Below, piece after piece: positions 1 to 64,000 of a stretch of DNA of 64,000 nt. The stretch is from a virus. How positions within the stretch are numbered: the stretch's first letter is position 1; every line of letters starts with the position of its first letter. The notes below the pieces were generated by a model that had not been told where the DNA came from, ran no database searches, and saw only the letters and a list, made by a program, of their open reading frames with translations. Position numbers and translations under genes: made by a program. The stretch spans positions 1-64,000 of IMG/VR virus record IMGVR_UViG_3300023198_000833; one strand, 5' to 3'.

Positions 1-55
1 GCCTAGTGGCCTCTCTTACGATAAAATGTCAACCTACTGTTTTAAGGCCTAGTGC

Positions 56-247
56 TCAATTCCTTTCAATGTCTTCTATGATTGCACCTGGTGCTTGATG
101 CTTCAATTTCTCTTGAATATCTTTAGGAACATCACCATCGAAAGTATAATCCATTTCTCCAGTGGACTTATTTACTCGTATTCCTATAATGCCCATATCT
201 TCACAGCCTTCGGGCAACGGTAATCCTTTTATGTATTTCTTTGCCAT
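56..247 (-). CDS. hypothetical protein (63 aa)
   Basis: ORF in the dominant minus orientation. No recognisable motif. Confidence 0.3.
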   Translation of the reverse strand: MAKKYIKGLPLPEGCEDMGIIGIRVNKSTGEMDYTFDGDVPKDIQEKLKHQAPGAIIEDIERN

Positions 248-633
248 AATTTACTAACCTTCCAACATGAACGACAAACACAGAGATGTTCTCGAAGAAC
301 TTTTAGCACCTCATGAGGACCGTTGATCTTCTCAACAGTTTCAGATGTAAAGATGACCCACTGCCTCGACTTCACTTTCGTCTTACTACATACTGGGCAA
401 ATTCTTAAAGGACATCTTAAATTTAATAATACTTCTCGATGTCTATGACGGTACCTCTTAACATACTCTTGTTTAGTTTCGTCTATTAATCTTTTTGGCT
501 CAATAATATCTACATGCTTCTCAAACTCTTTCAAGGTCCGCTTAGCGTCCGCGAACATTTTCTTATCTTTCATGTGGTCTTGAGTTTTATTCATTTTGAA
601 AAATTTTTCGGAGCTTAATAACTGAAACTTCAA
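229..633 (-). CDS. hypothetical Cys-rich (zinc-ribbon-like) protein
   Basis: CPLRICPVCS Cys pairs. The listed start is a TTG inside the left inverted-repeat arm. The first ATG (MNKTQDH) is near 594. Confidence 0.35.
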   Translation of the reverse strand: MKFQLLSSEKFFKMNKTQDHMKDKKMFADAKRTLKEFEKHVDIIEPKRLIDETKQEYVKRYRHRHREVLLNLRCPLRICPVCSKTKVKSRQWVIFTSETVEKINGPHEVLKVLREHLCVCRSCWKVSKLWQRNT

Positions 634-877
634 TGCTAAGCTAGCGCTACCATACAGTTGTCAAATTTATCGATTATCTTTCTTGACAGTATTACCAACC
701 ATATTAATTTTATTAATACTTTATATAAAGCCTTTATTTACGACAACTTATAATAATAACCATAACAAAAAATCATAGATAATAATAATAATAATAATAA
801 TAATATATAATAGATAATCGATAAATTTGACAATGGTCAACCATGGCTAGCTTAGCATTGAAGTTTCAGTTATTAAG
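614..877. repeat. AT-rich segment bounded by long imperfect inverted repeats, with internal (ATA)n microsatellite
   Basis: Arms 614-678 and 813-877 are reverse complements except for a 12-nt central mismatch block. The core 679-812 is more than 80 percent AT, with ataataataataataataataat at 781-808. TTGACA hexamers in both arms point outward. Confidence 0.7.
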
Positions 878-1282
878 CGCTAAAACTAATGTTCTAATTA
901 AAAACACGCCAGCGGCACCCGGCGACAAGCAAAACACGTCGCGTAAGTCAACATATTGTAGTAAATTACCGTTAAGATCTTCGATTTCCATTATGTTATT
1001 TGCACGGTAGCGGACCAACAAAACAGTGTCACCACGTTCAACGAGTTTTTCCATTAAGATACGTTGTCCCGTCCGCAAGCGACCGTTATCTTTTTTCATT
1101 TCAAGCCACCCGCGAAACTTATTGTGGCATACGTATCTATCAGGCAAAGAATTGGTTTGCATATTGCCACCGACCATCGGAAGAGTAATGGCGTTACACG
1201 AATCTAAACAATTACAAAACCATCTCGTGAAAGCGGATTCATTTTTGAAGTTCATCTTTACCCCATTGCAATAAGTTCTCAC
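866..1282 (-). CDS. hypothetical protein, possible PD-(D/E)xK-type nuclease
   Basis: GWLEMKKDNG (ExK-like) segment. The 3' end lies in the right inverted-repeat arm. Confidence 0.3.
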   Translation of the reverse strand: MRTYCNGVKMNFKNESAFTRWFCNCLDSCNAITLPMVGGNMQTNSLPDRYVCHNKFRGWLEMKKDNGRLRTGQRILMEKLVERGDTVLLVRYRANNIMEIEDLNGNLLQYVDLRDVFCLSPGAAGVFLIRTLVLALNN

Positions 1283-2342
1283 CTAACGGTCCACGATGCG
1301 CTGCACTCATTCTCAAGATAGCTAAAGCCATGATTAAATTAATATGATCCCACATATAACCATTACCTAAGCACCATCGCCTAAACTCATCCACCACTTC
1401 TTGCCCGTATCCAGACCACGTGCCGTCATCTGTAATCGTATCATGCACGAAATAAATTGATTTAAGAATCTTAGCTAAGTCATGATAAACATCGCCTGTC
1501 GCTTCGCCGTGAAAATCGATATTGACAAATCCGTCACCGGTGTTGATTATATTTTCAAACCCACAATCACCATGCCAGTTCCTACACATCCTGACCTTTT
1601 TTGAATCGACTCTCGGTACGTCGAACCCGCATTTAGTAACTGTGCGCTTGTAATAAAATTCATTAGCGAAATGATCTCGACCTAAGGTCGTGTAATCCTT
1701 CCAATAAGTCTGCATCCAGTCTAAATAATTAATCAATCGATCAGGCTGCAATATATTTCCAGCCACGTGTTTGTATTTAAACCAATTACCAGACTGTGAT
1801 TCGATCTTAGGACCTAAAGCATACTTACGTCGTACTCGATTCCGCGCTTCCATCGCATCAGTAAAATGTTTGTAGATATACCCGTCATACATGTAAGTAT
1901 GATTTTTAATCTTGTCCATCCGGTCATAATACGGCAACGACTGCTGACTGATAAGAACATCCTTGAACATCCCACCGCATTCATCATCAGTCACTGGCGA
2001 TACGATTTCCAACGGTAATGTACCGAGCGTCATGAGAACTGGCTCAAGCGGATCAGACCGGAAACTGTCGTGACCTAAATGACTGTAAGCGGCTTCATAA
2101 TATATAGCATTTGAACTGATCATCTTATGAGCAACTCCGTGCTCGATCGTTGTCGCATCGCCGGGATTTAGAATTTCGACTCCGGCATCATAATATATTT
2201 TCAGTTGACCTGAGATAACGATAATCGTTTCACGTTTGTGTTTGTGATAATGCATCGACGTGTTAGCTGTCAAAATTAATAGCTTGACTTCATATCGATC
2301 ATTCTCTTCTATTATTTGTTCTGAACCCCATCGCTTGATCAT
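1239..2342 (-). CDS. cupin domain fused to APH/CotS-family (anomeric sugar kinase-like) phosphotransferase
   Basis: N-terminal two-His cupin motif (HYHKH...GDATTIEHGVAH). C-terminal Brenner motif WHGDCGFENII plus NIDFHGEATGD metal-binding segment. Confidence 0.5.
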   Translation of the reverse strand: MIKRWGSEQIIEENDRYEVKLLILTANTSMHYHKHKRETIIVISGQLKIYYDAGVEILNPGDATTIEHGVAHKMISSNAIYYEAAYSHLGHDSFRSDPLEPVLMTLGTLPLEIVSPVTDDECGGMFKDVLISQQSLPYYDRMDKIKNHTYMYDGYIYKHFTDAMEARNRVRRKYALGPKIESQSGNWFKYKHVAGNILQPDRLINYLDWMQTYWKDYTTLGRDHFANEFYYKRTVTKCGFDVPRVDSKKVRMCRNWHGDCGFENIINTGDGFVNIDFHGEATGDVYHDLAKILKSIYFVHDTITDDGTWSGYGQEVVDEFRRWCLGNGYMWDHINLIMALAILRMSAAHRGPLGENLLQWGKDELQK

Positions 2343-2653
2343 AGCGCCCTCCTTGTAATCGGGCCGGTGCCCGGTATTCTACCGACTGGGCCTTTCAGTC
2401 TCTTTGTCTTTTTAACTTTAACGCCGCCCTTCATTTTAATTACCTGCGGTTCATCGGTCCAAAGAGCATCAGGTACCTTACCATCCTTAACACGACCTTG
2501 AACTGCGAGGCGCACGCAACCGTATAACCATTCAGACCGTGCGACTACAATACCTGAATGACCAGTGACAGTATCTTTGACTTTGTCTCCGAGTTTAATC
2601 ATAATTTTCTCCTTTAATAACTCTAATAATATTACACCGCGTTCATGGAACAT
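2339..2653 (-). CDS. hypothetical protein (104 aa, Lys-rich C-terminus)
   Basis: ORF only. Confidence 0.3.
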   Translation of the reverse strand: MFHERGVILLELLKEKIMIKLGDKVKDTVTGHSGIVVARSEWLYGCVRLAVQGRVKDGKVPDALWTDEPQVIKMKGGVKVKKTKRLKGPVGRIPGTGPITRRAL

Positions 2654-2735
2654 CGGTGACGAGCGTTACTATTTCACCAGTCAGTAATTCAACTGTAGGC
2701 TCGGTGATCATACACCAATAATCGCATTATCCAAT

Positions 2736-3578
2736 TCATCTGTTTGTCGCCTCGAAAAAGAAGTCAAATAATCTGTATAGAGCAGCCTTAACAAACGGAT
2801 AAGCGCCTTTCGATACGTCTTCAGGCAACTCATTGAAATGATACTGCCCACCTAACTCAACAGCCTGAGCAATGCCGCCCCATCGTTTCCATCGCTTACC
2901 GTTAATTACTGCATCTTCCCAGTCTGCAATATTTAATCCGTGCGTGCGAGCATAGGTAACATAGGTACGCGTTGCGATAACGCCGAGCTGCGGTGCAATA
3001 TTCCACGCTTGCAGATATTTCGCTGATTTCCAAAGGACCTCTCTATTGGTGTAATCGCTATTGTGACCTTTGAGTGGCAATCCCCAAGCGTGCATGTTTT
3101 CACATAGATCTTCATCGACAGTATTAACATTGTAACACGACCTGATTTTACAGCCGGTCGGGAATGATAGATAAGCGATTCTATCCACTGGTACTATATC
3201 GAGTAATCGATACATGTACTCAATATAATTTGGTACTGGGTCCTCACCTGTTCCAAGCTCCCATTTCATATTCGGATAATGATCTACACATTGTTTAATT
3301 AATTCGAGATCAGTAGTATGCAAATGCACATAGTCATACGGCAAATCCTCAATGTGTGCGGGGTCCTCGCCGCCCTTAAGAAAATGATCTTGAGCGATGA
3401 TTCTATTAGGCCCTACGAAATCTCGTAAGCTCTTCGGTGTGAATCCCGTATATCCACCCAGCGGATTAACTTGACTCCATGAACAAATAAATCCAATAGG
3501 TACTGGGTAATTTGTAGTCATCAAAACGATATCTTTTGAGTATGGGCTGACGTACAGCTGTGGCCAAATTGTATTCAT
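2736..3578 (-). CDS. hypothetical protein (280 aa)
   Basis: Long ORF with good coding look. No motif recognised. Confidence 0.35.
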   Translation of the reverse strand: MNTIWPQLYVSPYSKDIVLMTTNYPVPIGFICSWSQVNPLGGYTGFTPKSLRDFVGPNRIIAQDHFLKGGEDPAHIEDLPYDYVHLHTTDLELIKQCVDHYPNMKWELGTGEDPVPNYIEYMYRLLDIVPVDRIAYLSFPTGCKIRSCYNVNTVDEDLCENMHAWGLPLKGHNSDYTNREVLWKSAKYLQAWNIAPQLGVIATRTYVTYARTHGLNIADWEDAVINGKRWKRWGGIAQAVELGGQYHFNELPEDVSKGAYPFVKAALYRLFDFFFEATNR

Positions 3579-3588
3579 AATATCTCCT

Positions 3589-3876
3589 TTACCAATCTAA
3601 ATGTTTTAAACACGCAATACTAAACACAGCACCTACGGCTACATCTAACAATTCTTCTCGTATCCTAATACGATCGCCGCCGTGAACCGCTTCAATAAGT
3701 TCGGTGTATTCTTCAGTAATCATACCTAATATTTCATGTCGAGATACGAATGTTTGTGAGCTCTTTTGAATCAATCGAAGATCTAATTTTGCTTCGAGTG
3801 CTTTAAAAGCTTCGATGATTTCGCCTTCAGATACCTGTTCACGTTTCATAATCCAACATTCCTTTCTGCCCACCAA
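3589..3876 (-). CDS. MazG-like all-alpha NTP pyrophosphohydrolase (small)
   Basis: EEYTELIEAV ... REELLDVAVGAV resembles the EExxE/EELxD MazG core. Confidence 0.4.
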   Translation of the reverse strand: MVGRKECWIMKREQVSEGEIIEAFKALEAKLDLRLIQKSSQTFVSRHEILGMITEEYTELIEAVHGGDRIRIREELLDVAVGAVFSIACLKHLDW

Positions 3877-4361
3877 TCAGGCGGATCACAATCTAATTTT
3901 AAATTATTGATTTCGACAAATTCATCAACTGCTCTGGCTACACCGAGAAAATCAAAGTAATCGTGGCCGCAGATTATTCCATGTTGTTTTAATTTTGGAT
4001 ACCAACATTCAAGATCAACTTTAACATTTTTATAAGCATGACTTGCATCGATATAAATAAAGTCAAATTGATTATCATTGTATTCAATAGATGCTTCATG
4101 CGATAATGCGCGATGAATTTTTACTTTAGGATTGTTTTTAAAACGGTTTACTACTTTAGGATAATTTATTTCAATACTTTGGTTACGATGTTTAGCCGTA
4201 TGTCCAGTAATAGTAGAATCCCAAATATCTACAAGTATAAGTTGCTTTATTGGAAGACGTAAAAGTATACTGTGAGCATGATCTCCAAGTCTTACACCAA
4301 TCTCTGCACCAACTAAAGGACGCTTAAATTTATTAAATACTGCTCGCATAGCTGGTCTCAT
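3846..4361 (-). CDS. class I SAM-dependent methyltransferase
   Basis: VGAEIGVRLGDH motif I-like. FDFIYIDASH ... ICGHDY is typical of TylF/CmcI-like O-methyltransferases. Confidence 0.45.
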   Translation of the reverse strand: MRPAMRAVFNKFKRPLVGAEIGVRLGDHAHSILLRLPIKQLILVDIWDSTITGHTAKHRNQSIEINYPKVVNRFKNNPKVKIHRALSHEASIEYNDNQFDFIYIDASHAYKNVKVDLECWYPKLKQHGIICGHDYFDFLGVARAVDEFVEINNLKLDCDPPDWWAERNVGL

Positions 4362-4696
4362 AATCCAACATTCCTTTCTCTATTAATTGCAAAACAACTA
4401 TCATCGCCGTTTGATTTTTTATCGTTTATTAATATGCGATCACCATGGCTGACGCCCATGATTAAATGATCCCAGAACAATTTCTGTTCACGTAACATAA
4501 TCTCAAGTCGAGATCTGCAAGATTCTTTTCGAGCTGTCATGAGAACAATACAGCAACCTTCCTTCTCCCATAAATCAAATGAATTTTTTACGCCCGGTAA
4601 TATAAACGGCGCTTGGGACCATTGATATCCGGCACCTTTACCGTGATGCTGGAATATGCAACCGTCAATATCTATTATAATTGTTTTAGGTATCAT
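4358..4696 (-). CDS. HAD-superfamily phosphatase-like protein
   Basis: N-terminal IIIDIDGCIF (DxDG motif I). Confidence 0.45.
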   Translation of the reverse strand: MIPKTIIIDIDGCIFQHHGKGAGYQWSQAPFILPGVKNSFDLWEKEGCCIVLMTARKESCRSRLEIMLREQKLFWDHLIMGVSHGDRILINDKKSNGDDSCFAINRERNVGL

Positions 4697-5910
4697 AATT
4701 TTCTATATCCACCGTATTCCTCCCACCATGAATCATCGTTCTTACGGCCCTCGAACAAATCGTTGAGGCACTTATCTAACAAACTAAAGTCAGGTTTCGA
4801 CACTTCCCATAAGCCATCGATTAAGGCTTTACGCATACCTTCACGCTTATCAAAAAATCGAACAGCTTTTAATAAATCGCCCGGCTGACTAATTCGATTC
4901 TGAGAATCCAATGGCAAATATTTCTCGAGCGGGTCAAAGGTAAACGGTGCACCTCGCCCATAGAATAACGGCATACATCGCTGAGCTAAAAGCGTCCGTA
5001 ATTTACCAGTGTAGAAATTATCTCCAGCGGCTACGCATGGACAACATACGGCGTCGGCCAAAACTTCTACAACTTGATTAGGTTTGATCACGCCCATCAT
5101 ATACTCTGGATCATAACCTGAAAAATGCTCCCAGCCTTTACCGTACAATTTCATACCAACTATTTTCAATATTTCAATATCCGCTTCCGGCAACAAAATA
5201 TTTGACCATGCATCGTCACGCCCTCTGAATTTACAGCCATCCTTGATGTGGGCGTGGGAAACGATGGTACACGGCTTAGTCTTTTCACGCTTAACTCGAG
5301 TATGTTCGCACCAATTTTCGGCGCCGGCATATACCTCACGTACTTCGTATTGTTGAAACTTGATTGTGCGAGTCCATTCATGCGTCCGTTGAGATAAGAG
5401 AGCGTACGGAATTACATGATCCCATCCTAAACTCATTTCACCCTCTCGAGGATATGAACGCGGATCATTATTAATAACAATTCTCGGCAGCTTAAAGTGC
5501 TGTAAAATATTGAGAATCGGTCCTACGTATCGAACCCCGCATGCTTGCACGCCTGAGGCTGTTGGATTACCTATCCAGCTTAAAGTTGAAGCGTACCCCG
5601 CAATATTCACGTAAACATCAGGATCAACGGCCTCCACGTTCTCTATATCGCGGTTCCAGCACTCCTGTTGGTATTTAATTGTGGACTCATTACTGAGGCC
5701 TTGTAAGGCGGATTCGATGTAAATAAGGCCTTTCGGCAACTTGCCTCTCCATTGACCGAAGTAAACAACCTGTATGTCCTTATTTTCCAGCAAATGGTTG
5801 ATAACACCCTCTGTCTCACCTTGCTCGCCTACAGCGCTATTTAAGGCCGCCTGTTCACGTGTATAGAACACACCGCCTACCTTACTAATCAATACTGTTT
5901 TCATTTCCAA
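4693..5910 (-). CDS. hypothetical protein (405 aa), possible glycosyltransferase
   Basis: Size and context only. No firm motif. No visible similarity to T4 alpha/beta-glucosyltransferases. Confidence 0.3.
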   Translation of the reverse strand: MEMKTVLISKVGGVFYTREQAALNSAVGEQGETEGVINHLLENKDIQVVYFGQWRGKLPKGLIYIESALQGLSNESTIKYQQECWNRDIENVEAVDPDVYVNIAGYASTLSWIGNPTASGVQACGVRYVGPILNILQHFKLPRIVINNDPRSYPREGEMSLGWDHVIPYALLSQRTHEWTRTIKFQQYEVREVYAGAENWCEHTRVKREKTKPCTIVSHAHIKDGCKFRGRDDAWSNILLPEADIEILKIVGMKLYGKGWEHFSGYDPEYMMGVIKPNQVVEVLADAVCCPCVAAGDNFYTGKLRTLLAQRCMPLFYGRGAPFTFDPLEKYLPLDSQNRISQPGDLLKAVRFFDKREGMRKALIDGLWEVSKPDFSLLDKCLNDLFEGRKNDDSWWEEYGGYRKL

Positions 5911-6512
5911 TATTCCTCATAAGTTTTAATGGTTCCAATGTCCCACCAATTCGGGTCATGTATTACAATTGCTTCACCGTCAATCTTTTTAAGAAACTCT
6001 AATGTATCCTGATAATGATGAGCCCATTGAATAGCATCTCGATCTAATTGCATCCAGCCTGCTAATTGTCGACCGCGGTACCAAGTTAACGCTCCTGATT
6101 TAATCGGATCATCAATCGCCATTACTGTATGGCCGATTGGTTTTGGGTCTTCAAGTTCAACTGAATAAACATTATCACAAAACGCAACAATAACTCGATC
6201 TTCAAAACCGAGAGCCGTATCTGGCAATAATTGACTAATGGCCATCGGTACACCGAGCGGCACTTCTTGAACTAAATATTCGATAGGTTCGTTAGGGTAG
6301 TAATGCTTAACAATCAATGGGATAATACTGTTAGATGGAATCACAATACTTATGGGAGTTATTTTTGATCGTATAAAGAAATCAATACTGGAAGTTATAA
6401 CTGGCTTATGATTACGTAATGGTAATAACGGTTTATTCGGTAGGCGAGTTGCTAAGCCTCCTGCTAAGATCAATCCTCGATTCATTTTATCATCCTTAAT
6501 ATTGCCGGCCAC
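5901..6512 (-). CDS. sugar-phosphate nucleotidyltransferase (MurU/RmlA-like NTP-transferase)
   Basis: N-terminal GLILAGGLATRLP is the GGxGTRL signature of sugar-1-phosphate nucleotidylyltransferases. Confidence 0.55.
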   Translation of the reverse strand: MAGNIKDDKMNRGLILAGGLATRLPNKPLLPLRNHKPVITSSIDFFIRSKITPISIVIPSNSIIPLIVKHYYPNEPIEYLVQEVPLGVPMAISQLLPDTALGFEDRVIVAFCDNVYSVELEDPKPIGHTVMAIDDPIKSGALTWYRGRQLAGWMQLDRDAIQWAHHYQDTLEFLKKIDGEAIVIHDPNWWDIGTIKTYEEYWK

Positions 6513-6598
6513 CCCGAAGGATAACCGGCGATAGTTTATGCAAACCTCATTGGTTTTATTGTACCACCAGCGTAGGCCGCATTGATATTTCTACACTG

Positions 6599-7603
6599 CT
6601 ACGGCGCAGTGCCCTTGAACATGTTCCCGAACATTCCGGATAAGTCCATCAACGACATCGACTGTTGGCCAGTCGGAATGCCGAACATTTGCAATGATGG
6701 CCCTATCTTTTCTGCAAACTTTAAAGCAACGACGTTAGCACCGCCCTCACCTACAAGTGCTTCTTGTAATAATCGCTTGCCTTCAGCTTCTGATTTGTAT
6801 ATCTCCAGCTGGCCAGCGGCCTGCGCTTCGAGTTGATATTTTTCAGCGTCAGCTGCAAGCTTAACGCTCTCTGCTTTACCCTCGGCGTCCTGTATCGCAG
6901 CAAGCTTTAAACCTTTAGCATCGTTCTCTAATTTCTTAGCCATTTCATCTGAGGCTTCAGCAAGACGCTTATTAACTTCGATTTCTTGATCAGCTAACTT
7001 CTTATCCTCGATCTTTTTCTGAAATAACGGATCGAACTCGTAATTCCGAATCAAGACATCTTGAATCTGAATCGCTGGATACTCGGATAACGACAGTTGC
7101 AAGGCATCCTTAGCCAAGTCTTGAATCGTGTCTCTGATTTCTCCTTGGTAAATTTCTTCAGCCTCATACTTACCAATTGCTATACGCGATACTGACCGGA
7201 CTTGCGGAGCTAACACATCAACTTCGAATGTAGGTCCAACAGACTCATGCAAACTCGGCACGTCGTTTTTAGCTAACGAGTAAATTGTAGTCAAGTCGAC
7301 TGAAATCTTTTGGCCGTCCTTTGTTTTACATTGGAGGGTATGATATTCTTCCCGTCCTTTAGAGTCAACTGCAGGAAAAGATCTGGCTGATACTCGATAG
7401 ACAAAAACAGATGTCTTTACTCGATTGTATAAACACCAGCCCATTAGCACAGGCTCGGTATCTATATCTTTTTGGAGCTTATTAACTTGAACTCCAACTT
7501 CGGTTGCATCTATGTCTGTTAATCCAGCGGTACATAACAGTGCAACGACTGCAATTAAACCGAGGGCTGCACAAACGTACAGGATTGTTCTTTTCTTGTT
7601 CAT
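6599..7603 (-). CDS. SPFH/band-7 (HflK/C-prohibitin-like) membrane protein
   Basis: N-terminal TM helix (ILYVCAALGLIAVVALLC), SPFH-like core, then a long Ala/Glu/Lys coiled-coil tail. Confidence 0.55.
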   Translation of the reverse strand: MNKKRTILYVCAALGLIAVVALLCTAGLTDIDATEVGVQVNKLQKDIDTEPVLMGWCLYNRVKTSVFVYRVSARSFPAVDSKGREEYHTLQCKTKDGQKISVDLTTIYSLAKNDVPSLHESVGPTFEVDVLAPQVRSVSRIAIGKYEAEEIYQGEIRDTIQDLAKDALQLSLSEYPAIQIQDVLIRNYEFDPLFQKKIEDKKLADQEIEVNKRLAEASDEMAKKLENDAKGLKLAAIQDAEGKAESVKLAADAEKYQLEAQAAGQLEIYKSEAEGKRLLQEALVGEGGANVVALKFAEKIGPSLQMFGIPTGQQSMSLMDLSGMFGNMFKGTAP

Positions 7604-7624
7604 GTTCGTTCTCCTTAAATAAAA

Positions 7625-7879
7625 TTAATGTTTCATGGCTTTCTTGAGCCAAGCTTTAAATTCTTTTCGTTTTTGGGCAACCATTACGTTGATTCCCATT
7701 AAGTGAATGCATGTGCCTTCTTTTGGAATTGGGCGTTTATTTCTGCCCATAATATTGCTGGGCAAGGTGATAGACGATAGCGATACAATAAACTCAGGAT
7801 TAATATCGCGCATTGCTCTGCCTACACTGATCTTGTCGCCGGACTGTTGTATCATAACCTCTTCTATTTCAATAAGCAT
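7625..7879 (-). CDS. hypothetical protein (84 aa), possibly an NfeD-like partner of the SPFH protein
   Basis: Adjacent to the SPFH gene. ORF only. Confidence 0.3.
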   Translation of the reverse strand: MLIEIEEVMIQQSGDKISVGRAMRDINPEFIVSLSSITLPSNIMGRNKRPIPKEGTCIHLMGINVMVAQKRKEFKAWLKKAMKH

Positions 7880-8076
7880 TACATATACCTTTCATACAAT
7901 CGATTAATTTTTTCAGTTTGAAAATCATCGTAGTAACCTAACAGTTTCATTTCGTCTAAGAATCTAATTTCCCAGTCCGTAAAGTTCTTATCGTCGGTAG
8001 CTAATATCTCATCAACCATGTCACCTAAAAAATCATTATCTGTAATCATTTTAAATCGTTCCAAGTATATACGCAT
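7879..8076 (-). CDS. hypothetical protein (65 aa)
   Basis: ORF only. Confidence 0.25.
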   Translation of the reverse strand: MRIYLERFKMITDNDFLGDMVDEILATDDKNFTDWEIRFLDEMKLLGYYDDFQTEKINRLYERYM

Positions 8077-8918
8077 TCATGTGCAGGTTTATCGATACGC
8101 CATCTACTGAAGTGTGCATGTATAAGACGATTTCCGTTTCCGACGGATTGATATGTAACTTCGCACACCCGTCCAAGATCTTCCTGTTCATCGATCGCCA
8201 CGCGTGTTGCATCGTCCATTCCAGAAACGTTAGCGATTTCTCGTAGTTCTCCATCGATATAAACGCTGCATTTGAGAGACCCGACAAGGCCAAGATATTT
8301 TCCATTGCCATCTGCAAATCCTGTCACAATACAATCGACATCTTTTGTAGGTTTAACTTTATACCAATTAGAATAGTTACTTTTCTTTAATACCCAACCT
8401 TCGATATCTAAATCAATCGCATCCTCAATCAATTGTTCACGAGTATCCTCTGGGCGTAATCTAAAGAATGGAGCGAACGGAATAAATCCGTTTGTTTGCA
8501 ATAATTCCTTAGTGGGCTCAAGACGATAACTTTGGAGGTTTTTACCTTCCCACCACGGTACAGCGAACGGCATAAACTCCAAAGTGTCTAACCCGTCTGC
8601 AAGTGCATGTGCTGCATCACCAGCATTGCCGCGTATAACGTATATCTCACCATCTACTGACGATCTCGGTGGCATGATCGCTTGAAGTTTTTTCCACCAT
8701 TTATAATCAACAATATGTGGTCGTAGAACGGTGAGTTCTCGATCAGGCCGAATCGTCCGCTCGAATGCTACAAGCTTGCCGTTATCTTGATTAAATAATG
8801 TGAGTCGATGACCGTTGTATTTATACTGCTTATAGTAAGCAAACTGACCAGTCCAATTTTTTGCTTTTAATCGTTCGTGCGTCCACATATTATCTCCAAT
8901 TAAACTTGGCATTGACAA
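8046..8918 (-). CDS. ATP-dependent DNA ligase (small, T7/Chlorella-virus type)
   Basis: Motif I KYNGHR (KxNGxR), motif III VDGEIYV, motif IV EGWVLKK, motif V YKVKP. Confidence 0.65.
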   Translation of the reverse strand: MSMPSLIGDNMWTHERLKAKNWTGQFAYYKQYKYNGHRLTLFNQDNGKLVAFERTIRPDRELTVLRPHIVDYKWWKKLQAIMPPRSSVDGEIYVIRGNAGDAAHALADGLDTLEFMPFAVPWWEGKNLQSYRLEPTKELLQTNGFIPFAPFFRLRPEDTREQLIEDAIDLDIEGWVLKKSNYSNWYKVKPTKDVDCIVTGFADGNGKYLGLVGSLKCSVYIDGELREIANVSGMDDATRVAIDEQEDLGRVCEVTYQSVGNGNRLIHAHFSRWRIDKPAHECVYTWNDLK

Positions 8919-9041
8919 TATTCATACGGTTCACCGCATCGATATAGTCACTCATTTCTTTTTCCTTAATTGTTTATACCGCTTACTTCCAACGATACGT
9001 CGTTTTATTTTTCCGGGAATTCTAACTTCTATTACTTTCAT

Positions 9042-9902
9042 TTAAAACTCCTCATCTTTTAATTGTTCTTCAAACACATGCCTGTAATTATCACACATTC
9101 GTAATGAGGCGATCCCCCACTCTAATAATCGCTTGCCGATAATATTCTCATCTTTATTAGGCTGTTCAATTTGCATCGGTGATACAAGATTCAATTTCAT
9201 CAACTTGTAATTGTAGTGCCACAGGCCTTCGTCTAAAAATTCGATTATGCTCGCTAATAGTTTAGGCGGCCACGCAGCGGAACGTACTTCTTCTACAATA
9301 TCTTTTCCTTGAACATCAGCCCACAGAATTAATCTTGCTAAAAATTCTTTACGGATACGGGGTACCCCCGGCAAGTTGTCAACCTTATCGCCAGTAAAAG
9401 CAAAAAACTCTGGCAGGAGTCGTGGGGGTACCCCGTACTTCTCAAGGACTTTAGCTGAATCCCAAAAATATAATTGAGACTTGAATGATTTTAATACTTG
9501 CACTTTATCGTTGACTGATTGTAATAAATCGTGATCATTAGTATAAATATAGTGCGGACCTATTGCAACTTGACTTATTGAATGCATAAGGTCATCAGCC
9601 TCATACCCGCGCTTTTCGCACGTAGGCCAGATTTGCTTGAGAAAAGTTTTGAATTTATTAAGGCGTTTATAGAATGAATCATCAAGAGGTTTACGGTTAG
9701 CTTTATACTGCCCGTCTTTTTTCAAATTCTCAACAGAATCAAAGCATAGCATTAGAGGATGATCAGGAAACTTTTTCTCTAACATTTCGAGAGTACGTAA
9801 TGACCCAAACTCGAGACCCGTAGGTACGCCATCTTTGTTCTTTAAAAAATCCATTTTCGCATGGCATCGTCTTATAAGCATCATGCTATCGACAATGATC
9901 AT
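9042..9902 (-). CDS. 5'-3' exonuclease / flap endonuclease (Pol I N-terminal domain-like)
   Basis: MIIVDSMMLIRR start, YEADDLMHS acidic cluster, helix-hairpin-helix-like C-terminal region. Confidence 0.65.
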   Translation of the reverse strand: MIIVDSMMLIRRCHAKMDFLKNKDGVPTGLEFGSLRTLEMLEKKFPDHPLMLCFDSVENLKKDGQYKANRKPLDDSFYKRLNKFKTFLKQIWPTCEKRGYEADDLMHSISQVAIGPHYIYTNDHDLLQSVNDKVQVLKSFKSQLYFWDSAKVLEKYGVPPRLLPEFFAFTGDKVDNLPGVPRIRKEFLARLILWADVQGKDIVEEVRSAAWPPKLLASIIEFLDEGLWHYNYKLMKLNLVSPMQIEQPNKDENIIGKRLLEWGIASLRMCDNYRHVFEEQLKDEEF

Positions 9903-9905
9903 ATT

Positions 9906-9992
9906 ATTTGCCCTTCCTAATTAGCATTATTGCGAAAAACACTACAATGGCTGTCATCATTAAATAACTTATCGCAAATACTGCTGGCATCG
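9906..9992 (-). CDS. 28-aa hydrophobic micropeptide (MPAVFAISYLMMTAIVVFFAIMLIRKGK)
   Basis: Not in the ORF track. Strong SD (TAAGGAGAATAACG ATG). Single predicted TM helix. Sits between a terminator and the FEN gene. Confidence 0.3.
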
Positions 9993-10011
9993 TTATTCTC
10001 CTTAAAAATAA

Positions 10012-10042
10012 GACCGCCGCCGCTTACCACAAGCGACGACAG
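10012..10042 (-). terminator. rho-independent terminator (minus strand)
   Basis: Minus-strand GUCGUCGC-UUGUGGUAA-GCGGCGGC hairpin followed by UCUUAUUUUU. Confidence 0.45.
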
Positions 10043-10210
10043 TCGGGTAAATGATTAGCGCGTTAGGAATGCGGACCATTATGGATGGAACTAATCGCTT
10101 TGTTCGTTTTCTCCGTTTAAGTTATTGTTTAATCTGAAAGCAACTCTGCTCAACCGCTGAGCTTCCCGCTCCATAGCAACTGTCATACTGAATAGAGAGT
10201 TGCTATGGAG

Positions 10211-10234
10211 AGCGGGATTGGATTTGAACCAATA
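10211..10234 (-). other. tRNA 3'-half-like module (T-arm ATTGG-TTCAAAT-CCAAT) followed by an 18-bp hairpin. No 5' half.
   Basis: T-loop consensus TTCRANY on the minus strand. The expected acceptor partner GAGCGGG is absent. The adjacent 10163-10215 region forms a long hairpin. Confidence 0.3.
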
Positions 10235-10370
10235 ACCGAGTGCTAAGTAAATAACCTTCGACCGAACAAACATCCAAGTCTTAGTCTGGAGCAATAGTCT
10301 AAGGCTTATTGTTTTCTGAGGATACCCTCAGGTGTATGCCAATTCCACCACTCGGCGGTACGATTTAAAA

Positions 10371-10395
10371 TCGCCGAGGCAGGACTCGAACCTGC
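10371..10395 (-). other. tRNA 3'-fragment-like element (T-arm GCAGG-TTCGAGT-CCTGC + CTCGGCG) nearly identical to the T-arm of tRNA-Lys
   Basis: No complementary 5' acceptor within 100 nt. The pseudo-acceptor CTCGGCG instead pairs with CGCCGAG at 10350-10358. Confidence 0.3.
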
Positions 10396-10436
10396 AAAAA
10401 CAATTTTTTAAACTGAAGCTCAATCTAAACCTGCGC

Positions 10437-11168
10437 TCATTTTAAAATATATCCGAGTAAGGTTTCGCCCACCATTAAATTGTAGGTAACCTCTCGGCTA
10501 TTCGCTTGCTCACGTGCAGCTTTAACTGCATCGCTTAAAAGATTGATACGTGTTAACATTTCATCACGTCGAGATTCTGGAATTGCACCAGATATATGAA
10601 TTGTTGACCAGTGACCAACTGTTTTATCAACTGAGATTAAATCAGTTTGGGCAGGGTGCTTATCAGTAGCATCATATTTAACGATAACTTCGGCCTTCTT
10701 CTGAGTCTTAATTGTTTTCTCAGCTTGAGTGACCCAGCAATTTTTTGCTTCATCCATCGACCAGACACGATCCGTCGGTAAGACTGGCAACTTTTCAATT
10801 AAAGTTCGCATATCTACAAGTTGCTTTTCGATAAACATGAGAACGGTTACTGGGATACCAGTTAATAACGGGTCATCTCCGATTTGAATATCTCCAGTTG
10901 CTTTCGTATTGCCCATGTCTTGAGTAACTACTACGTCAATGAAGTCGCTTAAAATCGATTTTAAAATTATCAATTGATCTTCGACGTGTACCTGCACGCG
11001 TCGATTTTCCGCGGGTAACATTTCGCCGTCATCGGCTATGGGTTGATAGGTTCGAGAAATACCAGTCACCTTATCTTTATGAAAGACTCGATGATGTACT
11101 TCAGTTAACAATTTTGCTGCTCTCGATTTCTTGCCTTTAACTAAGGCGACTACTTGATTCAATTGCAT
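10437..11168 (-). CDS. hypothetical protein (243 aa)
   Basis: Long ORF. No motif recognised. Confidence 0.4.
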   Translation of the reverse strand: MQLNQVVALVKGKKSRAAKLLTEVHHRVFHKDKVTGISRTYQPIADDGEMLPAENRRVQVHVEDQLIILKSILSDFIDVVVTQDMGNTKATGDIQIGDDPLLTGIPVTVLMFIEKQLVDMRTLIEKLPVLPTDRVWSMDEAKNCWVTQAEKTIKTQKKAEVIVKYDATDKHPAQTDLISVDKTVGHWSTIHISGAIPESRRDEMLTRINLLSDAVKAAREQANSREVTYNLMVGETLLGYILK

Positions 11169-11335
11169 TTTGTTCTCCTTAAATTAAGATTAATAATTAC
11201 TTGAAGGCAAAGTCAATTTACGTTTTCGATTTATTTAGGTCATTAAGTTGAGCACTGACCAAAAGCGAACACACGAAACGGCGAGTTATGGAGGGAATAA
11301 ATCGAGATGTCGTAAGGAGGGAACTTTGCCTTCAA

Positions 11336-11407
11336 ATCAGCGGACAGGACTCGAACCTGCATCTTCGGACGAAAAATCCGACGCTCTGCCAATTGAGCAA
11401 CCGCTGA
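11336..11407 (-). tRNA. tRNA-Lys (anticodon UUU)
   Basis: Minus-strand cloverleaf: acceptor TCAGCGG/CCGCTGA, D-arm GCTC-AATTGGCA-GAGC, anticodon stem TCGGA/TCCGA with loop TTTTTCG, T-arm CAGG-TTCGAGT-CCTG. No encoded CCA. Confidence 0.7.
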
Positions 11408-11495
11408 CATAAGATTGTCGAATTGAGTGACGGCTAGACAGAGTTGCGTATCAGCTATAACGTATTCGTATCAATTCGACAACTGGGAGATAGTT

Positions 11496-11654
11496 ATGAT
11501 TCCGACGGGCTGGGATTTGTTCATAATTCAGCCCGTCGATAAAGGTAAGCTCTTTGTCCAGTTGGATTCTATATTTATTTGTATGGTATTTCACCTTCAG
11601 CAGCCCATGGCGCACCGTCCTTTCTTTAGACACGTATTATATCGAGCCAATTAA
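11496..11654 (+). CDS. small plus-strand protein (52 aa, MIPTGWDLF...)
   Basis: The only convincing plus-strand gene. SD GGGAGATAGTT-ATG matches the phage consensus initiation cassette. A 12-bp palindrome pair (TTGTCGAATTGA / TCAATTCGACAA, 11415-11482) lies upstream and a bidirectional terminator downstream. Confidence 0.3.
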   Translation: MIPTGWDLFIIQPVDKGKLFVQLDSIFICMVFHLQQPMAHRPFFRHVLYRAN

Positions 11655-11732
11655 CAAAGTCTCTCAAACATCATTTTAGAGGCCTCTATTTAATTATATA
11701 GCTGCGTTTTTAAGTGATAAAAAAGGCCACCC

Positions 11733-11754
11733 TAATGGGTGGCCTTGGTGCGGT
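11733..11754. terminator. bidirectional rho-independent terminator
   Basis: GGCCACCC-TAAT-GGGTGGCC hairpin flanked by A5 on one side and a T-rich run (GGTGCGGTTTATTTT) on the other. Confidence 0.55.
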
Positions 11755-11900
11755 TTATTTTAAGATCTTTGTTATGTATTTTGAAACTGAGGTTTACTTG
11801 TTTACTCCTTGATGAATTCGCTACCATAACATCAACGAGTAGATCGCCGGAGGCATCTCGAATTTCAACACGGTCTTTATGCTTTTCAATGAACATTACT

Positions 11901-12245
11901 TTAGCCATTTTCGGTTGCCTCCTTTAGTCTATTTAATTCGGTTAACTGTTCAGATAGTTTTTGAATCTTTTTAATTAATTTGTCGTGCTCTAACATTTTC
12001 AATTCTTTTTGGTGTCGTCTGTTTTGTTTCTTCAATTCTTCAATATGACTCGGAGCTTTTATATGTTCAGCAGTTGCTTCGAGTATTTTTTCCTCCGCTT
12101 CTTTAATTATGATTCGTTGCTCATCGATTTCTTCCTTTAACCATTCATCGGTTGAAGACTGAGAATAATCTTTGATTAAAGATCGATTGATTTTAATCAT
12201 TTCCTTGAGTCTTATAATCTTTTGCTTTATTTCACCGGGTTTCAT
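11901..12245 (-). CDS. coiled-coil protein (114 aa)
   Basis: Lys/Glu-rich heptad-like sequence. Confidence 0.4.
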   Translation of the reverse strand: MKPGEIKQKIIRLKEMIKINRSLIKDYSQSSTDEWLKEEIDEQRIIIKEAEEKILEATAEHIKAPSHIEELKKQNRRHQKELKMLEHDKLIKKIQKLSEQLTELNRLKEATENG

Positions 12246-12269
12246 TTCTATCTCCTATAAAAAATTTAT

Positions 12270-12299
12270 GGGGCAGCTGACATTAGCATCGACTGCCCC
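12270..12299 (-). terminator. rho-independent terminator (minus strand)
   Basis: GGGGCAG...CUGCCCC 7-bp stem followed on the minus strand by AUAAAUUUUUUAU. Immediately after the stop at 12306. Confidence 0.5.
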
Positions 12300-12305
12300 A
12301 TTGTG

Positions 12306-12713
12306 TTAGTCCTCGACGGTTGCCAATAACTCGTCGACGTTGATGCCCTGAGCGGTGAGCTGCTCTTTGAGTTCGGACATCTTTTCCTGCAGTTTGATAA
12401 GACGCTTCGCACGTCCACGGTCTGCGGCCGACCCAAGTTTCTTCGCCTCTTCCGCTTGGTCACGGAACAAGCTTCCCTTGTAGTCCATTTCGGCGGCCCG
12501 GAATTCGTAAAAGAGATAGTCGGCTGAGAAATCTCTTTTCTTCAGAGCACGATGTAACTTGAAATCGAATCCTTCGGGAACAGCGTCCTTGAAAGGATAA
12601 AGCTCTGGGTCTTTGTTTCCGATACCCGAAAAATCAACGCGACCAGTCTTCTTAGGTTCTGGCTTTGTGATAGTGGGTTTTGCCGTCGCGGCCTGTCCTG
12701 GTTTCTTTGCCAT
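12306..12713 (-). CDS. small basic protein, paralogue family member 1 (PxGFDFKxH ... KLGS ... QLTxQGIxV)
   Basis: Clear paralogy with 13248..13631. Confidence 0.45.
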   Translation of the reverse strand: MAKKPGQAATAKPTITKPEPKKTGRVDFSGIGNKDPELYPFKDAVPEGFDFKLHRALKKRDFSADYLFYEFRAAEMDYKGSLFRDQAEEAKKLGSAADRGRAKRLIKLQEKMSELKEQLTAQGINVDELLATVED

Positions 12714-12734
12714 CCATGGGCTCCTTAATACTGC

Positions 12735-13157
12735 TTACTTCGATTGACATGCGGATAGTTTCTTTTGAACTTTCAAAAGCTCCGCGATTAACTTAACTTC
12801 TTCAGGTTGAGTTTCTTTAGTCACAATCTTGTAATGATGATATCGACCTCTTTCAGCGCCGCATACTATATTGTATAAATATCGCCATAAGTCACGGTGT
12901 CCAGACCGCACTATAAGTCGGTCTGCAAACGTATGGCAAATCTCATGACAAATGGTTTCGTCATACTTACCTTGCTCCTGCATGACATAATTGAGATTGT
13001 AATTACACATCAGTCGGTTTGCTTGACCAGCTGTCGAGCTGACTTTTGTTGTCCATTTGATTTTCGGTAACCTCTTATCAAAATTCTTATGAATATAAAC
13101 GCGTTCTAATAAAAGGTTCCACCAAAACTCATGTCTTTCTTTTACCCAATTAATCAT
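12735..13157 (-). CDS. SprT-like zinc metallopeptidase domain protein
   Basis: HEICHTF (HExxH) motif. The listed ORF start (13187) lies inside the conserved 5' leader. The ATG after the SD ATAGGAGATAGTAca is near 13157. Confidence 0.45.
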   Translation of the reverse strand: MINWVKERHEFWWNLLLERVYIHKNFDKRLPKIKWTTKVSSTAGQANRLMCNYNLNYVMQEQGKYDETICHEICHTFADRLIVRSGHRDLWRYLYNIVCGAERGRYHHYKIVTKETQPEEVKLIAELLKVQKKLSACQSK

Positions 13158-13174
13158 TGTACTATCTCCTATAA

Positions 13175-13245
13175 TTGTATGTCTCATCAGGCGGTGGCTT
13201 ACAAGACCATTCCGCGACGCCGGAATCCGTTCCGACGTTTCGACA
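13175..13245 (-). ncRNA. type II hammerhead ribozyme (copy F)
   Basis: Minus-strand UGUC-GAAA-[stem III CGUCGGAA/UUCCGGCG]-U-C^-[stem I GCGG-AA-UGG..CCA-CCGC]-CUGAUGA-GACA. Loop I UUGUA pairs with the 3' flank UACAA. Confidence 0.8.
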
Positions 13246-13247
13246 AA

Positions 13248-13631
13248 TTACGAACTGCTTTCCGTAGCAGCTTCGAGCAGAGCTTTAACATCAATGCCCT
13301 GTTCAGTAAGCTGTGCTTTGAGTTCTTCCATCTTTTCATTGAGTCGAATCATTTGACGCTTCTTAGCGCGTTCTGCAGGTGAGCCGAGTTTGCGGCATTC
13401 TTCAGCCTTGCTCCTGAACAATTTAGCTTTCCAATCCAAGCCAGCGGCGACGTGATCGTAGTACATCGCATCGTCTTTGAAGTTTTTCTTTTTCAAGACT
13501 TTGTGAACCTTGAAATCGAATCCATCAGGAATCATTACTTCGTACGGTTCTTCTGAAATTTTGAACGCTGTACGAGCGACGACCTTCTTTTCTGTTTCGA
13601 CGACTTTTGTTTTTGTGTTTGCTTTTGCCAT
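13248..13631 (-). CDS. small basic protein, paralogue family member 2
   Basis: PDGFDFKVHKVLKKKNF ... KLGS ... QLTEQGIDV, parallel to 12306..12713. Confidence 0.45.
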   Translation of the reverse strand: MAKANTKTKVVETEKKVVARTAFKISEEPYEVMIPDGFDFKVHKVLKKKNFKDDAMYYDHVAAGLDWKAKLFRSKAEECRKLGSPAERAKKRQMIRLNEKMEELKAQLTEQGIDVKALLEAATESSS

Positions 13632-13665
13632 TGTACTATCTCCTAGATTAAAAGTTGTAAGACTA

Positions 13666-13722
13666 TCTGAGCCTCATCAGTACCGCCTATTAACGGCAGA
13701 CGCCCGTGAGGGCGTTTCGGCT
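13666..13722 (-). ncRNA. type II hammerhead ribozyme (copy G)
   Basis: AGCC-GAAA-[CGCCC UCAC GGGCG]-U-C^-[UGCCGU..GGCGGUA]-CUGAUGA-GGCU. Stem II (AGCC/GGCU) is a compensatory variant. The upstream stop codon UAA overlaps the stem II strand. Confidence 0.75.
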
Positions 13723-14003
13723 TATTCATAATAGTGATTCGATTGGTCTACTGATTGCTCAATGTATACTCGCTCCCATTTCTCAGCGGTAGCCGGACCG
13801 TATTTTCCGTCTTCTTCAATTGGATTCTCTGGCTCAAATTCGTTAAGCATTTTTTGAATGTCCATCAAGCTTGGAATCAATTCTGGTTCAGGTTTCGGAA
13901 TGCTTCTTATTTGAGCCAGCGCCACAAGGACGACCATAAGCCCAAATAAAACAGTGATTAACATTACTACTGCCTTCAATCTTTCTTGGTTTCCTCTTGA
14001 CAT
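13722..14003 (-). CDS. small membrane protein (93 aa)
   Basis: TM helix AVVMLITVLFGLMVVLVALA. Confidence 0.4.
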   Translation of the reverse strand: MSRGNQERLKAVVMLITVLFGLMVVLVALAQIRSIPKPEPELIPSLMDIQKMLNEFEPENPIEEDGKYGPATAEKWERVYIEQSVDQSNHYYE

Positions 14004-14019
14004 TTCAATCTCCTATAAC

Positions 14020-14090
14020 ATGCTTGTCTCATCAGGCGGTGGGTGGCAATCCCATTCCGCGACGCCGGAATCCGTTCCGACGTTTCGACA
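14020..14090 (-). ncRNA. type II hammerhead ribozyme (copy E)
   Basis: Same architecture as copy F (UGUC/GACA stem II) with a different loop I (AUUGCCA). Confidence 0.75.
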
Positions 14091-14092
14091 AA

Positions 14093-14404
14093 TTACGAAC
14101 TAAGCTTGTCCAGCTTATCTTGAACTGCCTTGAGTTGAGCTTGTAACTTTTCTTTACGAGCGGCGATCCGTTCGGCCTTCTTAGCCTCGCGTTCGCCCTT
14201 AGTTGCTTCGTGCTGAATCGCCTTTGTTAAGTTGGCTGCTATTTTATCCAGCCGTTCAGCAATTCGGCTTAGTTGAGGACCGAAGCGCTCAATTTGTTCA
14301 GGCGGTAAAGTTAATGTGTTCACGCCTTCAGTAAGGCTGTTAATACCGACTACTGCTTCCGGTGTTACGATTGCAACCTTTTTCGTTTTCTTTGACTTTG
14401 CCAT
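14093..14404 (-). CDS. small Lys/Ala-rich coiled-coil protein (103 aa)
   Basis: ORF with the consensus SD. Confidence 0.4.
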   Translation of the reverse strand: MAKSKKTKKVAIVTPEAVVGINSLTEGVNTLTLPPEQIERFGPQLSRIAERLDKIAANLTKAIQHEATKGEREAKKAERIAARKEKLQAQLKAVQDKLDKLSS

Positions 14405-14438
14405 TTTACTATCTCCTATATAAGAGGTTTAAAAAATT

Positions 14439-14533
14439 TTGACCTGTCTCTTCAGACGGTGGTGGTCAACCCATCCGTGACCTACCCGCTTTGATTATTT
14501 GATAAGGAGAGTTGAACGGGTAGGTTTCGACTA
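14439..14533 (-). ncRNA. type II hammerhead ribozyme (copy D, long loop III)
   Basis: AGUC-GAAA-[CCUACCCG ...28 nt... CGGGUAGG]-U-C^-[ACGG..CCGU]-CUGAAGA-GACA. Loop I UUGACC pairs with the 3' flank GGUCAA (6 bp). The stop UAG of the upstream gene overlaps AGUC. Confidence 0.7.
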
Positions 14534-14968
14534 ACTGATAATAGTTTTGGCCCATGCGATGTCACTCATAAGACCGCTTGACGGATTTTCTATTTCGTCC
14601 GGCATATCACCGTCTTCATAGGCTTTAGTCGATTTATAAATATCACATCCAAAATTAATATTTGCGTAACCGAAAACGTAAACCTTTTCTTTCTCAACTA
14701 CAATATATTCTGGACATGTTCGGCCTTCACAAACGCCGCCGATAATTTCGTTAATGATTGTCAATTTTTGACTTTCATCAGTAATCGAATCATCAACTTT
14801 TTTCTCAATCAATATATCGACAAGAATCAACGGTTCATCTTCAAGAATCTCATCTGTTATATAAAACTTTTGTCCTCGGTATTCAACGACTTCCTTAATT
14901 CCATAGATGCCACCAAATACAGTATGTTCGCCGATTTTAATATCAACTGTTTTAACGTACATAATCAT
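14531..14968 (-). CDS. hypothetical protein (145 aa)
   Basis: ORF with the consensus SD. Confidence 0.4.
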   Translation of the reverse strand: MIMYVKTVDIKIGEHTVFGGIYGIKEVVEYRGQKFYITDEILEDEPLILVDILIEKKVDDSITDESQKLTIINEIIGGVCEGRTCPEYIVVEKEKVYVFGYANINFGCDIYKSTKAYEDGDMPDEIENPSSGLMSDIAWAKTIIS

Positions 14969-14993
14969 TTTACTATCTCCTATAATAAATTGT

Positions 14994-15058
14994 TTGGCAG
15001 TCTCCTCAGCAGCGGAATGCCAATCCGCTGGACGCGAGCAGTTGCCCGCGTTTCGACT
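14994..15058 (-). ncRNA. type II hammerhead ribozyme (copy B)
   Basis: AGUC-GAAA-[CGCGGGC..GCUCGCG]-U-C^-[CAGCGGA UUGGCAU UCCGCUG]-CUGAGGA-GACU-GCCAA. N7 is G, which the core allows. Loop I UUGGC pairs with the flank GCCAA. Confidence 0.8.
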
Positions 15059-15261
15059 TAAATATTTTTGATGTGTCTGATATGTTTACAATCTCTTCTC
15101 GGCATGTGTCGAGTCCAACCCATGCATGAGCATTGAAATTTTCCGCTGGCTAATTCAACAACTGTGTAGGTTCGACCGCTATCACTTTTAACTCGACGAC
15201 GTTCGACAACGTTATTGCTGACACAATAATCTGTATCTGGGCTTGCTTTTCTTGAAGTCAT
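15058..15261 (-). CDS. SWIM-type zinc-finger protein (67 aa)
   Basis: CSCMGW...CKH (CxC-x9-CxH). Confidence 0.4.
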   Translation of the reverse strand: MTSRKASPDTDYCVSNNVVERRRVKSDSGRTYTVVELASGKFQCSCMGWTRHMPRRDCKHIRHIKNI

Positions 15262-15285
15262 TTTAAATCTCCTATAATAAAATGT

Positions 15286-15346
15286 TTGGCAGTCTCATCA
15301 GCAACGGAATGCCAATCCGCTGGACCCGCCGGAGCGGGTTTCGACT
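15286..15346 (-). ncRNA. type II hammerhead ribozyme (copy A)
   Basis: AGUC-GAAA-[CCCGC UCCG GCGGG]-U-C^-[CAGCGGA UUGGCAU UCCGUUG]-CUGAUGA-GACU-GCCAA. Confidence 0.8.
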
Positions 15347-15728
15347 ATTTGCATTTCTTAATTGTTTTCCATAAACTGTTATCATGCCACCATTTTGAAA
15401 TCATCAATTGTAGTGCTTTCTTTTTACCGATGTACCTGATTATTGGGAACCCGCCGCCGGGTCCACAATCGTTAATCGTTTTTGTTTTGATGTTTGCTTT
15501 TGCAAGCCACTCAACAAATTCTTCCCAGTCAGGGTCACAAGTATCAAGGTCGGCAAACCATTTGGTATGTTCTCGAATACTTTTCTGCGTTTCTTTAATT
15601 TCCATTTTCATTAGGTCAGTATCGAATCCTAATGAACAAGCAATCTCATCTGCTTGATCTTTTGCAGCTTTCAAATTCTTGTCTTCAATTTCGTACGTTG
15701 CGGTGAATGTTAATTTGAATGTTGCCAT
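15345..15728 (-). CDS. hypothetical protein (about 127 aa)
   Basis: The listed start 15734 is TTG. The ATG with the SD AGGAGAUUGAAA sits at 15728. Confidence 0.4.
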   Translation of the reverse strand: MATFKLTFTATYEIEDKNLKAAKDQADEIACSLGFDTDLMKMEIKETQKSIREHTKWFADLDTCDPDWEEFVEWLAKANIKTKTINDCGPGGGFPIIRYIGKKKALQLMISKWWHDNSLWKTIKKCK

Positions 15729-15752
15729 TTTCAATCTCCTATGAAAAATGTT

Positions 15753-15821
15753 TAGGCCAGTCTCATCAGTACGGGTTGCCTATGTCCGTAGAACCGCGAG
15801 CCGAGCTCGCGGGTTTCGACT
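15753..15821 (-). ncRNA. type II hammerhead ribozyme (copy C)
   Basis: AGUC-GAAA-[CCGCGAGC..GCUCGCGG]-UU-C^-[UACGG ACAUAGGCAA CCGUA]-CUGAUGA-GACU. Loop I UAGGC pairs with the flank GCCUA. Confidence 0.75.
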
Positions 15822-16044
15822 TTAGGAGATATGACGTTGTGCATAGTTTTGGTCGACCATCATCAGCACCAAAATTTTTGCTTACCACTGCATCTGAATT
15901 TTTAATGGACTTATTTAAGTACGTCTCGCCATTCCATTCGATTTTCGCGTGGTCTTAAGCTACAGTCCCGAGGCTTTCGCCTGTCCAACCGTTCCGTTCC
16001 AGCTCCGTATTATTAACTTATCAAATAATCAATTACAATTACAA

Positions 16045-16072
16045 TTATACCAAGTAGTTCAATATAGTCAAT
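16045..16072 (-). promoter_or_regulatory. near-consensus sigma70 promoter (TTGACT-N16-TATAAT) reading leftward into the ribozyme/small-gene block
   Basis: Minus-strand TTGACTATATTGAACTACTTGGTATAAT, embedded in an AT-rich stretch. The overlapping 62-aa ORF 16013..16201 is probably spurious. Confidence 0.5.
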
Positions 16073-16231
16073 ATAAAAATAAAGTTTTTTCATATTTTTT
16101 TCATATTTTTTTTGGCTGTTGTAAGTAGTTGAAAACAAACAACTTACAGATGTCATTTCAGCCTCTACAAGCATCATACGAGCCTTCTTACCTTTCGGCA
16201 TACAATCAATCGAGCTATTCCTTAAAGTTTG

Positions 16232-18148
16232 TTAGAGCTTAATCTCACCGTCATCGCTGGAGGCTATCGACCAATTCTTATCTGACATTCCGCACGAAAC
16301 TCGAATAGGTACACGGAAGTTTACGGAGGTCGATTCAAACATAGTTGCAATTTGTTTTAAGACACGTTTATCTTTTGCAACTTCAATCGGAGCATACATA
16401 ACTGTTTCATCATGTACACTTGCACAAAATTTAATACCGTGATCTTTCATCCACTTAAAATATCGTGGCGCTGTTGCAACCGTTCGTTCTTTAATTAAAT
16501 CAGCAGCACTCGATTGTATGATCGTATTGAAAGCTCGGTAAGCAGCTTTAGTAGGCAGCTGCCGTTGACGACCATAAGCGTTAAAAACGTAACCTCGAGC
16601 AATTAAGTTATTCGCTGCTTGCTGTGTAACGCGTTTTAAACCTGGCAAAGTATCGTGATAGGTTTGGTAAACCTTTTCTCCTCGCTTAAGACAAAGTAAG
16701 TCAAATAGTTGACCTCGTTGACTGGGTTTGATTTTTTCTTGCTTTATAAATTCTTCAACTGTAGCTGACAAGTCGCTTACTAATTCCATGTTAGCCGCAA
16801 GCATCGATACGACTTTCTTCTTGCCGCCGCCGTACCCGATACAAAAGTTTACGTTTTTAGCGGGCTTACGCGGAATGCCGCACATCTCTGCTACCCACGT
16901 ATGAAAGTCCGTATCAGCGTCTTCTTGATAAGCAGCAATTGCAGCGACGTCTTTAATGTAGTGAATGATAAGTCGAAATTCAACTTGACTATAATCATAT
17001 CGAATAATAACATATCCTTTGGGCGGATGAATTAATTCTTTAGCGGCAGGTGACAATTGCTGAGAGTTAGGTCGACGACAAGACATACGTCCAGTCCTAA
17101 CAATCTGGTTGTAGTCGGGATGCATCAGGCCGTTAACATTATGTTCTTTATACGGGGCTATGAAAAAGTTATGCAAGGTATGCAGCTTACGATAGGTTTG
17201 TATTTTTTTAACGATAGTTGTAAGCTCTTCTGATTCTTGGACAAACGGGTGTGCTCGGTAGGAAGTTAAAGTATCTTTATCGAAAGATGGATCACCTTTA
17301 TCAGTATATCCTAAAACTGGAAGACCGTACTTATTACATAGTACTTCAAAACAATCTGCATTCGTGTGTGGTCGAATTGGAATTCCAGTTAAATGATCAA
17401 GCTCCTCTTCAAGTTTTGATAAATGATATAATGTCGTTAATTGTTTTTTGTCTAATTCGAGTGGGTCAACATATAAGCCGGTTACTTCCATATCGTATAA
17501 GACCGGAGTAAGTTTTGTCTCTGTCTCCCAGACTCCAAGCGTTTGCTCATGTCGTCGTCTTAATATATGTCGGTGCAATTTTCTATTACTAAGAACATCT
17601 TGACAACCGTACTCTCCAATTATATCGCCCGGCACATCACCGTAGTCTTTACTATTGCATCCAGTTAAGTATGCATTCAATCGATTCTCAACTTTTGAGA
17701 TATCTTCTTCAAGCCATTCTAACGATAATGCACTTAAGCTATATTCATATCGATCTGACTGTACTATTTTTGAAAGAGCTAACGTGTCAATCAATTTACA
17801 ATTAAAATCGATTCCATCTTGAGCAATAAAATGAGCATCGAATTTTATGTTATGGTTCACCCATTCTTCACAGCTATTAATAATTTCATCAATCCAATTT
17901 AAAACAGGTTGCAGCGGCACATTCCATTTCTCATGATTACATCTAATAGGTACGTACCAAGCGGGTTGATGTTTATCCGCAGTTATGCAAATGCCAGCAA
18001 CACGGTGACCGTGATATGGACGAAAAGCCTTAACCTTTCGATCAAAGGACGTAGTCTCCATATCACAGTACAAGTGTGTTGCGTTTTTAAGATTAGGCAA
18101 TTCGCTAACATCTTGAACTAATCGCCCACCGTTTTCAAAATTAAGCAT
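16232..18148 (-). CDS. family A DNA polymerase with 3'-5' exonuclease domain (T7-like)
   Basis: Exo I LYCDMETTS. Motif A RYDYSQVEFR. Motif B RKPAKNVNFCIGYGGG. Motif C SVHDET. Confidence 0.85.
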   Translation of the reverse strand: MLNFENGGRLVQDVSELPNLKNATHLYCDMETTSFDRKVKAFRPYHGHRVAGICITADKHQPAWYVPIRCNHEKWNVPLQPVLNWIDEIINSCEEWVNHNIKFDAHFIAQDGIDFNCKLIDTLALSKIVQSDRYEYSLSALSLEWLEEDISKVENRLNAYLTGCNSKDYGDVPGDIIGEYGCQDVLSNRKLHRHILRRRHEQTLGVWETETKLTPVLYDMEVTGLYVDPLELDKKQLTTLYHLSKLEEELDHLTGIPIRPHTNADCFEVLCNKYGLPVLGYTDKGDPSFDKDTLTSYRAHPFVQESEELTTIVKKIQTYRKLHTLHNFFIAPYKEHNVNGLMHPDYNQIVRTGRMSCRRPNSQQLSPAAKELIHPPKGYVIIRYDYSQVEFRLIIHYIKDVAAIAAYQEDADTDFHTWVAEMCGIPRKPAKNVNFCIGYGGGKKKVVSMLAANMELVSDLSATVEEFIKQEKIKPSQRGQLFDLLCLKRGEKVYQTYHDTLPGLKRVTQQAANNLIARGYVFNAYGRQRQLPTKAAYRAFNTIIQSSAADLIKERTVATAPRYFKWMKDHGIKFCASVHDETVMYAPIEVAKDKRVLKQIATMFESTSVNFRVPIRVSCGMSDKNWSIASSDDGEIKL

Positions 18149-18593
18149 TATTTAAATCTCGTATCAATCCTTGAATATAACTCTCATGCACGATGCATAC
18201 ACCCGCTTGTTTAATTAAATCTTCTCCGAAGCCATCTCGATAATCTTCACTCCAAACGACACCTATAATTTTACCGCAGTTCAACATCACGCTGGCACAA
18301 TGGTGGCAAGGTTTTCTCGAGGTCCATAAAATACTGGGTTTAGCCAAATCGTTATTGAATTTAGCGATTGCATTTACTTCGGCGTGCGCACATCCACAAG
18401 CGGCGACATTATCAAATTTACAATTATCATTTGGTAGGCCACGCGGCGGACCGTTATATCCGATAGCATATATCGCCGAACAATCCGTTGGAAAAATTAT
18501 ACATGCGACTTGAAGTCGACCGCATGTCGATAATCCAATTAAATGCTTACCCATATCGATAAGCGTTTTAATCTTTTTCTCCTGACGCTTCAT
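18141..18593 (-). CDS. dCMP deaminase (CMP/dCMP deaminase zinc-binding family)
   Basis: CAHAEVNAI and PCHHCASVM (the HxE ... PCxxC signature). Confidence 0.65.
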   Translation of the reverse strand: MKRQEKKIKTLIDMGKHLIGLSTCGRLQVACIIFPTDCSAIYAIGYNGPPRGLPNDNCKFDNVAACGCAHAEVNAIAKFNNDLAKPSILWTSRKPCHHCASVMLNCGKIIGVVWSEDYRDGFGEDLIKQAGVCIVHESYIQGLIRDLNNA

Positions 18594-19140
18594 GTTTAGT
18601 TCTCCTTAAAAGTAAGTGCACGATTTCTTGTACAAATTGTTGATCACTACTTGGAAATTCTTGTCTATCATTCATCGTATAAACAAAATCTATATCACAT
18701 TCCCAATCAGTACCGCCATGAGCAAGATCTCGATAATATTCGTTTACGTCGATTATTTGTTGAGCTTCAAATAATTCGTTACGCTGATGATATTTTTCAT
18801 CGAGTTGTTTTTTAAGCCAGTCTTGTTCAGCTACAATTAATACAGTGACTGATTGATTGATTCGAAGCCAGCCGTCAAGTTCACGATAATCATCTGGACT
18901 GATTTCTGAGTGACCTCGAATCGTGTTGCCGTAAGCGACCTCAGATAAGATAAATCGGTCCATACATACTCGCTGATTGATAAACGGTATATAGTCTTCG
19001 AAATAATCCCAAACATCGGCTTTCGGCAATTTACCAAAGTGTTGATAAATTATTGGGTAACGATACAGCAGCGTCTGTTTGATTAATTCATTACATAAAG
19101 TTGTCTTGCCAACTAAATCTGTTCCTTCAATGATTAGCAT
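18568..19140 (-). CDS. (d)NMP kinase, thymidylate-kinase-like P-loop kinase
   Basis: MLIIEGTDLVGKTT P-loop. Confidence 0.55.
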   Translation of the reverse strand: MLIIEGTDLVGKTTLCNELIKQTLLYRYPIIYQHFGKLPKADVWDYFEDYIPFINQRVCMDRFILSEVAYGNTIRGHSEISPDDYRELDGWLRINQSVTVLIVAEQDWLKKQLDEKYHQRNELFEAQQIIDVNEYYRDLAHGGTDWECDIDFVYTMNDRQEFPSSDQQFVQEIVHLLLRRTKHEASGEKD

Positions 19141-20068
19141 TATTTAATGCCTCCAATAAAATAGGTGAACGTGGCTTATGTACTGGTTTGCCAAATTGAT
19201 GACTACAGCAGACGACTATGTCATATAAAAAATCACTAAGCCTAATGCACTCTTCAATTCCAGTTAAGCCTTTTCGATAGCGGCCCTCTGCACAAAGTGC
19301 TTGCTGAATTTGTTCATGCCAATCCATCGTAAGGTCATTACTCCACTCATGTTCGAGCCGCCACCAATCTGTCTCATAGTGTTCACTATGAAGAGCTTCT
19401 TCAGCGGCCACCCAATTCTTTTCATACAGATGCATACTGCCAACTTGATGCGTATATACTCCGCACGGTAATCCAAGCGCCCGACTAACTAACTTTTGAA
19501 TACACGTAAATGTAAATATATCGTATGGAAGCCCAAGCCAAGCATCGTTACTTCGCATCGTCGTTATCAAGTGTAGATACCCATTGCGTATAAAAAACTG
19601 CAAAGAAAGTGTGCAAGGTAGATCTTTATGATTTTTCATAACAGCGTAATGTAAGTCATCGGCATTCCATAATGTTAAGATTGCCTGCCTTGAATCGGGC
19701 GTATGTCTTAAATGATTTATCAATAAAACTAATTGAGAGGTGTTCTTAACGATACTGAGATTCTCATATAGACGCCACCCATAGGCGCCATGCGCTTCAC
19801 CGTCTTCAGCAAACTTTTCATATTGAGGAGCATACGCTTTTATCATCTCGATTTTTTTAGTATGTTTCATATACCATAAAAATTCAGCACAGCCGTATAT
19901 CGGTGATAGTTTACGCCGACGATTTAATAAAAAATTATTAGCTGGCGAATATAGTTGTGTACTGAATCCGATTAGCTCTTTTGTTTTCCCTACTCGACTA
20001 TTAGCATCTGGAGCTTCCAAAAGCTGTTCAATTGTATTCATCCATAAGCGATCAATGCATCTCCACAT
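19127..20068 (-). CDS. thymidylate-synthase-family pyrimidine C5-hydroxymethylase/methylase, probably dCMP-specific
   Basis: Aligns with ThyA: PDSRQAILTLWNADDL, catalytic PC in DLPCTLSLQFFI, HLY. It has PYD where ThyA has PFN, i.e. Asp at the Asn177-equivalent position. Confidence 0.7.
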   Translation of the reverse strand: MWRCIDRLWMNTIEQLLEAPDANSRVGKTKELIGFSTQLYSPANNFLLNRRRKLSPIYGCAEFLWYMKHTKKIEMIKAYAPQYEKFAEDGEAHGAYGWRLYENLSIVKNTSQLVLLINHLRHTPDSRQAILTLWNADDLHYAVMKNHKDLPCTLSLQFFIRNGYLHLITTMRSNDAWLGLPYDIFTFTCIQKLVSRALGLPCGVYTHQVGSMHLYEKNWVAAEEALHSEHYETDWWRLEHEWSNDLTMDWHEQIQQALCAEGRYRKGLTGIEECIRLSDFLYDIVVCCSHQFGKPVHKPRSPILLEALNNANH

Positions 20069-20069
20069 T

Positions 20070-21275
20070 TCAGTTCTCCCTAAAAGGTGGTAAGTAATTT
20101 GTTAAGTTAAAAATCTTTTCAACTGGACGATTCGTTTTTTGATATTCGTTACCTATCCACGCATCGCAACGACCGCAATATCTTGACTCAAAATCTTCAT
20201 CCCCCCAAGCGTTTTCAAAATACAGTTTTATCTGTTCGCCTAACCATTGTCCAGTAGCTGGCACTACGCCTTTACCTATTTGCCCAACTGGGTCAGGACC
20301 TACTGGTATAAAGCCTTTAGGCCAGCCCATCAGCTTCGCTATCTCGCCGACAGTTAACGGGCGTGGTAATATGTGGTGAATTAAACGGGCGCTTGTAGAG
20401 CATATTGTAGGACAGTGGCCGTCTATTTTTAATCGAGTAGGACAATGCAAACTGAATGGAATACCGGAAGTTCGAGTTATCCATTTTTCATAATGCTCCG
20501 GAGATATTTTTTCAAGGTCATCTTCGTTGTGCATAGCGAAACTATTAAAGTCATCGCCTTGACCAAGATGCGGTACTAATATTTTTTCAGTTGGAGTTAA
20601 ATTGACATAAGTATCTTGTGTGTAATCGAGATTCGATTTTCCGTAGACCTTACCTTCGTGTACTTTCCTTTTCATCAACGGTTTTAATATGTCACCGACT
20701 GTTACTCGAAACTTCGGTAAGACTGGCGGAATTATGTTAAAGTTTCGATTCTTTTTATACGCAACGAAAAAATATCGCCTACGCTTTTGAGCATTACCTT
20801 CAGCGGCTGTATTGACGAACAAATGAGCGATCCTATATCCATTTGGAACAAATAAATCGTCTCGTAAAATATTAAGCAATTGTTTACCAATAGAAAATGC
20901 TTGCTGCACGCTTTCAAAAGCTATCAAGTCTAAGTTATTATGAATCCCAAACTCGCATAGGTCCCAAATATCTCTTGTAGGTTTTGCTGTTGGTCCTCGC
21001 ACTGTTCGATCTGAACCAGAACTATAACTCGAAAAAGCTGTACATCGAGGATTCCCATAACAAAAAGAACAGTCTTTATAAGTCGATTTAAAATCCGCCC
21101 ATGCTTGCCAACTATCCGCATTCATAAACTTCGTATCATGAGCTTCGCACGTTTGCCTACCAAAGTTATGAATCTCTAATTGTCCTACGATGTCATGGAC
21201 TTGTTTCATGCCCATCGTAAAGCCACCTGCAAATACGTGAATTCCGATTCCTTTCATGTTTGTGTCTCCAACCAA
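20070..21275 (-). CDS. DNA (cytosine-5)-methyltransferase-family protein with atypical catalytic loop
   Basis: Motif I HVFAGGFTMG. Motif IV GNPRCTAFS (PRC instead of PC(Q)). Motif VI FESVQQ (ENV-like). Motif VIII NAQKRRRYFFVA. Confidence 0.55.
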   Translation of the reverse strand: MVGDTNMKGIGIHVFAGGFTMGMKQVHDIVGQLEIHNFGRQTCEAHDTKFMNADSWQAWADFKSTYKDCSFCYGNPRCTAFSSYSSGSDRTVRGPTAKPTRDIWDLCEFGIHNNLDLIAFESVQQAFSIGKQLLNILRDDLFVPNGYRIAHLFVNTAAEGNAQKRRRYFFVAYKKNRNFNIIPPVLPKFRVTVGDILKPLMKRKVHEGKVYGKSNLDYTQDTYVNLTPTEKILVPHLGQGDDFNSFAMHNEDDLEKISPEHYEKWITRTSGIPFSLHCPTRLKIDGHCPTICSTSARLIHHILPRPLTVGEIAKLMGWPKGFIPVGPDPVGQIGKGVVPATGQWLGEQIKLYFENAWGDEDFESRYCGRCDAWIGNEYQKTNRPVEKIFNLTNYLPPFREN

Positions 21276-22093
21276 GATTGAATTTCTAACATACTTTTAG
21301 CAGGCAAAAATAATTCGTCCCAACGCTTATGCGTACCAGCGCACGCATGCCAACCATCGCGGCATTCTTTTACATCAACCGTTCGCATCGATTCATATCC
21401 TGTAACTCCACCTTCAGTGATTGCTATCCACCAAGAATCTAAAGAGTCATGCCATCGTCGTTCAATTCTTACTGGAATAAATTTAACTTGCCCAGTTATA
21501 CAATGCGTCCTTCGAGCTTGTACATATAGATGACTCATTCGATGACGATGACGATTTAGTATTTCTTTTAAATTCGGTGGCTTATAATCCGCACCTTTAT
21601 CGCGTAACCGAATGTCATCTTTTTTACGTGCGTTCTTTGTTAAGTTTGAATCACAGATTTCATTAAGGCCACGAATAAACGGTAACGCAAAAGCAATGGC
21701 TGTTCCGATTGTAACAAACCCGAGATCACTTAAGCCATCTAACACTTCGATCTCATTCTTATCAGCTAACGCCTGAACCGTTTCGCCTAATTCTTCAATC
21801 AATAATTGAGATCGGCGTAATCGTAGATCGTCATGTATTAACATTTGAGCTTCAATATGCTTTGATATGTTTATTAAACTTTTTGCAGCCTCTCCTAACA
21901 TGCGATCAACGTGTTCATCAGTTTTAAGTCCACCTAACAATACGTGTCGAGTGAAATTATGCTTTTGCATGAACTTGTCTGTTTTCTCTACTAACTCTTG
22001 CATTTTCGATCTCCTTAATATTATTGTTCCAATGACTTGTAGTATTTTTAGAATTACACGACCAACAATTAGATAGCGTTTCTTTACTAACAA
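21254..22093 (-). CDS. MazG-like NTP pyrophosphohydrolase domain protein (candidate dCTPase) with unknown C-terminal domain
   Basis: IEELGETVQAL ... EVLDGLSDLGFV. The real start is probably the internal Met near 22003, because the listed start overlaps the upstream gene. Confidence 0.4.
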   Translation of the reverse strand: MLVKKRYLIVGRVILKILQVIGTIILRRSKMQELVEKTDKFMQKHNFTRHVLLGGLKTDEHVDRMLGEAAKSLINISKHIEAQMLIHDDLRLRRSQLLIEELGETVQALADKNEIEVLDGLSDLGFVTIGTAIAFALPFIRGLNEICDSNLTKNARKKDDIRLRDKGADYKPPNLKEILNRHRHRMSHLYVQARRTHCITGQVKFIPVRIERRWHDSLDSWWIAITEGGVTGYESMRTVDVKECRDGWHACAGTHKRWDELFLPAKSMLEIQSWLETQT

Positions 22094-22134
22094 AACAACA
22101 TCCGCATGTACGACAGTATAACATATAAAATATT

Positions 22135-22389
22135 TTATCTTTGATCTTGACGCTCGTTATGTAAATTGATTGAGGGTTTTAAAATCGCACCGTTGTTTTG
22201 AATGTCTGCCCATGACCAACTCTCTGCACCTTCAACATGAAGCCTAAATTTTATCTCATCTTTAGATAATTCTGGATGATTTGTGTCTCGCAATACTTGC
22301 TGAACTTTTTCTGATATTTCCCTTTTTTGTCTAATTGAAAACATTTTGTTATCCTTAAAATTCCTCTGCAATAAAGTCTGGTCTATCAC
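22135..22389 (-). CDS. hypothetical protein (84 aa)
   Basis: ORF only. Confidence 0.3.
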   Translation of the reverse strand: MIDQTLLQRNFKDNKMFSIRQKREISEKVQQVLRDTNHPELSKDEIKFRLHVEGAESWSWADIQNNGAILKPSINLHNERQDQR

Positions 22390-25222
22390 ACATTTTCATT
22401 TCATCTGACGTAAGTAAGTTCTTTAAAAACTCAATAAATTTTGGAGACTTTCGATAAGCACGCCCATCACGTTGTAAAGCATGTTTACGAACAAGCAACG
22501 ATAGTAATTGAGTCGCCGCGCTTTTCTCCCAACCGCACCAGTCGCAGATATCTCGAAGTTCAATTTGATTTGTGTATAGCATTTGCTTTACAAAGTCGAC
22601 TGGGAACGGAGTTTGTAGAATACGCTTGCCTAATATCTCAGCATCAAGTAACGTGTTACTCATATTAAGCGCGGCTGAAAAATCTTTATATCCAAATATA
22701 GTATCTGAATAAGTTTTTTCAAGAAAGTTCGAGATATATTTAACGTGTGCTTCATGTACGATTAAAGTTTCAAAATCATTAGTTGAAAAAGTTCTACAAG
22801 CTAAGGAGGTTGCTAATCGTAATAGCTTAAATCGCATCGACCCTCTATCGACAATAGGAATCGCTTCAGTAAATATCGAACATAGTCGAGTCGCTTCAGT
22901 AAGTGCTGCATTGACTGCATTTTCAGTAAAGGTTATTTGATCAGGTTCTCGAGTCCATGCCCATAAAATTAAATTTCGACATAGGCTCTTCGTAAAGCGA
23001 TGTTTTACTTTAGGTCGATATTGTTGAAGACGGTTTAATTTGTCAACTTCGATTTGATCAGCAGAGGTTAATAGAATAGCGTCGAATCGTCTGATGTCTT
23101 CAAGCCCACCAATTAATTCCTTCACTGCTTCGATACCAAAATTATAAACGGATAGCGGTCGATCACTTCGTGGATTGCTTACCATTATTAATCGCGTGCG
23201 AGCATGCGTTCTCCTTTTTTCAATTTTTGGAATCTCTGCTACGCCTGACGACCGCATATCCGTTAATTTACCGATGACTTCAGTACTCGTTCCTTTAATT
23301 TCTTCAAGAATAACAATACGCTTATCATGCGTGGGAATCACCCCCCACGTAACAAACCAACGCGAGCCGATTTGCTGCAAGCCACCTAACAAACCAGCAA
23401 CCGTTGCGTTTTTACATTCAACTCTTTCGCCTAATTCATAATGCTCCATAAGACGTAAAATTGTTTCTGACTTGCCCTGTGAACTATCGCCCGTAATTAA
23501 AGTTTCAACCCATCCTTTTGTTAACTTATTATCAAATTTAAATAATAGTGCACTGTGATACGTAAGGTCTATAAGAAAATGTAATGGTTGTCGCTCAAAG
23601 ATATGTGTAATGTTTGCTGATAGATCTGAATAGATTCGATTTAAAATATCGTCAAGTCCTTCAAGTGTCCATTTCTTAGGTTGAAATATTTTTAATTTCC
23701 GAAGTTCAGTTTTTGAAGGTTTATAATTTGACAAAGCATCTTTTGTTGTTTCCGATTCACTGGCTAAAATAATTGATTGCTGTGTTTTAGGATGCGGGTA
23801 CATTCGGCCGATAAACTCATAGTTTTCATTCGTCTCTAAACCATGTCCGATACATAAAGCAGGTTGTAGTATATCATCGACTGAACGCGAGCTTATTTCA
23901 AGTTGAGGTGATAACCTAACATCTTCGACATTAAAATATTCAACAGGAGCAAACTCAACTACTTTGCAATGCGGTAATTTTAAACCTGACATAATTGCTT
24001 CATGTTGAGAGACTTTTGAAGCAGCTACCATTTCTAATATAGCGGGCGATTCAGGATGTAAGTCTAAGACTGTGATACCGTCATCATTCGGCGTTTCAGC
24101 GTACACTGGGCAGAGGCTGCAACAATCTTGATTACGTTCACAAAATACGTTTAGCTTTTTTGGGATCACGTATGGGGCCGTGTCCATTGCTGAAACAGTT
24201 GCTTTAATCTTAATTCGTTTACCAGTATGTTCAGCTTTCGATGCTTGATTTAAATGAAGGTTAAGTATGTTCCCATCATCTATCTGATCGAACTTAGTCG
24301 TCATTGACCATTCAGCCGTTTCAGCGATGAGGTGTAAGAAATCATTTGAAGTTTTTTGTTCAATCCCAAAGTAATCATTAATGTCACCTTTAGGATACTT
24401 ATCTAAATCAAGTGGTAAGTTTATTTTTCCAATAAAGTCTACATCTTTTTTGAGACGAGCACAAACTGAATCTGCTGCGATATTTCCTTCTTTGTCAACA
24501 TCAAAACAAATGTATACGCACTTCCTTAAAAATCGTTTATTGAAATCGACATGCCAGTTGCCTTCGCCAGATGTAGCAGTTATTGCTCCGATGCCGTGTT
24601 TATTTAATTGATCTGCAGCTACAATTGCTTTGATTTCACCGCCACATACTATAACTGTTTCGTATTTTAATTGCTCGAGTGGAAATAATCGAAGGCGCCC
24701 ATGACCACGTTTGTTTTTCATCTTTTGTGGGCCTGGTGCACTTGGTAAATAACGTCGAACATTTACGCATAAATCATTATCGTTTGTTATCGGAATTGAG
24801 ATTCGACCATTATCTAATCCTAGTCGATATTTTCGTATGAGGTCATCAGTTACACCCCGCTTATATAATTCTTTAAGGAATAATTCCGCCGTCCAAATTG
24901 CTTCGTGCCATCGTTCAACTGCGGTACTATCGATTACTTGAACACTTTCAAAATTATAACGAGTTGAAAGCTCCTCCCACATTACTCGCCGAGTCGTTTT
25001 TAATATCTTGGCTAAAAGCGTAACTATATCGCCTGTTGCTTTACAGCCAGCGGTATGGCACTTAAACAAATTCTTTTTAGTATTAACACTGCAGCTGGGA
25101 TTCTTATCGGCGTGAAATGGACACTTGATTTTCACCTCATCATCCGTGGCGAACTCATACGTACATTCACATCGCTCAAGCTCAGCTAACGCGCTTATAG
25201 TTATAAGTTGTTGTTCATCCAT
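22355..25222 (-). CDS. DNA primase-helicase (zinc-ribbon primase + TOPRIM + P-loop helicase)
   Basis: CPFHADKNPSCSV...FKCHTAGC CHC2 zinc finger. Walker A GDSSQGKSE in the C-terminal half. Confidence 0.7.
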   Translation of the reverse strand: MDEQQLITISALAELERCECTYEFATDDEVKIKCPFHADKNPSCSVNTKKNLFKCHTAGCKATGDIVTLLAKILKTTRRVMWEELSTRYNFESVQVIDSTAVERWHEAIWTAELFLKELYKRGVTDDLIRKYRLGLDNGRISIPITNDNDLCVNVRRYLPSAPGPQKMKNKRGHGRLRLFPLEQLKYETVIVCGGEIKAIVAADQLNKHGIGAITATSGEGNWHVDFNKRFLRKCVYICFDVDKEGNIAADSVCARLKKDVDFIGKINLPLDLDKYPKGDINDYFGIEQKTSNDFLHLIAETAEWSMTTKFDQIDDGNILNLHLNQASKAEHTGKRIKIKATVSAMDTAPYVIPKKLNVFCERNQDCCSLCPVYAETPNDDGITVLDLHPESPAILEMVAASKVSQHEAIMSGLKLPHCKVVEFAPVEYFNVEDVRLSPQLEISSRSVDDILQPALCIGHGLETNENYEFIGRMYPHPKTQQSIILASESETTKDALSNYKPSKTELRKLKIFQPKKWTLEGLDDILNRIYSDLSANITHIFERQPLHFLIDLTYHSALLFKFDNKLTKGWVETLITGDSSQGKSETILRLMEHYELGERVECKNATVAGLLGGLQQIGSRWFVTWGVIPTHDKRIVILEEIKGTSTEVIGKLTDMRSSGVAEIPKIEKRRTHARTRLIMVSNPRSDRPLSVYNFGIEAVKELIGGLEDIRRFDAILLTSADQIEVDKLNRLQQYRPKVKHRFTKSLCRNLILWAWTREPDQITFTENAVNAALTEATRLCSIFTEAIPIVDRGSMRFKLLRLATSLACRTFSTNDFETLIVHEAHVKYISNFLEKTYSDTIFGYKDFSAALNMSNTLLDAEILGKRILQTPFPVDFVKQMLYTNQIELRDICDWCGWEKSAATQLLSLLVRKHALQRDGRAYRKSPKFIEFLKNLLTSDEMKMCDRPDFIAEEF

Positions 25223-25234
25223 GAGAAAAATAAA

Positions 25235-25292
25235 TTTAGGGCGGGCTCTGAATCAGTTTACTTCTTCCAGAGGGAAAGCGCACCGCCCTAAA
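25235..25292 (-). terminator. long hairpin + U-tract immediately upstream of the primase start codon (terminator/attenuator-like)
   Basis: 10-bp stem UUUAGGGCGG/CCGCCCUAAA with a structured 38-nt loop, followed on the minus strand by UUUAUUUUUCUC-AUG. Confidence 0.4.
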
Positions 25293-25303
25293 TTCAAGAA
25301 AGC

Positions 25304-26140
25304 CTAAAATTCGTCAGTAGCTGGTGTTGCAGCTGCATCACCGTCAGCAGCTGGATCATACTGGGCCTGAATACGAGCGTCCTTGTGAAGCTTATCGAAT
25401 TCTAAATGAATCGATTTGAATAGCTCATACTCATCTTTTTCAACCCATGGCTTCTCAGCGGGATTACCTACATCGAAGCCGTACCAATCACCAAACTTAC
25501 CGTGACGCAACTTTACAGTTGCTTCAAATACGCAACCATAAAGAGGTGCTTTTCTAAGCTTAATTAAGCCAGCGAATTTACTACCGGCTTTCCATTCCCC
25601 ACGGGCGAACGAAAGAATTGCTGCTTCGCCGCTTAATGCGTGATTACGAAGTTGAATGATAAAGTTGAGATGTTCAACATGACGGATAAAAAGCTTGCCC
25701 GTCGAATCATTCGGATGTGGTTCAGCTCGAAGTTTTGGATTTCGGGCTTTGCCTACAATAGGATCGTTTGCATCAACTGTTCGGTATCGAATAGATGATT
25801 CTTGTCCTTTCATTTCGATAGGATTCCAAGATATCCATTCAGGATAAAACAGAATCGGTACGAATTGAAAGCTCGTGATCGATCCTTCAATTTCACGACC
25901 TTTGTTATCTCGAGGCATCTCTGCCACAATCGCATTCGTTGGCGATAAAATAACATCACCTCCGGAAAACGATTTAAGTAACTCTTCGCTTGCGTTTCTT
26001 TGTACGATTTTTATAAACGGTGGCACGACGAACTCTTTCAAGTTCTCGATGCCTAACTGCTCTTCACCATTCATAAAATCGGGAAGTTCGAACTCCGGAT
26101 TAACTTTCGTAATTTCTTGACTAACATCCTTTTTTGCCAT
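25304..26140 (-). CDS. putative ssDNA-binding protein (gp2.5-like acidic C-terminal tail)
   Basis: Acidic tail ending DPAADGDAAATPATDEF, located in the replication module. Confidence 0.35.
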   Translation of the reverse strand: MAKKDVSQEITKVNPEFELPDFMNGEEQLGIENLKEFVVPPFIKIVQRNASEELLKSFSGGDVILSPTNAIVAEMPRDNKGREIEGSITSFQFVPILFYPEWISWNPIEMKGQESSIRYRTVDANDPIVGKARNPKLRAEPHPNDSTGKLFIRHVEHLNFIIQLRNHALSGEAAILSFARGEWKAGSKFAGLIKLRKAPLYGCVFEATVKLRHGKFGDWYGFDVGNPAEKPWVEKDEYELFKSIHLEFDKLHKDARIQAQYDPAADGDAAATPATDEF

Positions 26141-26143
26141 TTG

Positions 26144-26806
26144 TCATTCCTTATTTTTCGTTGGTCGTTGACTGATTAGTTGAGCAGAGGCTTCTTCCTC
26201 CTTTCCGTCAGCCTCCTTTAGTAGTGATAATCTAAGCTGTTCAAATTTCTCAAGAATAAGATCTAACTCTTGATACGCGATAAGACGTACTTTATAAGTT
26301 GGGTAGGTATCGTCAACTGAAATGCCCGGTGGTAATGGTTTTCCTTCTTCAGACATTTGAGATATTTTTTCGCAAATGCCCGGCCAATACGGTTTAACAA
26401 TTTTGCTATCAACTGCTTCTGCTGAAACATTGAAAAACTTTATAAACTTATCAAACGCCTCAGGATCTTTTTTCTTATTTGGCATCTTAACGCCGAGATT
26501 AACAGTAGGCGTGCCAGTAGCTAATGCTGTACGAATAGGCTCGGTTTTATTTTGAGTAATGTATAACGCACATAATACATTTTCAAACATATGTCCTATG
26601 CCGTCGCATTCTTTTCGAAGGTCATCTGCAAACTTTGAGATATTTCTCAAAATAAAAATGATGTTAACCATTTCATCGAGTTCAAACTTGTGTGCTCGAA
26701 GGTCATCGCGTAAATGTGAGATCATCGTGTATTGATCTAAGTACAATTGTTTAATCTTAGAATATGCTTGAATACCGTCCAAGATCTGTTTAGTCGATGA
26801 TTTCAT
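26144..26806 (-). CDS. hypothetical protein (220 aa)
   Basis: ORF only. Confidence 0.35.
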   Translation of the reverse strand: MKSSTKQILDGIQAYSKIKQLYLDQYTMISHLRDDLRAHKFELDEMVNIIFILRNISKFADDLRKECDGIGHMFENVLCALYITQNKTEPIRTALATGTPTVNLGVKMPNKKKDPEAFDKFIKFFNVSAEAVDSKIVKPYWPGICEKISQMSEEGKPLPPGISVDDTYPTYKVRLIAYQELDLILEKFEQLRLSLLKEADGKEEEASAQLISQRPTKNKE

Positions 26807-27143
26807 GTCGTTCTCCTTTTGTAAATTGTTTTTCTACGTAACAACTGTCTATACTGTTAAACAGTAATGCTTTAAAACTTGGGTATGCTTGAGCGATAGT
26901 AATCATTGCTATTGAAACAACTAAAATCGAACCTACGATACAAATATAGTCTTCATTTGGATTATAATTTAATGATTCAAGTTTGTCTAATATTGCTCGG
27001 CCAAAGCTGACATGATGAAAGGCACTACACCGCCGATCATTCGGTTCAAATATAAACGTCAGTTCGCCAAATTCTTCAGCGCTGTTAATATCTAAATTTG
27101 GCTTTGGATGTTCTACTACAAATACTCTACACATTGTCGTCAC
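26790..27143 (-). CDS. hypothetical protein (117 aa)
   Basis: ORF only. Confidence 0.3.
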   Translation of the reverse strand: MTTMCRVFVVEHPKPNLDINSAEEFGELTFIFEPNDRRCSAFHHVSFGRAILDKLESLNYNPNEDYICIVGSILVVSIAMITIAQAYPSFKALLFNSIDSCYVEKQFTKGERHEIID

Positions 27144-29157
27144 CTATACTTGGGATTGAAGTTAAAATTCTTTCCATAATAACTCTGACGTCTTGAAGCT
27201 GTAACGCAGATATCTGCTTGTTCAATACACGGGTTGCTATTTCTTCATCGATAGTGCCCGGAACAATTAAGTCAGTGACTTGAACTGATACTCGAGTACC
27301 GCGTCTAACTGGTCGATCTTCGCTCTGTGATCGATGAATCATTGACCAGCCTTGAGAATAATATATCGACTGTGTCGTATTGCAGCCGTGGTCTTTTTCA
27401 GTGTCAGCCCATTCAGGTATATGACCCCATAGATCTAAACCGACTCCGCCGGCCGCTGGGTTACCTATAAACACTCTGACTGCTGAATCCATATTATACG
27501 TGTCCTGAGCGGCTTGTCTATCATCATCTGAAGTGCCGCCGTAATATAACACGTGTTTAATACCTTCCTCTTCAAATCGCTTATGGAGCATCTTAATAAC
27601 GGCGACCCAGTTTGTCCAGATAATTGTTTTTTCTTCTATCGGTTTATTCTTAATCAATTCAACAAGAGCTTCAATTTTTGGATTCGGAGTTATTTCTTCA
27701 AATTGAGACTCAGCATTGAGCAAATTACCGTCATCATCAAATTGAGCGTCCCATTTTAAATATCCTGCAGTTATTTGAGAAAGCCGTAAAAGCTTAGTTA
27801 AAATATGACTGGCTGTCAGTTGTTTATTTTCTGTCTTTGAAAGTTCGTTTTCGATTTCTAACGCTAACTGACTTTGAAGTTTCATATAGCATTCGCGTTG
27901 AAACGGCGTCATCTCAATTTCAAAAATATCATATGTCTTTTCAGGTAACTCCGGCATGGCTTCTTTTCGCGTAATCATAAAACAAAGACGGGCGAATCGT
28001 TCTTGCAATAACGGTAAATTTTGATAACCTGTTAAAACGTCGTGTGGGCTATTGTCATGTCGAACAAATCGTCCATAGTATTTTTTAAAAGCTTTGTAGG
28101 TAGTAAATCCACTTAAGCCTTCACCGAGCCATTCAAGCTGAGTCCAAGCATCGAATAAATTATTAGCGAGCGGAGTTCCAGTTAAACCAGTACGAGCTTT
28201 AACTAATTCTCGAAGCTCTTTCATTTTATTCCAGCGCTTCGTATAATGACCTTTTATCATATGTGATTCATCAAGTGCACAAAGGTCCCACTCTATCATA
28301 CGAAGAGCATCCCAAGAACGTAAGATTGTTTCATAGCTGCAAATCACTACAGTGTATTTTGAATCTTCATCAGACTTAAAAGCTTCAACCATTAACTTGA
28401 CGCGTTCTAATTGACCACCGCGTAAGATAGTTAATTTGCCAGGCTGTACTGCAAACTCTACAAATTTATTTCGCCAATTAACTCGCATATTTTTAGGTAC
28501 ACCAATCAATGCTCGATACATTCGATTCTGATCATTATATACGCGATTAGCTTCATAACATGTTCGTGCAATGATAATCGGTGTTTTTCCAGTTCCTTGC
28601 TCCATCCATAGATTAGAACCTTCCTCAAATATTTGAGTAAACAATGCGACTTTCTGAAAAGACATGAGCGGCTTATTTGGATGATCGATAAAATCGTCCG
28701 GCATCTCAGGGATTTCACCGTTTAACTTATAAGCAGCTTTAATTTGAGAATTGATCGTTTGCTTTAAAAATCGAGTTAGTAAAAATTCATACAGCAACTT
28801 TGCTTCAGGGCTAAAAGAAAGCTGTTCATTCGTCCAAACAGCGTTTATTAAAAGTGCTGTAAAATCTGTTCCGGCTACTTGCCATAGAGTTGGGAAGCCA
28901 TAATCGTTTTGTTTATGTAATGGTTTTCTTTCAGGTATGCGCTCAACAAACTTTCGCACAGACCATGATGCGCTCAATCTTCGACCTTCAAAAGATACTG
29001 CAAAGAAGTCTAAAATGAAATGCTTTCCAGTGTCATTAAGCTCGATGTGGCATCGGTCATTTGTTCTAAAGTTGATGGGCTTAAAAAGCTGTCGCGTCTT
29101 ATCATTAAGAGGTTCAATAAAGCGCTGTGTAATTAAATCAACGTTCTCTGTTTTCAT
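27127..29157 (-). CDS. SNF2/RAD54-family helicase
   Basis: DESH box (LDESHMIKG), LTGTPLANN, C-terminal GGVGLDL. Confidence 0.7.
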   Translation of the reverse strand: MKTENVDLITQRFIEPLNDKTRQLFKPINFRTNDRCHIELNDTGKHFILDFFAVSFEGRRLSASWSVRKFVERIPERKPLHKQNDYGFPTLWQVAGTDFTALLINAVWTNEQLSFSPEAKLLYEFLLTRFLKQTINSQIKAAYKLNGEIPEMPDDFIDHPNKPLMSFQKVALFTQIFEEGSNLWMEQGTGKTPIIIARTCYEANRVYNDQNRMYRALIGVPKNMRVNWRNKFVEFAVQPGKLTILRGGQLERVKLMVEAFKSDEDSKYTVVICSYETILRSWDALRMIEWDLCALDESHMIKGHYTKRWNKMKELRELVKARTGLTGTPLANNLFDAWTQLEWLGEGLSGFTTYKAFKKYYGRFVRHDNSPHDVLTGYQNLPLLQERFARLCFMITRKEAMPELPEKTYDIFEIEMTPFQRECYMKLQSQLALEIENELSKTENKQLTASHILTKLLRLSQITAGYLKWDAQFDDDGNLLNAESQFEEITPNPKIEALVELIKNKPIEEKTIIWTNWVAVIKMLHKRFEEEGIKHVLYYGGTSDDDRQAAQDTYNMDSAVRVFIGNPAAGGVGLDLWGHIPEWADTEKDHGCNTTQSIYYSQGWSMIHRSQSEDRPVRRGTRVSVQVTDLIVPGTIDEEIATRVLNKQISALQLQDVRVIMERILTSIPSIGDDNV

Positions 29158-29280
29158 CGTTCTATATCCTTTGTCCTATATTTTGTTCGATTCAGTATAT
29201 TATATCAAAAGTTATTATTAATGTAAATAAAAAAATCTTAAATTTGAAAAAATTTTTTTCTGTAAGGCCGCATAAAAATA

Positions 29281-29336
29281 GAGGGCATGCACTCAGGTAA
29301 GGCCGGTTGTCGGAAAGGATTCTGATGCATGCCCTC
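29281..29336 (-). terminator. hairpin (10-bp GAGGGCAUGC stem, large loop) with downstream U-tract
   Basis: Followed on the minus strand by UAUUUUUAUG. Confidence 0.35.
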
Positions 29337-29343
29337 GTCATAC

Positions 29344-29937
29344 TTAAGGTACATTATGATTTTTATTTTGAACTTTACGTGAGTGTTGATAGTGCACAAT
29401 CACCGGGTCTTTTATACGTTGCATCCTATCGAAAATTTTACAGTACTCGCCCGGCATTGTAGTAAAATCATTACCCAAAACTTTCTCAAGATTTCTCTGA
29501 TCCCATACCTTTGGATTCAGCGCTTGCTGTTTTTCCCAACGACGTACGGTATCTTTGACTTCTTCACAATTGCTTAAAAATATTGTACCGCTCAATACCT
29601 CAGTTCCTTGAACGCTGTGCTTATAGCATGACCTATCGAAAACATAGACTCCAATTTTAACATAAGTAAGTGTACTCCAATTATCGAAGAGCTCTGGGAA
29701 TTTTAAAAACTCAGCATCAGCATCAACGTATACGATATTTAAATCTGGAAACTTATCAAGCATCCTTAAAAGGAACGTTGGCTTATAGGCTGTATTCTTA
29801 TACCATGTACCTAAATTTTCGATTCCTTCGATATAATGCGGAACATGATGTCGTTCAAGTGAGCGAATTAAAACTTGTGCACTTGCCTCGTATAAAGTAC
29901 CTCTCGTATAATATCCGACAACTATAAACTGGCTCAT
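29344..29937 (-). CDS. putative nucleotide-sugar glycosyltransferase (GT-A, DxD)
   Basis: NIVYVDADAEF DxD segment. Confidence 0.35.
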   Translation of the reverse strand: MSQFIVVGYYTRGTLYEASAQVLIRSLERHHVPHYIEGIENLGTWYKNTAYKPTFLLRMLDKFPDLNIVYVDADAEFLKFPELFDNWSTLTYVKIGVYVFDRSCYKHSVQGTEVLSGTIFLSNCEEVKDTVRRWEKQQALNPKVWDQRNLEKVLGNDFTTMPGEYCKIFDRMQRIKDPVIVHYQHSRKVQNKNHNVP

Positions 29938-31070
29938 ATTAAATTCCTATCAACATTATCATTTACATAATAATTTTTGAAGTACTTATCGTACCCATAG
30001 TTAGAACAACGAATATTACAATCCGGACCTTTTCCACCGCGATTAATAACTTCATGAACAATCTCGATATGCTTCGGACTGCCCCAAATATCGCTTAAGG
30101 CTGACCAACCGTTTTTACCACAATCGGCGAGTAATATACTTTCATCGCATCGTCTATCGACACAGGCATACACTTTGCCATCACTGGTGACAGTAACAGT
30201 TAATGGTGTCAAGTAGCAATAAGCCGGCAGTACCTTTTTATAACTTGTAGTAAACTTATGCCGAATGCCTACAATTTCAAATTTACCGGGCACTTCGAGT
30301 TCTTTAATTGCTCGAGTAATTTGACGCTCAACTTCTTTCGTGTCAATTTTATTAAGTTCACTCATAGGTAAGTCAGCTGGACGGATTTGAACGTATCGAC
30401 AACCTGCGACTTTAGCTGTCTTACAGCTTTCAAATATCTCATGATACGATTGTGGCAAGATTAATATTTTCCAACCTACATCATTCCTAAAGTTTAAACT
30501 ATTAATTAAAGTAGTCAATTCTCTAACATTACCTATCACGCGTTCCCATGCATTAGGCGGAGATTGTTTAATTTTTTGATACGTTGCACTGCTGCCCGCG
30601 TCCATACTGAATCCAACAAACTTGGTGTAAAAAGCAGCATGCAGTTTCAAGTTCCAATCGAGTCCATAACCGTTAGTCACTAAGCCGATTTCAATTCCTG
30701 AAAAATGTAAGCTCTTTAATAATTCTGGTAAGTGATCATATAGTAAAGCATCGCCTTGACTTCCAACTATACAGCAAGCTTTTACTCCGAAGCCATTTAC
30801 TTTCCAAGTCTGTAAAAAGTACGGCAGCGTTTTCATTAATCGTTTTGATAAATCCGGCAGTTCTTTATTGCGTATTTGTTTTGTTCGATGATGACAATGT
30901 CCACAATGAAATTGACAGCGTCCACTGACATCCAAGTTAAAAACTACCGGCGGCAAATACTGCCCATTAACTATAGCTTCCATTCGGCTGCCATGGGTTA
31001 AAACTTTTAGACTATTGAACGGGTGAAAATCACTACCTTGAATATCTACGCCAATATTTTGCGACACCAC
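29934..31070 (-). CDS. radical SAM enzyme
   Basis: CQFHCGHC (CxxxCxxC) cluster motif near the N-terminus, with additional Cys pairs towards the C-terminus. Confidence 0.6.
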   Translation of the reverse strand: MVSQNIGVDIQGSDFHPFNSLKVLTHGSRMEAIVNGQYLPPVVFNLDVSGRCQFHCGHCHHRTKQIRNKELPDLSKRLMKTLPYFLQTWKVNGFGVKACCIVGSQGDALLYDHLPELLKSLHFSGIEIGLVTNGYGLDWNLKLHAAFYTKFVGFSMDAGSSATYQKIKQSPPNAWERVIGNVRELTTLINSLNFRNDVGWKILILPQSYHEIFESCKTAKVAGCRYVQIRPADLPMSELNKIDTKEVERQITRAIKELEVPGKFEIVGIRHKFTTSYKKVLPAYCYLTPLTVTVTSDGKVYACVDRRCDESILLADCGKNGWSALSDIWGSPKHIEIVHEVINRGGKGPDCNIRCSNYGYDKYFKNYYVNDNVDRNLI

Positions 31071-31606
31071 ATTGCTCCTTTCTCTTTTAAAATATTATTC
31101 TTATGCCAGTTTGGATAATGGTATACCTCGTAGCCCATTTTTTTCAAATCTTTAGGATACCAAGTACTACGATGAGTTTGATAATAATGATTGTTAAATC
31201 CTCTATCATCTCTAACTTGTGGATGATCTCCAACAGGAATAAAAAACATTATACACTTGGTTGCTTTAAGTTCACAGATCTTTATTAAATCCACTGCATC
31301 AGATATATTAAAGTGCTCGATAATATCGATCCCAATAATGCATTCAACCGTTGGAATCGAATTGTATAGTTCATCTTTTAAATCGGCTTTAATAAATTTT
31401 ACACCGTTATTACGTTGGCTTGCTTTAAGTAAAGCTAATTCACAAGCATCGACACCGTATCGACGTTTAGCTTTAATCCGTTTAATCGTATTACCTGAAC
31501 CGCAACCAATATCAACGACTGAATCATATTCTGAAGCAAGTTCAATTAACTTTTTAATCGACCAATCAATAGTAGATGCTATAGATTTCTCGGCCATAGC
31601 CGTCAT
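31046..31606 (-). CDS. class I SAM-dependent methyltransferase
   Basis: VVDIGCGSGN motif I. Confidence 0.5.
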   Translation of the reverse strand: MTAMAEKSIASTIDWSIKKLIELASEYDSVVDIGCGSGNTIKRIKAKRRYGVDACELALLKASQRNNGVKFIKADLKDELYNSIPTVECIIGIDIIEHFNISDAVDLIKICELKATKCIMFFIPVGDHPQVRDDRGFNNHYYQTHRSTWYPKDLKKMGYEVYHYPNWHKNNILKEKGAMWCRKILA

Positions 31607-32546
31607 CTGTATCCTTTCCTAAATAACGAATCTGTTTAGCGCGTTTTTGCAATATATTAAAAAGATGTTTTTGTGAGCATCCAGCTTTCTCTAACTTATC
31701 CCATCGTCCCGGCGCAAAAATCAATCGTTCATTTGTATTATTGATGATAGATTGTAAATGCCAGTAAGCTGTTTCAACGCCCTTCTCAAGAATCGTATGA
31801 TAAAAGACATCGAGATAAATCGATACATCAAAGGTGCTATCGAATCGACCGAGGCTATCATGTATAAGTCGAGACGATTGTTTAATAGCTTTCATTTTAG
31901 CCTCAGCTACTTTTAAATACGGCAAGCTTCGGTCAACGAACGTAATATCGAAATCATGTAAAGATAATCCGACTCCAAAGTATCCATCGTTGCATCCTAA
32001 ATCGATAAGACGGTTGCCGCTACAAGTAATGATGTCTCGATATATTTTGGTGAGGCGATCAACTGACTTACGAATCGAATAGAGGCCCGGAAAATAATTG
32101 TAGCTTTGACCGGTTTTGAGACTTTCAGTCTTACATACATTAGAATATAATTGTTTAATGTATTCAATATCAATACTTGACATATAGTGATACGCGCTGA
32201 ACGGTTTAATCTTAACGGGAATTTCTTTTATACCCAATATGTGCGCTATCACAGCTCGATGATGGCCGCCGTATATTTCATAGTAGCCATCGCCTATTTC
32301 CCAAGCATCAATCGGTTCTCTAATTCCGTAAAGTTTAATCGATTCTATTAATGCTTTTAAAGATTCAGGGGTATGTCCTTTAGGTTTTCGGATTAAATTA
32401 TACGTTGATTGTTTAAAACTCGACCGAGCACCCATATCAATAATTGGAATATGCGTATGCATCTGTGTTAATGGTGCACCAGCCGTTCGATAAGTACGCG
32501 TTAATGACGACCGATTAACTAATAGCTTGTCAACTGATACATTCAT
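31566..32546 (-). CDS. ParB/Srx-like N-terminal domain fused to a class I SAM methyltransferase
   Basis: IREPIDAWEIGDGYYEIYGGHHRAVIAHILG (GxHR ParB/sulfiredoxin-like), then LIDLGCNDGYFGV motif I. No DPPY/NPPY amino-MTase motif. Confidence 0.45.
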   Translation of the reverse strand: MNVSVDKLLVNRSSLTRTYRTAGAPLTQMHTHIPIIDMGARSSFKQSTYNLIRKPKGHTPESLKALIESIKLYGIREPIDAWEIGDGYYEIYGGHHRAVIAHILGIKEIPVKIKPFSAYHYMSSIDIEYIKQLYSNVCKTESLKTGQSYNYFPGLYSIRKSVDRLTKIYRDIITCSGNRLIDLGCNDGYFGVGLSLHDFDITFVDRSLPYLKVAEAKMKAIKQSSRLIHDSLGRFDSTFDVSIYLDVFYHTILEKGVETAYWHLQSIINNTNERLIFAPGRWDKLEKAGCSQKHLFNILQKRAKQIRYLGKDTDDGYGREIYSIYY

Positions 32547-33270
32547 TTAAATACCTCACTAACTTTTCAGGATAATCATTCATCACTTCTGGCAATTCTG
32601 CTATATCACGAATCGTATCTGCCTCAACTTCACGACGCCATGGCTTTAACATTTTTTCAAAGTGAGCAAACGGCTTAACATTTGGAATAAGAAATGAGCA
32701 ATTAGAATTTTTTCCAATTCGTTGTTTTGAGCCTTTAAGTATATGCATTTCGCCCGGCGAATATTTTGTCATTTCAATTGCTTTAGTTAAAAATATTCGT
32801 CCACTATGCGAAGTTCTAAAAATTTGAGTTAAAGTTAGGTGCCAAATCAATGATGTAAATCCGCAGACTTTATCCTTTGGCCAATTGTCAACACAATGGC
32901 GTATTGCTGATATTGTTTGATGAAAATGTATTTCATCACCATCTAAAATTAAAAAGTATTCAGTATCAGTTTCATCTATCATTCGCTGTCGAGCCCACCA
33001 CGTACCTTTTTGTCCGTAATGTTGTTTTGCCATTTCTCGACAAGTGCCTACTTTCCACGGAGTCTCATCATAATCGAGTAGTACATTTTTAAAAGTTATT
33101 TTTTGTTCAGTATCCTCATCTTGTAATTGTAGGATATCCTTAATCGTATACTTATCGTTTGAACCAGTATCATAGATTAAAATTTTATCCACGTAATCGT
33201 ATACTGACTTAACTGCATAATAAACGAACGGTTCATTACGAACCATACAGTGAACAGTTATTTTTGCCAT
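32530..33270 (-). CDS. GT-A fold glycosyltransferase
   Basis: ILIYDTGSNDKYT and LILDGDE (DxD). Confidence 0.4.
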   Translation of the reverse strand: MAKITVHCMVRNEPFVYYAVKSVYDYVDKILIYDTGSNDKYTIKDILQLQDEDTEQKITFKNVLLDYDETPWKVGTCREMAKQHYGQKGTWWARQRMIDETDTEYFLILDGDEIHFHQTISAIRHCVDNWPKDKVCGFTSLIWHLTLTQIFRTSHSGRIFLTKAIEMTKYSPGEMHILKGSKQRIGKNSNCSFLIPNVKPFAHFEKMLKPWRREVEADTIRDIAELPEVMNDYPEKLVRYLNECIS

Positions 33271-34040
33271 AATTGAACATCCTTAATTGTATTTGGTCGA
33301 GTCCAATCTTGAACGTCTTTATTCGGATAAGCGTTTTCTTTTTTCAGTCGCTTATGTAACGGTAGTGTATATGTCTTTCTTAAATGAGCGTACTCTGGAT
33401 TATCAGATGGTGATGGATGCCAAGTATGCATTACGGGATAGGCTGCCTGCTTCGCTTTTCTATTATGTAACCACCACCAGATAAAGTACGAATCTTCGCC
33501 AGCAAAACCTAAAGCATACCGTTCGTCGAACCCACCGTTAGTAATAAAGTCTGATTTATTAAAGCATAAACAATATCCGCCAAAATTAATCGGTCGCGTT
33601 TTTGAATATATAACTGCAGGCCTTACGCCTTGCGGCAAAATATAACATTTGTGATGTAATAGTAACTGAGGTTTTAAATTAACTTGAATATTAGTTACTT
33701 GATGTATATCGCAAAACAAAACTTCAGGATCAGTTACAATAATTTTTTCAGCATCTGGCATGTTTGCTATCATCGCATTTCGATCGGTTGCTGGACAATT
33801 ACTTGCAACTTTAAAAGGTAATTCAGATCGATCACAAAAAGCTGTTTTAATCGAATGAAAATATTTATACCATTTATGAACAATTGATAACCACGCATCA
33901 CTCGATCCGCCGTCTGCTAAGCAAATTTGAACTTTATTAAAATTACAGCGCTGATTCGTTAAATCTAGAAAGAAATTATCTAAATAAGTTGCTCGATTTT
34001 TGAAAGTTAAACAAATCGAGATATTAGGTCCGTCTGGCAT
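33258..34040 (-). CDS. GT2-like glycosyltransferase
   Basis: ICLADGGSSDAW in the N-terminal Rossmann-like domain. Confidence 0.35.
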   Translation of the reverse strand: MPDGPNISICLTFKNRATYLDNFFLDLTNQRCNFNKVQICLADGGSSDAWLSIVHKWYKYFHSIKTAFCDRSELPFKVASNCPATDRNAMIANMPDAEKIIVTDPEVLFCDIHQVTNIQVNLKPQLLLHHKCYILPQGVRPAVIYSKTRPINFGGYCLCFNKSDFITNGGFDERYALGFAGEDSYFIWWWLHNRKAKQAAYPVMHTWHPSPSDNPEYAHLRKTYTLPLHKRLKKENAYPNKDVQDWTRPNTIKDVQLWQK

Positions 34041-34779
34041 TCGATTCCGCCCGTCCTTTCGTGTCTTTAAATTTTAAACAACCTATCCTATCAGTGTTAG
34101 TTAATCGAACATAATACAGTCGTTCAATCGTATTAATATATGCTATACCCGTAGCCTTCATATCTCGGGCCCAGTCGACATCCTCGCCGCCCATATCAAC
34201 GCCGGGCGTGAATTGAACCGCTTGTTCAGATCGAAACATTGTAGAGGCGAATGAGCCGCTTCTATCGTTCGGATTAATCTTTGGGTAAGTATAGCATTCA
34301 TCTTTGTTGTTTCGATACAATCGAGTATGACAAGTCGTTACACAACCTTTCGGGATTCGCTTAAGTAAAGCAAGTTGTTTTTCTATTCGATAAATATTAC
34401 TTATATCGTCTGAATCTTGCCAACATGCAAACTCAAGATCTTTCGATATTTCTAACAACGAATTTCGAGCATACGATACGCCTCGATGATTGTCTTTAAA
34501 ATATCGAATGCGTGGATCGTTAATCTTTTTAACATATCGCTCTGTGTCATCGGTTGAACCGTCGTCATATACTACAATACTTAAATCTGCATGGGTCTGG
34601 CCGCGGATCGTATTCAGGCATTGTAGCAATAATCGCCTACGATTAAAAGTTGGAATTAAGACGCTTACTTTACACATCGATAATATATACCTTTCGATTT
34701 CCTCTGACTTTATGTTTATATCGTTTAAGAATCGTACCGCCAACAATTGAATCGATTTCTTTTTCAGTCGTTTCTCCAA
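34024..34779 (-). CDS. family 2 glycosyltransferase
   Basis: VSVLIPTFNRRRLLLQCLNTIRGQT...VVYDDGSTDDT, the canonical GT2 signature. Confidence 0.6.
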   Translation of the reverse strand: MEKRLKKKSIQLLAVRFLNDINIKSEEIERYILSMCKVSVLIPTFNRRRLLLQCLNTIRGQTHADLSIVVYDDGSTDDTERYVKKINDPRIRYFKDNHRGVSYARNSLLEISKDLEFACWQDSDDISNIYRIEKQLALLKRIPKGCVTTCHTRLYRNNKDECYTYPKINPNDRSGSFASTMFRSEQAVQFTPGVDMGGEDVDWARDMKATGIAYINTIERLYYVRLTNTDRIGCLKFKDTKGRAESNARRT

Positions 34780-35563
34780 ACATCGGCGGCATAATTAATT
34801 CGACAAAAACGTACTTGCGTGCGATATACTTTAAGTTCGCTATAGTATTCTCTAAATCAGTATACGTCGGATCTATTTGATGATGAACGCTTAAATACAT
34901 TACGATGTCAGTCGACTTGCCAGCGTATTTAAACGGTCGACAAAAATCGATATCTTGCTGTGTGATATTATCTCGAATCGTTTTTGCCATCCGAAGCGAA
35001 TCACAATTATTATCTACTCCAATAACACGAGCACCTTTCTTACTGGCCTCGAATGAAAAGTATCCGTAGTGACAACCAATATCTAAAACGGCTTGGTTGC
35101 TCCAGTCCACAGTTCCTTTTATAGTATTCCATACAAGTGCACTGTCTGCTTTTTGAACTGGGGCAAACGTAAATCCTTGAAACCAATACTTATCTTTTGC
35201 CCATTCTTTTATTCGAGTACTGTTCCAAGGCTCAAAGATGTTAATTTCGATTGGATTTATTTTAAAGTTAGTAGGCAGTATTTTTTTCGTTAAAATTTCA
35301 ATAGTGCTTTGACGTTGCTTACTGGTGTGATCTCTAATCGCCCAACCATATTGAGTATCGTTGTCTTTCGATATACTTAAAAACCAATAATCTTTTTTCA
35401 ATAATCGAATGCTTGGTTTCTTTTGAAGAATACGCAACCCAACTACTTGCACATTAAAGGTTCCAAACATTTGTGTATTAAACACAGACTCATGTACATG
35501 ACATAAGGTATGAGCTTTATTACGACCGTTAACATATTCACCTCTCATTTTAAATCTTTCCAA
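34670..35563 (-). CDS. class I SAM-dependent methyltransferase
   Basis: VLDIGCHYGYFSFEASKKGARVIGVDNN. Confidence 0.5.
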   Translation of the reverse strand: MERFKMRGEYVNGRNKAHTLCHVHESVFNTQMFGTFNVQVVGLRILQKKPSIRLLKKDYWFLSISKDNDTQYGWAIRDHTSKQRQSTIEILTKKILPTNFKINPIEINIFEPWNSTRIKEWAKDKYWFQGFTFAPVQKADSALVWNTIKGTVDWSNQAVLDIGCHYGYFSFEASKKGARVIGVDNNCDSLRMAKTIRDNITQQDIDFCRPFKYAGKSTDIVMYLSVHHQIDPTYTDLENTIANLKYIARKYVFVELIMPPMFGETTEKEIDSIVGGTILKRYKHKVRGNRKVYIIDV

Positions 35564-36192
35564 TTTAAATACGGTATCTCTTTATTTAACGAACTGATCG
35601 AACTGCAACTAATTAATTCGATGTTAGGTCTTGCTCTCTTTAATTGCTTTAGGCCACGTATAAAATAATTTTCATATATCTTTAATCGATTTAAAAACTG
35701 ACTATTGTTTCGATACTGTGCATGATAATGCATATGTTCATTTATACATAAATCAATTCCAAACAGATAAACTTTCGTGTAGCCTAAAAGCACTGCTAAT
35801 TGTAAGGCACAATAACCTGAATTAACGCCAGTCCTAAAATCGTTAAACGTGAGACCCATTCCAATTTGACCACGCGCTTTAATTATAATATCAAACATTT
35901 CTAATTTATAAATTAACCGTATCCGAGTATCAACTATATGACCATCACGTTCAACTAGATTTTTATGAGCCAGATCAGCTACGAATATTTTAGTGCAGTT
36001 AGTGTTCTTAAACAGGTTTATTTGATTGCTGATTTTACTTAAGAAAGTATAATCGACTGTTATAAAATAGGTGGGCTCAGGCACGTCGAGTATAGCAACA
36101 TTCGTAACGATTGTCTCGATGTTTCTTAATTGTTCAAAATCGAAATTTTTTAAACTGGGGCCGCCGCCGACTATTGCAATTGACTTAGACAC
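35545..36192 (-). CDS. CstII/GT42-like (MptE/DUF115 clan) putative nonulosonic-acid (sialic/pseudaminic-type) transferase
   Basis: IAIVGGGPSLKNFDF resembles CstII VIIAGNGPSLKEIDY. SGYCALQLAVLLGYTKVYLFGIDL...HYH resembles CstII SGVYMCAVAIALGYKEIYLSGIDFY with catalytic His. Confidence 0.5.
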   Translation of the reverse strand: MSKSIAIVGGGPSLKNFDFEQLRNIETIVTNVAILDVPEPTYFITVDYTFLSKISNQINLFKNTNCTKIFVADLAHKNLVERDGHIVDTRIRLIYKLEMFDIIIKARGQIGMGLTFNDFRTGVNSGYCALQLAVLLGYTKVYLFGIDLCINEHMHYHAQYRNNSQFLNRLKIYENYFIRGLKQLKRARPNIELISCSSISSLNKEIPYLNWKDLK

Positions 36193-38686
36193 GATTCACC
36201 GTTATATCATAGGATTGCCAACTATCGTAACCGTCTCGTACTGCTGTCAAAACAAATCGGAGCGAAGTATTGAGAGGACTGCCCGATGGTATACTGCTGT
36301 CTGCCATTTCATCTTCAACAGAATAAGTATACGTTTCTCCAGTTAAGCCTGATTCCGTTCTCACGAGAGTGTCACTTTCATTATATATTTTTAGCGTATA
36401 AGTATTATTCGTTTCAGGAGTAATACTCGCTGCACTGTGTAATACGATTTCATCAGCTTGAGTTAGTCTATTTCGATGATTCCAAGTAATTGTAGGTTGC
36501 CCACTGAATGAAGCAGGATAGCTTACGCTATTAACTTTTAAATCACCGGGCGGGTATGGTCGAATCATTCTATCATCAAATGCAGTTGCAGTATATATCG
36601 AAGCTGAGCCTTCAGCAAATTGACCTTTAGAAGTACGAGGTAATATTTTAACTGCAGGCGTATCACCATTCGTATATTCACTACCGCCGATTGCACTTCT
36701 TGCACCAATAAACCAAACACGAGTTGTTGATGCATGAGCAGCCGGTACTGTATCAAGTACACCGCGTGATACGTTTACAATTAATGTATCTTCGTCGATT
36801 GAATTTATTAAAACACATTCATTTTCGATCAATGCATACGTGCCAACATACTCCTCATCTATATCGTATTCTCCAGTCAACGTGATATCTATATCTGCTG
36901 CGCTTAATGGCATCGAGCCTACCAGTGTTCCGGTTGGTGTAAAATCGCTATCGCCATCTGAAATAAAATCATCACCTACTTCATCTCGAACTAATAACTC
37001 GTAATCAAGAGCATCAGTCGACGGCGTCATAGCTGCCACCATTAGGAAAGCAGTATTCGCATCCAGTAATGCGGTTGCTTCAGAACCGTAAGCAATTAAG
37101 ATATCATAATACGGTACTTCAGTTAATACGCGAGCCGGCGCCGCAGCTGGTTCTGATATTGGATCAGTCCATCCTGAAGAGGGTACATCAGAATATAAAG
37201 CTGAACCGGGTTTATAAATATCTTCAGTACATTGTAAGATTATATCGCCTTCAGTTAATGACCCATAGTCCACTGTCACCACTCGTAATATTAATTGGTC
37301 GATTCCTAATTTTGGCCAAGTAAGTATGAATATATCGTTAGGTCGTATATGCTGCATTGTTCGCTTACATCTGAGTTTGATATTTGGAACGTTACTCGAA
37401 GCTTGTCGTAGTTCTCGTTGAGCTAATTTAATAGCCAAAGTATCATCATGAACGCATTTAAAATCTGTCTCCATTGAGACGATCTCTCCTTCTCTATCAA
37501 TCATCGCAATATCGTGTACTGTTACTGATACTTTTGAGCCAGTTAAATAATCCCGATAATGCACTGTAACTTCATTCGTAATTTTATTAGTCAGTTCTCG
37601 ATAAAATTCTTCAACTTCGATAATATCATCTGTTGAGAAAGTTTCTAAATACGGAATCGAATAATCATCTCTGGCTAAGTTAAGTGTAAACTTACCAGTT
37701 GTTAAATCTTCGTTACATACGCCGTTTATAACACTGAGAACGTACTCAATAAATTTGTCTAACGGCATTGCTTTTGGGTTCCACTCATAAGAAATCCCAA
37801 AGTCTTCATCGTATAGCGTATCAGCTGACGCCTCAAAAGACGTTGAATCGATACGACTCGTTGAATGCGCTAACCCAAATATATTACTTGTCATAGCCTC
37901 TCTAATAACGTGCGCTGGGTTTAGTGCATTATTTATCTCTGCTTTTGCAATGTACCATTGAGCTGTTCCGTCTGTTAAAACATCTGTACGTTTACAGAAA
38001 AACTCGCATTCTTGCGGTGTTGGATTAGTACCATAATAAAACTTGTAAAGAATAACTCCAACTACGCCACGTGATGCTGGGATATCTGAACCCATTGCAG
38101 CTGTTAAATATGAATGCGGCGATTGAGTAGAATATCCGTATTGTATTCTTATTCGACCGTTTACTCCACCCATCGATTTATCACCGCCGAATAAACTTTT
38201 AGCACTAACCCAAAAAGCAGTTGTACCATCGGCAGCTAACGTCGATAAGCTATTAACTGTTGGTGCTATAACATGTCGTCCCATACTTATTCTTTTAACA
38301 CCATCGATAGGACCAAGAGAAAGTTTGAAATGCGCAGTATACTTATATTTCCAGCCAGCTACGAAATATTTTTTCTTTGTATTAAACGGCCCACCGCGTT
38401 TAGTTGTTCGATGATAATGATCCCAAATAGCTTTGGTTTCAATATCGCCCCACCAAGATATTAAATAGCTCTTAATAAGACAAGACCCAAAGACTACTGA
38501 ATACGGCCGTCCTTCTTCAATAGATGGAATCTCTACATCTAACGGTTTTATGTCCGGTGGAGCCTTTTCGCCTTTATGACTTAAATACCAAACAGCCATT
38601 GAAATTCCAGCGGCTATCGCTGCTTGATAAAGCATCGATAATAGAATAGCGCTTAAACCGCCATCTGCTAATATCATATCATTCAT
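36185..38686 (-). CDS. tail fibre / host-specificity protein (833 aa)
   Basis: Size and position at the distal end of the tail module. Confidence 0.4.
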   Translation of the reverse strand: MNDMILADGGLSAILLSMLYQAAIAAGISMAVWYLSHKGEKAPPDIKPLDVEIPSIEEGRPYSVVFGSCLIKSYLISWWGDIETKAIWDHYHRTTKRGGPFNTKKKYFVAGWKYKYTAHFKLSLGPIDGVKRISMGRHVIAPTVNSLSTLAADGTTAFWVSAKSLFGGDKSMGGVNGRIRIQYGYSTQSPHSYLTAAMGSDIPASRGVVGVILYKFYYGTNPTPQECEFFCKRTDVLTDGTAQWYIAKAEINNALNPAHVIREAMTSNIFGLAHSTSRIDSTSFEASADTLYDEDFGISYEWNPKAMPLDKFIEYVLSVINGVCNEDLTTGKFTLNLARDDYSIPYLETFSTDDIIEVEEFYRELTNKITNEVTVHYRDYLTGSKVSVTVHDIAMIDREGEIVSMETDFKCVHDDTLAIKLAQRELRQASSNVPNIKLRCKRTMQHIRPNDIFILTWPKLGIDQLILRVVTVDYGSLTEGDIILQCTEDIYKPGSALYSDVPSSGWTDPISEPAAAPARVLTEVPYYDILIAYGSEATALLDANTAFLMVAAMTPSTDALDYELLVRDEVGDDFISDGDSDFTPTGTLVGSMPLSAADIDITLTGEYDIDEEYVGTYALIENECVLINSIDEDTLIVNVSRGVLDTVPAAHASTTRVWFIGARSAIGGSEYTNGDTPAVKILPRTSKGQFAEGSASIYTATAFDDRMIRPYPPGDLKVNSVSYPASFSGQPTITWNHRNRLTQADEIVLHSAASITPETNNTYTLKIYNESDTLVRTESGLTGETYTYSVEDEMADSSIPSGSPLNTSLRFVLTAVRDGYDSWQSYDITVNRV

Positions 38687-39502
38687 TTATATCCTCTTAT
38701 ATGCAATGGGCTGACCGTATAGTTCTCGTGTAGGCAATTTTACATCGCCCCAGAAATTATCTAAATTTGCAAACTTGTTCTTACAAGTAGTCGGTGTATG
38801 ATCACAACCAGCTAAAGCTCCGAAACTGTTACCAACGATTGCTCCAACTATTGGTTCAGTTATTGTAATCGTATTCGTAACATGCGTCAAAATCATACGT
38901 TGCTTATTTAAACTGTTTATAAATATTTTACCGCCAACAAACCACCCATCCGCTTTAGTTGCAAATGCAGCGCTTGTTATCGTTATCGTTGAGATTGTAT
39001 CGATAGTTCCATTGACTTGAAACGCTGTAGGATTAACTCTACAAAATGTTCCGTACAGTGGAACGTTACATAATCGACAGGATATTCTCGCACGCCTCGC
39101 ACGCTTCAAATTTGTAGTTACGGGTTCAGCTAAAACGACAGCGTCTTTACTTTGTTTGAATCGAATCGAATTCAATACTAAATTTCTATACTCTATAAAA
39201 TTTAGACCGTGACCGCGATAGATAGTAACGTACACTGGGTATTCTGGGGCGGCTGCAACGAACCCAGAGATCGCGGGATTATCAAAATCAGTAGTTATCT
39301 CTACTTCATTTCGAGTTGAAACACCCATTAACTTTATTGCATTTCGACTTATACGATAAGTGGGTGACCAATCGTATCCAGCATAGGTAATTATTTCCCC
39401 GCAAGAGGTCTGACGATAATGATCTCCAGCTTGAGAATACCAGTGATATAATTCAACAGGTTGACCGCTTGCAACACTTTCTTCAGAAGCTTCATATGTC
39501 AT
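38687..39502 (-). CDS. tail tip protein (271 aa)
   Basis: Tail module position. Confidence 0.35.
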   Translation of the reverse strand: MTYEASEESVASGQPVELYHWYSQAGDHYRQTSCGEIITYAGYDWSPTYRISRNAIKLMGVSTRNEVEITTDFDNPAISGFVAAAPEYPVYVTIYRGHGLNFIEYRNLVLNSIRFKQSKDAVVLAEPVTTNLKRARRARISCRLCNVPLYGTFCRVNPTAFQVNGTIDTISTITITSAAFATKADGWFVGGKIFINSLNKQRMILTHVTNTITITEPIVGAIVGNSFGALAGCDHTPTTCKNKFANLDNFWGDVKLPTRELYGQPIAYKRI

Positions 39503-41172
39503 TGTTCTATTCTCACAAAGTTTAAACGTGATTCATTTTTAAAGCACTTAATCCATTTGATTTCAACTTCATCTGAAGCAAGTCGATACTTATCTAAAAA
39601 ACATATTTCACAATCTCCAATGCTTACATCCACCCCTAAAGAAGTATCGATACTTACGATCTCTTCGCTTCCAGATTCGGTTATCCCAGTTATCTCTCGA
39701 TAAATGTTGGTGCCATCAGGAAATATAAACGCTAAGTCTGTTCTTAAAGAATTAAGACCCATGTTATCAGCTAATCCAATATTGTCAATTGTAAAGGTCG
39801 TTTCAGCTTGACCAATAAATTGCGTTTGCACTAAATCAGCTTTAAAAGTTGGAATCCAAACCAGACCTTGTCGACCTTTTAACGAATGTAAAAACAATCT
39901 ATAGTTCCAACATTCTTCTTTTGTATAATTTTTAAAGATATGCGATTGTGTAACTACGTTATAGTCACTATCTGAAAAAATGTTAAACTTACCTGTGCCA
40001 GAATCTACAATTGTTATTTCTGCATTATGATCGATCTCTTGAGTTCCATCAGTATATGTTGCGGCTGTAAGAACTGTATTGCCTTTATATGTTTCATCAG
40101 CTGTGAAGCCAGTTAATTCAATATTATCAGTTGCAAGAAATTGACAGTTGATATGCGAAAATCCATCAGCAGCTTGCCGGCCTTTAATCGATGTAGGCAT
40201 CTGCATTATTCGTACTGGCATAATTACTTTAGTGCCAGAGTATGTACTTTGAACTGGAGCTTCTAAATTCAATACTGAATCTGTTTTAGTATCGATTTTT
40301 ATGATTTCAAAGTTATCTTGATCTTGATAGATTAACGCCATACTCTCGTCTCTAAAATCAGCGAAAGTCGTATCTATGGTTATGCTCATAGCGCCGGCTG
40401 TTATTGTAGTTGAATGTTCAACCCACTCTGCCCAAACAGGTACGCCCCAAATTAATTTCTGCCATGTAAATATGGCCGACTCAAACGTAGCTTGTCTCTG
40501 TTCAGTCGATAAGAATACTGCAAGATTAAAAAATTGTCTAGGAATATATCGTAATGATATGCGCTGTTCTTTGCCGCTTTTACCTTTAAGTATTTGTGTT
40601 AGCCAACTTAACTTTTCAGTCATGCCAACTAAAGGTTCCCAGCCAAAAGTAATTATTCGAGTTCCAGTTATTATAAGAACTGGAAGTTCAGATGCGAAAT
40701 CAAATGTTATAGTAGATAAGATTTCGACTGAACCGTCTTTAGGTACATCGATCTCATAATCTAAATACTCTAATCCTTGCATCGTGTATGGAGCAGCTTG
40801 GCCCGTTAAAACGAATTCAGCAGGGTTCGTTTTATTAATAGCTGTAAAAGTTTTCGATACGAACCATGAATTCCACAAAATAAATTCTTGGTTAATTGGA
40901 GCCAATACTGGGCCCAGTGGAATGACTAATGGATTAAGATGAATACGATAATAATAATCATCAAGAAAAGTTTCGACCTTAGTTCCTATTTCAGCTGTCG
41001 CGTTCATACCTATATCGACATACGTTTGTTGACTATTACCGATAAGAGGAACGGATGAAACTGGAGTTTTTAAAGTAGGTGCGTCTTTATCTTGGTTTTG
41101 TATCGTTTGTGAACATATTAAGCTATTATCCACAAATACTCCAGAATTTAAAACGCCATTATAATTCGCCAT
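39499..41172 (-). CDS. tail tip/baseplate protein (557 aa)
   Basis: Tail module position. Confidence 0.35.
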   Translation of the reverse strand: MANYNGVLNSGVFVDNSLICSQTIQNQDKDAPTLKTPVSSVPLIGNSQQTYVDIGMNATAEIGTKVETFLDDYYYRIHLNPLVIPLGPVLAPINQEFILWNSWFVSKTFTAINKTNPAEFVLTGQAAPYTMQGLEYLDYEIDVPKDGSVEILSTITFDFASELPVLIITGTRIITFGWEPLVGMTEKLSWLTQILKGKSGKEQRISLRYIPRQFFNLAVFLSTEQRQATFESAIFTWQKLIWGVPVWAEWVEHSTTITAGAMSITIDTTFADFRDESMALIYQDQDNFEIIKIDTKTDSVLNLEAPVQSTYSGTKVIMPVRIMQMPTSIKGRQAADGFSHINCQFLATDNIELTGFTADETYKGNTVLTAATYTDGTQEIDHNAEITIVDSGTGKFNIFSDSDYNVVTQSHIFKNYTKEECWNYRLFLHSLKGRQGLVWIPTFKADLVQTQFIGQAETTFTIDNIGLADNMGLNSLRTDLAFIFPDGTNIYREITGITESGSEEIVSIDTSLGVDVSIGDCEICFLDKYRLASDEVEIKWIKCFKNESRLNFVRIEQ

Positions 41173-42182
41173 TACGAAACTTTCTTAAAAGCAAAACCAG
41201 TATTTACATTTAGAACGTCCGCTACATCTGCTACGCTATCAGCTGGGAACACTAACCATTCATCGCCGCCGTATGTTATAACATCAGCTGGGTCATAGTT
41301 AAGAACGTTTAAAACTCTTACTCCAGCGGGCTCTCCAAGTAGTGTATAGTTACTATCACTTCTTTCAAGAAAAACGTACGCTGGACAGAATGCTGGGATA
41401 TTATTATAAAAGTTCGGAGACTTCTCCCAAAAATGCGAAGCAATTTGCGCTTGTGAAAAAACCGCATTAGCTCTTTGAGAGGCAACCGCGGGAAACATTA
41501 TTTCAGGAGAGGAAGAAGCTTCAGCAACTCTCCAGTCTGCAGTACTGTCTGCATCTACGTAAACAGCTCCGTGAACGTCGCCTGCTACTAATCCTGAAAG
41601 GTAATGCGGTACATACCAAGCCGAAGAATTTGTATATTCGTAATATGGATCAAGTGTTTGATAGGACGCTGTGAAAAACATCCCACCAGTATACACGCCT
41701 TCTTTATCTAGCATTCCAAAAGACATGAACTGAAAAATACCTGAAGTTATTTCAACGACTATATTCACGGTGTTATTTTCAGAAAAGAAATGATATGACG
41801 GAATGGCGGTTACCGACACTGGACTGATACACATTCCAAAAGAGTCGCCACCCTGTGCGATATTTAATGCATAGCCCGGTTGCTTATCCCAGTCGTTACC
41901 ACCATTGTATCCAGTTGAACCATTAACTATGATTCCAGTGACTGCACCATTTACGCCGTTTGTATTATCTTCGGTTATAGTAGCTCCGTATTCATCAGTC
42001 GCTGACCTAAAATTAAAATACATAGTAGTTAAGCCAGTGCCCGGACTTTTTTGAACGTGCAAACGATCGCCGGTTCCGTCTGAAGTGTATGAGTTTACTG
42101 ACCAACCATCGGCTATTAAAAATAATCTTAATTTGTCAAGTAGGTCATCAGGACCCGTTGACGTTCCCGTTTGATAAGACAT
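41172..42182 (-). CDS. tail tip protein (336 aa)
   Basis: Tail module position. Gly/Ser/Thr-rich beta-type composition. Confidence 0.35.
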   Translation of the reverse strand: MSYQTGTSTGPDDLLDKLRLFLIADGWSVNSYTSDGTGDRLHVQKSPGTGLTTMYFNFRSATDEYGATITEDNTNGVNGAVTGIIVNGSTGYNGGNDWDKQPGYALNIAQGGDSFGMCISPVSVTAIPSYHFFSENNTVNIVVEITSGIFQFMSFGMLDKEGVYTGGMFFTASYQTLDPYYEYTNSSAWYVPHYLSGLVAGDVHGAVYVDADSTADWRVAEASSSPEIMFPAVASQRANAVFSQAQIASHFWEKSPNFYNNIPAFCPAYVFLERSDSNYTLLGEPAGVRVLNVLNYDPADVITYGGDEWLVFPADSVADVADVLNVNTGFAFKKVS

Positions 42183-42185
42183 TCT

Positions 42186-43226
42186 TTACTCCTTTTTGAT
42201 ACACATGAAATCAGCTCTATCTGCATTCGGCGCTATTGGAAACGCGATGTACGTATCACCGTTTATTGTAAAAGTATCTTCAGCTGCAATTCCACCAAAA
42301 CCAGGTACCGCAAAGCAGCCTTGTAATTCTCCAAAAATATTATTGTTTGGATTTTGCATCATCACGATTAATGGAAAAATCGGATATGATCCATCGAGAT
42401 TTTCTCGTAATGCAGTAGAGAAAATATTATACGGCATATCGTCACCGCCGCTTGTAGAATATGTTGATGAACAGTACGGCCAAACAGTATTCGTAGATCC
42501 ATATACAGTAAGAGATGTTCGATTAGCTGTCTTTATCCATGAAGTCCCTTGTAATATTTTTAAAGATGATCTATCCGAAGCATCCGCATCAACAGCTCCT
42601 GTACAAACCTCTGCACCGTCGCCGTCAGGATTCGGAAAGCCACGATGCTCTGCTTCGACTGAACTGTATCGAGGTGCTCCAGCACCGTCAGAGAAACTTC
42701 CACCTACAACTAAGGGATACGGAAATTGAGTTGGTAAACCGTACGGTAATGCAAAACCTTGATATAACATTTCATACGAAGTTGAGACCTTAGCAATTAC
42801 GACATATCGTCGACCGTTTGCCAAGAACCAGTAATCTATCGGGTCATCCCACATAAGTAACTTGGGCCAACAACCTTGAACACTGCCTGGTTGAAGTTGC
42901 ATAGTCTGTCCAGACACGAAGCCAGTCATTCCGTTTAGCTTCCAATTGTAGTAATCGTCGCCCGCGTGATAGTAGGTTTGAATACCTGTAAAAATCTCAT
43001 CAACTCCAGAAGCACCGGGACCGTTAGCAATCATTTCATAGCCACCGTCTGCATCAAAGTTAGTATCCCATCTTTCAATTGTCCAACCTTCTCCAGATGC
43101 TTGCGGACTTAACTCCGATATTGAAGTATCTCCAGATGCAATTGCTCGAGCTGGGTTACTAATAAAATCTTTAAGACGTAATAGCAACTCTCTGTAATCA
43201 GTAGCCGTTCCTATTTCATAAGCCAT
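42186..43226 (-). CDS. distal tail protein (346 aa)
   Basis: Immediately downstream of the tape measure gene. Confidence 0.35.
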   Translation of the reverse strand: MAYEIGTATDYRELLLRLKDFISNPARAIASGDTSISELSPQASGEGWTIERWDTNFDADGGYEMIANGPGASGVDEIFTGIQTYYHAGDDYYNWKLNGMTGFVSGQTMQLQPGSVQGCWPKLLMWDDPIDYWFLANGRRYVVIAKVSTSYEMLYQGFALPYGLPTQFPYPLVVGGSFSDGAGAPRYSSVEAEHRGFPNPDGDGAEVCTGAVDADASDRSSLKILQGTSWIKTANRTSLTVYGSTNTVWPYCSSTYSTSGGDDMPYNIFSTALRENLDGSYPIFPLIVMMQNPNNNIFGELQGCFAVPGFGGIAAEDTFTINGDTYIAFPIAPNADRADFMCIKKE

Positions 43227-43235
43227 ATTTTATTC

Positions 43236-45725
43236 CTACAATAAGTCGTGTCTTTTCATTGTGTTAAGTATTACTGTATCGCCTTCAGGACTATCCATAG
43301 CTCCAACGATTTCTGTTTTATCGAAAATATTATTGACTGTTACTTTCGGTTCAACATTAATATTAGGTTGTGCAGCTTTCACTCCCAGCTCTCCACCGTT
43401 CGTTCTGGTTAGTGGCATAATCGCTTCAGGTTTCTTTTCTCCAATTAAAGCTGTATTGCCATTTGCAGTCGGTAAGAAGGTTGGGCCCATTGCAACTCCA
43501 CCTGAAGCAAATGGAATAATTTTACCCATTCCGTATAAAGCTCCAGCCGCATGCGCTGGATATATGTTTTGTGTTCCGCCGCCGCCAGTGTCTGTAGGAG
43601 CGCCGCCTATTCCAAGCGCAGACATAATCATTTTAGCAAGCATCATTCGAACTATCATACGCGCTAAGTCAGCTAAGATACTTACAGCTAATGCCTTGAA
43701 ATCCGCCTTACCTGTCATCATAAAATCAGTGATAGCATCAGCTGTTGAATTTAAGGCGTTAACTGCTACGTCAGAAACTCGATTCCAAGTATCGGTTGTT
43801 GTCTCTAACCAACTGTTCAAACTCTGCATACTTGTAGTGACTCGGTTCGCCATCTTTTCTTGAGTTGTTAACTGTCGAGTTAAATCGTCTTCTTCCTGCG
43901 TCGCTTGCGGAACAAATTTAGCTGGCAGATAATTTGAGCCAGAACCTGTAGGAACTGTTATCGGTTTGATATCTGCACCAGCAAACTTATCTTCGATATC
44001 TTGGATCGCTTGGTCCGTTGTTTCAACAAGGAAAGCCATTTGTCGATCGTACTCTTTAGTGTTCTCTTCAATCTCTTTAGTTAAATCTTGAAAATCTTTA
44101 GTGGCTGACATATTTAACTTGTGAATATGATCGCCCAATTCTTCAAAGCCTAAATCTTTACCGAGTACATTTTCCCACCATCCTAAACTTTCTTGTACTG
44201 AAATTAAAAACGACGCCCATTCCAGTTTTAATAAAGCAATTCCTTTTGACCAAGTTTGGCGAATTTTTAATACACCATCTTTAAACGCGAACTTTATAAG
44301 AATCCATGAAGCCATTATTGTTTGAGCTAGTTTTTCCATCCAAATTGCAAACGGCTTTATATTTTCTCGAGCCCAAGCGCTTAAGCGCCAACTTGCAACT
44401 GCAACCCCAATTCCAATTAGAGCTATGCTTAAAGCTGTCGCTGCTCCGGCTGCGGCAAACATAGCTACTTTCAAAAGGATTATACCTTGAAGTAATTTAC
44501 CTACAACAAGCAATGCTGGTCCGACGGCTGCTGTCATTAATGCGAGTTCAATTATAAAGTTTTGAGTGCTATCGTTTAATCCTTCCCACCACGCTAAACC
44601 TTCCTTAATTTTTTCATTAGCCTTTATAAGTGCTGGTGCAAGTTTCTCACCGATAATTCTGGCTGCAGCTACCACGTTGTTCCAAAGTATTTTCATTTGA
44701 GAAGCGAAGCTCTTTAATTGCTTATTTGCGATCTCTTCTGTAATTCCTTGAGCACGATCTAATTCTTTTCGATAGTACGCTATTGCATCGCCCATACCGA
44801 TCAATGGCAAAATCGCTTGCTGTGATCGAGCCTGAAAACCTAACGTGGTTAAAGTAGCTACTTTCATTTCAGTTGACATTGGTCCTAACAAACCTGTTAG
44901 GTCTCTAACGATATCAGCCATTGGTCGAAGATTACGATTAGCGTCAAAGATATCAATCCCAAGATTTTTCCATGCTGCTCGGTTAGATTGAAAACCTTTT
45001 GTCATTAGCCGTAACATTCGACTAAACATATTGCCAGCCTCTTCAGCTTTAATTCCTTGATCGGCGTATGCAGCGAGAACAGCGACGCCCTCTTCAAGTT
45101 CAACATTAAATGCTTTCATTGCTGGGCCAGCTTGCGAAGTTAATGATTTAGAGAATTGTAAAGTTGATGCGTTAGCTAACGTATTCGCTCCAGTAAGAAC
45201 ATCTGAAACGCGTGTCATGTTTATCATATTTTGAGTCGCGTTTTCAACTGTCAAACCTAAAGCACTTTGAGCATCGGTTACAAGATCAGTAGCTAATGCC
45301 ATATCAAACGCACCGGCAACTGCGAATCGTTCAACAGTTGCTAATGCAGCGACGGATTGTTCGGCGGATAAACCCGCTGACGCTAAGAAGAAATAACTGC
45401 GAGCTAATTCAGTCGCCGAGGTAACTGAATTTTTTGAGATTGAGATCGCTGTCTTCTCCATCTCTGCTCGCATCGATTTTGTCGCATCTGACATAATCGC
45501 AGTTGACTTAGTCATCGCATCGTCAAAACTTGAAAAAGCTTTAACTGAGGCTACGCCTATGCCTAAAATTGGAGCCGTCACACGTAACGTTAATGTCCGT
45601 CCGACTTGTTCCATTTTTTTAGCAGTCGATTTCAATCTTGCTTCAGCAGTATTCAATTGCTTAACAAATTGAGAACCGTCTAAACGTAAATGCGCTAACA
45701 AATTACCTAAATCAAGATCTGCCAT
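43236..45725 (-). CDS. tail tape measure protein
   Basis: 829 aa. Ala-rich helical N-terminal region with a hydrophobic transmembrane-like block, and a Gly-rich C-terminus. Follows the two chaperone-like genes. Confidence 0.65.
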   Translation of the reverse strand: MADLDLGNLLAHLRLDGSQFVKQLNTAEARLKSTAKKMEQVGRTLTLRVTAPILGIGVASVKAFSSFDDAMTKSTAIMSDATKSMRAEMEKTAISISKNSVTSATELARSYFFLASAGLSAEQSVAALATVERFAVAGAFDMALATDLVTDAQSALGLTVENATQNMINMTRVSDVLTGANTLANASTLQFSKSLTSQAGPAMKAFNVELEEGVAVLAAYADQGIKAEEAGNMFSRMLRLMTKGFQSNRAAWKNLGIDIFDANRNLRPMADIVRDLTGLLGPMSTEMKVATLTTLGFQARSQQAILPLIGMGDAIAYYRKELDRAQGITEEIANKQLKSFASQMKILWNNVVAAARIIGEKLAPALIKANEKIKEGLAWWEGLNDSTQNFIIELALMTAAVGPALLVVGKLLQGIILLKVAMFAAAGAATALSIALIGIGVAVASWRLSAWARENIKPFAIWMEKLAQTIMASWILIKFAFKDGVLKIRQTWSKGIALLKLEWASFLISVQESLGWWENVLGKDLGFEELGDHIHKLNMSATKDFQDLTKEIEENTKEYDRQMAFLVETTDQAIQDIEDKFAGADIKPITVPTGSGSNYLPAKFVPQATQEEDDLTRQLTTQEKMANRVTTSMQSLNSWLETTTDTWNRVSDVAVNALNSTADAITDFMMTGKADFKALAVSILADLARMIVRMMLAKMIMSALGIGGAPTDTGGGGTQNIYPAHAAGALYGMGKIIPFASGGVAMGPTFLPTANGNTALIGEKKPEAIMPLTRTNGGELGVKAAQPNINVEPKVTVNNIFDKTEIVGAMDSPEGDTVILNTMKRHDLL

Positions 45726-45726
45726 A

Positions 45727-46002
45727 TTATTTCCTTTTAAGAATACCTAAACCTTTTAGCCAGAAAGATTTCGATTTATTAAGGTTCGCCTTTCGCTGAT
45801 CTTCTTTACTTATAAACTTAATAACGAAATCCTCTACCTTTACTTTTTCAGGTTTCTTAACGATCGTACGTCGAACTTCAGCTGCAATTTGAGCAAGATA
45901 AAAATACAGTGGATTAAATCTATTAGGCTCTTCATTTAAATACTGAACCCAATTAACAAACTCACTGGATGTTGTCTGCTTCTTAACCAACTGAACCGGC
46001 AA
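45727..46002 (-). CDS. tail assembly chaperone-like protein (91 aa)
   Basis: Position between the major tail and tape measure genes. Confidence 0.3.
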   Translation of the reverse strand: MPVQLVKKQTTSSEFVNWVQYLNEEPNRFNPLYFYLAQIAAEVRRTIVKKPEKVKVEDFVIKFISKEDQRKANLNKSKSFWLKGLGILKRK

Positions 46003-46046
46003 CCCGAGGTGAGACGCGAGCCGATACCAACTCCACGCCTCACCCT

Positions 46047-46418
46047 CTAAACGTTTTTTGGTTCTTCATTTAAGTCACTCAATTCTTGAGCGGTTTCAAA
46101 TAAAGCTGTTAGTACGTGTGCCGGATACTTTTGAATTGCCTCTCTTCCAACAGGCATATCGTTACTGTCAAATAAACACATTGACACGAGTTCAGCTTGA
46201 AGGCCTTTTAAACTCGACACGTCTTGAACCTTGCCATCTCGCACTGTCATACGTGAACGTACGAACTCAAGCCAAACATCTCGGCCTTCGCCGATTAGCT
46301 CTTTTAGCGTGTAATTCGATTTCAAATCGTCCTCGTCTTTTAAAACTATTTCTCGTGTTCTTAATACTAATGAAAATTCTAATACATCGGCCATTTTTAA
46401 TCCTTTCCACATTTGCAT
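46047..46418 (-). CDS. tail assembly chaperone-like protein (123 aa)
   Basis: Position. Confidence 0.3.
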   Translation of the reverse strand: MQMWKGLKMADVLEFSLVLRTREIVLKDEDDLKSNYTLKELIGEGRDVWLEFVRSRMTVRDGKVQDVSSLKGLQAELVSMCLFDSNDMPVGREAIQKYPAHVLTALFETAQELSDLNEEPKNV

Positions 46419-46521
46419 GATTAATACTGCCTTTTAAAGCGATAACAGGACCTCGTAGAAGCCCATATAAGCTTTTTCTATATTGGCCGTATTAATTATA
46501 TGCAGTCTTATTAACTTTTCA

Positions 46522-46968
46522 TTACGCGGCTGCGTACACAGGCGCTGTCTCGGCACCAGCAAGATTCTGATTCCCCGGCTGAATCGTAATCGTTGCAGTA
46601 GGCTGCTCACCTTCAACCATATTACCCGGAACGAATTTATCGAGCCATCCAAAAAAGGCAACGGTTGAGCCGTCTGGGAACGTGATTGTGATTAACTGAT
46701 TTGTACTGATCATAGCAACGATGTCATCGTAAAACCTTGGATCGTAGCTTGCGACTAAGGTCATTTCCGTCATCGTGATCAGTTGCTTTGGTGCCATCGT
46801 TCGGTATGTGGAATTTCGCATGGTGGTGGTATCGTTTGCTCCACCTGAGTCCATTCCCGGAGGCGTCACTTCCTTTTCCCAGAAAGTAATCGTCGGCCCC
46901 GTGCCCGAAGGCTGATTGGCAAACTCTATTGTAGTTGGATGTCCGTCGTCAATGCGACTCATAAGCAT
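46522..46968 (-). CDS. putative major tail (tube) protein (148 aa)
   Basis: Position upstream of the chaperones. Beta-rich composition. Confidence 0.4.
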   Translation of the reverse strand: MLMSRIDDGHPTTIEFANQPSGTGPTITFWEKEVTPPGMDSGGANDTTTMRNSTYRTMAPKQLITMTEMTLVASYDPRFYDDIVAMISTNQLITITFPDGSTVAFFGWLDKFVPGNMVEGEQPTATITIQPGNQNLAGAETAPVYAAA

Positions 46969-46977
46969 ACCCTTTCA

Positions 46978-47412
46978 TTAATTTTCTTTTACAGCTATTG
47001 TCCAATTAACGCTAAACATATAGCGTCTTTTTGTTCCGGGCTCGGTACCCATAAAAACAGGCCCGCTCCGTTTAGTAATATTTTGAATTAAGTAATCAGT
47101 AGTATTTAAAGTCTGTATTTCATTATGCACAATATCCATAGCCGTTGTAATTTCATTAATCTTAGACCAGCCCAACGCGAAATCAACGCTTCTAATTCTA
47201 AGTTGAATTCCGGGATGCTGAATAAAATCTCCGCGCATTAATTTTCCATGCTTAATTGGAGACGTATCAAAGATAGCTCCTATATTGTTTATAAGCCCGT
47301 CTGGTAAACTTGAAATATATAACGGCCAACTATCATTACTGACTTCAAACATATATCCCTCAGCGATAATAAATGCTCTTAATATTTCACAAGGAGAATC
47401 TGTTATTATCAT
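46978..47412 (-). CDS. 144-aa protein paralogous to the C-terminal domain of the giant repeat protein (tail terminator/tube-related?)
   Basis: WPLYISSLPDG, QLRIRSVDFALGWSKINEIT and GTKRRYMF match WPVYLTHLPDG, QLRIRSVDYKTGWAKINDIT and GTKRRHMF at the C-terminus of 47409..52409. Confidence 0.4.
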   Translation of the reverse strand: MIITDSPCEILRAFIIAEGYMFEVSNDSWPLYISSLPDGLINNIGAIFDTSPIKHGKLMRGDFIQHPGIQLRIRSVDFALGWSKINEITTAMDIVHNEIQTLNTTDYLIQNITKRSGPVFMGTEPGTKRRYMFSVNWTIAVKEN

Positions 47413-50400
47413 GACGGCCTCAGGGTTAATAAAAAATCTTCAAGGAACATATGTCGACGTTTAGTTCCAGCTTCAGCACCTAAATAATTTACTCCACTTC
47501 TGGAAATATTTTCTATTAGATAAGCATTCGCTCCACCTTTAATAAACAACTCTTGAGTAACGTCGTCTAACGTATCAGTAATATCATTTATTTTTGCCCA
47601 GCCGGTTTTATAATCTACACTTCTGATTCTTAATTGAACTGAGTGATGCGCGATTGTTTGACCAGCCATATGTCTGCCATCGAGTGTTGGCGAATGATCA
47701 TCGACAGCACCTGCATTATTTTCAACATTCATTCCGTCTGGAAGATGCGTCAAATATACTGGCCAACTTTGACTATCTGACGGCAAACTCATTTTACCAA
47801 TGTAGGCTAAGTAAGCTTGCATAATTGCAGCCGGCGAATCTAATAGATAATCAGCGATCTCTCGATCAGTCACCGTAACTACGACTGAATCCGTCAAGCC
47901 AATAGTATCGTAAACGTTGATAAAGAATACAGTACCATTCACCCATTCAGTATAATCTTCGAGTTGTATATTATCGAATACCGAAATATGAAAAACAGGT
48001 AACTGCGTAAGTAAATAATCTGTTACTTGAATATCATCGCCAACTGATATTAAAAACTTATCAAACGCTGTGTTTGAATAATCAGTAACTATTACGTCGT
48101 CATAAACACTGACATATAGTTGGTCTGCTACCTCTGCCTCAATAATTGTAGTGTCAGAAACTTCAATCGAATCGTAAACTTCAATTCGTAAAACAGGAAT
48201 CGAAACATCAGCTACGTCTGTTACTGTGATTGAATCATAAACGCTAATATATAGTTTAGCGGCTGCTTCTGATTCAATGATAATCGTATCGGTTACTTGA
48301 ATCGAATCAAAGACGCTAACTTCATAATGATCAAGCGCAGCACTAATTTCATCTGAAACGATTATGTCGTCATAAGTATTAATTAATAGTACATCAAGTA
48401 AGGTAGTTGTTACATCAGTTACTTGAACTAAATCAAATACATCAATCTCGTATAGATTAAGAGCTAAGTTAACTGACTCAATAACTGTTATGCTGTCGAA
48501 TACGTCAACGTTTAAAATCCCAGCACCTAACAATTGAGCATTAAACGTATCAGATAATCCAATTGTTTCAAAAACATTAATTTCATATAGGTTAAGTGCA
48601 GCGCTAATAGCATCCGATAATCCAATTGAATCGAATACCTCAACTTCGAGTTCGTTAGCTGCATCGCCTAATAGTGCAAGATCGATATAAAAGTTATGCG
48701 TTGGATTGCCAGCTGACGTATGAGCAATCTTTAATCGAATCTTGCCGGCTGAAATATAATCAGGATCGTTAATTAGTACAAAATGATAGTCTTGCTTAGA
48801 TGCTGTCGATGGAAAATCAATCGCATCAGTTGTAACATCTGTCCAATCAAGCGCATTGTAATCCCATTGCTGTAATTTAGTAATATGTGCTGGGTTACCA
48901 TCGTACCAAGCCGCGAGATCTATAACTAAATCTGTATCAGGAACTGCTTCGAATTCTCCAAACTCGAGCTCAATTTCAGAGCCCGGTGTGCCTACTTCCT
49001 CGTTCACAATTAACTCGACACCGTTATTTGAATAAGTATCAACTAACGTGCCAGATTGAATACTCGTTGTAACTGTAATATCTGTAGGCAAGTACCAAGG
49101 AACTACTACCAGCGGAGTTACGTCTTCAGTTACAACGATTGAGTCGAATACGTTAACAAGTAAAATTGGAATCGAAATATCAACTGCATCAGTAACCGTA
49201 ATTGAATCGTAAACATATGCTAACAAAATTGGAATCGAAATATCGACAGCGTCAGTTGCCGCAACTTCATCATAAGCAGCAATTAATAAAATTGGAATCG
49301 AAATATCAACAGCGTCAGTTACTGCAATTGAATCGTAAACATTAATTTCATATAAGTCAAGTGCTAAATCGATCGCCTCAGTAACCGTAATTGAATCAAA
49401 CACATCGATGTTTAAAATTCCAGCACCAACTGCTTGTATATTTAATGCATCTGAAACTCCAATTGAATCGAAAACCGAAGCTAAAAGAACTGGAATTGAA
49501 AGTTCAACCACATCAGATATTTCAATCGTGTCAAAAACTTTGATCGCTAAGAACGGGACTTCAACCGTTTCGGAATCAGTCACACCGATTGAATCGAATA
49601 CATTAACATTAACGAATGGAATATTAACATTAACGTAATCTGTAACTCCAATATTATCAGAGTAAATATCAATATGCTTAATAAGACCTTCAACTTGTGG
49701 AATATTAACGACTGCTAAACCAGCACCGTCCGTTAACGTAACCCAAGCGTTATCGTACTTCCACATCGTATCGTCAGCACCGTTAAGATTCGTCTCATCT
49801 CTTAACCAGTCAACGATCACAGGATCGGTCTTATCAGAAATATCGATTAAAACTAAAGTGTGTCGATACCTGCCAGTGGCAATTGCCCAATTATCATTAA
49901 TAATATCCGGAACATATGCGCCGCTTAATATATCTGCATCTGCGACGTAACCTTCAATGTACATTCCTTCGGGAGCATCTACGTTAATAATATTAAAGCA
50001 TTGTTTTTCAGATGTCGGTAAGGATGGTGACGAACATGCATAAGCTTTACCATTCACTACAATAACGCCGGCGAGACGTTCAAATCTTTTCGTTACGTCG
50101 TCAGTTAAATGCTGACCTAAGCTAATTGTATCTGTTACAGAAACATCAAAAGAAGTTATCCGTTTAGACCATCTACAAGCGGCGAAAATATATCCGTCAT
50201 GATAACCGCAAGATATGATTCCGTTTATATCAGCATCGGGACCGTATGTTGTAATCCAAGTTGGATTTAATGAGTCTGAAATATCATAAGCCGAAAGTCT
50301 TTGACCTTGAAACGCGCATATAAACGCTACTCTTGCTCGACCCCATATATTTCTAACAATCACCGTGCCTGCTGCACCCGTTAATCGATCATTCTCACCG

Positions 50401-52409
50401 GGCCCATCAATTACCGTCGAAACTATTGAAATATTATCGGGGTCTTCAACATCCACCATGTGGATGGCATCTGAATAGATAGTAGTAATAAACGTATGCT
50501 TGCCGTCCGTTTCAACATACTCTATTCCGTTAAGATTAACTGCATCTGGACCGATTTGATCTCTTTCAGTTATCGCTGATATTGTTGAAGAATCCAGCGT
50601 AAAGAAAGAATCTCCAGAAAGGCCAGCGATATGTACAACGTCTCGAAGTACGTCAACCCATCCAGAATCATCAAGATCAACATCAAAGAATGTTCCTGCA
50701 ATTGACATCTGGCCTTGATGTGCAAAGTCTGTTAAGCTAATATCATCATAAACGGAAATCGCTAAGAAAGGAACCTCAACATTTTCAAAATCCGTTAAAG
50801 TAATTGAATCGAATACAGAAACTAAATATAAGTTTAGCGCTACTGTACTCGCATCTGTTACTCCAACTGAATCGAATACATCGATTGCTAAAACATCTGC
50901 TCCCGTTAGTTGTACAGTCTCGACATCAGTTACAGTAATCGAATCGAAGACTGATATTACAAGTACTGGAACTGAAAGCGTAATTGCGTCAGTTACTGCA
51001 ATTGAATCAAATACGTTAATCTCATATAAGTCTAAGGCTAAGTCAACTGCGTCAGTTACTGCAATTGAATCGAATACATTAATCTCATATAAGTCTAAGG
51101 CTAAGTCAACTGCGTCAGTTACTGCAATTGAATCGAATACATTAATTAGTACTATCGGCTCTACTGCAATTTCGATAGTTACAGCTTCTATTACTTGAAC
51201 TGAATCGAATACGTTAACAAGTAAAATCGGAATCGAAATATCAACTACATCGGTGATTCCAACTGAATCAAAAGTATTAATAACTAGAATAGGAATCTCA
51301 AGTATTGGAGTGTCTGATACTCCAATTGAATCAAAAACACTAATACTTAAGCTTGCGGCACCGGCTGCAACCTTAAACGCCACCATCGCATATGCTTCGT
51401 AGAACCACATATCTTTATTGGCGTCTTGACACATCATCCCCATTTGTTGGGCGTTAAATAATGCCTGTGACCAAGCTGTCGGTGTTGCTTCCCAAGTAGA
51501 TGTTTCGTATTCTGCAACCCATGTAGGGTCTTTAGGGTCGTCTAAAGCTGTCATGCCAGACCGGCCAGAAGCATCACGGCCATATATATTATACTCATCA
51601 ACAGAACCGCCGCCTGCAGTTTCATAATAATATAGGAAATTCACCGCTTCAATCGTATCGGAACCACCAATACCAGAAAGATTGCCGGAGCCACAATCAT
51701 CTAAACCAACCGAATAATACTGTGCTACACCATCGGCTTCTGCCCAGTTGTAATCTGTAATGTTCGGCGGGTCTTGGTCTATCTCTGTATATACAGCAGG
51801 CGTGTTGTCTGAATCCTGCCAATCTGACCCTGTTCCTGTGTCTTGGTCTGTACCTTCCGCTACTGGACGGGCGGCTAAAACTCGGATATCTCCGAGGTCA
51901 TCAGTTGAACTTGTATCATCAAAGGATACATCATCCATATTGATGGTTGTACTTGAATTAGAACTTTGACCTATACTTACAGATGAAGCAAAATCCGCCC
52001 CTTGAGCAACTGAGCATATTTCAACCCCATCCATATATAATTTCGTCGTTGAGCCATTAGTAGCAAGGCATAAGCGTTGATGCCCAGATGTAACAACTGT
52101 TTCTGTGGACGTATCAGTAGAACCGTTTACATCAAGTGTCAAAGTATCATCTGTATTTAATGTAACCTTATCTCCACCCGCCGCCCAAAGAATATCTGCT
52201 GCTGTTGAAAGACTTGCACTTGGTCTGATAGACAGATTTATTCTGTTCGGTGCGGACGCTACATTTTTAGTCACATAACCAGTATTACCTGATAGAAGTC
52301 TATAATTTCCAGTGCGGGGAGAAAGACCTGACACTGAAATTGCACCGCTCGACGCATCCCAAGCATCTGTCCCGCCAGCTTCAAAACCATCATGGAAAGT
52401 TAATGCCAT
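47409..52409 (-). CDS. giant repeat-containing virion protein (1666 aa) with dozens of 21-aa xVFDSIxVTDxxxxxxPxLxI repeats
   Basis: Two repeat blocks with DNA-level tandem 63-bp units, e.g. near-identical copies at about 50987-51049 and 51050-51112. The C-terminal 150 aa are homologous to the next gene. Confidence 0.6.
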   Translation of the reverse strand: MALTFHDGFEAGGTDAWDASSGAISVSGLSPRTGNYRLLSGNTGYVTKNVASAPNRINLSIRPSASLSTAADILWAAGGDKVTLNTDDTLTLDVNGSTDTSTETVVTSGHQRLCLATNGSTTKLYMDGVEICSVAQGADFASSVSIGQSSNSSTTINMDDVSFDDTSSTDDLGDIRVLAARPVAEGTDQDTGTGSDWQDSDNTPAVYTEIDQDPPNITDYNWAEADGVAQYYSVGLDDCGSGNLSGIGGSDTIEAVNFLYYYETAGGGSVDEYNIYGRDASGRSGMTALDDPKDPTWVAEYETSTWEATPTAWSQALFNAQQMGMMCQDANKDMWFYEAYAMVAFKVAAGAASLSISVFDSIGVSDTPILEIPILVINTFDSVGITDVVDISIPILLVNVFDSVQVIEAVTIEIAVEPIVLINVFDSIAVTDAVDLALDLYEINVFDSIAVTDAVDLALDLYEINVFDSIAVTDAITLSVPVLVISVFDSITVTDVETVQLTGADVLAIDVFDSVGVTDASTVALNLYLVSVFDSITLTDFENVEVPFLAISVYDDISLTDFAHQGQMSIAGTFFDVDLDDSGWVDVLRDVVHIAGLSGDSFFTLDSSTISAITERDQIGPDAVNLNGIEYVETDGKHTFITTIYSDAIHMVDVEDPDNISIVSTVIDGPGENDRLTGAAGTVIVRNIWGRARVAFICAFQGQRLSAYDISDSLNPTWITTYGPDADINGIISCGYHDGYIFAACRWSKRITSFDVSVTDTISLGQHLTDDVTKRFERLAGVIVVNGKAYACSSPSLPTSEKQCFNIINVDAPEGMYIEGYVADADILSGAYVPDIINDNWAIATGRYRHTLVLIDISDKTDPVIVDWLRDETNLNGADDTMWKYDNAWVTLTDGAGLAVVNIPQVEGLIKHIDIYSDNIGVTDYVNVNIPFVNVNVFDSIGVTDSETVEVPFLAIKVFDTIEISDVVELSIPVLLASVFDSIGVSDALNIQAVGAGILNIDVFDSITVTEAIDLALDLYEINVYDSIAVTDAVDISIPILLIAAYDEVAATDAVDISIPILLAYVYDSITVTDAVDISIPILLVNVFDSIVVTEDVTPLVVVPWYLPTDITVTTSIQSGTLVDTYSNNGVELIVNEEVGTPGSEIELEFGEFEAVPDTDLVIDLAAWYDGNPAHITKLQQWDYNALDWTDVTTDAIDFPSTASKQDYHFVLINDPDYISAGKIRLKIAHTSAGNPTHNFYIDLALLGDAANELEVEVFDSIGLSDAISAALNLYEINVFETIGLSDTFNAQLLGAGILNVDVFDSITVIESVNLALNLYEIDVFDLVQVTDVTTTLLDVLLINTYDDIIVSDEISAALDHYEVSVFDSIQVTDTIIIESEAAAKLYISVYDSITVTDVADVSIPVLRIEVYDSIEVSDTTIIEAEVADQLYVSVYDDVIVTDYSNTAFDKFLISVGDDIQVTDYLLTQLPVFHISVFDNIQLEDYTEWVNGTVFFINVYDTIGLTDSVVVTVTDREIADYLLDSPAAIMQAYLAYIGKMSLPSDSQSWPVYLTHLPDGMNVENNAGAVDDHSPTLDGRHMAGQTIAHHSVQLRIRSVDYKTGWAKINDITDTLDDVTQELFIKGGANAYLIENISRSGVNYLGAEAGTKRRHMFLEDFLLTLRPS

Positions 52410-52410
52410 A

Positions 52411-52842
52411 TTACCACCATTCCCCTGTAATAGGGCCAGCCTGTTTATTCTGAATCCTAATATTAAAACTTAAAGGACTGGCGGTGTAAATATGAACGGC
52501 AATATATGTTTTGATAGCTATGAAATCGCTACCGTCTACGTATTCATACGGCAGCAATACAGGCGGGACTTCTAATGCTCTATCGTCTGGTTCTAAATCA
52601 GCTAACGGAATGATTGTTGAAAATGCCGGTTGGAGTTGCAACCATTCGTTGAACTTATCTTCTTTCTTTTTGAGATTACCTGATACACCGGCAAGGCGAC
52701 CTTGGATATTCAGCTTCGATTCGACAAAAGACGCTCCATCCGTCAAAGCAATATCAATCCCATCCTCAAAATTTATGCTTCTTACTGGCGGCATATTGGA
52801 TACTCCCTGCAAATCTGTGGACGAGTTGTGTATATAACGCAA
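52411..52842 (-). CDS. hypothetical protein (143 aa)
   Basis: ORF only. Confidence 0.3.
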   Translation of the reverse strand: MRYIHNSSTDLQGVSNMPPVRSINFEDGIDIALTDGASFVESKLNIQGRLAGVSGNLKKKEDKFNEWLQLQPAFSTIIPLADLEPDDRALEVPPVLLPYEYVDGSDFIAIKTYIAVHIYTASPLSFNIRIQNKQAGPITGEWW

Positions 52843-53060
52843 TCTTTGTTAGGAGCAATAAACGGACAGAGGCCACCTTTGTGTTTTTTCCGTATTATAA
52901 ATGGCATTTTCTTTTCAATCATATACGCTCTTGTTTTTGGATTACCAACATTCTGTATCGGAGTCACGACTTGCCAAAGTCTCGGCTCTCGATTCATATC
53001 TTCAAGAGTTAAGGTAACTCCAGTCCCACGACAACACTTTCCGCATTTTTTACACGGCAT
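52782..53060 (-). CDS. Cys-rich metal-binding protein (YkgJ/UPF0153-like)
   Basis: CKKCGKCC ... CPFIAPNKDC ... CREYPIC. Confidence 0.4.
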   Translation of the reverse strand: MPCKKCGKCCRGTGVTLTLEDMNREPRLWQVVTPIQNVGNPKTRAYMIEKKMPFIIRKKHKGGLCPFIAPNKDCVIYTTRPQICREYPICRQ

Positions 53061-53069
53061 CTTTACTCC

Positions 53070-53867
53070 TTATGCCGGATATTGTCTTCCAGTACTTAAA
53101 TCAATATGTTTGCAAAAGATGTTTGTATCGCATAGAAACGGATATTTCTTTCGACCGATTTTCGGCCAGCCCGCTCGAGCAATAACTTTTTCTTTAATTA
53201 CGCGATGACACCATGCTAAGTCTGACGTACCGCTACCGGATGCGAATGATTTTGTTTCTTGATCAAAGTACATCTTAGCTGGAGTTTCAAATATCTTCTT
53301 TGTTACTTTTTTACCTAACGTCTCATACGGCTCACTTTCATCCCACATGATTTTAATAATCTTAGAATGAATTAATAGAAAGCCGGTCGGTACGCCGTCA
53401 GCCCATACTTTCTGACCAACTTTAAAATTATCGTAACAACCATTACCTAAACCGCGATATAAAATCGGCTCAGTATAGTTGCCCTTGATATAATATAGTC
53501 CACTTACAACCGGCACACTTTCATCTCGCATATACTGATTCAATTGTAGTAATGCGTCGTGCGGTGGGACTACGTCATCTTCCCAAAGTAAAAGCCATTC
53601 ATAGCCTTTTGCAACAACATCTTCACAGCCTAAATTTTGAGCATCTGCTACAAGGTAATGCATGGGCACTGTGCAGCCGATACCGAGTGAGGCGCTTGAT
53701 GCAGACCAGTTAGGCGGGGTCACTTGCCCGTATCGAGCCATGACCCATTCCATACGAACTTGTCCAAGAGTTGGAGTTACAATCAACAACCGTACGCGTG
53801 GGTTGCCATTTTTGCCGCTCTTAAGAATTGTCGTATACTCTGACATTTTAGGAGTTCGTTTTTTCAT
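53070..53867 (-). CDS. putative GT-A-like glycosyltransferase (265 aa)
   Basis: LLLWEDDVVPPHD DxD-like segment. Weak. Confidence 0.3.
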   Translation of the reverse strand: MKKRTPKMSEYTTILKSGKNGNPRVRLLIVTPTLGQVRMEWVMARYGQVTPPNWSASSASLGIGCTVPMHYLVADAQNLGCEDVVAKGYEWLLLWEDDVVPPHDALLQLNQYMRDESVPVVSGLYYIKGNYTEPILYRGLGNGCYDNFKVGQKVWADGVPTGFLLIHSKIIKIMWDESEPYETLGKKVTKKIFETPAKMYFDQETKSFASGSGTSDLAWCHRVIKEKVIARAGWPKIGRKKYPFLCDTNIFCKHIDLSTGRQYPA

Positions 53868-54136
53868 GATTTAGATTTATCCCTCGTAATGATTTCGACA
53901 TTACACACATCAGTTAATTTAACTGCACTGCCGGGTATATTATTATTTTTTGCCGGCATTACAACTAACTTCGCGTGCGTCGTAACTAATACTCCTTTCG
54001 TGTGCGTCGGATCAGGATTTTTTAAACACGTATTAATATGTTCATCTAAATCGGCTTCGTCTTTACAACGAACTTTACACATTCCACAAACCCATACTTC
54101 GAGTCCCATTCTAATTCTCCGTAACTGCGTCGTCAT
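53864..54136 (-). CDS. small zinc-ribbon protein (90 aa)
   Basis: CGMCKVRC ... H..C Cys cluster. Confidence 0.3.
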   Translation of the reverse strand: MTTQLRRIRMGLEVWVCGMCKVRCKDEADLDEHINTCLKNPDPTHTKGVLVTTHAKLVVMPAKNNNIPGSAVKLTDVCNVEIITRDKSKS

Positions 54137-54668
54137 CTTTAACTTTTTTAACTTCGGGCAATATTGGATTACCCTTCTTATCTTTTCTCGGTTCCATAAT
54201 TAATTCAAGGCAACCGTTCATACAGAAAATGTTCCGAACTATTTTCCAAGGTAACGGTTTTCTGTAACTGCACGAATGCCATAACTGATAGTCAGGATCG
54301 AAAAATTGAAATGTTGCTTCGTTAGGACACATATAATGAGCTGGATGAGCAGCTTCTAAAAAACTGCCAGCATATGGGCAAGATAATAAAAGCTGTCCAT
54401 CGTGTCTCATGATTCGCCATACTTCATCCATTAACTCGAATCTGTATTTTGGTTCAATATGTTCCCAAACGTGAGACATCAAAACTTGAAAACAGATATC
54501 ATCCGGAATCGGTTTCCACGGCATCTTTTGAATATCCCACACAATATCGACATTAGGATGATTCATTATATCCATGCCGATGAAACGCGGCTGTTTAAAC
54601 AATCCACAGCCGACATCAAGCTTAATGCCTTTCGCTTTTTGAAATAAATGTTTATGTGTTTTTGACAT
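54111..54668 (-). CDS. class I SAM-dependent methyltransferase
   Basis: KLDVGCGLFKQPRFIGMDI motif I. Confidence 0.5.
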   Translation of the reverse strand: MSKTHKHLFQKAKGIKLDVGCGLFKQPRFIGMDIMNHPNVDIVWDIQKMPWKPIPDDICFQVLMSHVWEHIEPKYRFELMDEVWRIMRHDGQLLLSCPYAGSFLEAAHPAHYMCPNEATFQFFDPDYQLWHSCSYRKPLPWKIVRNIFCMNGCLELIMEPRKDKKGNPILPEVKKVKDDDAVTEN

Positions 54669-54694
54669 TGTACTAATCGTTCTCCGTAATTTGA

Positions 54695-55261
54695 TTATGT
54701 AGTCGAGTACCTCAGCTCGTAGGTACAGTTCACATCTTGATCAGTCGTTATAGCTGAAGATGCAAACGTGTTACCTGCAATAATCGTTCCAGTTGACGCT
54801 GCAAAGATACCAATATTTGAAAGTGTGGCCGCATCCAAAGTACCGTCAAAAGATACAGTCATACGTGCGGTTAAACTTGCAATCACAGCGCTTTGAGCAA
54901 AAGCTGAATAATATTTTGACAGGCTCTGATGTAATGCAACTGCATCACTGGCTGGAACAGTGCCGCTGCCTAACAAAATGCCAGCTGCTTGTACAGACCC
55001 AGCGCCGATCGGCGCCGCGACAATACAACTGTTCAAACCGTAATTAGTGATCTGATTTTCCATGAAGCCAGTATCACCAACTATCTTACGCGTTTTCCTA
55101 TCTACAAGTTGAAGGCGCGTAAAACCTTTAACTGCGACTCTACTTTTTGTCTTCATTTTTACTCCTAAATTAAATACCTGCGTAAACCGCAACAATTCGT
55201 AACATCTCTTTACGTTTCTCTCGAGCTGGGCGTTCCAAGTATTTAGCTTGCTGATTTTCAC
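54695..55261 (-). CDS. virion structural protein (188 aa, Gly/Ala/Ser/Thr-rich)
   Basis: Composition and position. Confidence 0.3.
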   Translation of the reverse strand: MKISKLNTWNAQLERNVKRCYELLRFTQVFNLGVKMKTKSRVAVKGFTRLQLVDRKTRKIVGDTGFMENQITNYGLNSCIVAAPIGAGSVQAAGILLGSGTVPASDAVALHQSLSKYYSAFAQSAVIASLTARMTVSFDGTLDAATLSNIGIFAASTGTIIAGNTFASSAITTDQDVNCTYELRYSTT

Positions 55262-55619
55262 CGCGGTTAAACATTCCGCCTTCAGCAGTACGTGCTCGGG
55301 ACGATGCGTTCAAAATCTCATCCCGATGTTTCTCATTAAATTTACGTCCATGGGCTTTTGTTAAATCTTCGTGAACATAGACTGCATACTCTGCTGTGAA
55401 CCCAACAACAACATCTGTACTAAGTCCAGAACCGAATCGCCGAGTGAAAGCGGTATCTTTTAAGTTTCCTGTTTGAACAGGAACCATTTTCATACTTTCA
55501 CGTTGCAGAAATAAGCCAGCATAGGTTAGGCCGACTCCAGCTCGATCGGCGATTTGATTCTTGGCCTTAGACAGTCGTTCCAGTAATTCAGGAATGCCTT
55601 TTAATTCAAGCATTTTCAT
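55170..55619 (-). CDS. head-tail joining region protein (149 aa)
   Basis: Position. The start is probably downstream of the listed one, which overlaps the next gene. Confidence 0.3.
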   Translation of the reverse strand: MKMLELKGIPELLERLSKAKNQIADRAGVGLTYAGLFLQRESMKMVPVQTGNLKDTAFTRRFGSGLSTDVVVGFTAEYAVYVHEDLTKAHGRKFNEKHRDEILNASSRARTAEGGMFNRGENQQAKYLERPAREKRKEMLRIVAVYAGI

Positions 55620-56065
55620 AAATAAGCAATCCTTAAAAACTTATCTGCTTTTAATGTGGGTATTTTGTCAAAGCGTTTAATCTCCCAAGCTCCTGCATTG
55701 TTTTTAGGGATTACTAAATCGCTTACGTCAACTAACGCGCTTAACAGTAATGCTCCGCCGGGCCTAACATCTTGCCCAACGTAAACTAATGAATGGGATA
55801 ATTCACGCGTCCCATTCGCATTAATAAACTCTTCTGATTTATCTTCCCAACGACATAGAAGTTCAACAGGAGTAGCATACAGCGGTTGACCGTAATCATC
55901 GAAGTCAGCCCCACCAGATGCTTCTGAACCCGGCGGCCAATATACTGCAGTCTGTTTTCGCATCGTTGTTAAGATTCTCATAGAGAGCCCGCCGCTTTCA
56001 AAAGTGCAACTATTACGCCGCCACTGGCGAGCCCGCTGCCAATTGCAATACCAATAGAGACGCAC
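55616..56065 (-). CDS. head-tail joining region protein (149 aa)
   Basis: Position. Confidence 0.3.
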   Translation of the reverse strand: MRLYWYCNWQRARQWRRNSCTFESGGLSMRILTTMRKQTAVYWPPGSEASGGADFDDYGQPLYATPVELLCRWEDKSEEFINANGTRELSHSLVYVGQDVRPGGALLLSALVDVSDLVIPKNNAGAWEIKRFDKIPTLKADKFLRIAYL

Positions 56066-56183
56066 ATCATTTTTAATATACTACGACCATGCGGGCAAGA
56101 TTGTATATGCAGTTGAAGAACTTCAGCTACAATCTCTCTGGCCAACTCCTTGCAAGTATTCTTGTCACCGTTGTCTAGCATAC

Positions 56184-56585
56184 TTAATCCTCAAGGTCCT
56201 CTTTTTCGGTTCCTAAAGACGTAACGCTTACAGGAATCGCGCCGCCTTTTTTCGATTGCTGATTTAAAGTAGACAGAGCCCCAGACCAATCTAAACGCAT
56301 CGCCATTTGACCGTAGTGACTTAAGTCAAAACCTAAATCAACTTTGCTTTGGTACCGTGCGCTAACTTGACCAGCTCGTTCTTCAGAAGCTCTTGCTTTA
56401 TACATCGCATAGAAGTGAGCTGCTAGCCACCGTTCAATTATTTCTAAATCAGTAACTGTAAAGTCAGCATGCGTACAATTTTTGGTCACAATAACATTAG
56501 CTGCTTCAATGAACGGAGTTAAATCATCTCCAACATCAACTTCAATAATCGCTGAAACAGCTATGCTTGTAGTTCGTGTGGCCAT
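56184..56585 (-). CDS. head completion/adaptor-like protein (133 aa)
   Basis: Position. Confidence 0.3.
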   Translation of the reverse strand: MATRTTSIAVSAIIEVDVGDDLTPFIEAANVIVTKNCTHADFTVTDLEIIERWLAAHFYAMYKARASEERAGQVSARYQSKVDLGFDLSHYGQMAMRLDWSGALSTLNQQSKKGGAIPVSVTSLGTEKEDLED

Positions 56586-56588
56586 GTC

Positions 56589-57041
56589 CTATCCTTTCGG
56601 CGGTAATCCACGTAGACCTCGGATGACGTTTTCGAGCACCTTATTATCGATACCCGCAATATCCAGTCCTTTTATAAGTAAAGGTTCTAGATGCTTCCAA
56701 TCTTCAGGGTAATCTTTCTTTAAGGCGTCGATTGCATCAACCATTGAACCTGCGACAGTGTTAGCTACCTCAGCTTTATTTTGAGCTTCAACGTATCGCG
56801 GTTTTAATTTTCGCCAAACGCCTAACGCCGCTAAAAGAGCTGAACCTGCAATTGTTACACTGGGTCCAAACAGAGGTGTTAAAAGCGTAAGCACTCCTGC
56901 TGTACCTTCGACTCCAGCCTCTACTTGAATCGCAGTATTCGGATCAACGGAATAAGTCTTTTCGCCGGACTCATCTGTTGCAACATTACAGCTAACTAAT
57001 AGCAGCAACGGTAAGACGGTTATTAGTAATAACTTTCGCAT
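56589..57041 (-). CDS. predicted lipoprotein
   Basis: MRKLLLITVLPLLLLVSC signal peptide with a lipobox (LVSC). The start is trimmed to this Met to avoid overlap. Confidence 0.45.
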   Translation of the reverse strand: MRKLLLITVLPLLLLVSCNVATDESGEKTYSVDPNTAIQVEAGVEGTAGVLTLLTPLFGPSVTIAGSALLAALGVWRKLKPRYVEAQNKAEVANTVAGSMVDAIDALKKDYPEDWKHLEPLLIKGLDIAGIDNKVLENVIRGLRGLPPKG

Positions 57042-57681
57042 ACTTATTCCTTTCTTGCCAAAAGGCGTCAAAGTCTAATTTTGTAAAAAGATTTAAACTA
57101 CTTTTCTTTGTCACGTTTAAAATTCGACAGTTAGGAAATTTTTTCAAATCTTTTCTTACATGAATAAACGCTGACACCATTCGAGCATAAACATCAGAGC
57201 CCGGTTTATCAATTAGGTGGTTATGCCAATTAGGCTTTCCATTGTTATCAAGGAACATGTCAAAACCTAAAAGATAAATCGTTGACGCCCCTAACATTAA
57301 AGCTAAGTTAATCGCCGCGGCTCCCGTGTTAGCATTATAGCCTAAGGTCTCGATTCCTAATCCTCTAACCTTACGAGGAATATACTTTAACCAAGGCTCT
57401 TTACGATTACGTAACTGATCATCGTTTGTTACGATCGGATTTGGAAATTTTGAAAGTTCTTCATAGAAGCCCCACCGCGGTTCATCGCTATCAAATATAA
57501 ATCCTTTATCACAAAATATGCAAATGTTGCATACTTTAGGACCTAATCTGAAAGCATTATTACAACCGATAGTATTCTCGTGCTCCAGTACAGACCAATC
57601 AAAATTTCGAAGAGAGGTACCGCCACCTATAATAAAGCAATCTTGATCTTGCCAAATTTTTTCAGGTTTCCATTGAGGCAT
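56992..57681 (-). CDS. second CstII/GT42-like (MptE/DUF115 clan) putative glycosyltransferase
   Basis: CFIIGGGTSLRNFDW and GAAAINLALMLGASTIYLLGFDMF...NWHNH parallel 35545..36192. Confidence 0.5.
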   Translation of the reverse strand: MPQWKPEKIWQDQDCFIIGGGTSLRNFDWSVLEHENTIGCNNAFRLGPKVCNICIFCDKGFIFDSDEPRWGFYEELSKFPNPIVTNDDQLRNRKEPWLKYIPRKVRGLGIETLGYNANTGAAAINLALMLGASTIYLLGFDMFLDNNGKPNWHNHLIDKPGSDVYARMVSAFIHVRKDLKKFPNCRILNVTKKSSLNLFTKLDFDAFWQERNKYAKVITNNRLTVAAIS

Positions 57682-58124
57682 TACTCTATATAGCCTTTAA
57701 GAAATGCGGGAATCTCATCTTTCTTTAAGTACCCTTCGTTGACGACTTGGTTTGTGCCTTTGTCTACAACGGTATACTTACCGCCGGGCTTTAAGTAGAC
57801 TAAGCAGTTAGCCAATCGAGCGCCCGGAAATTGAATCGTTACGTCCCGTCCCAATACAGGCGGCGCGATAGCGACTGGCGTATCGGAGGCCGTACCTGTT
57901 AAGGCCGGTTCCTCCGATACATTAACGCCAGCTCGGAGAACGCTTACTTCAGATTCTGATAACTTTCGAAATTTATCTCGACCGAAATTCTTAACCAAAT
58001 CGCTTTCGGATTCTACAATGGGCATCTTCTTATCGACGATCTCATTGTTGTCACCTCGAATAAGTTCAACCTCGAATACTTCCGTAGCCTCGCGATGAAC
58101 TCCAAATAACAATTGAAAAAACAT
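57681..58124 (-). CDS. hypothetical virion protein (147 aa)
   Basis: Position. Confidence 0.3.
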   Translation of the reverse strand: MFFQLLFGVHREATEVFEVELIRGDNNEIVDKKMPIVESESDLVKNFGRDKFRKLSESEVSVLRAGVNVSEEPALTGTASDTPVAIAPPVLGRDVTIQFPGARLANCLVYLKPGGKYTVVDKGTNQVVNEGYLKKDEIPAFLKGYIE

Positions 58125-58170
58125 ATGACTATCCTTTCCAAACTAAGCAACCGTTTAACTGGCCTTACAG

Positions 58171-59226
58171 TTATACGCTACCGTGAACAATTCCGGTGTT
58201 CCCATTGATATCTGCCCGCAGCTGCGGTACCATGATCGTCATAACTTTGTAATTTTTCTGGAGACCACCCATGGTGTCCCATTCCAAAGTCATGACCTCA
58301 AGGCCAATGACAATACGCATGACCTCTGGGTTCATCTCGAGCATAACTGATTCGTAGCCGCTCAGATAATCCAGAGTTTTAATGTCGCTGATTCCGTCGA
58401 TTTCTTTAAGACGGTTACGCAGCGTTTTATTCGGATAACTTGTATTGAAGTCGTTATCCAAATACCGATCCCAGCCTGTAGCGAAGTACAGAGTCCATGG
58501 GCCGTAGTGCTTGTAGGTTTGAGATGTTTGTCGCATCTCCAAAACCTCATCCAACAGCGTAGCTGGGGTCCAGCCGGTAGCTGTGGGACTTGTCAGCGTT
58601 TGTGTGAGACGACCGGTATAATTTGTCATACCGTAAATCGTCCCGCCGCCGTAGGTGTACGTATCTAACGAACCTATGACGAGTTGTTCAACCATTTCTG
58701 CGACCTTACGACCGGCGAGTTCGCCCATTGTAGTATCGAGCGGCGCACCGCTTTGTCGAGATGTCTGAATCTGTCTCAGGCTGAATTGAAAATCTTTGTG
58801 AACGATTGGCAGTGGCAAGAACTGTGAATCGAATTGCGGGCGATCATCGTCACCGAGACGAATCCCGTCCATGCTAATCGACGCATCGTTGATGTCACTC
58901 ATCCGCTGATATTCGAGAACCGTAGTTCCCATACCATTGGGGATTCCATAGGTCAAGCCGGCGCTGCGTAAATCGGCTACAACTCTCAGGCGGTTTCTTG
59001 CTGCTCTGAGAATAGCTGTATCCAATTGCAGCCATGCTTCCTTCGTTAACGTTGCCGCATTCGTGCGAACCTTAGTAGGTACGCCGCCGCGGTTAAGTGT
59101 AACGTACGGAAGGCCGTCTTTACCTATCCATGGCCTCAGTGCTCCGACATCGAAATTGCAGGCAAGCAATTTTTCTTTAATGTCGTTTGAAGAGGCCGCT
59201 CCGTTAAACATAAAATCGATAGGCAT
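58171..59226 (-). CDS. putative major capsid protein (351 aa)
   Basis: Size, position downstream of the protease/scaffold and decoration genes. No explicit motif. Confidence 0.5.
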   Translation of the reverse strand: MPIDFMFNGAASSNDIKEKLLACNFDVGALRPWIGKDGLPYVTLNRGGVPTKVRTNAATLTKEAWLQLDTAILRAARNRLRVVADLRSAGLTYGIPNGMGTTVLEYQRMSDINDASISMDGIRLGDDDRPQFDSQFLPLPIVHKDFQFSLRQIQTSRQSGAPLDTTMGELAGRKVAEMVEQLVIGSLDTYTYGGGTIYGMTNYTGRLTQTLTSPTATGWTPATLLDEVLEMRQTSQTYKHYGPWTLYFATGWDRYLDNDFNTSYPNKTLRNRLKEIDGISDIKTLDYLSGYESVMLEMNPEVMRIVIGLEVMTLEWDTMGGLQKNYKVMTIMVPQLRADINGNTGIVHGSV

Positions 59227-59265
59227 CTATTTCTCCTTTCATAAAGAGAATAAAACGAGTTGCAA

Positions 59266-59709
59266 CTATTTGATACGTACTTTGACCAAAGTAATTGCGG
59301 TTGTGGTTATCGCCTCTTGTGCATAGGCAATAGTTTCTTGAACGGTAACCCCACTTGAAGCGTTATCGCGAGCTTTAAGAGTACCGTCGCCGGCACTAAT
59401 AAGCTGCTCTCCAATCGTGAGTGTCTCGCCGCTGGCGACTTGCATAATAAATTCGTCGCCCGGCATTGCGAGAGCAAGGAAGACCTGGTCGAGAGCGGAA
59501 TAATCATCCGTAACAGTATTGCCTTGAAGAGCATCTTCGAGAGCAATCATTTTCTCAGACCGTCCACCTTCAGTTGAGTGTGCTTGAACGGTGCCAGCTG
59601 CAATCTCTTCAGTAAGCATGCCCGGAGTAATTGTGCCAGCCGCCACGCGCTCTTCACCACGCCAGTAAAGGCCTTTGCTATGAATCTTTCGATACGTTGG
59701 CATATTCAA
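59266..59709 (-). CDS. putative head decoration protein (147 aa)
   Basis: Small Ala/Thr/Gly-rich protein between the scaffold and capsid genes. Confidence 0.35.
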   Translation of the reverse strand: MNMPTYRKIHSKGLYWRGEERVAAGTITPGMLTEEIAAGTVQAHSTEGGRSEKMIALEDALQGNTVTDDYSALDQVFLALAMPGDEFIMQVASGETLTIGEQLISAGDGTLKARDNASSGVTVQETIAYAQEAITTTAITLVKVRIK

Positions 59710-59725
59710 ACCTTTCTTTTAATGG

Positions 59726-61057
59726 TTATGCACTCTGGAAATTCATGACCGGTAATCCCAGCGGCTCTTCAGTGTTTGTGACTACAGCGTCTTCCTGTCC
59801 GAGATAATCAGGTTGATTATTATTCTCGGTAACAGGCGGTGCGGCCAGTCTTGCTAACGACTGTAGTTCAACGACTTGACACGCCTTGAGGTATTCCTCA
59901 GTGAACGTGTTTCGGCTATTGCCCGTAATAATGGCAATCAGCTTTGCTTTCTCACGCTGCAGCGATGCGACGCTCGAATTTAGCACCTCACGAATACCTT
60001 CAGGTGCATCGCTAATATACTGCTCCATTGTCTTCGGCACTGGAGTAGCGATATTAACGACGGGCTCGGTTACTGCCGGGCTCGGTTCCTCGTTGGCGAC
60101 GGGGGCGACCGCTTCAGGTGCCTTTATCGTCAACTCGAGTTGTTCTAACGCCTTATCATTCATCGCCATGAGTTCTTCGCGGTCATCGTCGGACCACGGA
60201 GTGTTCTCATTCGATATGAGGGCGTTCACGACTTTCTCTTTGTCCATTGTCGTTCCTTTCTCAATAACTTTGTCATTTCCCACAAACTTGCCGTCAGTGG
60301 CTTTACGATATTCTACAACTCTCACTACCTCTTCGACATCGTCAACGAGGGTAACCTCGTCTTCAGCATCGAGATAGCTTTGACGATACAATTTTACGTC
60401 TTTTTCAAATACGAAAAAGTTGTCATATACATCTTCAATCCAAACGTCATCTGCTATTAATACGGATAGTTTCATTCGAATCGAACCGTGACTCATTTCA
60501 TTCAATCGAAGTAAGCCAGCGCCGTCAGCGATTGAACAAGCACCTTTTGAATCTGGAAGTAAGGCAAGATGATCTAAAATCAAATTGCGTGCGGTGCCAA
60601 TATAAGGCTCGCCGTTCCATTCACCGGGCGTCCTATCCAGATTCATAAATAGGCCGGTACTTAATTCCATCATTTCATTTTGTTCGATAGCTACTGATAC
60701 GCGATTATCTACCTTCTCCATTCGAGCAGGTTCCAGCCAAGCTTCGCCTTTTACTTTCCCGTCGTCGAAACTTGATGACATGGTGATGCCCACTTTACGA
60801 GCAGATAATTCTGCAGGTTCACAGGCACTAACACCTTGCCCGTTCTGTACTGGATGATACACCACTACTGGACGATGATCCCATGCCGGTGTGATCTTAT
60901 CAAGTTCTTCTTTTGGATAAAAAATCGGACCATCGCTACCGTTGTGAACGCCTTCTGTAATCATAACCATCGGCGCTACTAAATAATCACGATCTTCCAT
61001 CTTTTCATTACGAACAGTTGCTTTAACATTCGTTGTAACAAATTGAAAGTCTGGCAT
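59726..61057 (-). CDS. putative prohead protease / scaffolding protein
   Basis: The start is trimmed to MPDFQF, which has a strong SD (AAGGAGAUCCA AUG). The listed start overlaps the Mu F gene by 150 nt. Acidic coiled-coil C-terminal half. Confidence 0.45.
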   Translation of the reverse strand: MPDFQFVTTNVKATVRNEKMEDRDYLVAPMVMITEGVHNGSDGPIFYPKEELDKITPAWDHRPVVVYHPVQNGQGVSACEPAELSARKVGITMSSSFDDGKVKGEAWLEPARMEKVDNRVSVAIEQNEMMELSTGLFMNLDRTPGEWNGEPYIGTARNLILDHLALLPDSKGACSIADGAGLLRLNEMSHGSIRMKLSVLIADDVWIEDVYDNFFVFEKDVKLYRQSYLDAEDEVTLVDDVEEVVRVVEYRKATDGKFVGNDKVIEKGTTMDKEKVVNALISNENTPWSDDDREELMAMNDKALEQLELTIKAPEAVAPVANEEPSPAVTEPVVNIATPVPKTMEQYISDAPEGIREVLNSSVASLQREKAKLIAIITGNSRNTFTEEYLKACQVVELQSLARLAAPPVTENNNQPDYLGQEDAVVTNTEEPLGLPVMNFQSA

Positions 61058-61068
61058 TGGATCTCCTT

Positions 61069-61935
61069 TTAATTTACTGTGCTTGCTATTACAGGTAACC
61101 ATGCGCATCGGCAATTTGGATGTAATGGAATCAAGCCATGAGCGTCCTCGACTGAGTAAACTTCGCCGCTCATTCCTTCGCACTGTTCGCATACTCGCTC
61201 GTCTTCGGCTGTTGACCATTCCACAAACGCTCCTACTTCTGTAATACCTAATCGGGTATAAGAATCTAATGAGCCTTCAGCATGCGCCCGTATAACTTCG
61301 GTACGTGCTAACACGCGAGCTCTTTTACTCGTTATTGTATCAATGGTCTTTGCCATCGTTCGAGCGATAGTCAAGGGATTCTCACCTCTTGCTAATCCAT
61401 CAGCTAATATTCTTGACATCTGTTGACTCATTGCAGTCGTTATTCCATTCAGTTCTTCAAAGGTACGTATCGAAACTAATCGAAGCTTGCTAACCATTTC
61501 TGGAGCAAAGAAACTTGATCGTATAAAACTTTCTTTAGTGCCTACGTACATTTTTTCAAATTGCGAATCAGTAACTAATTTATGCGTTTCAATATACGAC
61601 CGTTCTACGCCTCTGGTATACGCTGAACTTACATAATCAGAAGTCCATGGGTCACCTACAACATTGGTCGTCAATATGTTTTCGTCAATTTGAGATTTAA
61701 ACCAATTATTAAATTCAGTTAACTTACTTGGGTCAGATTGAAAATCGAACGTACGCAATTCAACATTTAAAGTTAGCGCATTGTCTCGACCAACGACCTT
61801 TAATATTATTCTTCTTAACTTTCCAAAACGTCGATTCATATCAGCAACAAAGGACCGACGTAAAAGAACTGTCCTTGTCGGATCAATCTTCAACGGGTTC
61901 TTTGCCATCGTCATCCTCAGGTTCTTTGTCGTCAA
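61069..61935 (-). CDS. Mu F-like head morphogenesis (minor capsid) protein
   Basis: C-terminal ...CEQCEGMSGEVYSVEDAHGLIPLHPNCRCAW is the Phage_Mu_F signature. Confidence 0.65.
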   Translation of the reverse strand: MTTKNLRMTMAKNPLKIDPTRTVLLRRSFVADMNRRFGKLRRIILKVVGRDNALTLNVELRTFDFQSDPSKLTEFNNWFKSQIDENILTTNVVGDPWTSDYVSSAYTRGVERSYIETHKLVTDSQFEKMYVGTKESFIRSSFFAPEMVSKLRLVSIRTFEELNGITTAMSQQMSRILADGLARGENPLTIARTMAKTIDTITSKRARVLARTEVIRAHAEGSLDSYTRLGITEVGAFVEWSTAEDERVCEQCEGMSGEVYSVEDAHGLIPLHPNCRCAWLPVIASTVN

Positions 61936-63232
61936 CCCATTTTGCTGCTTCTACTATCATTGCTTTCGCTTCTTCATCTGAATAATGCAATACCTTAGTT
62001 AAAAATTGTTCAGGCGGCATTAAAACATCGGCGCCCGAAGAGACATACTTGGACATCGCTTCTGTAGTGTCTTTAGCAATTTGTGATTGCTCTTTTTCGT
62101 CAAGCTCGTCTAATCGCGGCCATACAACCTCATATCCTTCGGGCGCCTCTATAATTCCAAACGATGAAATTCTATCTATAAACGGTCGAACAATTGACGG
62201 AGTAATAAATCCTACTTGTCTTTTTTCAACACGTCGATGCCATGTCTTAGTATCAGTTGTCGATGCCAGCTTCGCTTCCTCTGAACCTAAAAAGACTCGA
62301 TACGGTACGCCCATCGTTAATGAAATAGCTTTTACGTGTGTTGTAAAATGAGCAGTCGGATCGGCAACCTGTGGTGACAGCGATTTCGCTGATACACCGG
62401 TGACGGCCAAGTATCGCTGCAGGCCGTTTGAATATTTCAAAAATTCTTCACGTAATTCTTCTTTCTCGTCAGTGCTTAATGGTTCGTGTCGCTCAGGTGA
62501 AACTTCAAACGCGTATCCGGGAAAGCCGCCCTTCCAAAACATCTCACCGGAACCCGCCATTATTTTGCGAATGTCCCATAAGCGATTAAAGACTGGCCGC
62601 ATTCGAGGCTCACCAAATATATCACTGTTCAATGCGTTATCTGCAACATGAATAATTCTTGTCCAGTGAATCTCGCGTAAAGTACTGTCGAGCTGGCCTT
62701 GTTTATTTAAACTTTTAAGACCGTATACTGTAGGATGCCCGTACCTTGGCGATTTTGTATCGATCTCCGTTTCTTTAATTGTAATATAGTTCTCACTGTA
62801 CGGCTTAAGATATATTAGTTCTTTATTGTTACCTTCTACCGGTTCACTCAAATCTTTTCCATCATTGATGCCGAGCAATAAAACACCATATTGCCCAATG
62901 CCGCAAAGAATATCAAGCCTTTGTAAATAATGCCATATTTGATGTTTTTGTTCGAGATCTTTCCATGCTTTCTCGAATTTTGATTCTTGCGTGTCTTCAG
63001 TCTCTACAATTTCTGGAGTTACATTCCAGCATTCCTCAGGGAATAGCATAACAACTCGTGCACCGACGCCTTCTCGATCAAACATTGCTTGATAGTCGAA
63101 TATAGTTAATGTTTCAGGATAACCACATTCATAATTAATGTTACGATCTTGACTCATTAGTCGCTGCAATACTTCACGCTGCAACGTCGTAGCATTTGAT
63201 ACCATGAATCTTTGAAATTCGTTATCATTCAT
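61883..63232 (-). CDS. portal protein
   Basis: 449 aa, immediately downstream of the terminase, with an acidic C-terminus. Confidence 0.55.
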   Translation of the reverse strand: MNDNEFQRFMVSNATTLQREVLQRLMSQDRNINYECGYPETLTIFDYQAMFDREGVGARVVMLFPEECWNVTPEIVETEDTQESKFEKAWKDLEQKHQIWHYLQRLDILCGIGQYGVLLLGINDGKDLSEPVEGNNKELIYLKPYSENYITIKETEIDTKSPRYGHPTVYGLKSLNKQGQLDSTLREIHWTRIIHVADNALNSDIFGEPRMRPVFNRLWDIRKIMAGSGEMFWKGGFPGYAFEVSPERHEPLSTDEKEELREEFLKYSNGLQRYLAVTGVSAKSLSPQVADPTAHFTTHVKAISLTMGVPYRVFLGSEEAKLASTTDTKTWHRRVEKRQVGFITPSIVRPFIDRISSFGIIEAPEGYEVVWPRLDELDEKEQSQIAKDTTEAMSKYVSSGADVLMPPEQFLTKVLHYSDEEAKAMIVEAAKWVDDKEPEDDDGKEPVED

Positions 63233-64000
63233 AAAGCACCTACGTGAATAACGCCTTTAACTAATTTATTAAACGCTCCAGACGCGGCGTCAACTTGATC
63301 TTTATATTTCGACGCTGGAAAGAATCGATGCTCATCTAAAAATTCAGCGTTCCAACCAGCAGTGATCATATATACGTTGCCGCTATTTACTTGGTCGGCG
63401 AAAGGTCCCGCTCTCGAAACTTTATTACCTGTAGCTGAACCAACCTTCTCTGCTTGAATACGATAACCCGCCAAGTTTTTAATCGTATACATCGCTTGAT
63501 CTTTGCCACCACTGCCGGGTTCTTGCTCAATCCAAACGCGTACTTGATGCCCGTCTATCGCTGCTGTATTTTTAATTGTCGCTTCCCGCTCTTCCATCGC
63601 CCAACGTCCTCGCACTACGTCGAGAATCCAAAAGCGGTCGTCCATATCTTTACCCATTAAAACTCCAGCCGTGTAGGCGCCTGCATTCTGGGTCCCAGCT
63701 TTATCCCAATAACGGATACGGGCTTTCCATCGTACAGGCGCCGTGTCGACTGTAATTCGACCGGGCTTAAACATTGCACCTCCGCGAGGTACCGGTCTTT
63801 GTCCGAATTGTCCTGCATAGCCAAACTCACCTAATGCTTTAAAGTTTTCTCGCAGAACTTTTTGACTTAATCGATTCGGGTCCATCAACCCGTCAACGTA
63901 ATACTTTTTCAGGTCTGGTGGTTTAATCTCGTCTACAGATTCAGCTGGCAAGCAAATATGCCGAACAGTTTCGTATGTATCTAGCACGTGTTGAGTAGGA
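63229..64000 (-). CDS. terL: terminase large subunit, C-terminal nuclease domain (gene continues beyond the window)
   Basis: WIEQEPGSGGK ... YRIQAEKVGSATGNKVSRAGPFADQVNSGNV RNaseH-like nuclease motifs. No stop within the window. Confidence 0.7.
   Translation of the reverse strand, partial: PTQHVLDTYETVRHICLPAESVDEIKPPDLKKYYVDGLMDPNRLSQKVLRENFKALGEFGYAGQFGQRPVPRGGAMFKPGRITVDTAPVRWKARIRYWDKAGTQNAGAYTAGVLMGKDMDDRFWILDVVRGRWAMEEREATIKNTAAIDGHQVRVWIEQEPGSGGKDQAMYTIKNLAGYRIQAEKVGSATGNKVSRAGPFADQVNSGNVYMITAGWNAEFLDEHRFFPASKYKDQVDAASGAFNKLVKGVIHVGAL

What the first reader, a model, noticed from the sequence alone, without database searches (positions are those of the whole stretch)
46978..52409. 1666-aa protein built from dozens of 21-aa / 63-bp tandem repeats whose C-terminal domain duplicates the neighbouring 144-aa gene
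Two long arrays of xVFDSIxVTDxxxxxxPxLxI units are encoded by near-identical 63-bp DNA repeats, visible as exact duplicates around 50.99-51.11 kb. Such repeats make the gene prone to expansion, contraction and recombination, and suggest a beta-solenoid or fibre. The last 150 residues are clearly homologous to the separate downstream protein 46978..47412 (shared WP.Y...LPDG, QLRIRSVD..GW.KIN.IT, GTKRR.MF). The giant protein could therefore be a decorated variant of a tail-terminator/tube-related subunit, as in Ig-like decorations of tail tubes. Alternatively the pair arose by gene duplication and fusion.
Basis: seen in the sequence. Interest (0 to 1): 0.6.

Follow-up and report, generated by a model that had tools for sequence, protein, structure and literature searches.

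The report
Giant neck fibre fused to tail terminator
An uncultivated sediment phage encodes a 1666-residue protein with lectin-like domains and 31 short beta-strand repeats built onto a second copy of its tail-terminator protein, which probably plants long sugar-binding fibres at the head-tail junction.

Summary
The ORF (47409..52409, minus strand, 1666 aa) and its homology to the next gene are real. Its last 145 residues are 43% identical to the 144-aa protein (E 6e-33). The 144-aa protein models confidently (pLDDT 92.9) as a tail-terminator fold (lambda gpU, T5 p142, Douge/Bxb1 necks). The repeats were described too generously. There are three arrays, not two (10+9+12 units of 21 aa). Mean DNA identity between units is only 49%, and only one 63-bp unit is freshly duplicated. 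The N-terminal 350 residues form ConA/LamG-like jelly rolls. A related phage (L003/L004) has the same arrangement: repeats joined to a terminator domain, then a plain terminator, the putative tube gene, chaperones and tape measure. The join aligns without gaps over 266 aa, so the fusion is genuine and old. A relative of the N-terminal module is fused instead to a head-closure (Hc1) neck protein. Another locus carries a Ser/Pro stalk on two tandem terminator domains. About 22% of the 150 best family representatives carry extensions. Best reading: a neck-anchored, lectin-tipped accessory adhesion fibre, functionally like the lactococcal neck passage structure but anchored differently. Stoichiometry, repeat fold and ligand are unresolved.

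The parts
47409..52409 (-). Gene for the 1666-aa giant protein (stop codon 47409..47411)
   Evidence: ORF list. An identical 1666-aa protein, P0001, is on record from a 68.8-kb JGI contig.
51885..52409 (-). N1, aa 1-175: first ConA/LamG-like jelly-roll of the N-terminal module
   Evidence: AF2 all-beta, pLDDT about 80-94 from residue 40. Foldseek hits to lectin-like jelly rolls: BoNT Hc, V. cholerae neuraminidase lectin domains, GH16, CBMs. LamG-like phage proteins in BFVD. Relative P0198 carries PF13385.
51354..51884 (-). N2, aa 176-352: second beta domain, the most conserved part of the protein
   Evidence: 49-60% identical to P0002-P0006, and 82-83% in L011-L013. 50 invariant columns among six proteins. 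In BFVD, whole-module structural matches to phage proteins of about 306-365 aa (most unnamed; one from Achromobacter phage AchV4 labelled 'virion structural protein'), TM 0.56-0.68 on target length.
50685..51344 (-). Repeat array 1, aa 356-575, 10 units of 21 (24) aa
   Evidence: lag-21 identity 0.41
50985..51146 (.). The only recent DNA-level tandem duplication (63-bp period, 2.6 copies, 97%); units 424 and 445 are identical
49671..50684 (-). Middle globular domain, aa 576-913, unassigned (possibly a beta-propeller)
   Evidence: No homologue among the 36 hits. Only a sub-threshold LVIVD hint, E 0.12. P0005 has a DUF5074-like domain after its own N-terminal module and first repeats.
49089..49670 (-). 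Repeat array 2, aa 914-1107, 9 units (contains the 77%-identical TRF array 49162..49342)
   Evidence: lag-21 identity 0.40
48642..49088 (-). Third globular domain, aa 1108-1256, unassigned
   Evidence: 27% identity, E 2.7e-7, to the C-terminal domain of P0006. No Pfam or PHROG hit.
47853..48641 (-). Repeat array 3, aa 1257-1519, 12 units. The last ~6 units are orthologous to those of P0053.
   Evidence: Gapless 266-aa alignment with P0053, 45% identity, E 6e-82.
47412..47852 (-). C-terminal tail-terminator-like domain, aa 1520-1666: the presumed virion anchor
   Evidence: 43% identity to the 144-aa protein. Family HMM E 2e-53. Keeps all 12 near-invariant family residues. Sub-threshold PF12691 hit.
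46978..47412 (-). Plain 144-aa tail-terminator paralogue
   Evidence: AF2 pLDDT 92.9. Foldseek top hits are tail terminators of Douge, Bxb1, SaPI1, T5 p142, lambda gpU and T4 gp15. Its homologues carry PF12691.
46522..46968 (-). 148-aa putative tail tube protein (assigned by position only)
   Evidence: Lies between the terminator and the chaperone-like genes 46047..46418 and 45727..46002 (phrog_344, phrog_337) and the tape measure gene 43236..45725. It follows the terminator-domain gene in all four distinct homologous contexts (L003/L004, L005, L006, L010). No family or PDB hit of its own.
52411..52842 (-). 143-aa protein (here called p143), the constant upstream partner of the N-module gene
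   Evidence: A homologue lies directly upstream of the N-module gene in 11 distinct contigs (13 fetched loci). No family hit.
52782..55261 (-). Co-travelling cassette genes: CxxCxxCC protein (52782..53060), 265-aa unknown (53070..53867), 90-aa (53864..54136), methyltransferase-like (54111..54668), 188-aa (54695..55261)
   Evidence: PF03692 E 1e-10 (significant) and PF13489 E 0.003 (below the curated cutoff). Homologues at E 1e-67 to 1e-142 next to N-module genes in L002/L016 and L009. Their link to the fibre is inferred from co-occurrence only.

Best explanation
The 1666-aa protein is a paralogue of the phage's tail terminator, the ring protein that caps the head-proximal end of the tail tube and docks it to the head. 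It carries a 1520-residue N-terminal extension.

Proposed mechanism. The C-terminal terminator-fold domain is built into the neck, either mixed with the plain 144-aa copy in one ring or as an adjacent ring. The extension projects outward as a long, segmented arm. From anchor to tip it runs: 12 repeats, a globular domain, 9 repeats, a ~340-aa globular domain, 10 repeats, and a two-domain ConA/LamG-like tip. The tip, and possibly the inner globular domains, bind surface glycans weakly and reversibly. This would give the virion an accessory first-contact adhesion device at the neck. The ordinary lambda/GTA-like tail tip would still carry out committed adsorption.

Shown: the gene is real; the homology; the terminator fold of the shared domain; the repeat architecture; the lectin-like fold of the tip; conservation of the fused-plus-plain gene pair.

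Inferred: incorporation into the neck; outward display; glycan binding; an accessory role.
For: Anchor domain.
- Homology between the C-terminal domain and the 144-aa protein: 43% identity, E 6e-33.
- The 144-aa model has pLDDT 92.9. Its best PDB matches are tail terminators in solved necks, TM 0.5-0.7: Douge 8zdj, Bxb1 9d94, SaPI1, T5 p142 8bcp, lambda gpU 3fz2/8iyd, T4 gp15.
- Homologues carry PF12691.
- All 12 residues that are at least 90% conserved across 95 family members are kept in the giant protein's domain.
- Gene order runs head-completion genes, the cassette, the giant gene, the plain terminator, the putative tube, chaperones, tape measure.

The fusion is real and conserved.
- P0053 (318 aa) occurs in two independent assemblies. 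It aligns without gaps to the last six repeats, the junction and the terminator domain (45% identity, E 6e-82).
- It is followed by a plain terminator, the tube homologue, chaperones and the tape measure.
- Plain copies cluster together (56-59% identity), and the two decorated copies pair with each other.

Neck ring proteins serve as fibre anchors elsewhere.
- P0004 shares the N-terminal module (56% identity in N2). It ends in a head-closure Hc1 domain (phrog_161, E 1.4e-8, covering 109 of 120 profile positions). It sits between head-completion genes and the tube gene.
- L005/L006 encode a Ser/Pro-rich stalk followed by two tandem terminator domains.
- L010 has the N-module fibre gene immediately upstream of an N-extended terminator.
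- 24 of the 150 best family representatives have N-terminal extensions and 9 have C-terminal ones. These include FN3-like, LamG, beta-helix and LRR domains.

Display is sterically plausible. Terminator helices, including the N-terminal one, lie at the ring periphery in R4C (PMC10276861).

Tip.
- ConA/LamG-like jelly rolls.
- P0198 carries PF13385.

The phage has a separate, normal tail-tip module: phrog_687, 1082, 778 and 1101.
Against: - No virion, proteomic or binding data exist. The phage is uncultivated and has no relative among 50,697 phage records.
- Neither terminator copy reaches the PF12691 gathering score (16.2 and 15.6 bits against 23.8).
- The family profile finds no PDB sequence, so the terminator assignment rests on fold and synteny.
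- The tube identity of the 148-aa gene rests on synteny only.
- Most proteins that share the N-terminal module have no recognisable neck domain. Their conserved end is the N-terminus, and in classical fibres the conserved N-terminus is the anchor. The polarity assumed here is therefore established only for this protein and P0004.
- The repeat fold and its oligomeric state are unknown (pLDDT 44-72).
- Six 177-kDa arms on one ring may be sterically demanding. That may be why a plain copy is kept, but the stoichiometry was not tested.
Confidence: 0.6

Rival explanations
1. The giant protein is a neck-anchored structure as above, but it is not a host adhesin. It might act as a collar or skirt that stabilises or shields the head-tail joint. 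Or it might tether virions to sediment particles, exopolymers or biofilm matrix (sub-diffusive 'sticking') rather than to the host cell.
For: - The R4C adaptor's Ig-like domain is argued to stabilise the neck rather than to adsorb (PMC10276861).
- Lactococcal NPS carbohydrate-binding modules bind hosts only weakly, and the TP901-1 collar is non-essential (PMC6669499).
- Relatives come from sulfate-methane transition zone and marine sediment metagenomes.
- Lectin-like folds do not specify a ligand.
Against: An arm of more than 1500 residues with three spacer arrays and at least four globular domains is far more than stabilisation needs. The modular swapping of stalks and domains among relatives is the pattern seen in host-range determinants.
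Confidence: 0.2
2. The polarity is the opposite. The conserved N-terminal module, perhaps through the always-adjacent 143-aa protein, is the virion attachment end, as in classical tail fibres. On this view the C-terminal terminator-like domain is not part of the neck ring. It would be a relic, or it would act during assembly, for example by competing with the plain terminator to time tail termination or head joining.
For: - The N-terminal module is the conserved end, while stalks and C-termini vary.
- The 143-aa protein is encoded directly upstream in 11 distinct contigs.
- Stand-alone N-terminal modules of 372-536 aa exist.
- Most family members lack any neck domain.
Against: - The C-terminal domain keeps every near-invariant family residue and scores E 2e-53 against the family HMM, so it is not decaying.
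- The repeat-terminator junction is conserved without gaps in a second lineage that has no N-terminal module at all (P0053).
- P0004 ends in a different neck-ring domain.
- L005 fuses a stalk to two terminator domains.
- The N-terminal module occurs in both siphovirus-like and podovirus-like genome backbones, which argues against a backbone-specific docking role.
Confidence: 0.1
3. The main significance of the repeats is genetic instability. On this view the arrays form a contingency locus whose unit number changes frequently by slippage or recombination, tuning fibre length within populations.
For: One perfect 126-bp tandem duplication (units 424 and 445) and a 77%-identical three-unit stretch show that unit duplication has occurred. 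Relatives differ greatly in stalk length and type.
Against: - Mean identity between units is 49% in DNA, and most pairs are too diverged for homologous slippage.
- The last six units are conserved one-to-one with P0053 at 45% protein identity, so unit number there has been stable over long divergence.
- P0053 is identical in two independent assemblies.
- No population data are available.
Confidence: 0.12
4. The long ORF is an artefact: a separate fibre gene and a separate terminator gene joined by an assembly chimera, a lost stop codon or a frameshift error.
For: In L010 the N-module fibre (995 aa) and an N-extended terminator (328 aa) are separate adjacent genes. The window's protein is known from a single contig.
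Against: - The repeat array runs in frame straight into the terminator domain.
- The same junction is found, without gaps, in P0053 from two independent assemblies.
- L005 and L006, also independent assemblies, likewise carry stalk-terminator fusions.
- A separate plain terminator gene is still present downstream.
- GC content shows no break across the gene.
Confidence: 0.03

Closest known systems
Tail terminator proteins of long-tailed phages (lambda gpU, T5 p142, SPP1 gp17, R4C gp18; Pfam PF12691 Phage_tail_terminator_6)
   Same: The shared domain has the same fold: a beta-sheet core with two helices. Its gene sits immediately upstream of the putative tube gene. Relatives hit PF12691.
   Different: Known terminators are about 130-210 aa with at most small insertions or sheath-binding domains (PMC11784142). 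Here one paralogue carries 1520 extra residues made of repeats and lectin-like domains, and a plain paralogue is kept beside it.
Neck passage structure (collar and whiskers) of lactococcal siphophages (TP901-1, 936 group)
   Same: An accessory fibre at the head-tail junction, tipped with carbohydrate-binding modules, highly modular between phages, and non-essential in TP901-1 (PMC6669499). This is the closest match in how the giant protein would work.
   Different: The NPS anchors through an N-terminal BppU-like beta-sandwich predicted to form an 18-mer ring. Its stalk is a trimeric coiled coil and its binding module is C-terminal. Here the anchor is a C-terminal terminator-fold domain, the stalk is made of 21-aa beta repeats, and the lectin-like module is N-terminal. 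There is no sequence relationship.
Pvc16 cap protein of Photorhabdus virulence cassettes (duplicated terminator fold)
   Same: A precedent for two terminator-fold domains acting together at the tube end (PMC11784142). This is comparable to the tandem-domain protein of L005/L006 and to the paralogue pair here.
   Different: It belongs to a contractile injection system, and the second domain is discussed among additions that serve the sheath. It has no fibre or lectin-like extension.
Ig-like or CBM decorations of tail tube and neck proteins (lambda gpV C-terminal domain, lactococcal TpeX, the Ig-like domain of the R4C adaptor)
   Same: Accessory binding or stabilising domains grafted onto core virion ring proteins.
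   Different: Those are single small domains present in many copies along the tube, or in 12 copies on the adaptor. Here a multi-domain arm of about 177 kDa sits on a terminator paralogue, and the gene in the tube position is undecorated.
Phage T4 fibritin whiskers (own knowledge, not tested here)
   Same: Fibres that emanate from the neck.
   Different: Fibritin is a separate trimeric coiled-coil protein that docks non-covalently to the neck. It is not a fusion to a neck ring protein and has no lectin-like tip.

Membership tests
Tail terminator protein (gpU/p142-type fold; Pfam PF12691) | Sequence match to PF12691 above the gathering score | tested here: inconclusive
   Giant protein 16.2 bits and 144-aa protein 15.6 bits, against a cutoff of 23.8. 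However, 7 of 13 homologues of the 144-aa protein carry a precomputed PF12691 hit.
Tail terminator protein (gpU/p142-type fold; Pfam PF12691) | Terminator fold: antiparallel beta-sheet core with two alpha-helices | tested here: met
   The AF2 model of the 144-aa protein has pLDDT 92.9 with element order H-E-E-E-H-E-E-E-E. Foldseek top hits are terminators in solved necks, probability 1.0, TM 0.5-0.7. For the giant protein's domain this is inferred from 43% identity and retention of all 12 near-invariant residues.
Tail terminator protein (gpU/p142-type fold; Pfam PF12691) | Gene located between head-completion genes and the tube gene, upstream of chaperones and tape measure | tested here: met
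   The same order is seen in L003/L004 and L010. The tube identity of the 148-aa gene is itself positional.
Tail terminator protein (gpU/p142-type fold; Pfam PF12691) | Forms a hexameric ring that caps the tail tube and docks the head | not testable with these tools
   Needs multimer modelling, reconstitution or cryo-EM.
Lactococcal neck passage structure (NPS) | N-terminal BppU-like beta-sandwich ring anchor followed by a trimeric coiled coil | tested here: not met
   No Pfam or PHROG hit of that kind. The N-terminus is a ConA-like jelly roll and the stalk is all-beta. This protein is an analogue, not a member.
Lactococcal neck passage structure (NPS) | Carbohydrate-binding module at the free end of the fibre | tested here: inconclusive
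   A lectin/CBM-like fold is present at the presumed distal (N-terminal) end. No binding was tested.
Decorated tail tube proteins (gpV-Ig, TpeX) | The decoration is attached to the major tail tube protein | tested here: not met
   The anchor domain matches terminators rather than the gene in the tube position. That separate 148-aa gene carries no extension.
ConA-like lectin / LamG superfamily (PF13385) for the N-terminal module | Jelly-roll beta-sandwich of the ConA/LamG type | tested here: met
   Fold level only. AF2 pLDDT is 75-94 over most of residues 40-350. Foldseek probability is 1.0 to BoNT Hc, neuraminidase lectin domains, GH16 and CBMs. No Pfam hit on this sequence, but relative P0198 has PF13385.
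Known repeat or solenoid families in Pfam | A profile match for the 21-aa unit | tested here: not met
   No Pfam or PHROG family covers the arrays. The same unit type occurs in about 30 other large metagenomic proteins.

The most novel reading that the evidence does not exclude
The giant gene may be one form of a mobile 'neck-fibre cassette'. The cassette would comprise the 143-aa partner, a CxxCxxCC protein, methyltransferase-like and possibly glycosyltransferase-like genes, and a lectin-tipped N-terminal module with an interchangeable repeat stalk. It moves between siphovirus-like and podovirus-like backbones. It would become attached to the virion by fusing in frame to whichever neck ring protein is at hand: a terminator here, in L003 and in L005, and a head-closure Hc1 protein in L001. 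Keeping a plain paralogue (or a tandem two-domain protein, as in L005) would then create a mixed or double terminator ring. That ring would set the fibre copy number below six, a way of breaking symmetry at the neck that has not been described.
Probability: 0.25. Interest if true: 0.75.

Novelty: new variant of a known kind. Interest (0 to 1): 0.55.

Why it matters
Neck fibres and decorated ring proteins are known. Tail terminators, however, are treated as small, invariant capping proteins. If the terminator ring is a recurrent display platform, several things follow.

- About 22% of the best 150 family representatives carry extra domains, and this protein is by far the largest. Annotation pipelines would then be systematically mislabelling or truncating a class of adhesins. 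P0051 was called from an internal Met, with spurious antisense genes called over its stalk.
- Covalent fusion to a neck ring protein offers a simple, engineerable way to add binding modules to siphophage virions without touching the tail tip.
- The conserved pairing of a decorated and a plain paralogue raises a question that can be tested directly: how do phages set the copy number of bulky appendages on a six-fold ring?
- The co-travelling modification-type genes hint at fibre maturation or glycosylation in sediment phages.

Tried and rejected
- No match in 50,697 phage records. Tried: DNA (megablast) search of the region, and tblastn of the 144-aa protein, the N-terminal module, the 143-aa partner and the 148-aa protein.
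- The terminator family profile found no PDB sequence. The 148-aa protein found none either.
- NCBIfam gave nothing significant for nine proteins of the region.
The single C-terminal domain found no relative in IMG/VR.
It was rebuilt from permitted proteins.
- I tested whether L001 has a plain Hc1 paralogue beside P0004. None was detectable.
- I tested whether the N-terminal extension of the L010 terminator is related to the N-terminal domains of neck proteins in L008 and L009. No hit, so the idea was dropped.
- No reverse transcriptase turned up in the 10 largest remaining ORFs scanned (not an exhaustive check), and the repeats do not look like diversity-generating-retroelement targets. I did not pursue that idea.
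- There is no compositional break across the gene or cassette, so composition gives no evidence of recent foreign origin.
- Literature searches for terminator-anchored neck fibres returned nothing specific.


Full report
**Setting.** The window is most of a ~69-kb genome of an uncultivated siphovirus-type phage, with essentially all sizeable ORFs, including every gene discussed here, on the minus strand. It encodes the following:
- a terminase fragment, portal, MuF-like protein, protease/scaffold, decoration protein and major capsid protein;
- an HK97-gp10-like neck protein at 55170..55619;
- a tape measure protein at 43236..45725 (PF10145 plus PF09718), with chaperone-like genes just upstream;
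- a lambda/GTA-like tail-tip module (phrog_687 twice, 1082, 778, 1101);
- replication genes, including DNA polymerase A, a primase zinc-finger protein and an SNF2 helicase.

Searches with the finding region (DNA) and with four of its proteins found no relative among 50,697 deposited phage genomes. Related contigs come from sulfate-methane transition zone and marine sediment metagenomes.

**Checking the observation.**
- The ORF 47409..52409 (-) is intact and encodes 1666 aa. Its stop overlaps the start of the 144-aa ORF 46978..47412.
- Residues 1522-1664 align to the 144-aa protein at 43% identity, E 6e-33.
- The 21-residue periodicity is highly significant. Lag-21 self-identity is 17.2% against 7.3 +/- 0.63% in shuffles (z 15.7) and is confined to the arrays.
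- There are three arrays, not two, of 10, 9 and 12 units. They are separated by two globular domains of about 340 and 150 aa.
- The consensus unit is [N/S]-V-[F/Y]-D-S-I-x-V-T-D-a-V-x-h-x-h-P-h-L-x-I. Position 4 is Asp in 30 of 31 units, and position 10 is Asp or Glu in all 31.
- The claim of near-identical DNA repeats holds only locally. Mean identity between units is 49% in DNA. Only units 424 and 445 are identical. Tandem Repeats Finder sees just 50985..51146 (97%) and 49162..49342 (77%).

**The shared domain.**
- Both copies hit PF12691 (Phage_tail_terminator_6) only below threshold. Seven of thirteen close homologues of the 144-aa protein carry that Pfam family.
- An AlphaFold2 model of the 144-aa protein, built on a 95-sequence alignment, has pLDDT 92.9.
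- Its best PDB matches are overwhelmingly tail terminators in solved necks: Douge, Bxb1, SaPI1, T5 p142, lambda gpU, T4 gp15 and the R2 pyocin collar.
- The family profile finds no PDB entry by sequence.
- The giant protein's C-terminal domain keeps all 12 residues that are at least 90% conserved across the family. It scores E 2e-53 against the family HMM. It is therefore a functional-looking terminator domain, not a relic.
- The gene order supports the assignment: giant gene, plain terminator, 148-aa gene in the tube position, chaperones, tape measure.
- The 148-aa 'tube' protein has no hit of its own and is named from position only.

**The fusion is real and old.**
- An exhaustive profile search found 2391 family representatives, mostly 145-180 aa.
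- One of them, P0053 (318 aa), consists of six or seven of the same 21-aa units joined to a terminator domain. It aligns without a single gap to the last six repeats, the junction and the terminator domain of the giant protein (45% identity, E 6e-82).
- P0053 occurs in two independent assemblies. It is followed by a plain 147-aa terminator, a homologue of the 148-aa gene, chaperones and the tape measure.
- In a small neighbour-joining tree the plain copies of the two phages cluster (56-59% identity). The two decorated copies pair with each other (46%). The duplication therefore predates the split of these lineages, and both copies have been kept.
- The giant protein's domain is no closer to its neighbour (43%) than to terminators of other phages (45-49%).

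**Wider pattern.**
- Among the 150 best family representatives, 24 have N-terminal extensions of 80 aa or more, and 9 have C-terminal ones.
- The added parts include FN3-like domains, LamG, a beta-helix, LRR and a discoidin-like domain. In P0075 and P0092 a similar short repeat lies C-terminal to the terminator domain.
- The next largest protein is 773 aa, so the window's protein is an extreme case.
- In L005/L006 one open frame runs from a Ser/Pro-rich low-complexity stalk of at least 390 aa into two tandem terminator domains joined by about 17 residues. A homologue of the 148-aa gene follows. The database protein P0051 was called from an internal Met, and antisense genes were called over the stalk.
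- In L010 a 995-aa N-module fibre gene abuts a 328-aa terminator with two extra ~90-aa domains. That locus has no plain copy.

**The rest of the giant protein.**
- Residues 1-352 form a module shared with P0002-P0006. The second half (N2) is 49-60% identical to them, and 82-83% identical in L011-L013.
- AlphaFold2 on a 13-sequence alignment gives two all-beta domains at pLDDT 75-94 over most of residues 40-350.
- Foldseek matches lectin-like ConA/LamG jelly rolls: BoNT receptor-binding domains, the lectin domains of V. cholerae neuraminidase, GH16 and CBMs.
- In BFVD the whole two-domain module matches phage proteins of about 306-365 aa, most of them unnamed. One, from Achromobacter phage AchV4, is labelled a 'virion structural protein'.
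- Stand-alone modules of 372-536 aa also exist.
- After the module, relatives carry quite different stalks: VFDS-type units, GQSDIS units, TGTCDAQS units, or hundreds of residues of SASxSA.
- Crucially, P0004 shares the module but ends in a head-closure Hc1 domain (phrog_161, E 1.4e-8, near full length). It sits between head-completion genes and the tube gene. The same kind of fibre is thus fused to a different neck ring protein there.
- The repeat arrays themselves model only as low-confidence beta hairpins (pLDDT 44-72). Their fold and oligomeric state are open.

**Mechanism.** I conclude that the protein is a terminator paralogue whose C-terminal domain is built into the neck and whose N-terminal 1520 residues project as a segmented arm with a lectin-like tip.
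- Outward display is plausible because terminator helices, including the N-terminal one, lie at the ring periphery in R4C (PMC10276861), and because this family tolerates N-terminal additions widely.
- The closest functional analogue is the lactococcal neck passage structure. That is a collar with fibres ending in carbohydrate-binding modules, which bind hosts weakly; the TP901-1 collar is non-essential (PMC6669499).
- The NPS, however, anchors through an N-terminal BppU-like ring and has a coiled-coil stalk. This protein is therefore an analogue, not a member.
- The T5 tail paper notes that some terminators carry additional domains and that Pvc16 has a duplicated terminator fold (PMC11784142). 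My literature searches found no description of terminator-anchored fibres.
- I could not decide whether the two paralogues form a mixed ring or stacked rings. The tandem-domain protein of L005 shows only that the two domains are neighbours.

**Rivals.**
- An assembly or frameshift artefact is very unlikely, given the conserved gapless junction in independent assemblies.
- The opposite polarity (N-terminal module as anchor) is disfavoured. The C-terminal domain is intact, P0053 has no N-terminal module, and P0004 ends in Hc1. It cannot be excluded for the many relatives that lack a neck domain.
- A stabilising or environment-sticking role instead of host adhesion remains open.
- Repeat-number instability is supported only at one locus.

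**Cassette.**
- A homologue of the 143-aa protein at 52411..52842 lies directly upstream of the N-module gene in 11 distinct contigs (13 fetched loci).
- The CxxCxxCC protein is present in seven loci (six distinct contigs).
- The 265-aa, methyltransferase-like and 188-aa genes recur at E 1e-67 to 1e-142 in the podovirus-like L002/L016 and in L009.
- This suggests a mobile multi-gene unit whose enzymes may mature the fibre. That is inference from co-occurrence only.

**Verdict.** The feature is a new and extreme variant of two known themes, neck fibres and decorated virion ring proteins. It belongs to a previously undescribed but recurrent class of extended tail terminators.

Noticed in passing
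window 52411..55261 (-); loci L001/L007, L002/L016, L009, L010, L011-L013, L015, L017-L019: A conserved gene set travels with the N-module giant gene. The 143-aa protein (ending GPITGEWW) lies directly upstream in 11 distinct contigs (13 fetched loci). A CxxCxxCC (PF03692) protein is present in seven loci (six distinct contigs). The 265-aa unknown, the methyltransferase-like protein and the 188-aa protein recur at E 1e-67 to 1e-142 in a podovirus-like backbone (L002/L016, with an SU10 adaptor) and in L009.
   Followed up: partly
window 56992..57681, 35545..36192, 34024..34779 (-): Two sialyltransferase-like genes (phrog_4603) and a GtrB-like glycosyltransferase (phrog_2456) lie inside or just after the structural module. 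The 265-aa cassette protein has a sub-threshold rhamnosyltransferase-like region (E 0.03). This may point to virion or fibre glycosylation.
   Followed up: no
L005 1..2091 (+) and L006: One open frame encodes a Ser/Pro-rich low-complexity stalk of at least 390 aa followed by two tandem terminator domains. The database gene P0051 starts at an internal Met. Three minus-strand genes called over the stalk are probably spurious.
   Followed up: partly
L013 5295..8885 (+): The closest relative of the N-terminal module (82% identity in N2) has a stalk made almost entirely of long runs of SASxSA Ser/Ala repeats, a mucin-like linker. Two glycosyltransferase-like ORFs (501 and 339 aa) and a third, unassigned 237-aa ORF precede it.
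   Followed up: no
L003 73..1587 and L008 7437..9185: A beta-helix-like protein of ~500-580 aa, ending YLWFYLAEYED..YIDVDIKPV, sits directly upstream of P0053 in L003 and of the N-module giant gene in L008. It may be another neck-associated partner.
   Followed up: no
window 41172..42182 and 42186..43226 (-): Two adjacent paralogous phrog_687 genes lie directly downstream of the tape measure gene. This is a second tandem paralogue pair in the tail module.
   Followed up: no
window 29934..31070 (-): A radical SAM/SPASM-domain protein is encoded between the structural and replication modules. Its function here is unknown.
   Followed up: no
L020 (contig DAOVMB010000004.1): The only hit in 185,579 reference genomes is an 18.5-kb phage-like contig binned into a Sedimentisphaerales (Planctomycetota) MAG. 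It carries a LamG-like gene, a CxxCxxCC gene and a 698-aa N-module gene. This is a weak host hint and could be a binning artefact.
   Followed up: partly
window 54695..55261 vs 55170..55619 (-): The listed 188-aa ORF (GTG start) overlaps the HK97-gp10-like gene by 92 nt. Homologues in L009 and L002 are 158-160 aa, so the true start is probably further downstream.
   Followed up: no

Follow-up and report, generated by a model that had tools for sequence, protein, structure and literature searches.

Enzyme genes lying among the head and tail genes of a phage raise the question of what these enzymes act upon. The window analysed here is a stretch of 64,000 nucleotides from an uncultured tailed phage (IMG/VR record IMGVR_UViG_3300023198_000833, positions 1–64,000). 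A sequence-only reading of it proposed that enzymes encoded with structural genes modify virion components during assembly. The best reading at present, a tentative one, is that two independent modules in the late structural operon participate in virion glycosylation or methylation. Both modules would probably add sugars to the virus particle.

Organization of the late structural region

The genes of the two modules and their structural neighbours are all on the minus strand, where they are tightly packed into a single late operon. Neighbouring genes abut or overlap, which is consistent with co-transcription but falls short of proof, and promoter and terminator motif scans yielded chance levels with no excess. 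The structural genes that frame the two modules are as follows.

58171–59226, minus strand: major capsid protein (DUF6260/HK97-like; PF19774, 1.4e-24; phrog_771, 1e-27)
56184–56585, minus strand: head-tail adaptor (DUF4054-like; PF13262, 0.0057; phrog_302), kept in relatives
55616–55981, minus strand: neck protein in the head-closure position; relatives conserve residue 28 onward
55170–55619, minus strand: HK97 gp10-like tail-completion/Neck1 protein (phrog_5, 2e-9; PF04883, 0.0045)
46978–47412, minus strand: tail terminator
46522–46968, minus strand: tail tube gene

The head-neck order is protease, decoration protein, capsid protein, a small linker-rich protein, the Maf-like enzyme and the adaptor. 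The capsid gene product matches annotated major capsid proteins by tblastn; the gene anchors the conserved synteny, and its product is a possible modification target as well. The start of the neck protein is likely an internal Met.

Synteny with relatives reveals just two variable slots, which does not bear out the sequence-only claim that the enzymes are more than isolated insertions into a few gaps between genes. One slot carries the genes from 54695–55156 through a 1666-aa fibre gene, is bordered upstream by the gp10-like gene and downstream by the tail terminator, and is empty in 21 of 32 relatives. The enzyme genes form two separate modules and are not scattered. Locus surveys covered the best 80 loci per family, so more distant members may have other surroundings; CcrColossus gp126, for one, has tail and glycosyltransferase genes as its neighbours.

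A Maf-like enzyme beside the capsid gene

The first module lies next to the capsid gene and has a paralog elsewhere in the window.

57681–58124, minus strand: fast-evolving 147-aa protein with a P/A/S/T-rich central linker
56992–57681, minus strand: minimal Maf/GT42/MptE-like enzyme of 229 aa, predicted glycosyltransferase
56589–57041, minus strand: predicted lipoprotein with a signal peptide, the lipobox LLVSC and then a second hydrophobic segment
35545–36192, minus strand: first Maf/CST-I-like paralog (phmmer 2e-10; Pfam MptE-like, 3.5e-6; CST-I, 0.0024)

The paralog, which heads a separate glycosyltransferase/methyltransferase/radical-SAM cluster (29344–36192), bears out the view that 56992–57681 is a second GT42/MptE-like copy. 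By itself, the 229-aa protein scores 15.9 bits in Pfam, below the curated cut-off of 34.6. With a family profile, GT42 sialyltransferases are the sole matches at E < 0.002, and the nucleotide-binding motifs are aligned. The nearest solved structure is that of a protein O-glycosyltransferase.

Relatives of the gene are found on at least 455 viral contigs. In 62 of 63 loci, the capsid gene is found upstream of it at a distance of no more than 1.5 kb. Some relatives (L004 and L005) lack the Maf-like gene altogether. D3-like temperate Pseudomonas phages have a truncated homolog in the same place, in which the C-terminal half of the fold alone is kept. In the preferred reading, the gene is an old one with a fixed position in this phage lineage.

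Does the Maf-like protein still function as an enzyme? Genes at a fixed position in a head-neck module are usually structural, and the half-fold of the D3-like phages might be taken to mean that these enzyme-like folds serve as non-catalytic assembly or structural factors; the 229-aa protein could also be a pyrophosphokinase and not a glycosyltransferase. This is unlikely, given that the profile matches are exclusively to sialyltransferases and that residues G19–G21, S23, N41, D58, D141 and N151 are invariant, and H153 nearly so, among 31 diverse homologs (38–67% identity). These comprise nucleotide-binding and candidate catalytic residues, and their conservation argues for retention of catalysis.

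The 147-aa protein has a constant place between the capsid and Maf-like genes, and both L003 and L006 have homologs there. An ORF is present at this slot in 62 relatives, at ∼100–220 aa (61 aa in a single locus), and the most STPAG-rich 25-aa windows of these ORFs have a mean maximum of 0.56. The 147-aa protein may serve as an acceptor or as a specificity factor.

The lipoprotein reported next to the Maf-like gene is indeed present. Its real start is probably at 57041, which would yield MRKLLLITVLPLLLLVSC. A single homolog was found, in L106, in the same slot after the Maf-like gene; the other loci are without it.

A mobile cassette and a giant repeat fibre

The second module is the cargo of the variable slot.

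54695–55156, minus strand: cassette gene 1, a 153-aa fibre-type protein of an unannotated family
54111–54668, minus strand: cassette gene 2, a class I SAM-dependent methyltransferase of 185 aa with motif I LDVGCG
53864–54136, minus strand: 90-aa C2H2-type zinc-finger ORF (PF12874, 1.6e-4)
53070–53867, minus strand: cassette gene 3, a 265-aa DxD protein
52782–53060, minus strand: CxxCxxCC (YkgJ-type) metal or Fe-S binding protein of 92 aa with 8 Cys (PF03692)
52411–52794, minus strand: protein of ∼127 aa between the Cys-rich and fibre genes
47409–52409, minus strand: 1666-aa fibre, with 28 copies of a 21/24-aa VFDSIxVTD repeat in three blocks (repeat parsing)

The enzymes are wedged between neck and tail genes, as had been described. 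Cassette genes 1 to 3 occur in this order in ∼80 of ∼80 viral loci with enough flanking sequence, the methyltransferase always being in the middle. Among the phages concerned are a T7-like podovirus, an SU10-like podovirus and siphoviruses that differ in their portals and capsids. A protein sharing the VFDSIxVTD repeats is near the cassette in ∼45 of 84 loci, often as its immediate neighbour. At L093 the cassette is found inside a block of six glycosyltransferases and three methyltransferases, straight after the capsid gene. The cassette is horizontally mobile and has been inserted, with the giant repeat fibre, into the slot that the neck and tail terminator genes border. The mobility of the methyltransferase/DxD block, and its absence from most close relatives, count in part against the original proposal as worded. 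The block does, however, travel in the company of fibre genes and so is no unrelated insertion.

The family of the 153-aa protein has ∼1,200 clusters at 50% identity. Its sequences resemble tail-fibre N-termini: 9 of 20 members match the tail-fibre family phrog_4176 (best 1.5e-8; 0.001 for the member in the window), 12 of 20 match tail-fibre phrog_3737 (2e-6) and one matches Pfam Gp80 fiber I. Searched alone, the methyltransferase sequence gives a weak Pfam match (0.003), but its family profile matches the class I methyltransferase 3dli in the PDB at 1.9e-6, in support of the original assignment. Motif I and an invariant HxxEH block are retained in the family, and this too speaks against a non-catalytic role.

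The DxD protein is a probable GT-A-type glycosyltransferase. The earlier GT-A-like label gains from the invariant E96/D98 (EDD motif), which is accompanied by invariant GTSD216 and H254, and from 15 member-family matches, all below threshold, that link the 60 members searched with five GT-A Pfam families; no profile match is significant. A 20-sequence profile searched against the PDB finds only the viral GT-A protein STIV A197 (2c0n), at a non-significant E of 1.7, with the alignment spanning the DxD and the following Gly-Tyr segment; a wider 60-sequence profile did not recover A197. The family has >1,000 members at 53–78% identity and 0 homologs in 50,697 isolate phage genomes. Identity is 44–78% among phages with unrelated structural proteins. 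An acceptor that is itself conserved would account for this; it could be the 153-aa protein that travels with the enzyme, and equally a host molecule.

The fibre is probably a neck or collar fibre and is a candidate modification target. Its C-terminal ∼145 aa form a tail-terminator-like domain, homologous to 46978–47412, of which it is a paralog, and to an L007 gene that carries PF12691.

Other genes of the slot are less constant. The zinc-finger ORF, wedged between the methyltransferase and DxD genes, is unique to this genome, with homologs in 0 of the fetched loci. The YkgJ-like assignment of the Cys-rich protein is upheld by PF03692 at 1.2e-10, which exceeds the curated cut-off. The gene follows the DxD gene in L023 and L025 only and is beside the cassette in only three genomes; it is a cassette extension restricted to a sub-lineage. 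The 52411–52794 gene, with homologs at the same position in L023 and L025, is part of the same extension. The lipoprotein and Cys-rich protein are sporadic passengers and not parts of the conserved systems.

What the enzymes may modify

Several properties link the enzymes with virion proteins. The Maf-like gene keeps its place next to the capsid gene in 62 of 63 relatives, and the nearest structure to its product is a protein O-glycosyltransferase. The methyltransferase and DxD genes always travel with a fibre-type protein, and the enzymes are soluble and lack both transmembrane segments and signal peptides. This part of the original proposal is supported; its targets shift, with fibres and small accessory proteins as the likeliest, and the capsid or tail tube need not be among them.

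The Maf-like enzyme would act in the cytoplasm during assembly and transfer a nucleotide-activated sugar to Ser/Thr residues in one of the head or neck proteins. If Maf and CstII are a guide, the likeliest donor would be an ulosonic or nonulosonic acid activated with CMP, for example host CMP-Kdo; no CMP-sugar pathway was identified in the window. The enzyme itself lacks an acceptor-binding domain, which makes the small fast-evolving protein encoded just upstream the best candidate for acceptor or specificity factor. The methyltransferase and DxD enzyme may place a methylated sugar on the 153-aa fibre protein and/or on the Ser/Thr-bearing VFDSIxVTD repeats, with the fibre anchored at the head-tail junction via its terminator-like C-terminal domain. 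The biological role could be surface shielding or adhesion.

Perhaps the enzymes instead modify LPS, capsule or other glycans of the host envelope during infection or lysogeny, blocking superinfection or changing serotype, and lie among structural genes incidentally, as morons. Review text ties phage glycosyltransferases classically to serotype conversion, the slots also hold a lipoprotein and small membrane proteins, the D3-like phages with the truncated homolog are temperate, and the conservation of the DxD enzyme in unrelated phages would suit a conserved host acceptor. This is nevertheless rather improbable: seroconversion enzymes, unlike these, have membrane segments, a flippase or bactoprenol-transferase partner is lacking, scans of parts of the window revealed no integrase, the fixed Maf-like gene does not behave as a moron, and the cassette always has a fibre-type protein and in about half of its loci a nearby repeat fibre.

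Glycosylation or methylation of modified DNA bases is very doubtful, although the window encodes a thymidylate-synthase-like enzyme, dCMP deaminase, C5 DNA methylase and MazG-like protein, and its 29–36 kb cluster has a ParB_N-methyltransferase and a GT2 with a weak match to a TET-associated glycosyltransferase family: these hints belong to that other cluster, whereas the cassette sits in structural modules beside fibres in many phage types, the PDB matches of its methyltransferase family profile were class I enzymes that act on small molecules and not DNA methylases, and the nearest structure of the 229-aa enzyme acts on protein.

Comparison with known systems

The virion glycosylation or methylation proposed for these modules has several partial parallels. 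In the AIDA-I/AAH, TibA/TibC and HMW1/HMW1C pairs, adhesin-dedicated glycosyltransferases are encoded beside repeat adhesins. The fibre module may be likened to these, in that a soluble glycosyltransferase gene accompanies a long protein with ∼20-residue repeats and conserved Ser/Thr; the present system is viral and adds a methyltransferase and a small fibre-type protein. Among viral capsid-glycan GT-A enzymes, STIV A197 is of the DxD type, as is the phage protein (E 1.7), and Chlorovirus A064R has both glycosyltransferase and methyltransferase domains, a pairing also seen here. Their hosts are archaea or algae, however, and the gene contexts differ.

In the Salmonella flagellin lysine methylase FliB, a Cys-rich motif holds a [4Fe-4S] cluster for protein methylation. 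The motif of the 92-aa PF03692 protein is related, but FliB has CX4CX3CC and is much longer, and a search of the 92-aa protein against NCBIfam gave no FliB match.

Maf flagellin nonulosonic-acid O-glycosyltransferases and GT42 CstI/CstII (PF01973 MptE-like; PF06002) have the GxGxSL, CN and GxD motifs in common with the phage enzyme. Maf is likewise cytoplasmic and encoded beside genes for a polymerising surface structure, and published abstracts describe CMP-Neu5Ac or CMP-Kdo as usable donors. Maf acceptor specificity comes from an extra TPR domain or a small cis-encoded factor. At 229 aa, against 632 aa for Maf, the phage enzyme has no TPR or other acceptor-binding domain, adjoins a capsid gene and scores below the Pfam cut-off.

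In mycobacteriophage virion glycosylation, phage-encoded glycosyltransferases occur together with an O-methyltransferase and are linked to virion structural proteins (Freeman et al. 2023, as summarised in PMC11600133 and PMC12619734). The principle in common would be that capsid or tail proteins are modified in the cytoplasm. The targets there are the C-termini of capsid and tail tube proteins, whereas here fibres or small accessory proteins are likely, the enzymes belong to other families (Maf-like and the unannotated DxD family), and one module is a portable three-gene cassette.

Gene order in the late region

Every gene in the 46-64 kb part of the window lies on the minus strand, and neighbouring genes overlap or abut throughout this late region. 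Scans for promoter-like and terminator-like motifs gave no excess over chance frequency and are therefore uninformative on operon structure. A nucleotide search of positions 52400-60000 against 50,697 phage genomes returned zero matches.

Genes of the late region (coordinates, strand, product)
63229-63987, minus, terminase
61883-63232, minus, portal
61069-61935, minus, Mu-F-like head protein
59726-61219, minus, DUF2213 protease/scaffold
59266-59709, minus, decoration protein
58171-59226, minus, DUF6260-type major capsid protein
57681-58124, minus, 147-aa protein, no assigned family
56992-57681, minus, 229-aa MptE/GT42-like protein
56589-57041, minus, lipobox protein, 150 aa
56184-56585, minus, DUF4054-like adaptor
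between the adaptor and neck protein genes, minus, 67-aa membrane protein
55616-55981, minus, neck protein
55170-55619, minus, HK97 gp10-like protein
54695-55156, minus, 153-aa protein (cassette gene 1)
54111-54668, minus, methyltransferase, 185 aa (cassette gene 2)
53864-54136, minus, 90-aa zinc-finger open reading frame
53070-53867, minus, DxD protein, 265 aa (cassette gene 3)
52782-53060, minus, CxxCxxCC protein, 92 aa
52411-52794, minus, protein of ~127 aa, no assigned family
47409-52409, minus, 1666-aa repeat protein
46978-47412, minus, tail terminator
46522-46968, minus, tail tube, followed by chaperones and the tape measure protein

The sequence-only reading had described many enzymes interleaved with structural genes at many points. 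Comparison with other phages replaces this with two modules, one lineage-fixed Maf-like enzyme and one portable, fibre-linked cassette.

The capsid-linked Maf-like gene

The 229-aa protein matches phrog_4603 ('alpha-2,3-sialyltransferase') at 3.4e-20. As a single sequence it scores 15.9 bits against Pfam PF01973 (MptE-like; cut-off 34.6), and several of its homologs carry a precomputed PF01973 match. A large protein collection holds 141 relatives, all metagenomic and without annotation. In an alignment of 31 relatives (38-67% identity) the invariant residues are G19-G21, S23/L24, C40/N41, D58, G139/D141 and N151, with H153 nearly so. The profile of this alignment finds only the CstI and CstII sialyltransferases in the PDB (E 5e-4 to 1.4e-3), and the nucleotide-binding motifs GxGxSL, CN and GxD align to those of CstII. 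The Rossmann-like fold superimposes on Maf or CstI/II. The highest structural match is the Maf flagellin glycosyltransferase 5mu5 (score 13.7, 177 residues aligned), followed by the archaeal MptE pyrophosphokinase (11.8), CstI (10.6), and thiamine pyrophosphokinases and eukaryotic sialyltransferases (8-9). With Foldseek, too, matches of these kinds came up, all of them weak. From the motifs, the sialyltransferase profile matches and the structural ranking, the 229 residues amount to the minimal catalytic core of a Maf/GT42/MptE superfamily member.

Glycosyltransferase is the more likely predicted activity. The fold is also common to kinases, which calls for caution on virion modification; non-catalytic roles for the proteins considered here, or a kinase role, are unlikely. 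Maf flagellin glycosyltransferases proper, which pass a nonulosonic or ulosonic acid from its CMP-activated form to protein Ser/Thr, have extra acceptor-specificity domains, whereas the 229-aa protein consists of the core only, with no C-terminal TPR domain to serve as acceptor-binding module. In published work, Maf acceptor specificity comes from the TPR domain or from a small cis-encoded four-helix factor, GlfM. The 147-aa protein encoded upstream is a candidate partner of the 229-aa protein.

A relative of the 229-aa protein is encoded by at least 455 viral contigs in a pattern scan of IMG/VR, of which the best 80 (37-60% identity) were fetched. Sixty-three of these loci have at least 2 kb of upstream sequence, and in 62 of the 63 a homolog of the window capsid protein ends less than 1.5 kb upstream of the 229-aa-type gene. 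The conserved order is protease, decoration protein, capsid protein, (small open reading frame), MptE-like gene, adaptor, neck protein and gp10-like gene; the adaptor and the MptE-like enzyme have exchanged positions in five loci. The open reading frame between the capsid and MptE-like genes is fast-evolving, and nearly every copy has a central stretch rich in Pro/Ala/Ser/Thr/Gly (mean maximum 0.56 per 25 residues, 62 loci). Relatives with no MptE-like enzyme are also found (L004 and L005, capsid protein 56% identical). Given this synteny across relatives, the 229-aa gene has long belonged to the head-neck module of the lineage, at a fixed position, and is not a recent insertion.

More distant homologs occupy other settings. 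That of Caulobacter phage CcrColossus lies after a gene for a large tail protein and ahead of other glycosyltransferases. In Pseudomonas phage D3 and relatives, orf7, which corresponds to the C-terminal half only, lies between the capsid and connector genes. In D3-like temperate phages this remnant of the Maf-like fold has 135 aa. The same phages also encode, between head closure and terminator, a 276-aa protein and a methyltransferase; in L001 (Pseudomonas phage vB_Pae_U7) the remnant and these two genes fall within 8914-11380. These two were considered as cassette homologs and rejected as unrelated, so that the sole relationship to D3 is that of orf7 to the Maf-like C-terminal half, and the D3-like arrangement is analogous to that of the window.

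In one relative (L006, 11335-12610), a Tn7 TnsA-like endonuclease gene separates a 52-aa fragment, which matches the N-terminus of the adaptor, from the full adaptor gene that comes after it; the adaptor gene looks to have been interrupted by a homing-endonuclease insertion.

In the lipobox protein, the sequence MRKLLLITVLPLLLLVSC fits the bacterial lipoprotein pattern (positive N-region, hydrophobic region, [LVI][ASTVI][GAS]C), and the protein is a predicted lipoprotein of 150 aa. It has one homolog, in locus L106.

The three-gene cassette

The cassette consists of the 153-aa protein, methyltransferase and DxD protein genes. Scans found it in at least 221 IMG/VR contigs, and 84 loci were analysed; for this family, as for the 229-aa family, inspection covered only the 80 or so most similar loci, a reason for caution on virion modification. 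In profile searches of the 84 loci the order 153-aa protein, methyltransferase, DxD protein is present wherever there is enough upstream sequence, the sole exceptions being four cut-off loci. The VFDSIxVTD repeats of the 1666-aa protein recur in a protein less than 8 kb from the cassette in ~45 of the 84 loci, often directly adjoining it.

The same three genes are found in quite different phages: a T7-like podovirus with Head-tail_con, GP7 and Bbp16 (L008), a siphovirus with a DUF4055 portal and Phage_tube_2 (L009) and a third contig (L010). In an SU10-like podovirus (L094) the cassette is downstream of unannotated genes, and a laminin-G protein, an adaptor and a fibre protein follow ~2.6 kb downstream. 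In another contig (L093) it ends a block that starts directly after an HK97-type capsid gene and comprises six glycosyltransferase and three methyltransferase genes. Thus distributed, the methyltransferase/DxD block is a mobile cassette across phage morphotypes.

The six glycosyltransferases of L093 (the L016 contig, 1603-9814) are of GT4, GT2 and GT1 type. That block also has an HNH endonuclease and an Acb2/Tad1-like anti-defence gene, and a protein of more than 2,400 aa is encoded after the cassette.

Among 185,579 species genomes, eight contigs encode the DxD protein, all from metagenome-assembled genomes (MAGs; L174-L181). These are assigned to Sedimentisphaerales, Saccharimonadales, Aquaspirillum, Gemmatimonadota and Dependentiae. 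The Sedimentisphaerales protein is 75% identical to the window DxD protein, and one match, at the end of a 181-kb Saccharimonadales contig, may be a prophage. Close homologs in other sources bear the names of Phycisphaerales/Planctomycetota MAG proteins. MAG taxonomy is a weak hint to host identity.

The proteins of the cassette

With 2,463 word-search hits and 1,244 clusters at 50% identity, the family of the 153-aa protein is a large one, and nearly all members are standalone proteins of 150-190 aa. Searches of Pfam and NCBIfam with the window protein, and of the PDB with the family profile, gave no match, and an NCBIfam search of ten proteins of the region yielded nothing useful. Among 20 members compared with the PHROG and Pfam families, nine match phrog_4176 (tail fibre; best 1.5e-8), twelve match phrog_3737 (tail fibre; 2e-6) and one matches Pfam Gp80, 'podophage GP4 fiber I protein' (0.0035). 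The window protein itself matches phrog_4176 at 0.001 over the N-terminal part (profile positions 9-129 of 309). Judged from these provisional fibre-family annotations, the 153-aa protein most likely belongs to the virion as a small protein of fibre type. Ser and Thr are abundant in it. An alignment of the family shows two invariant motifs, GDxGW close to the N-terminus and N-x-S/T-Y towards the C-terminus. The second has the form of an N-glycosylation sequon, but may simply be a beta-strand pattern. A protease function, considered for the GDSGW motif, was rejected for lack of a conserved His and for the small size of the protein.

The family profile of the 185-aa protein matches the class I SAM methyltransferase 3dli at 1.9e-6, with motif I as LDVGCG and an invariant HxxEH block; as a single sequence the protein falls under the Pfam cut-offs.

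The DxD family has more than 1,000 proteins with 53-78% identity to the window 265-aa protein. The capsid protein is less conserved, its best relative being 71% identical. The DxD motif follows a hydrophobic strand (LLLWEDDV); across 60 members E96 and D98 never vary, and D97 has a conservation of at least 90%. G213-T214-x-D216 is also invariant and H254 nearly so. Sub-threshold Pfam matches among these 60 members are mostly to GT-A families: Glyco_tranf_2_3 in 8 (best 0.0045), and GT2, GT21 and GT25 in a few others. The sole PDB match of a first profile was the viral GT-A enzyme A197, aligned across the DxD (E 1.7), and that of a wider alignment was an unrelated PDZ-domain protein at chance level (E 1.6). 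With hhalign, comparison with a GT2 protein of the window and with a 7-member GT2 alignment gave a short stretch at the DxD (probability 0.1-0.2), and a single-sequence AlphaFold model was unusable (pLDDT 33). Because of these results the DxD protein is classed only as a probable GT-A enzyme, an assignment that is unproven. A tblastn search of 50,697 isolate phage genomes gave no match to it, and a cultured model is therefore nonexistent.

The 92-aa protein matches PF03692 CxxCxxCC (YkgJ-type) with 42.4 bits (cut-off 23); it has eight Cys in total, with CKKCGKCC at the N-terminus. Outside the window, this Cys-rich protein and the ~127-aa protein after it occur with the cassette only in L023 and L025. 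For the zinc-finger open reading frame, none of the fetched loci has a homolog.

The cargo slot and the giant fibre

The cassette lies in an interval, or cargo slot, between the gp10-like and terminator genes. Of 32 relatives with both borders visible, 21 have these two genes side by side, with less than 300 nt between them, and 10 have 2.2-4.3 kb of other cargo there. The slot content of the window is ~7.5 kb. Within this comparison set only L110 (same contig as L022) carries the cassette, and the full window arrangement is common to L013, L021 and L022. In the closest long relative (L003, 14537-18248) the slot is filled by different genes. Their products include one of 728 aa whose tail is an Ala-rich repeat, and two small ones (138 and 179 aa). 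With different fibre-like cargo there, the slot is thus a general hotspot for such cargo.

The 1666-aa protein has three blocks with 28 repeat copies of 21 or 24 residues. Its ~145 C-terminal residues (47409-47850) are homologous to the adjoining terminator gene, and also to a gene of locus L007 that bears the tail-terminator family PF12691. Relatives have one copy only of the terminator domain. In the window phage the terminator domain is therefore duplicated, one copy forming the end of a giant fibre, which suggests that the fibre is anchored at the head-tail junction.

Other gene sets of the window

A larger enzyme cluster (29344-36192, minus strand) directly follows the tail genes and ends ahead of an SNF2 helicase. 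It includes the other Maf/CST-I-like gene, a 297-aa methyltransferase, one clear and two weak GT2 genes, a ParB_N-methyltransferase fusion, a further methyltransferase, a radical-SAM/SPASM protein and a nucleotide-diphospho-sugar transferase. Its target could be the virion, DNA or the host.

At 18141-22093 (minus strand) a thymidylate-synthase-like gene, a dCMP deaminase, a C5 cytosine DNA methylase and a MazG/PRA-PH-like protein occur together, which hints at modified bases in the phage DNA. A third sugar-related set (1239-6512, minus strand) has a weak NTP-transferase (5901-6512), a Methyltransf_24 protein (3846-4361), a cupin/mannose-6-phosphate-isomerase-like protein (1239-2342) and several unannotated proteins; it could supply an activated sugar. 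A DUF7873 gene (10437-11168; match 2.8e-83), of a family with no assigned function, lies beside a single tRNA-Lys(TTT) gene (11335-11408).

Target of the enzymes

Action on virion components, as proposed from the sequence alone, survives in its substance, now with two modules in place of scattered enzymes. It is the best reading of the comparative data and the best model for these predicted enzymes, at somewhat under an even chance. Action on the virion is favoured by the strength of both linkage patterns, by the fact that the closest structural relative of the 229-aa protein glycosylates protein, and by the lack of membrane segments in the enzymes. By hydropathy, the 229-, 185-, 265- and 92-aa proteins have no signal peptide and no sustained transmembrane-like hydrophobic segment; one 25-residue stretch of the 229-aa protein is slightly over the threshold.

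A host acceptor would also suit the high conservation of the DxD enzyme. Gtr-type/O-antigen seroconversion modules, however, have membrane-embedded components that the enzymes here do not, and Pfam gave no matches to the parts of such modules (membrane glycosyltransferase, flippase, acetyltransferase). Modification of the host envelope by these enzymes is rather improbable, and their use in DNA modification very improbable; the rest of the probability falls to no named model.

In its extended form, virion modification would mean that a large uncultured fraction of tailed phages sugar-coat parts of their particles by means of enzyme families with no earlier link to virion modification, namely a Maf-like enzyme and a portable fibre glycosylation kit, a generalization that is doubtful at present. 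The minimal Maf-like enzyme would O-glycosylate head/neck proteins with a sialic-acid-like or Kdo-type sugar, with bacterial flagellin glycosylation as the model. The kit, comprising a small fibre protein as acceptor, a methyltransferase and a divergent GT-A enzyme, would move with repeat fibres between podoviruses and siphoviruses. The resulting exchangeable glycan coat might serve adhesion or evasion of recognition. No CMP-sugar/nonulosonate pathway was recognised in the window, and PDB searches of two candidates were negative; the nearest sugar-pathway candidates are the weak NTP-transferase, the cupin/mannose-6-P-isomerase-like protein and the unannotated proteins of the third sugar-related set.

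Should both modules glycosylate virions, the trait would be widespread in environmental phages, given at least 455 viral contigs with the Maf-like gene and at least 221 with the cassette; the 153-aa family, with more than 1,200 clusters at 50% identity, would add to its potential spread. Three large unannotated protein families would acquire a function. Portable fibre-modification kits would bear on phage host range, surface adhesion and immune visibility, and the strict three-gene cassette is a compact system open to direct testing.

Comparison with known systems

Phage-encoded modification of virion proteins is already known as a kind of system. What appear to be undescribed are the enzyme families, the linkage of a Maf-like gene to the capsid gene, and the strict cassette, both in its partnership with a fibre-type protein and in its movement between morphotypes; literature searches on these families, the cassette and the capsid-linked gene found nothing. 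To our knowledge, some mycobacteriophages are essentially the only phages whose particles have been shown to be glycosylated by enzymes, and there the modification changes antibody recognition. The window system resembles that of the mycobacteriophages at the gene level. If virions are the target, the chemistry would differ from that of mycobacteriophages and possibly involve sialic-acid-like and methylated sugars.
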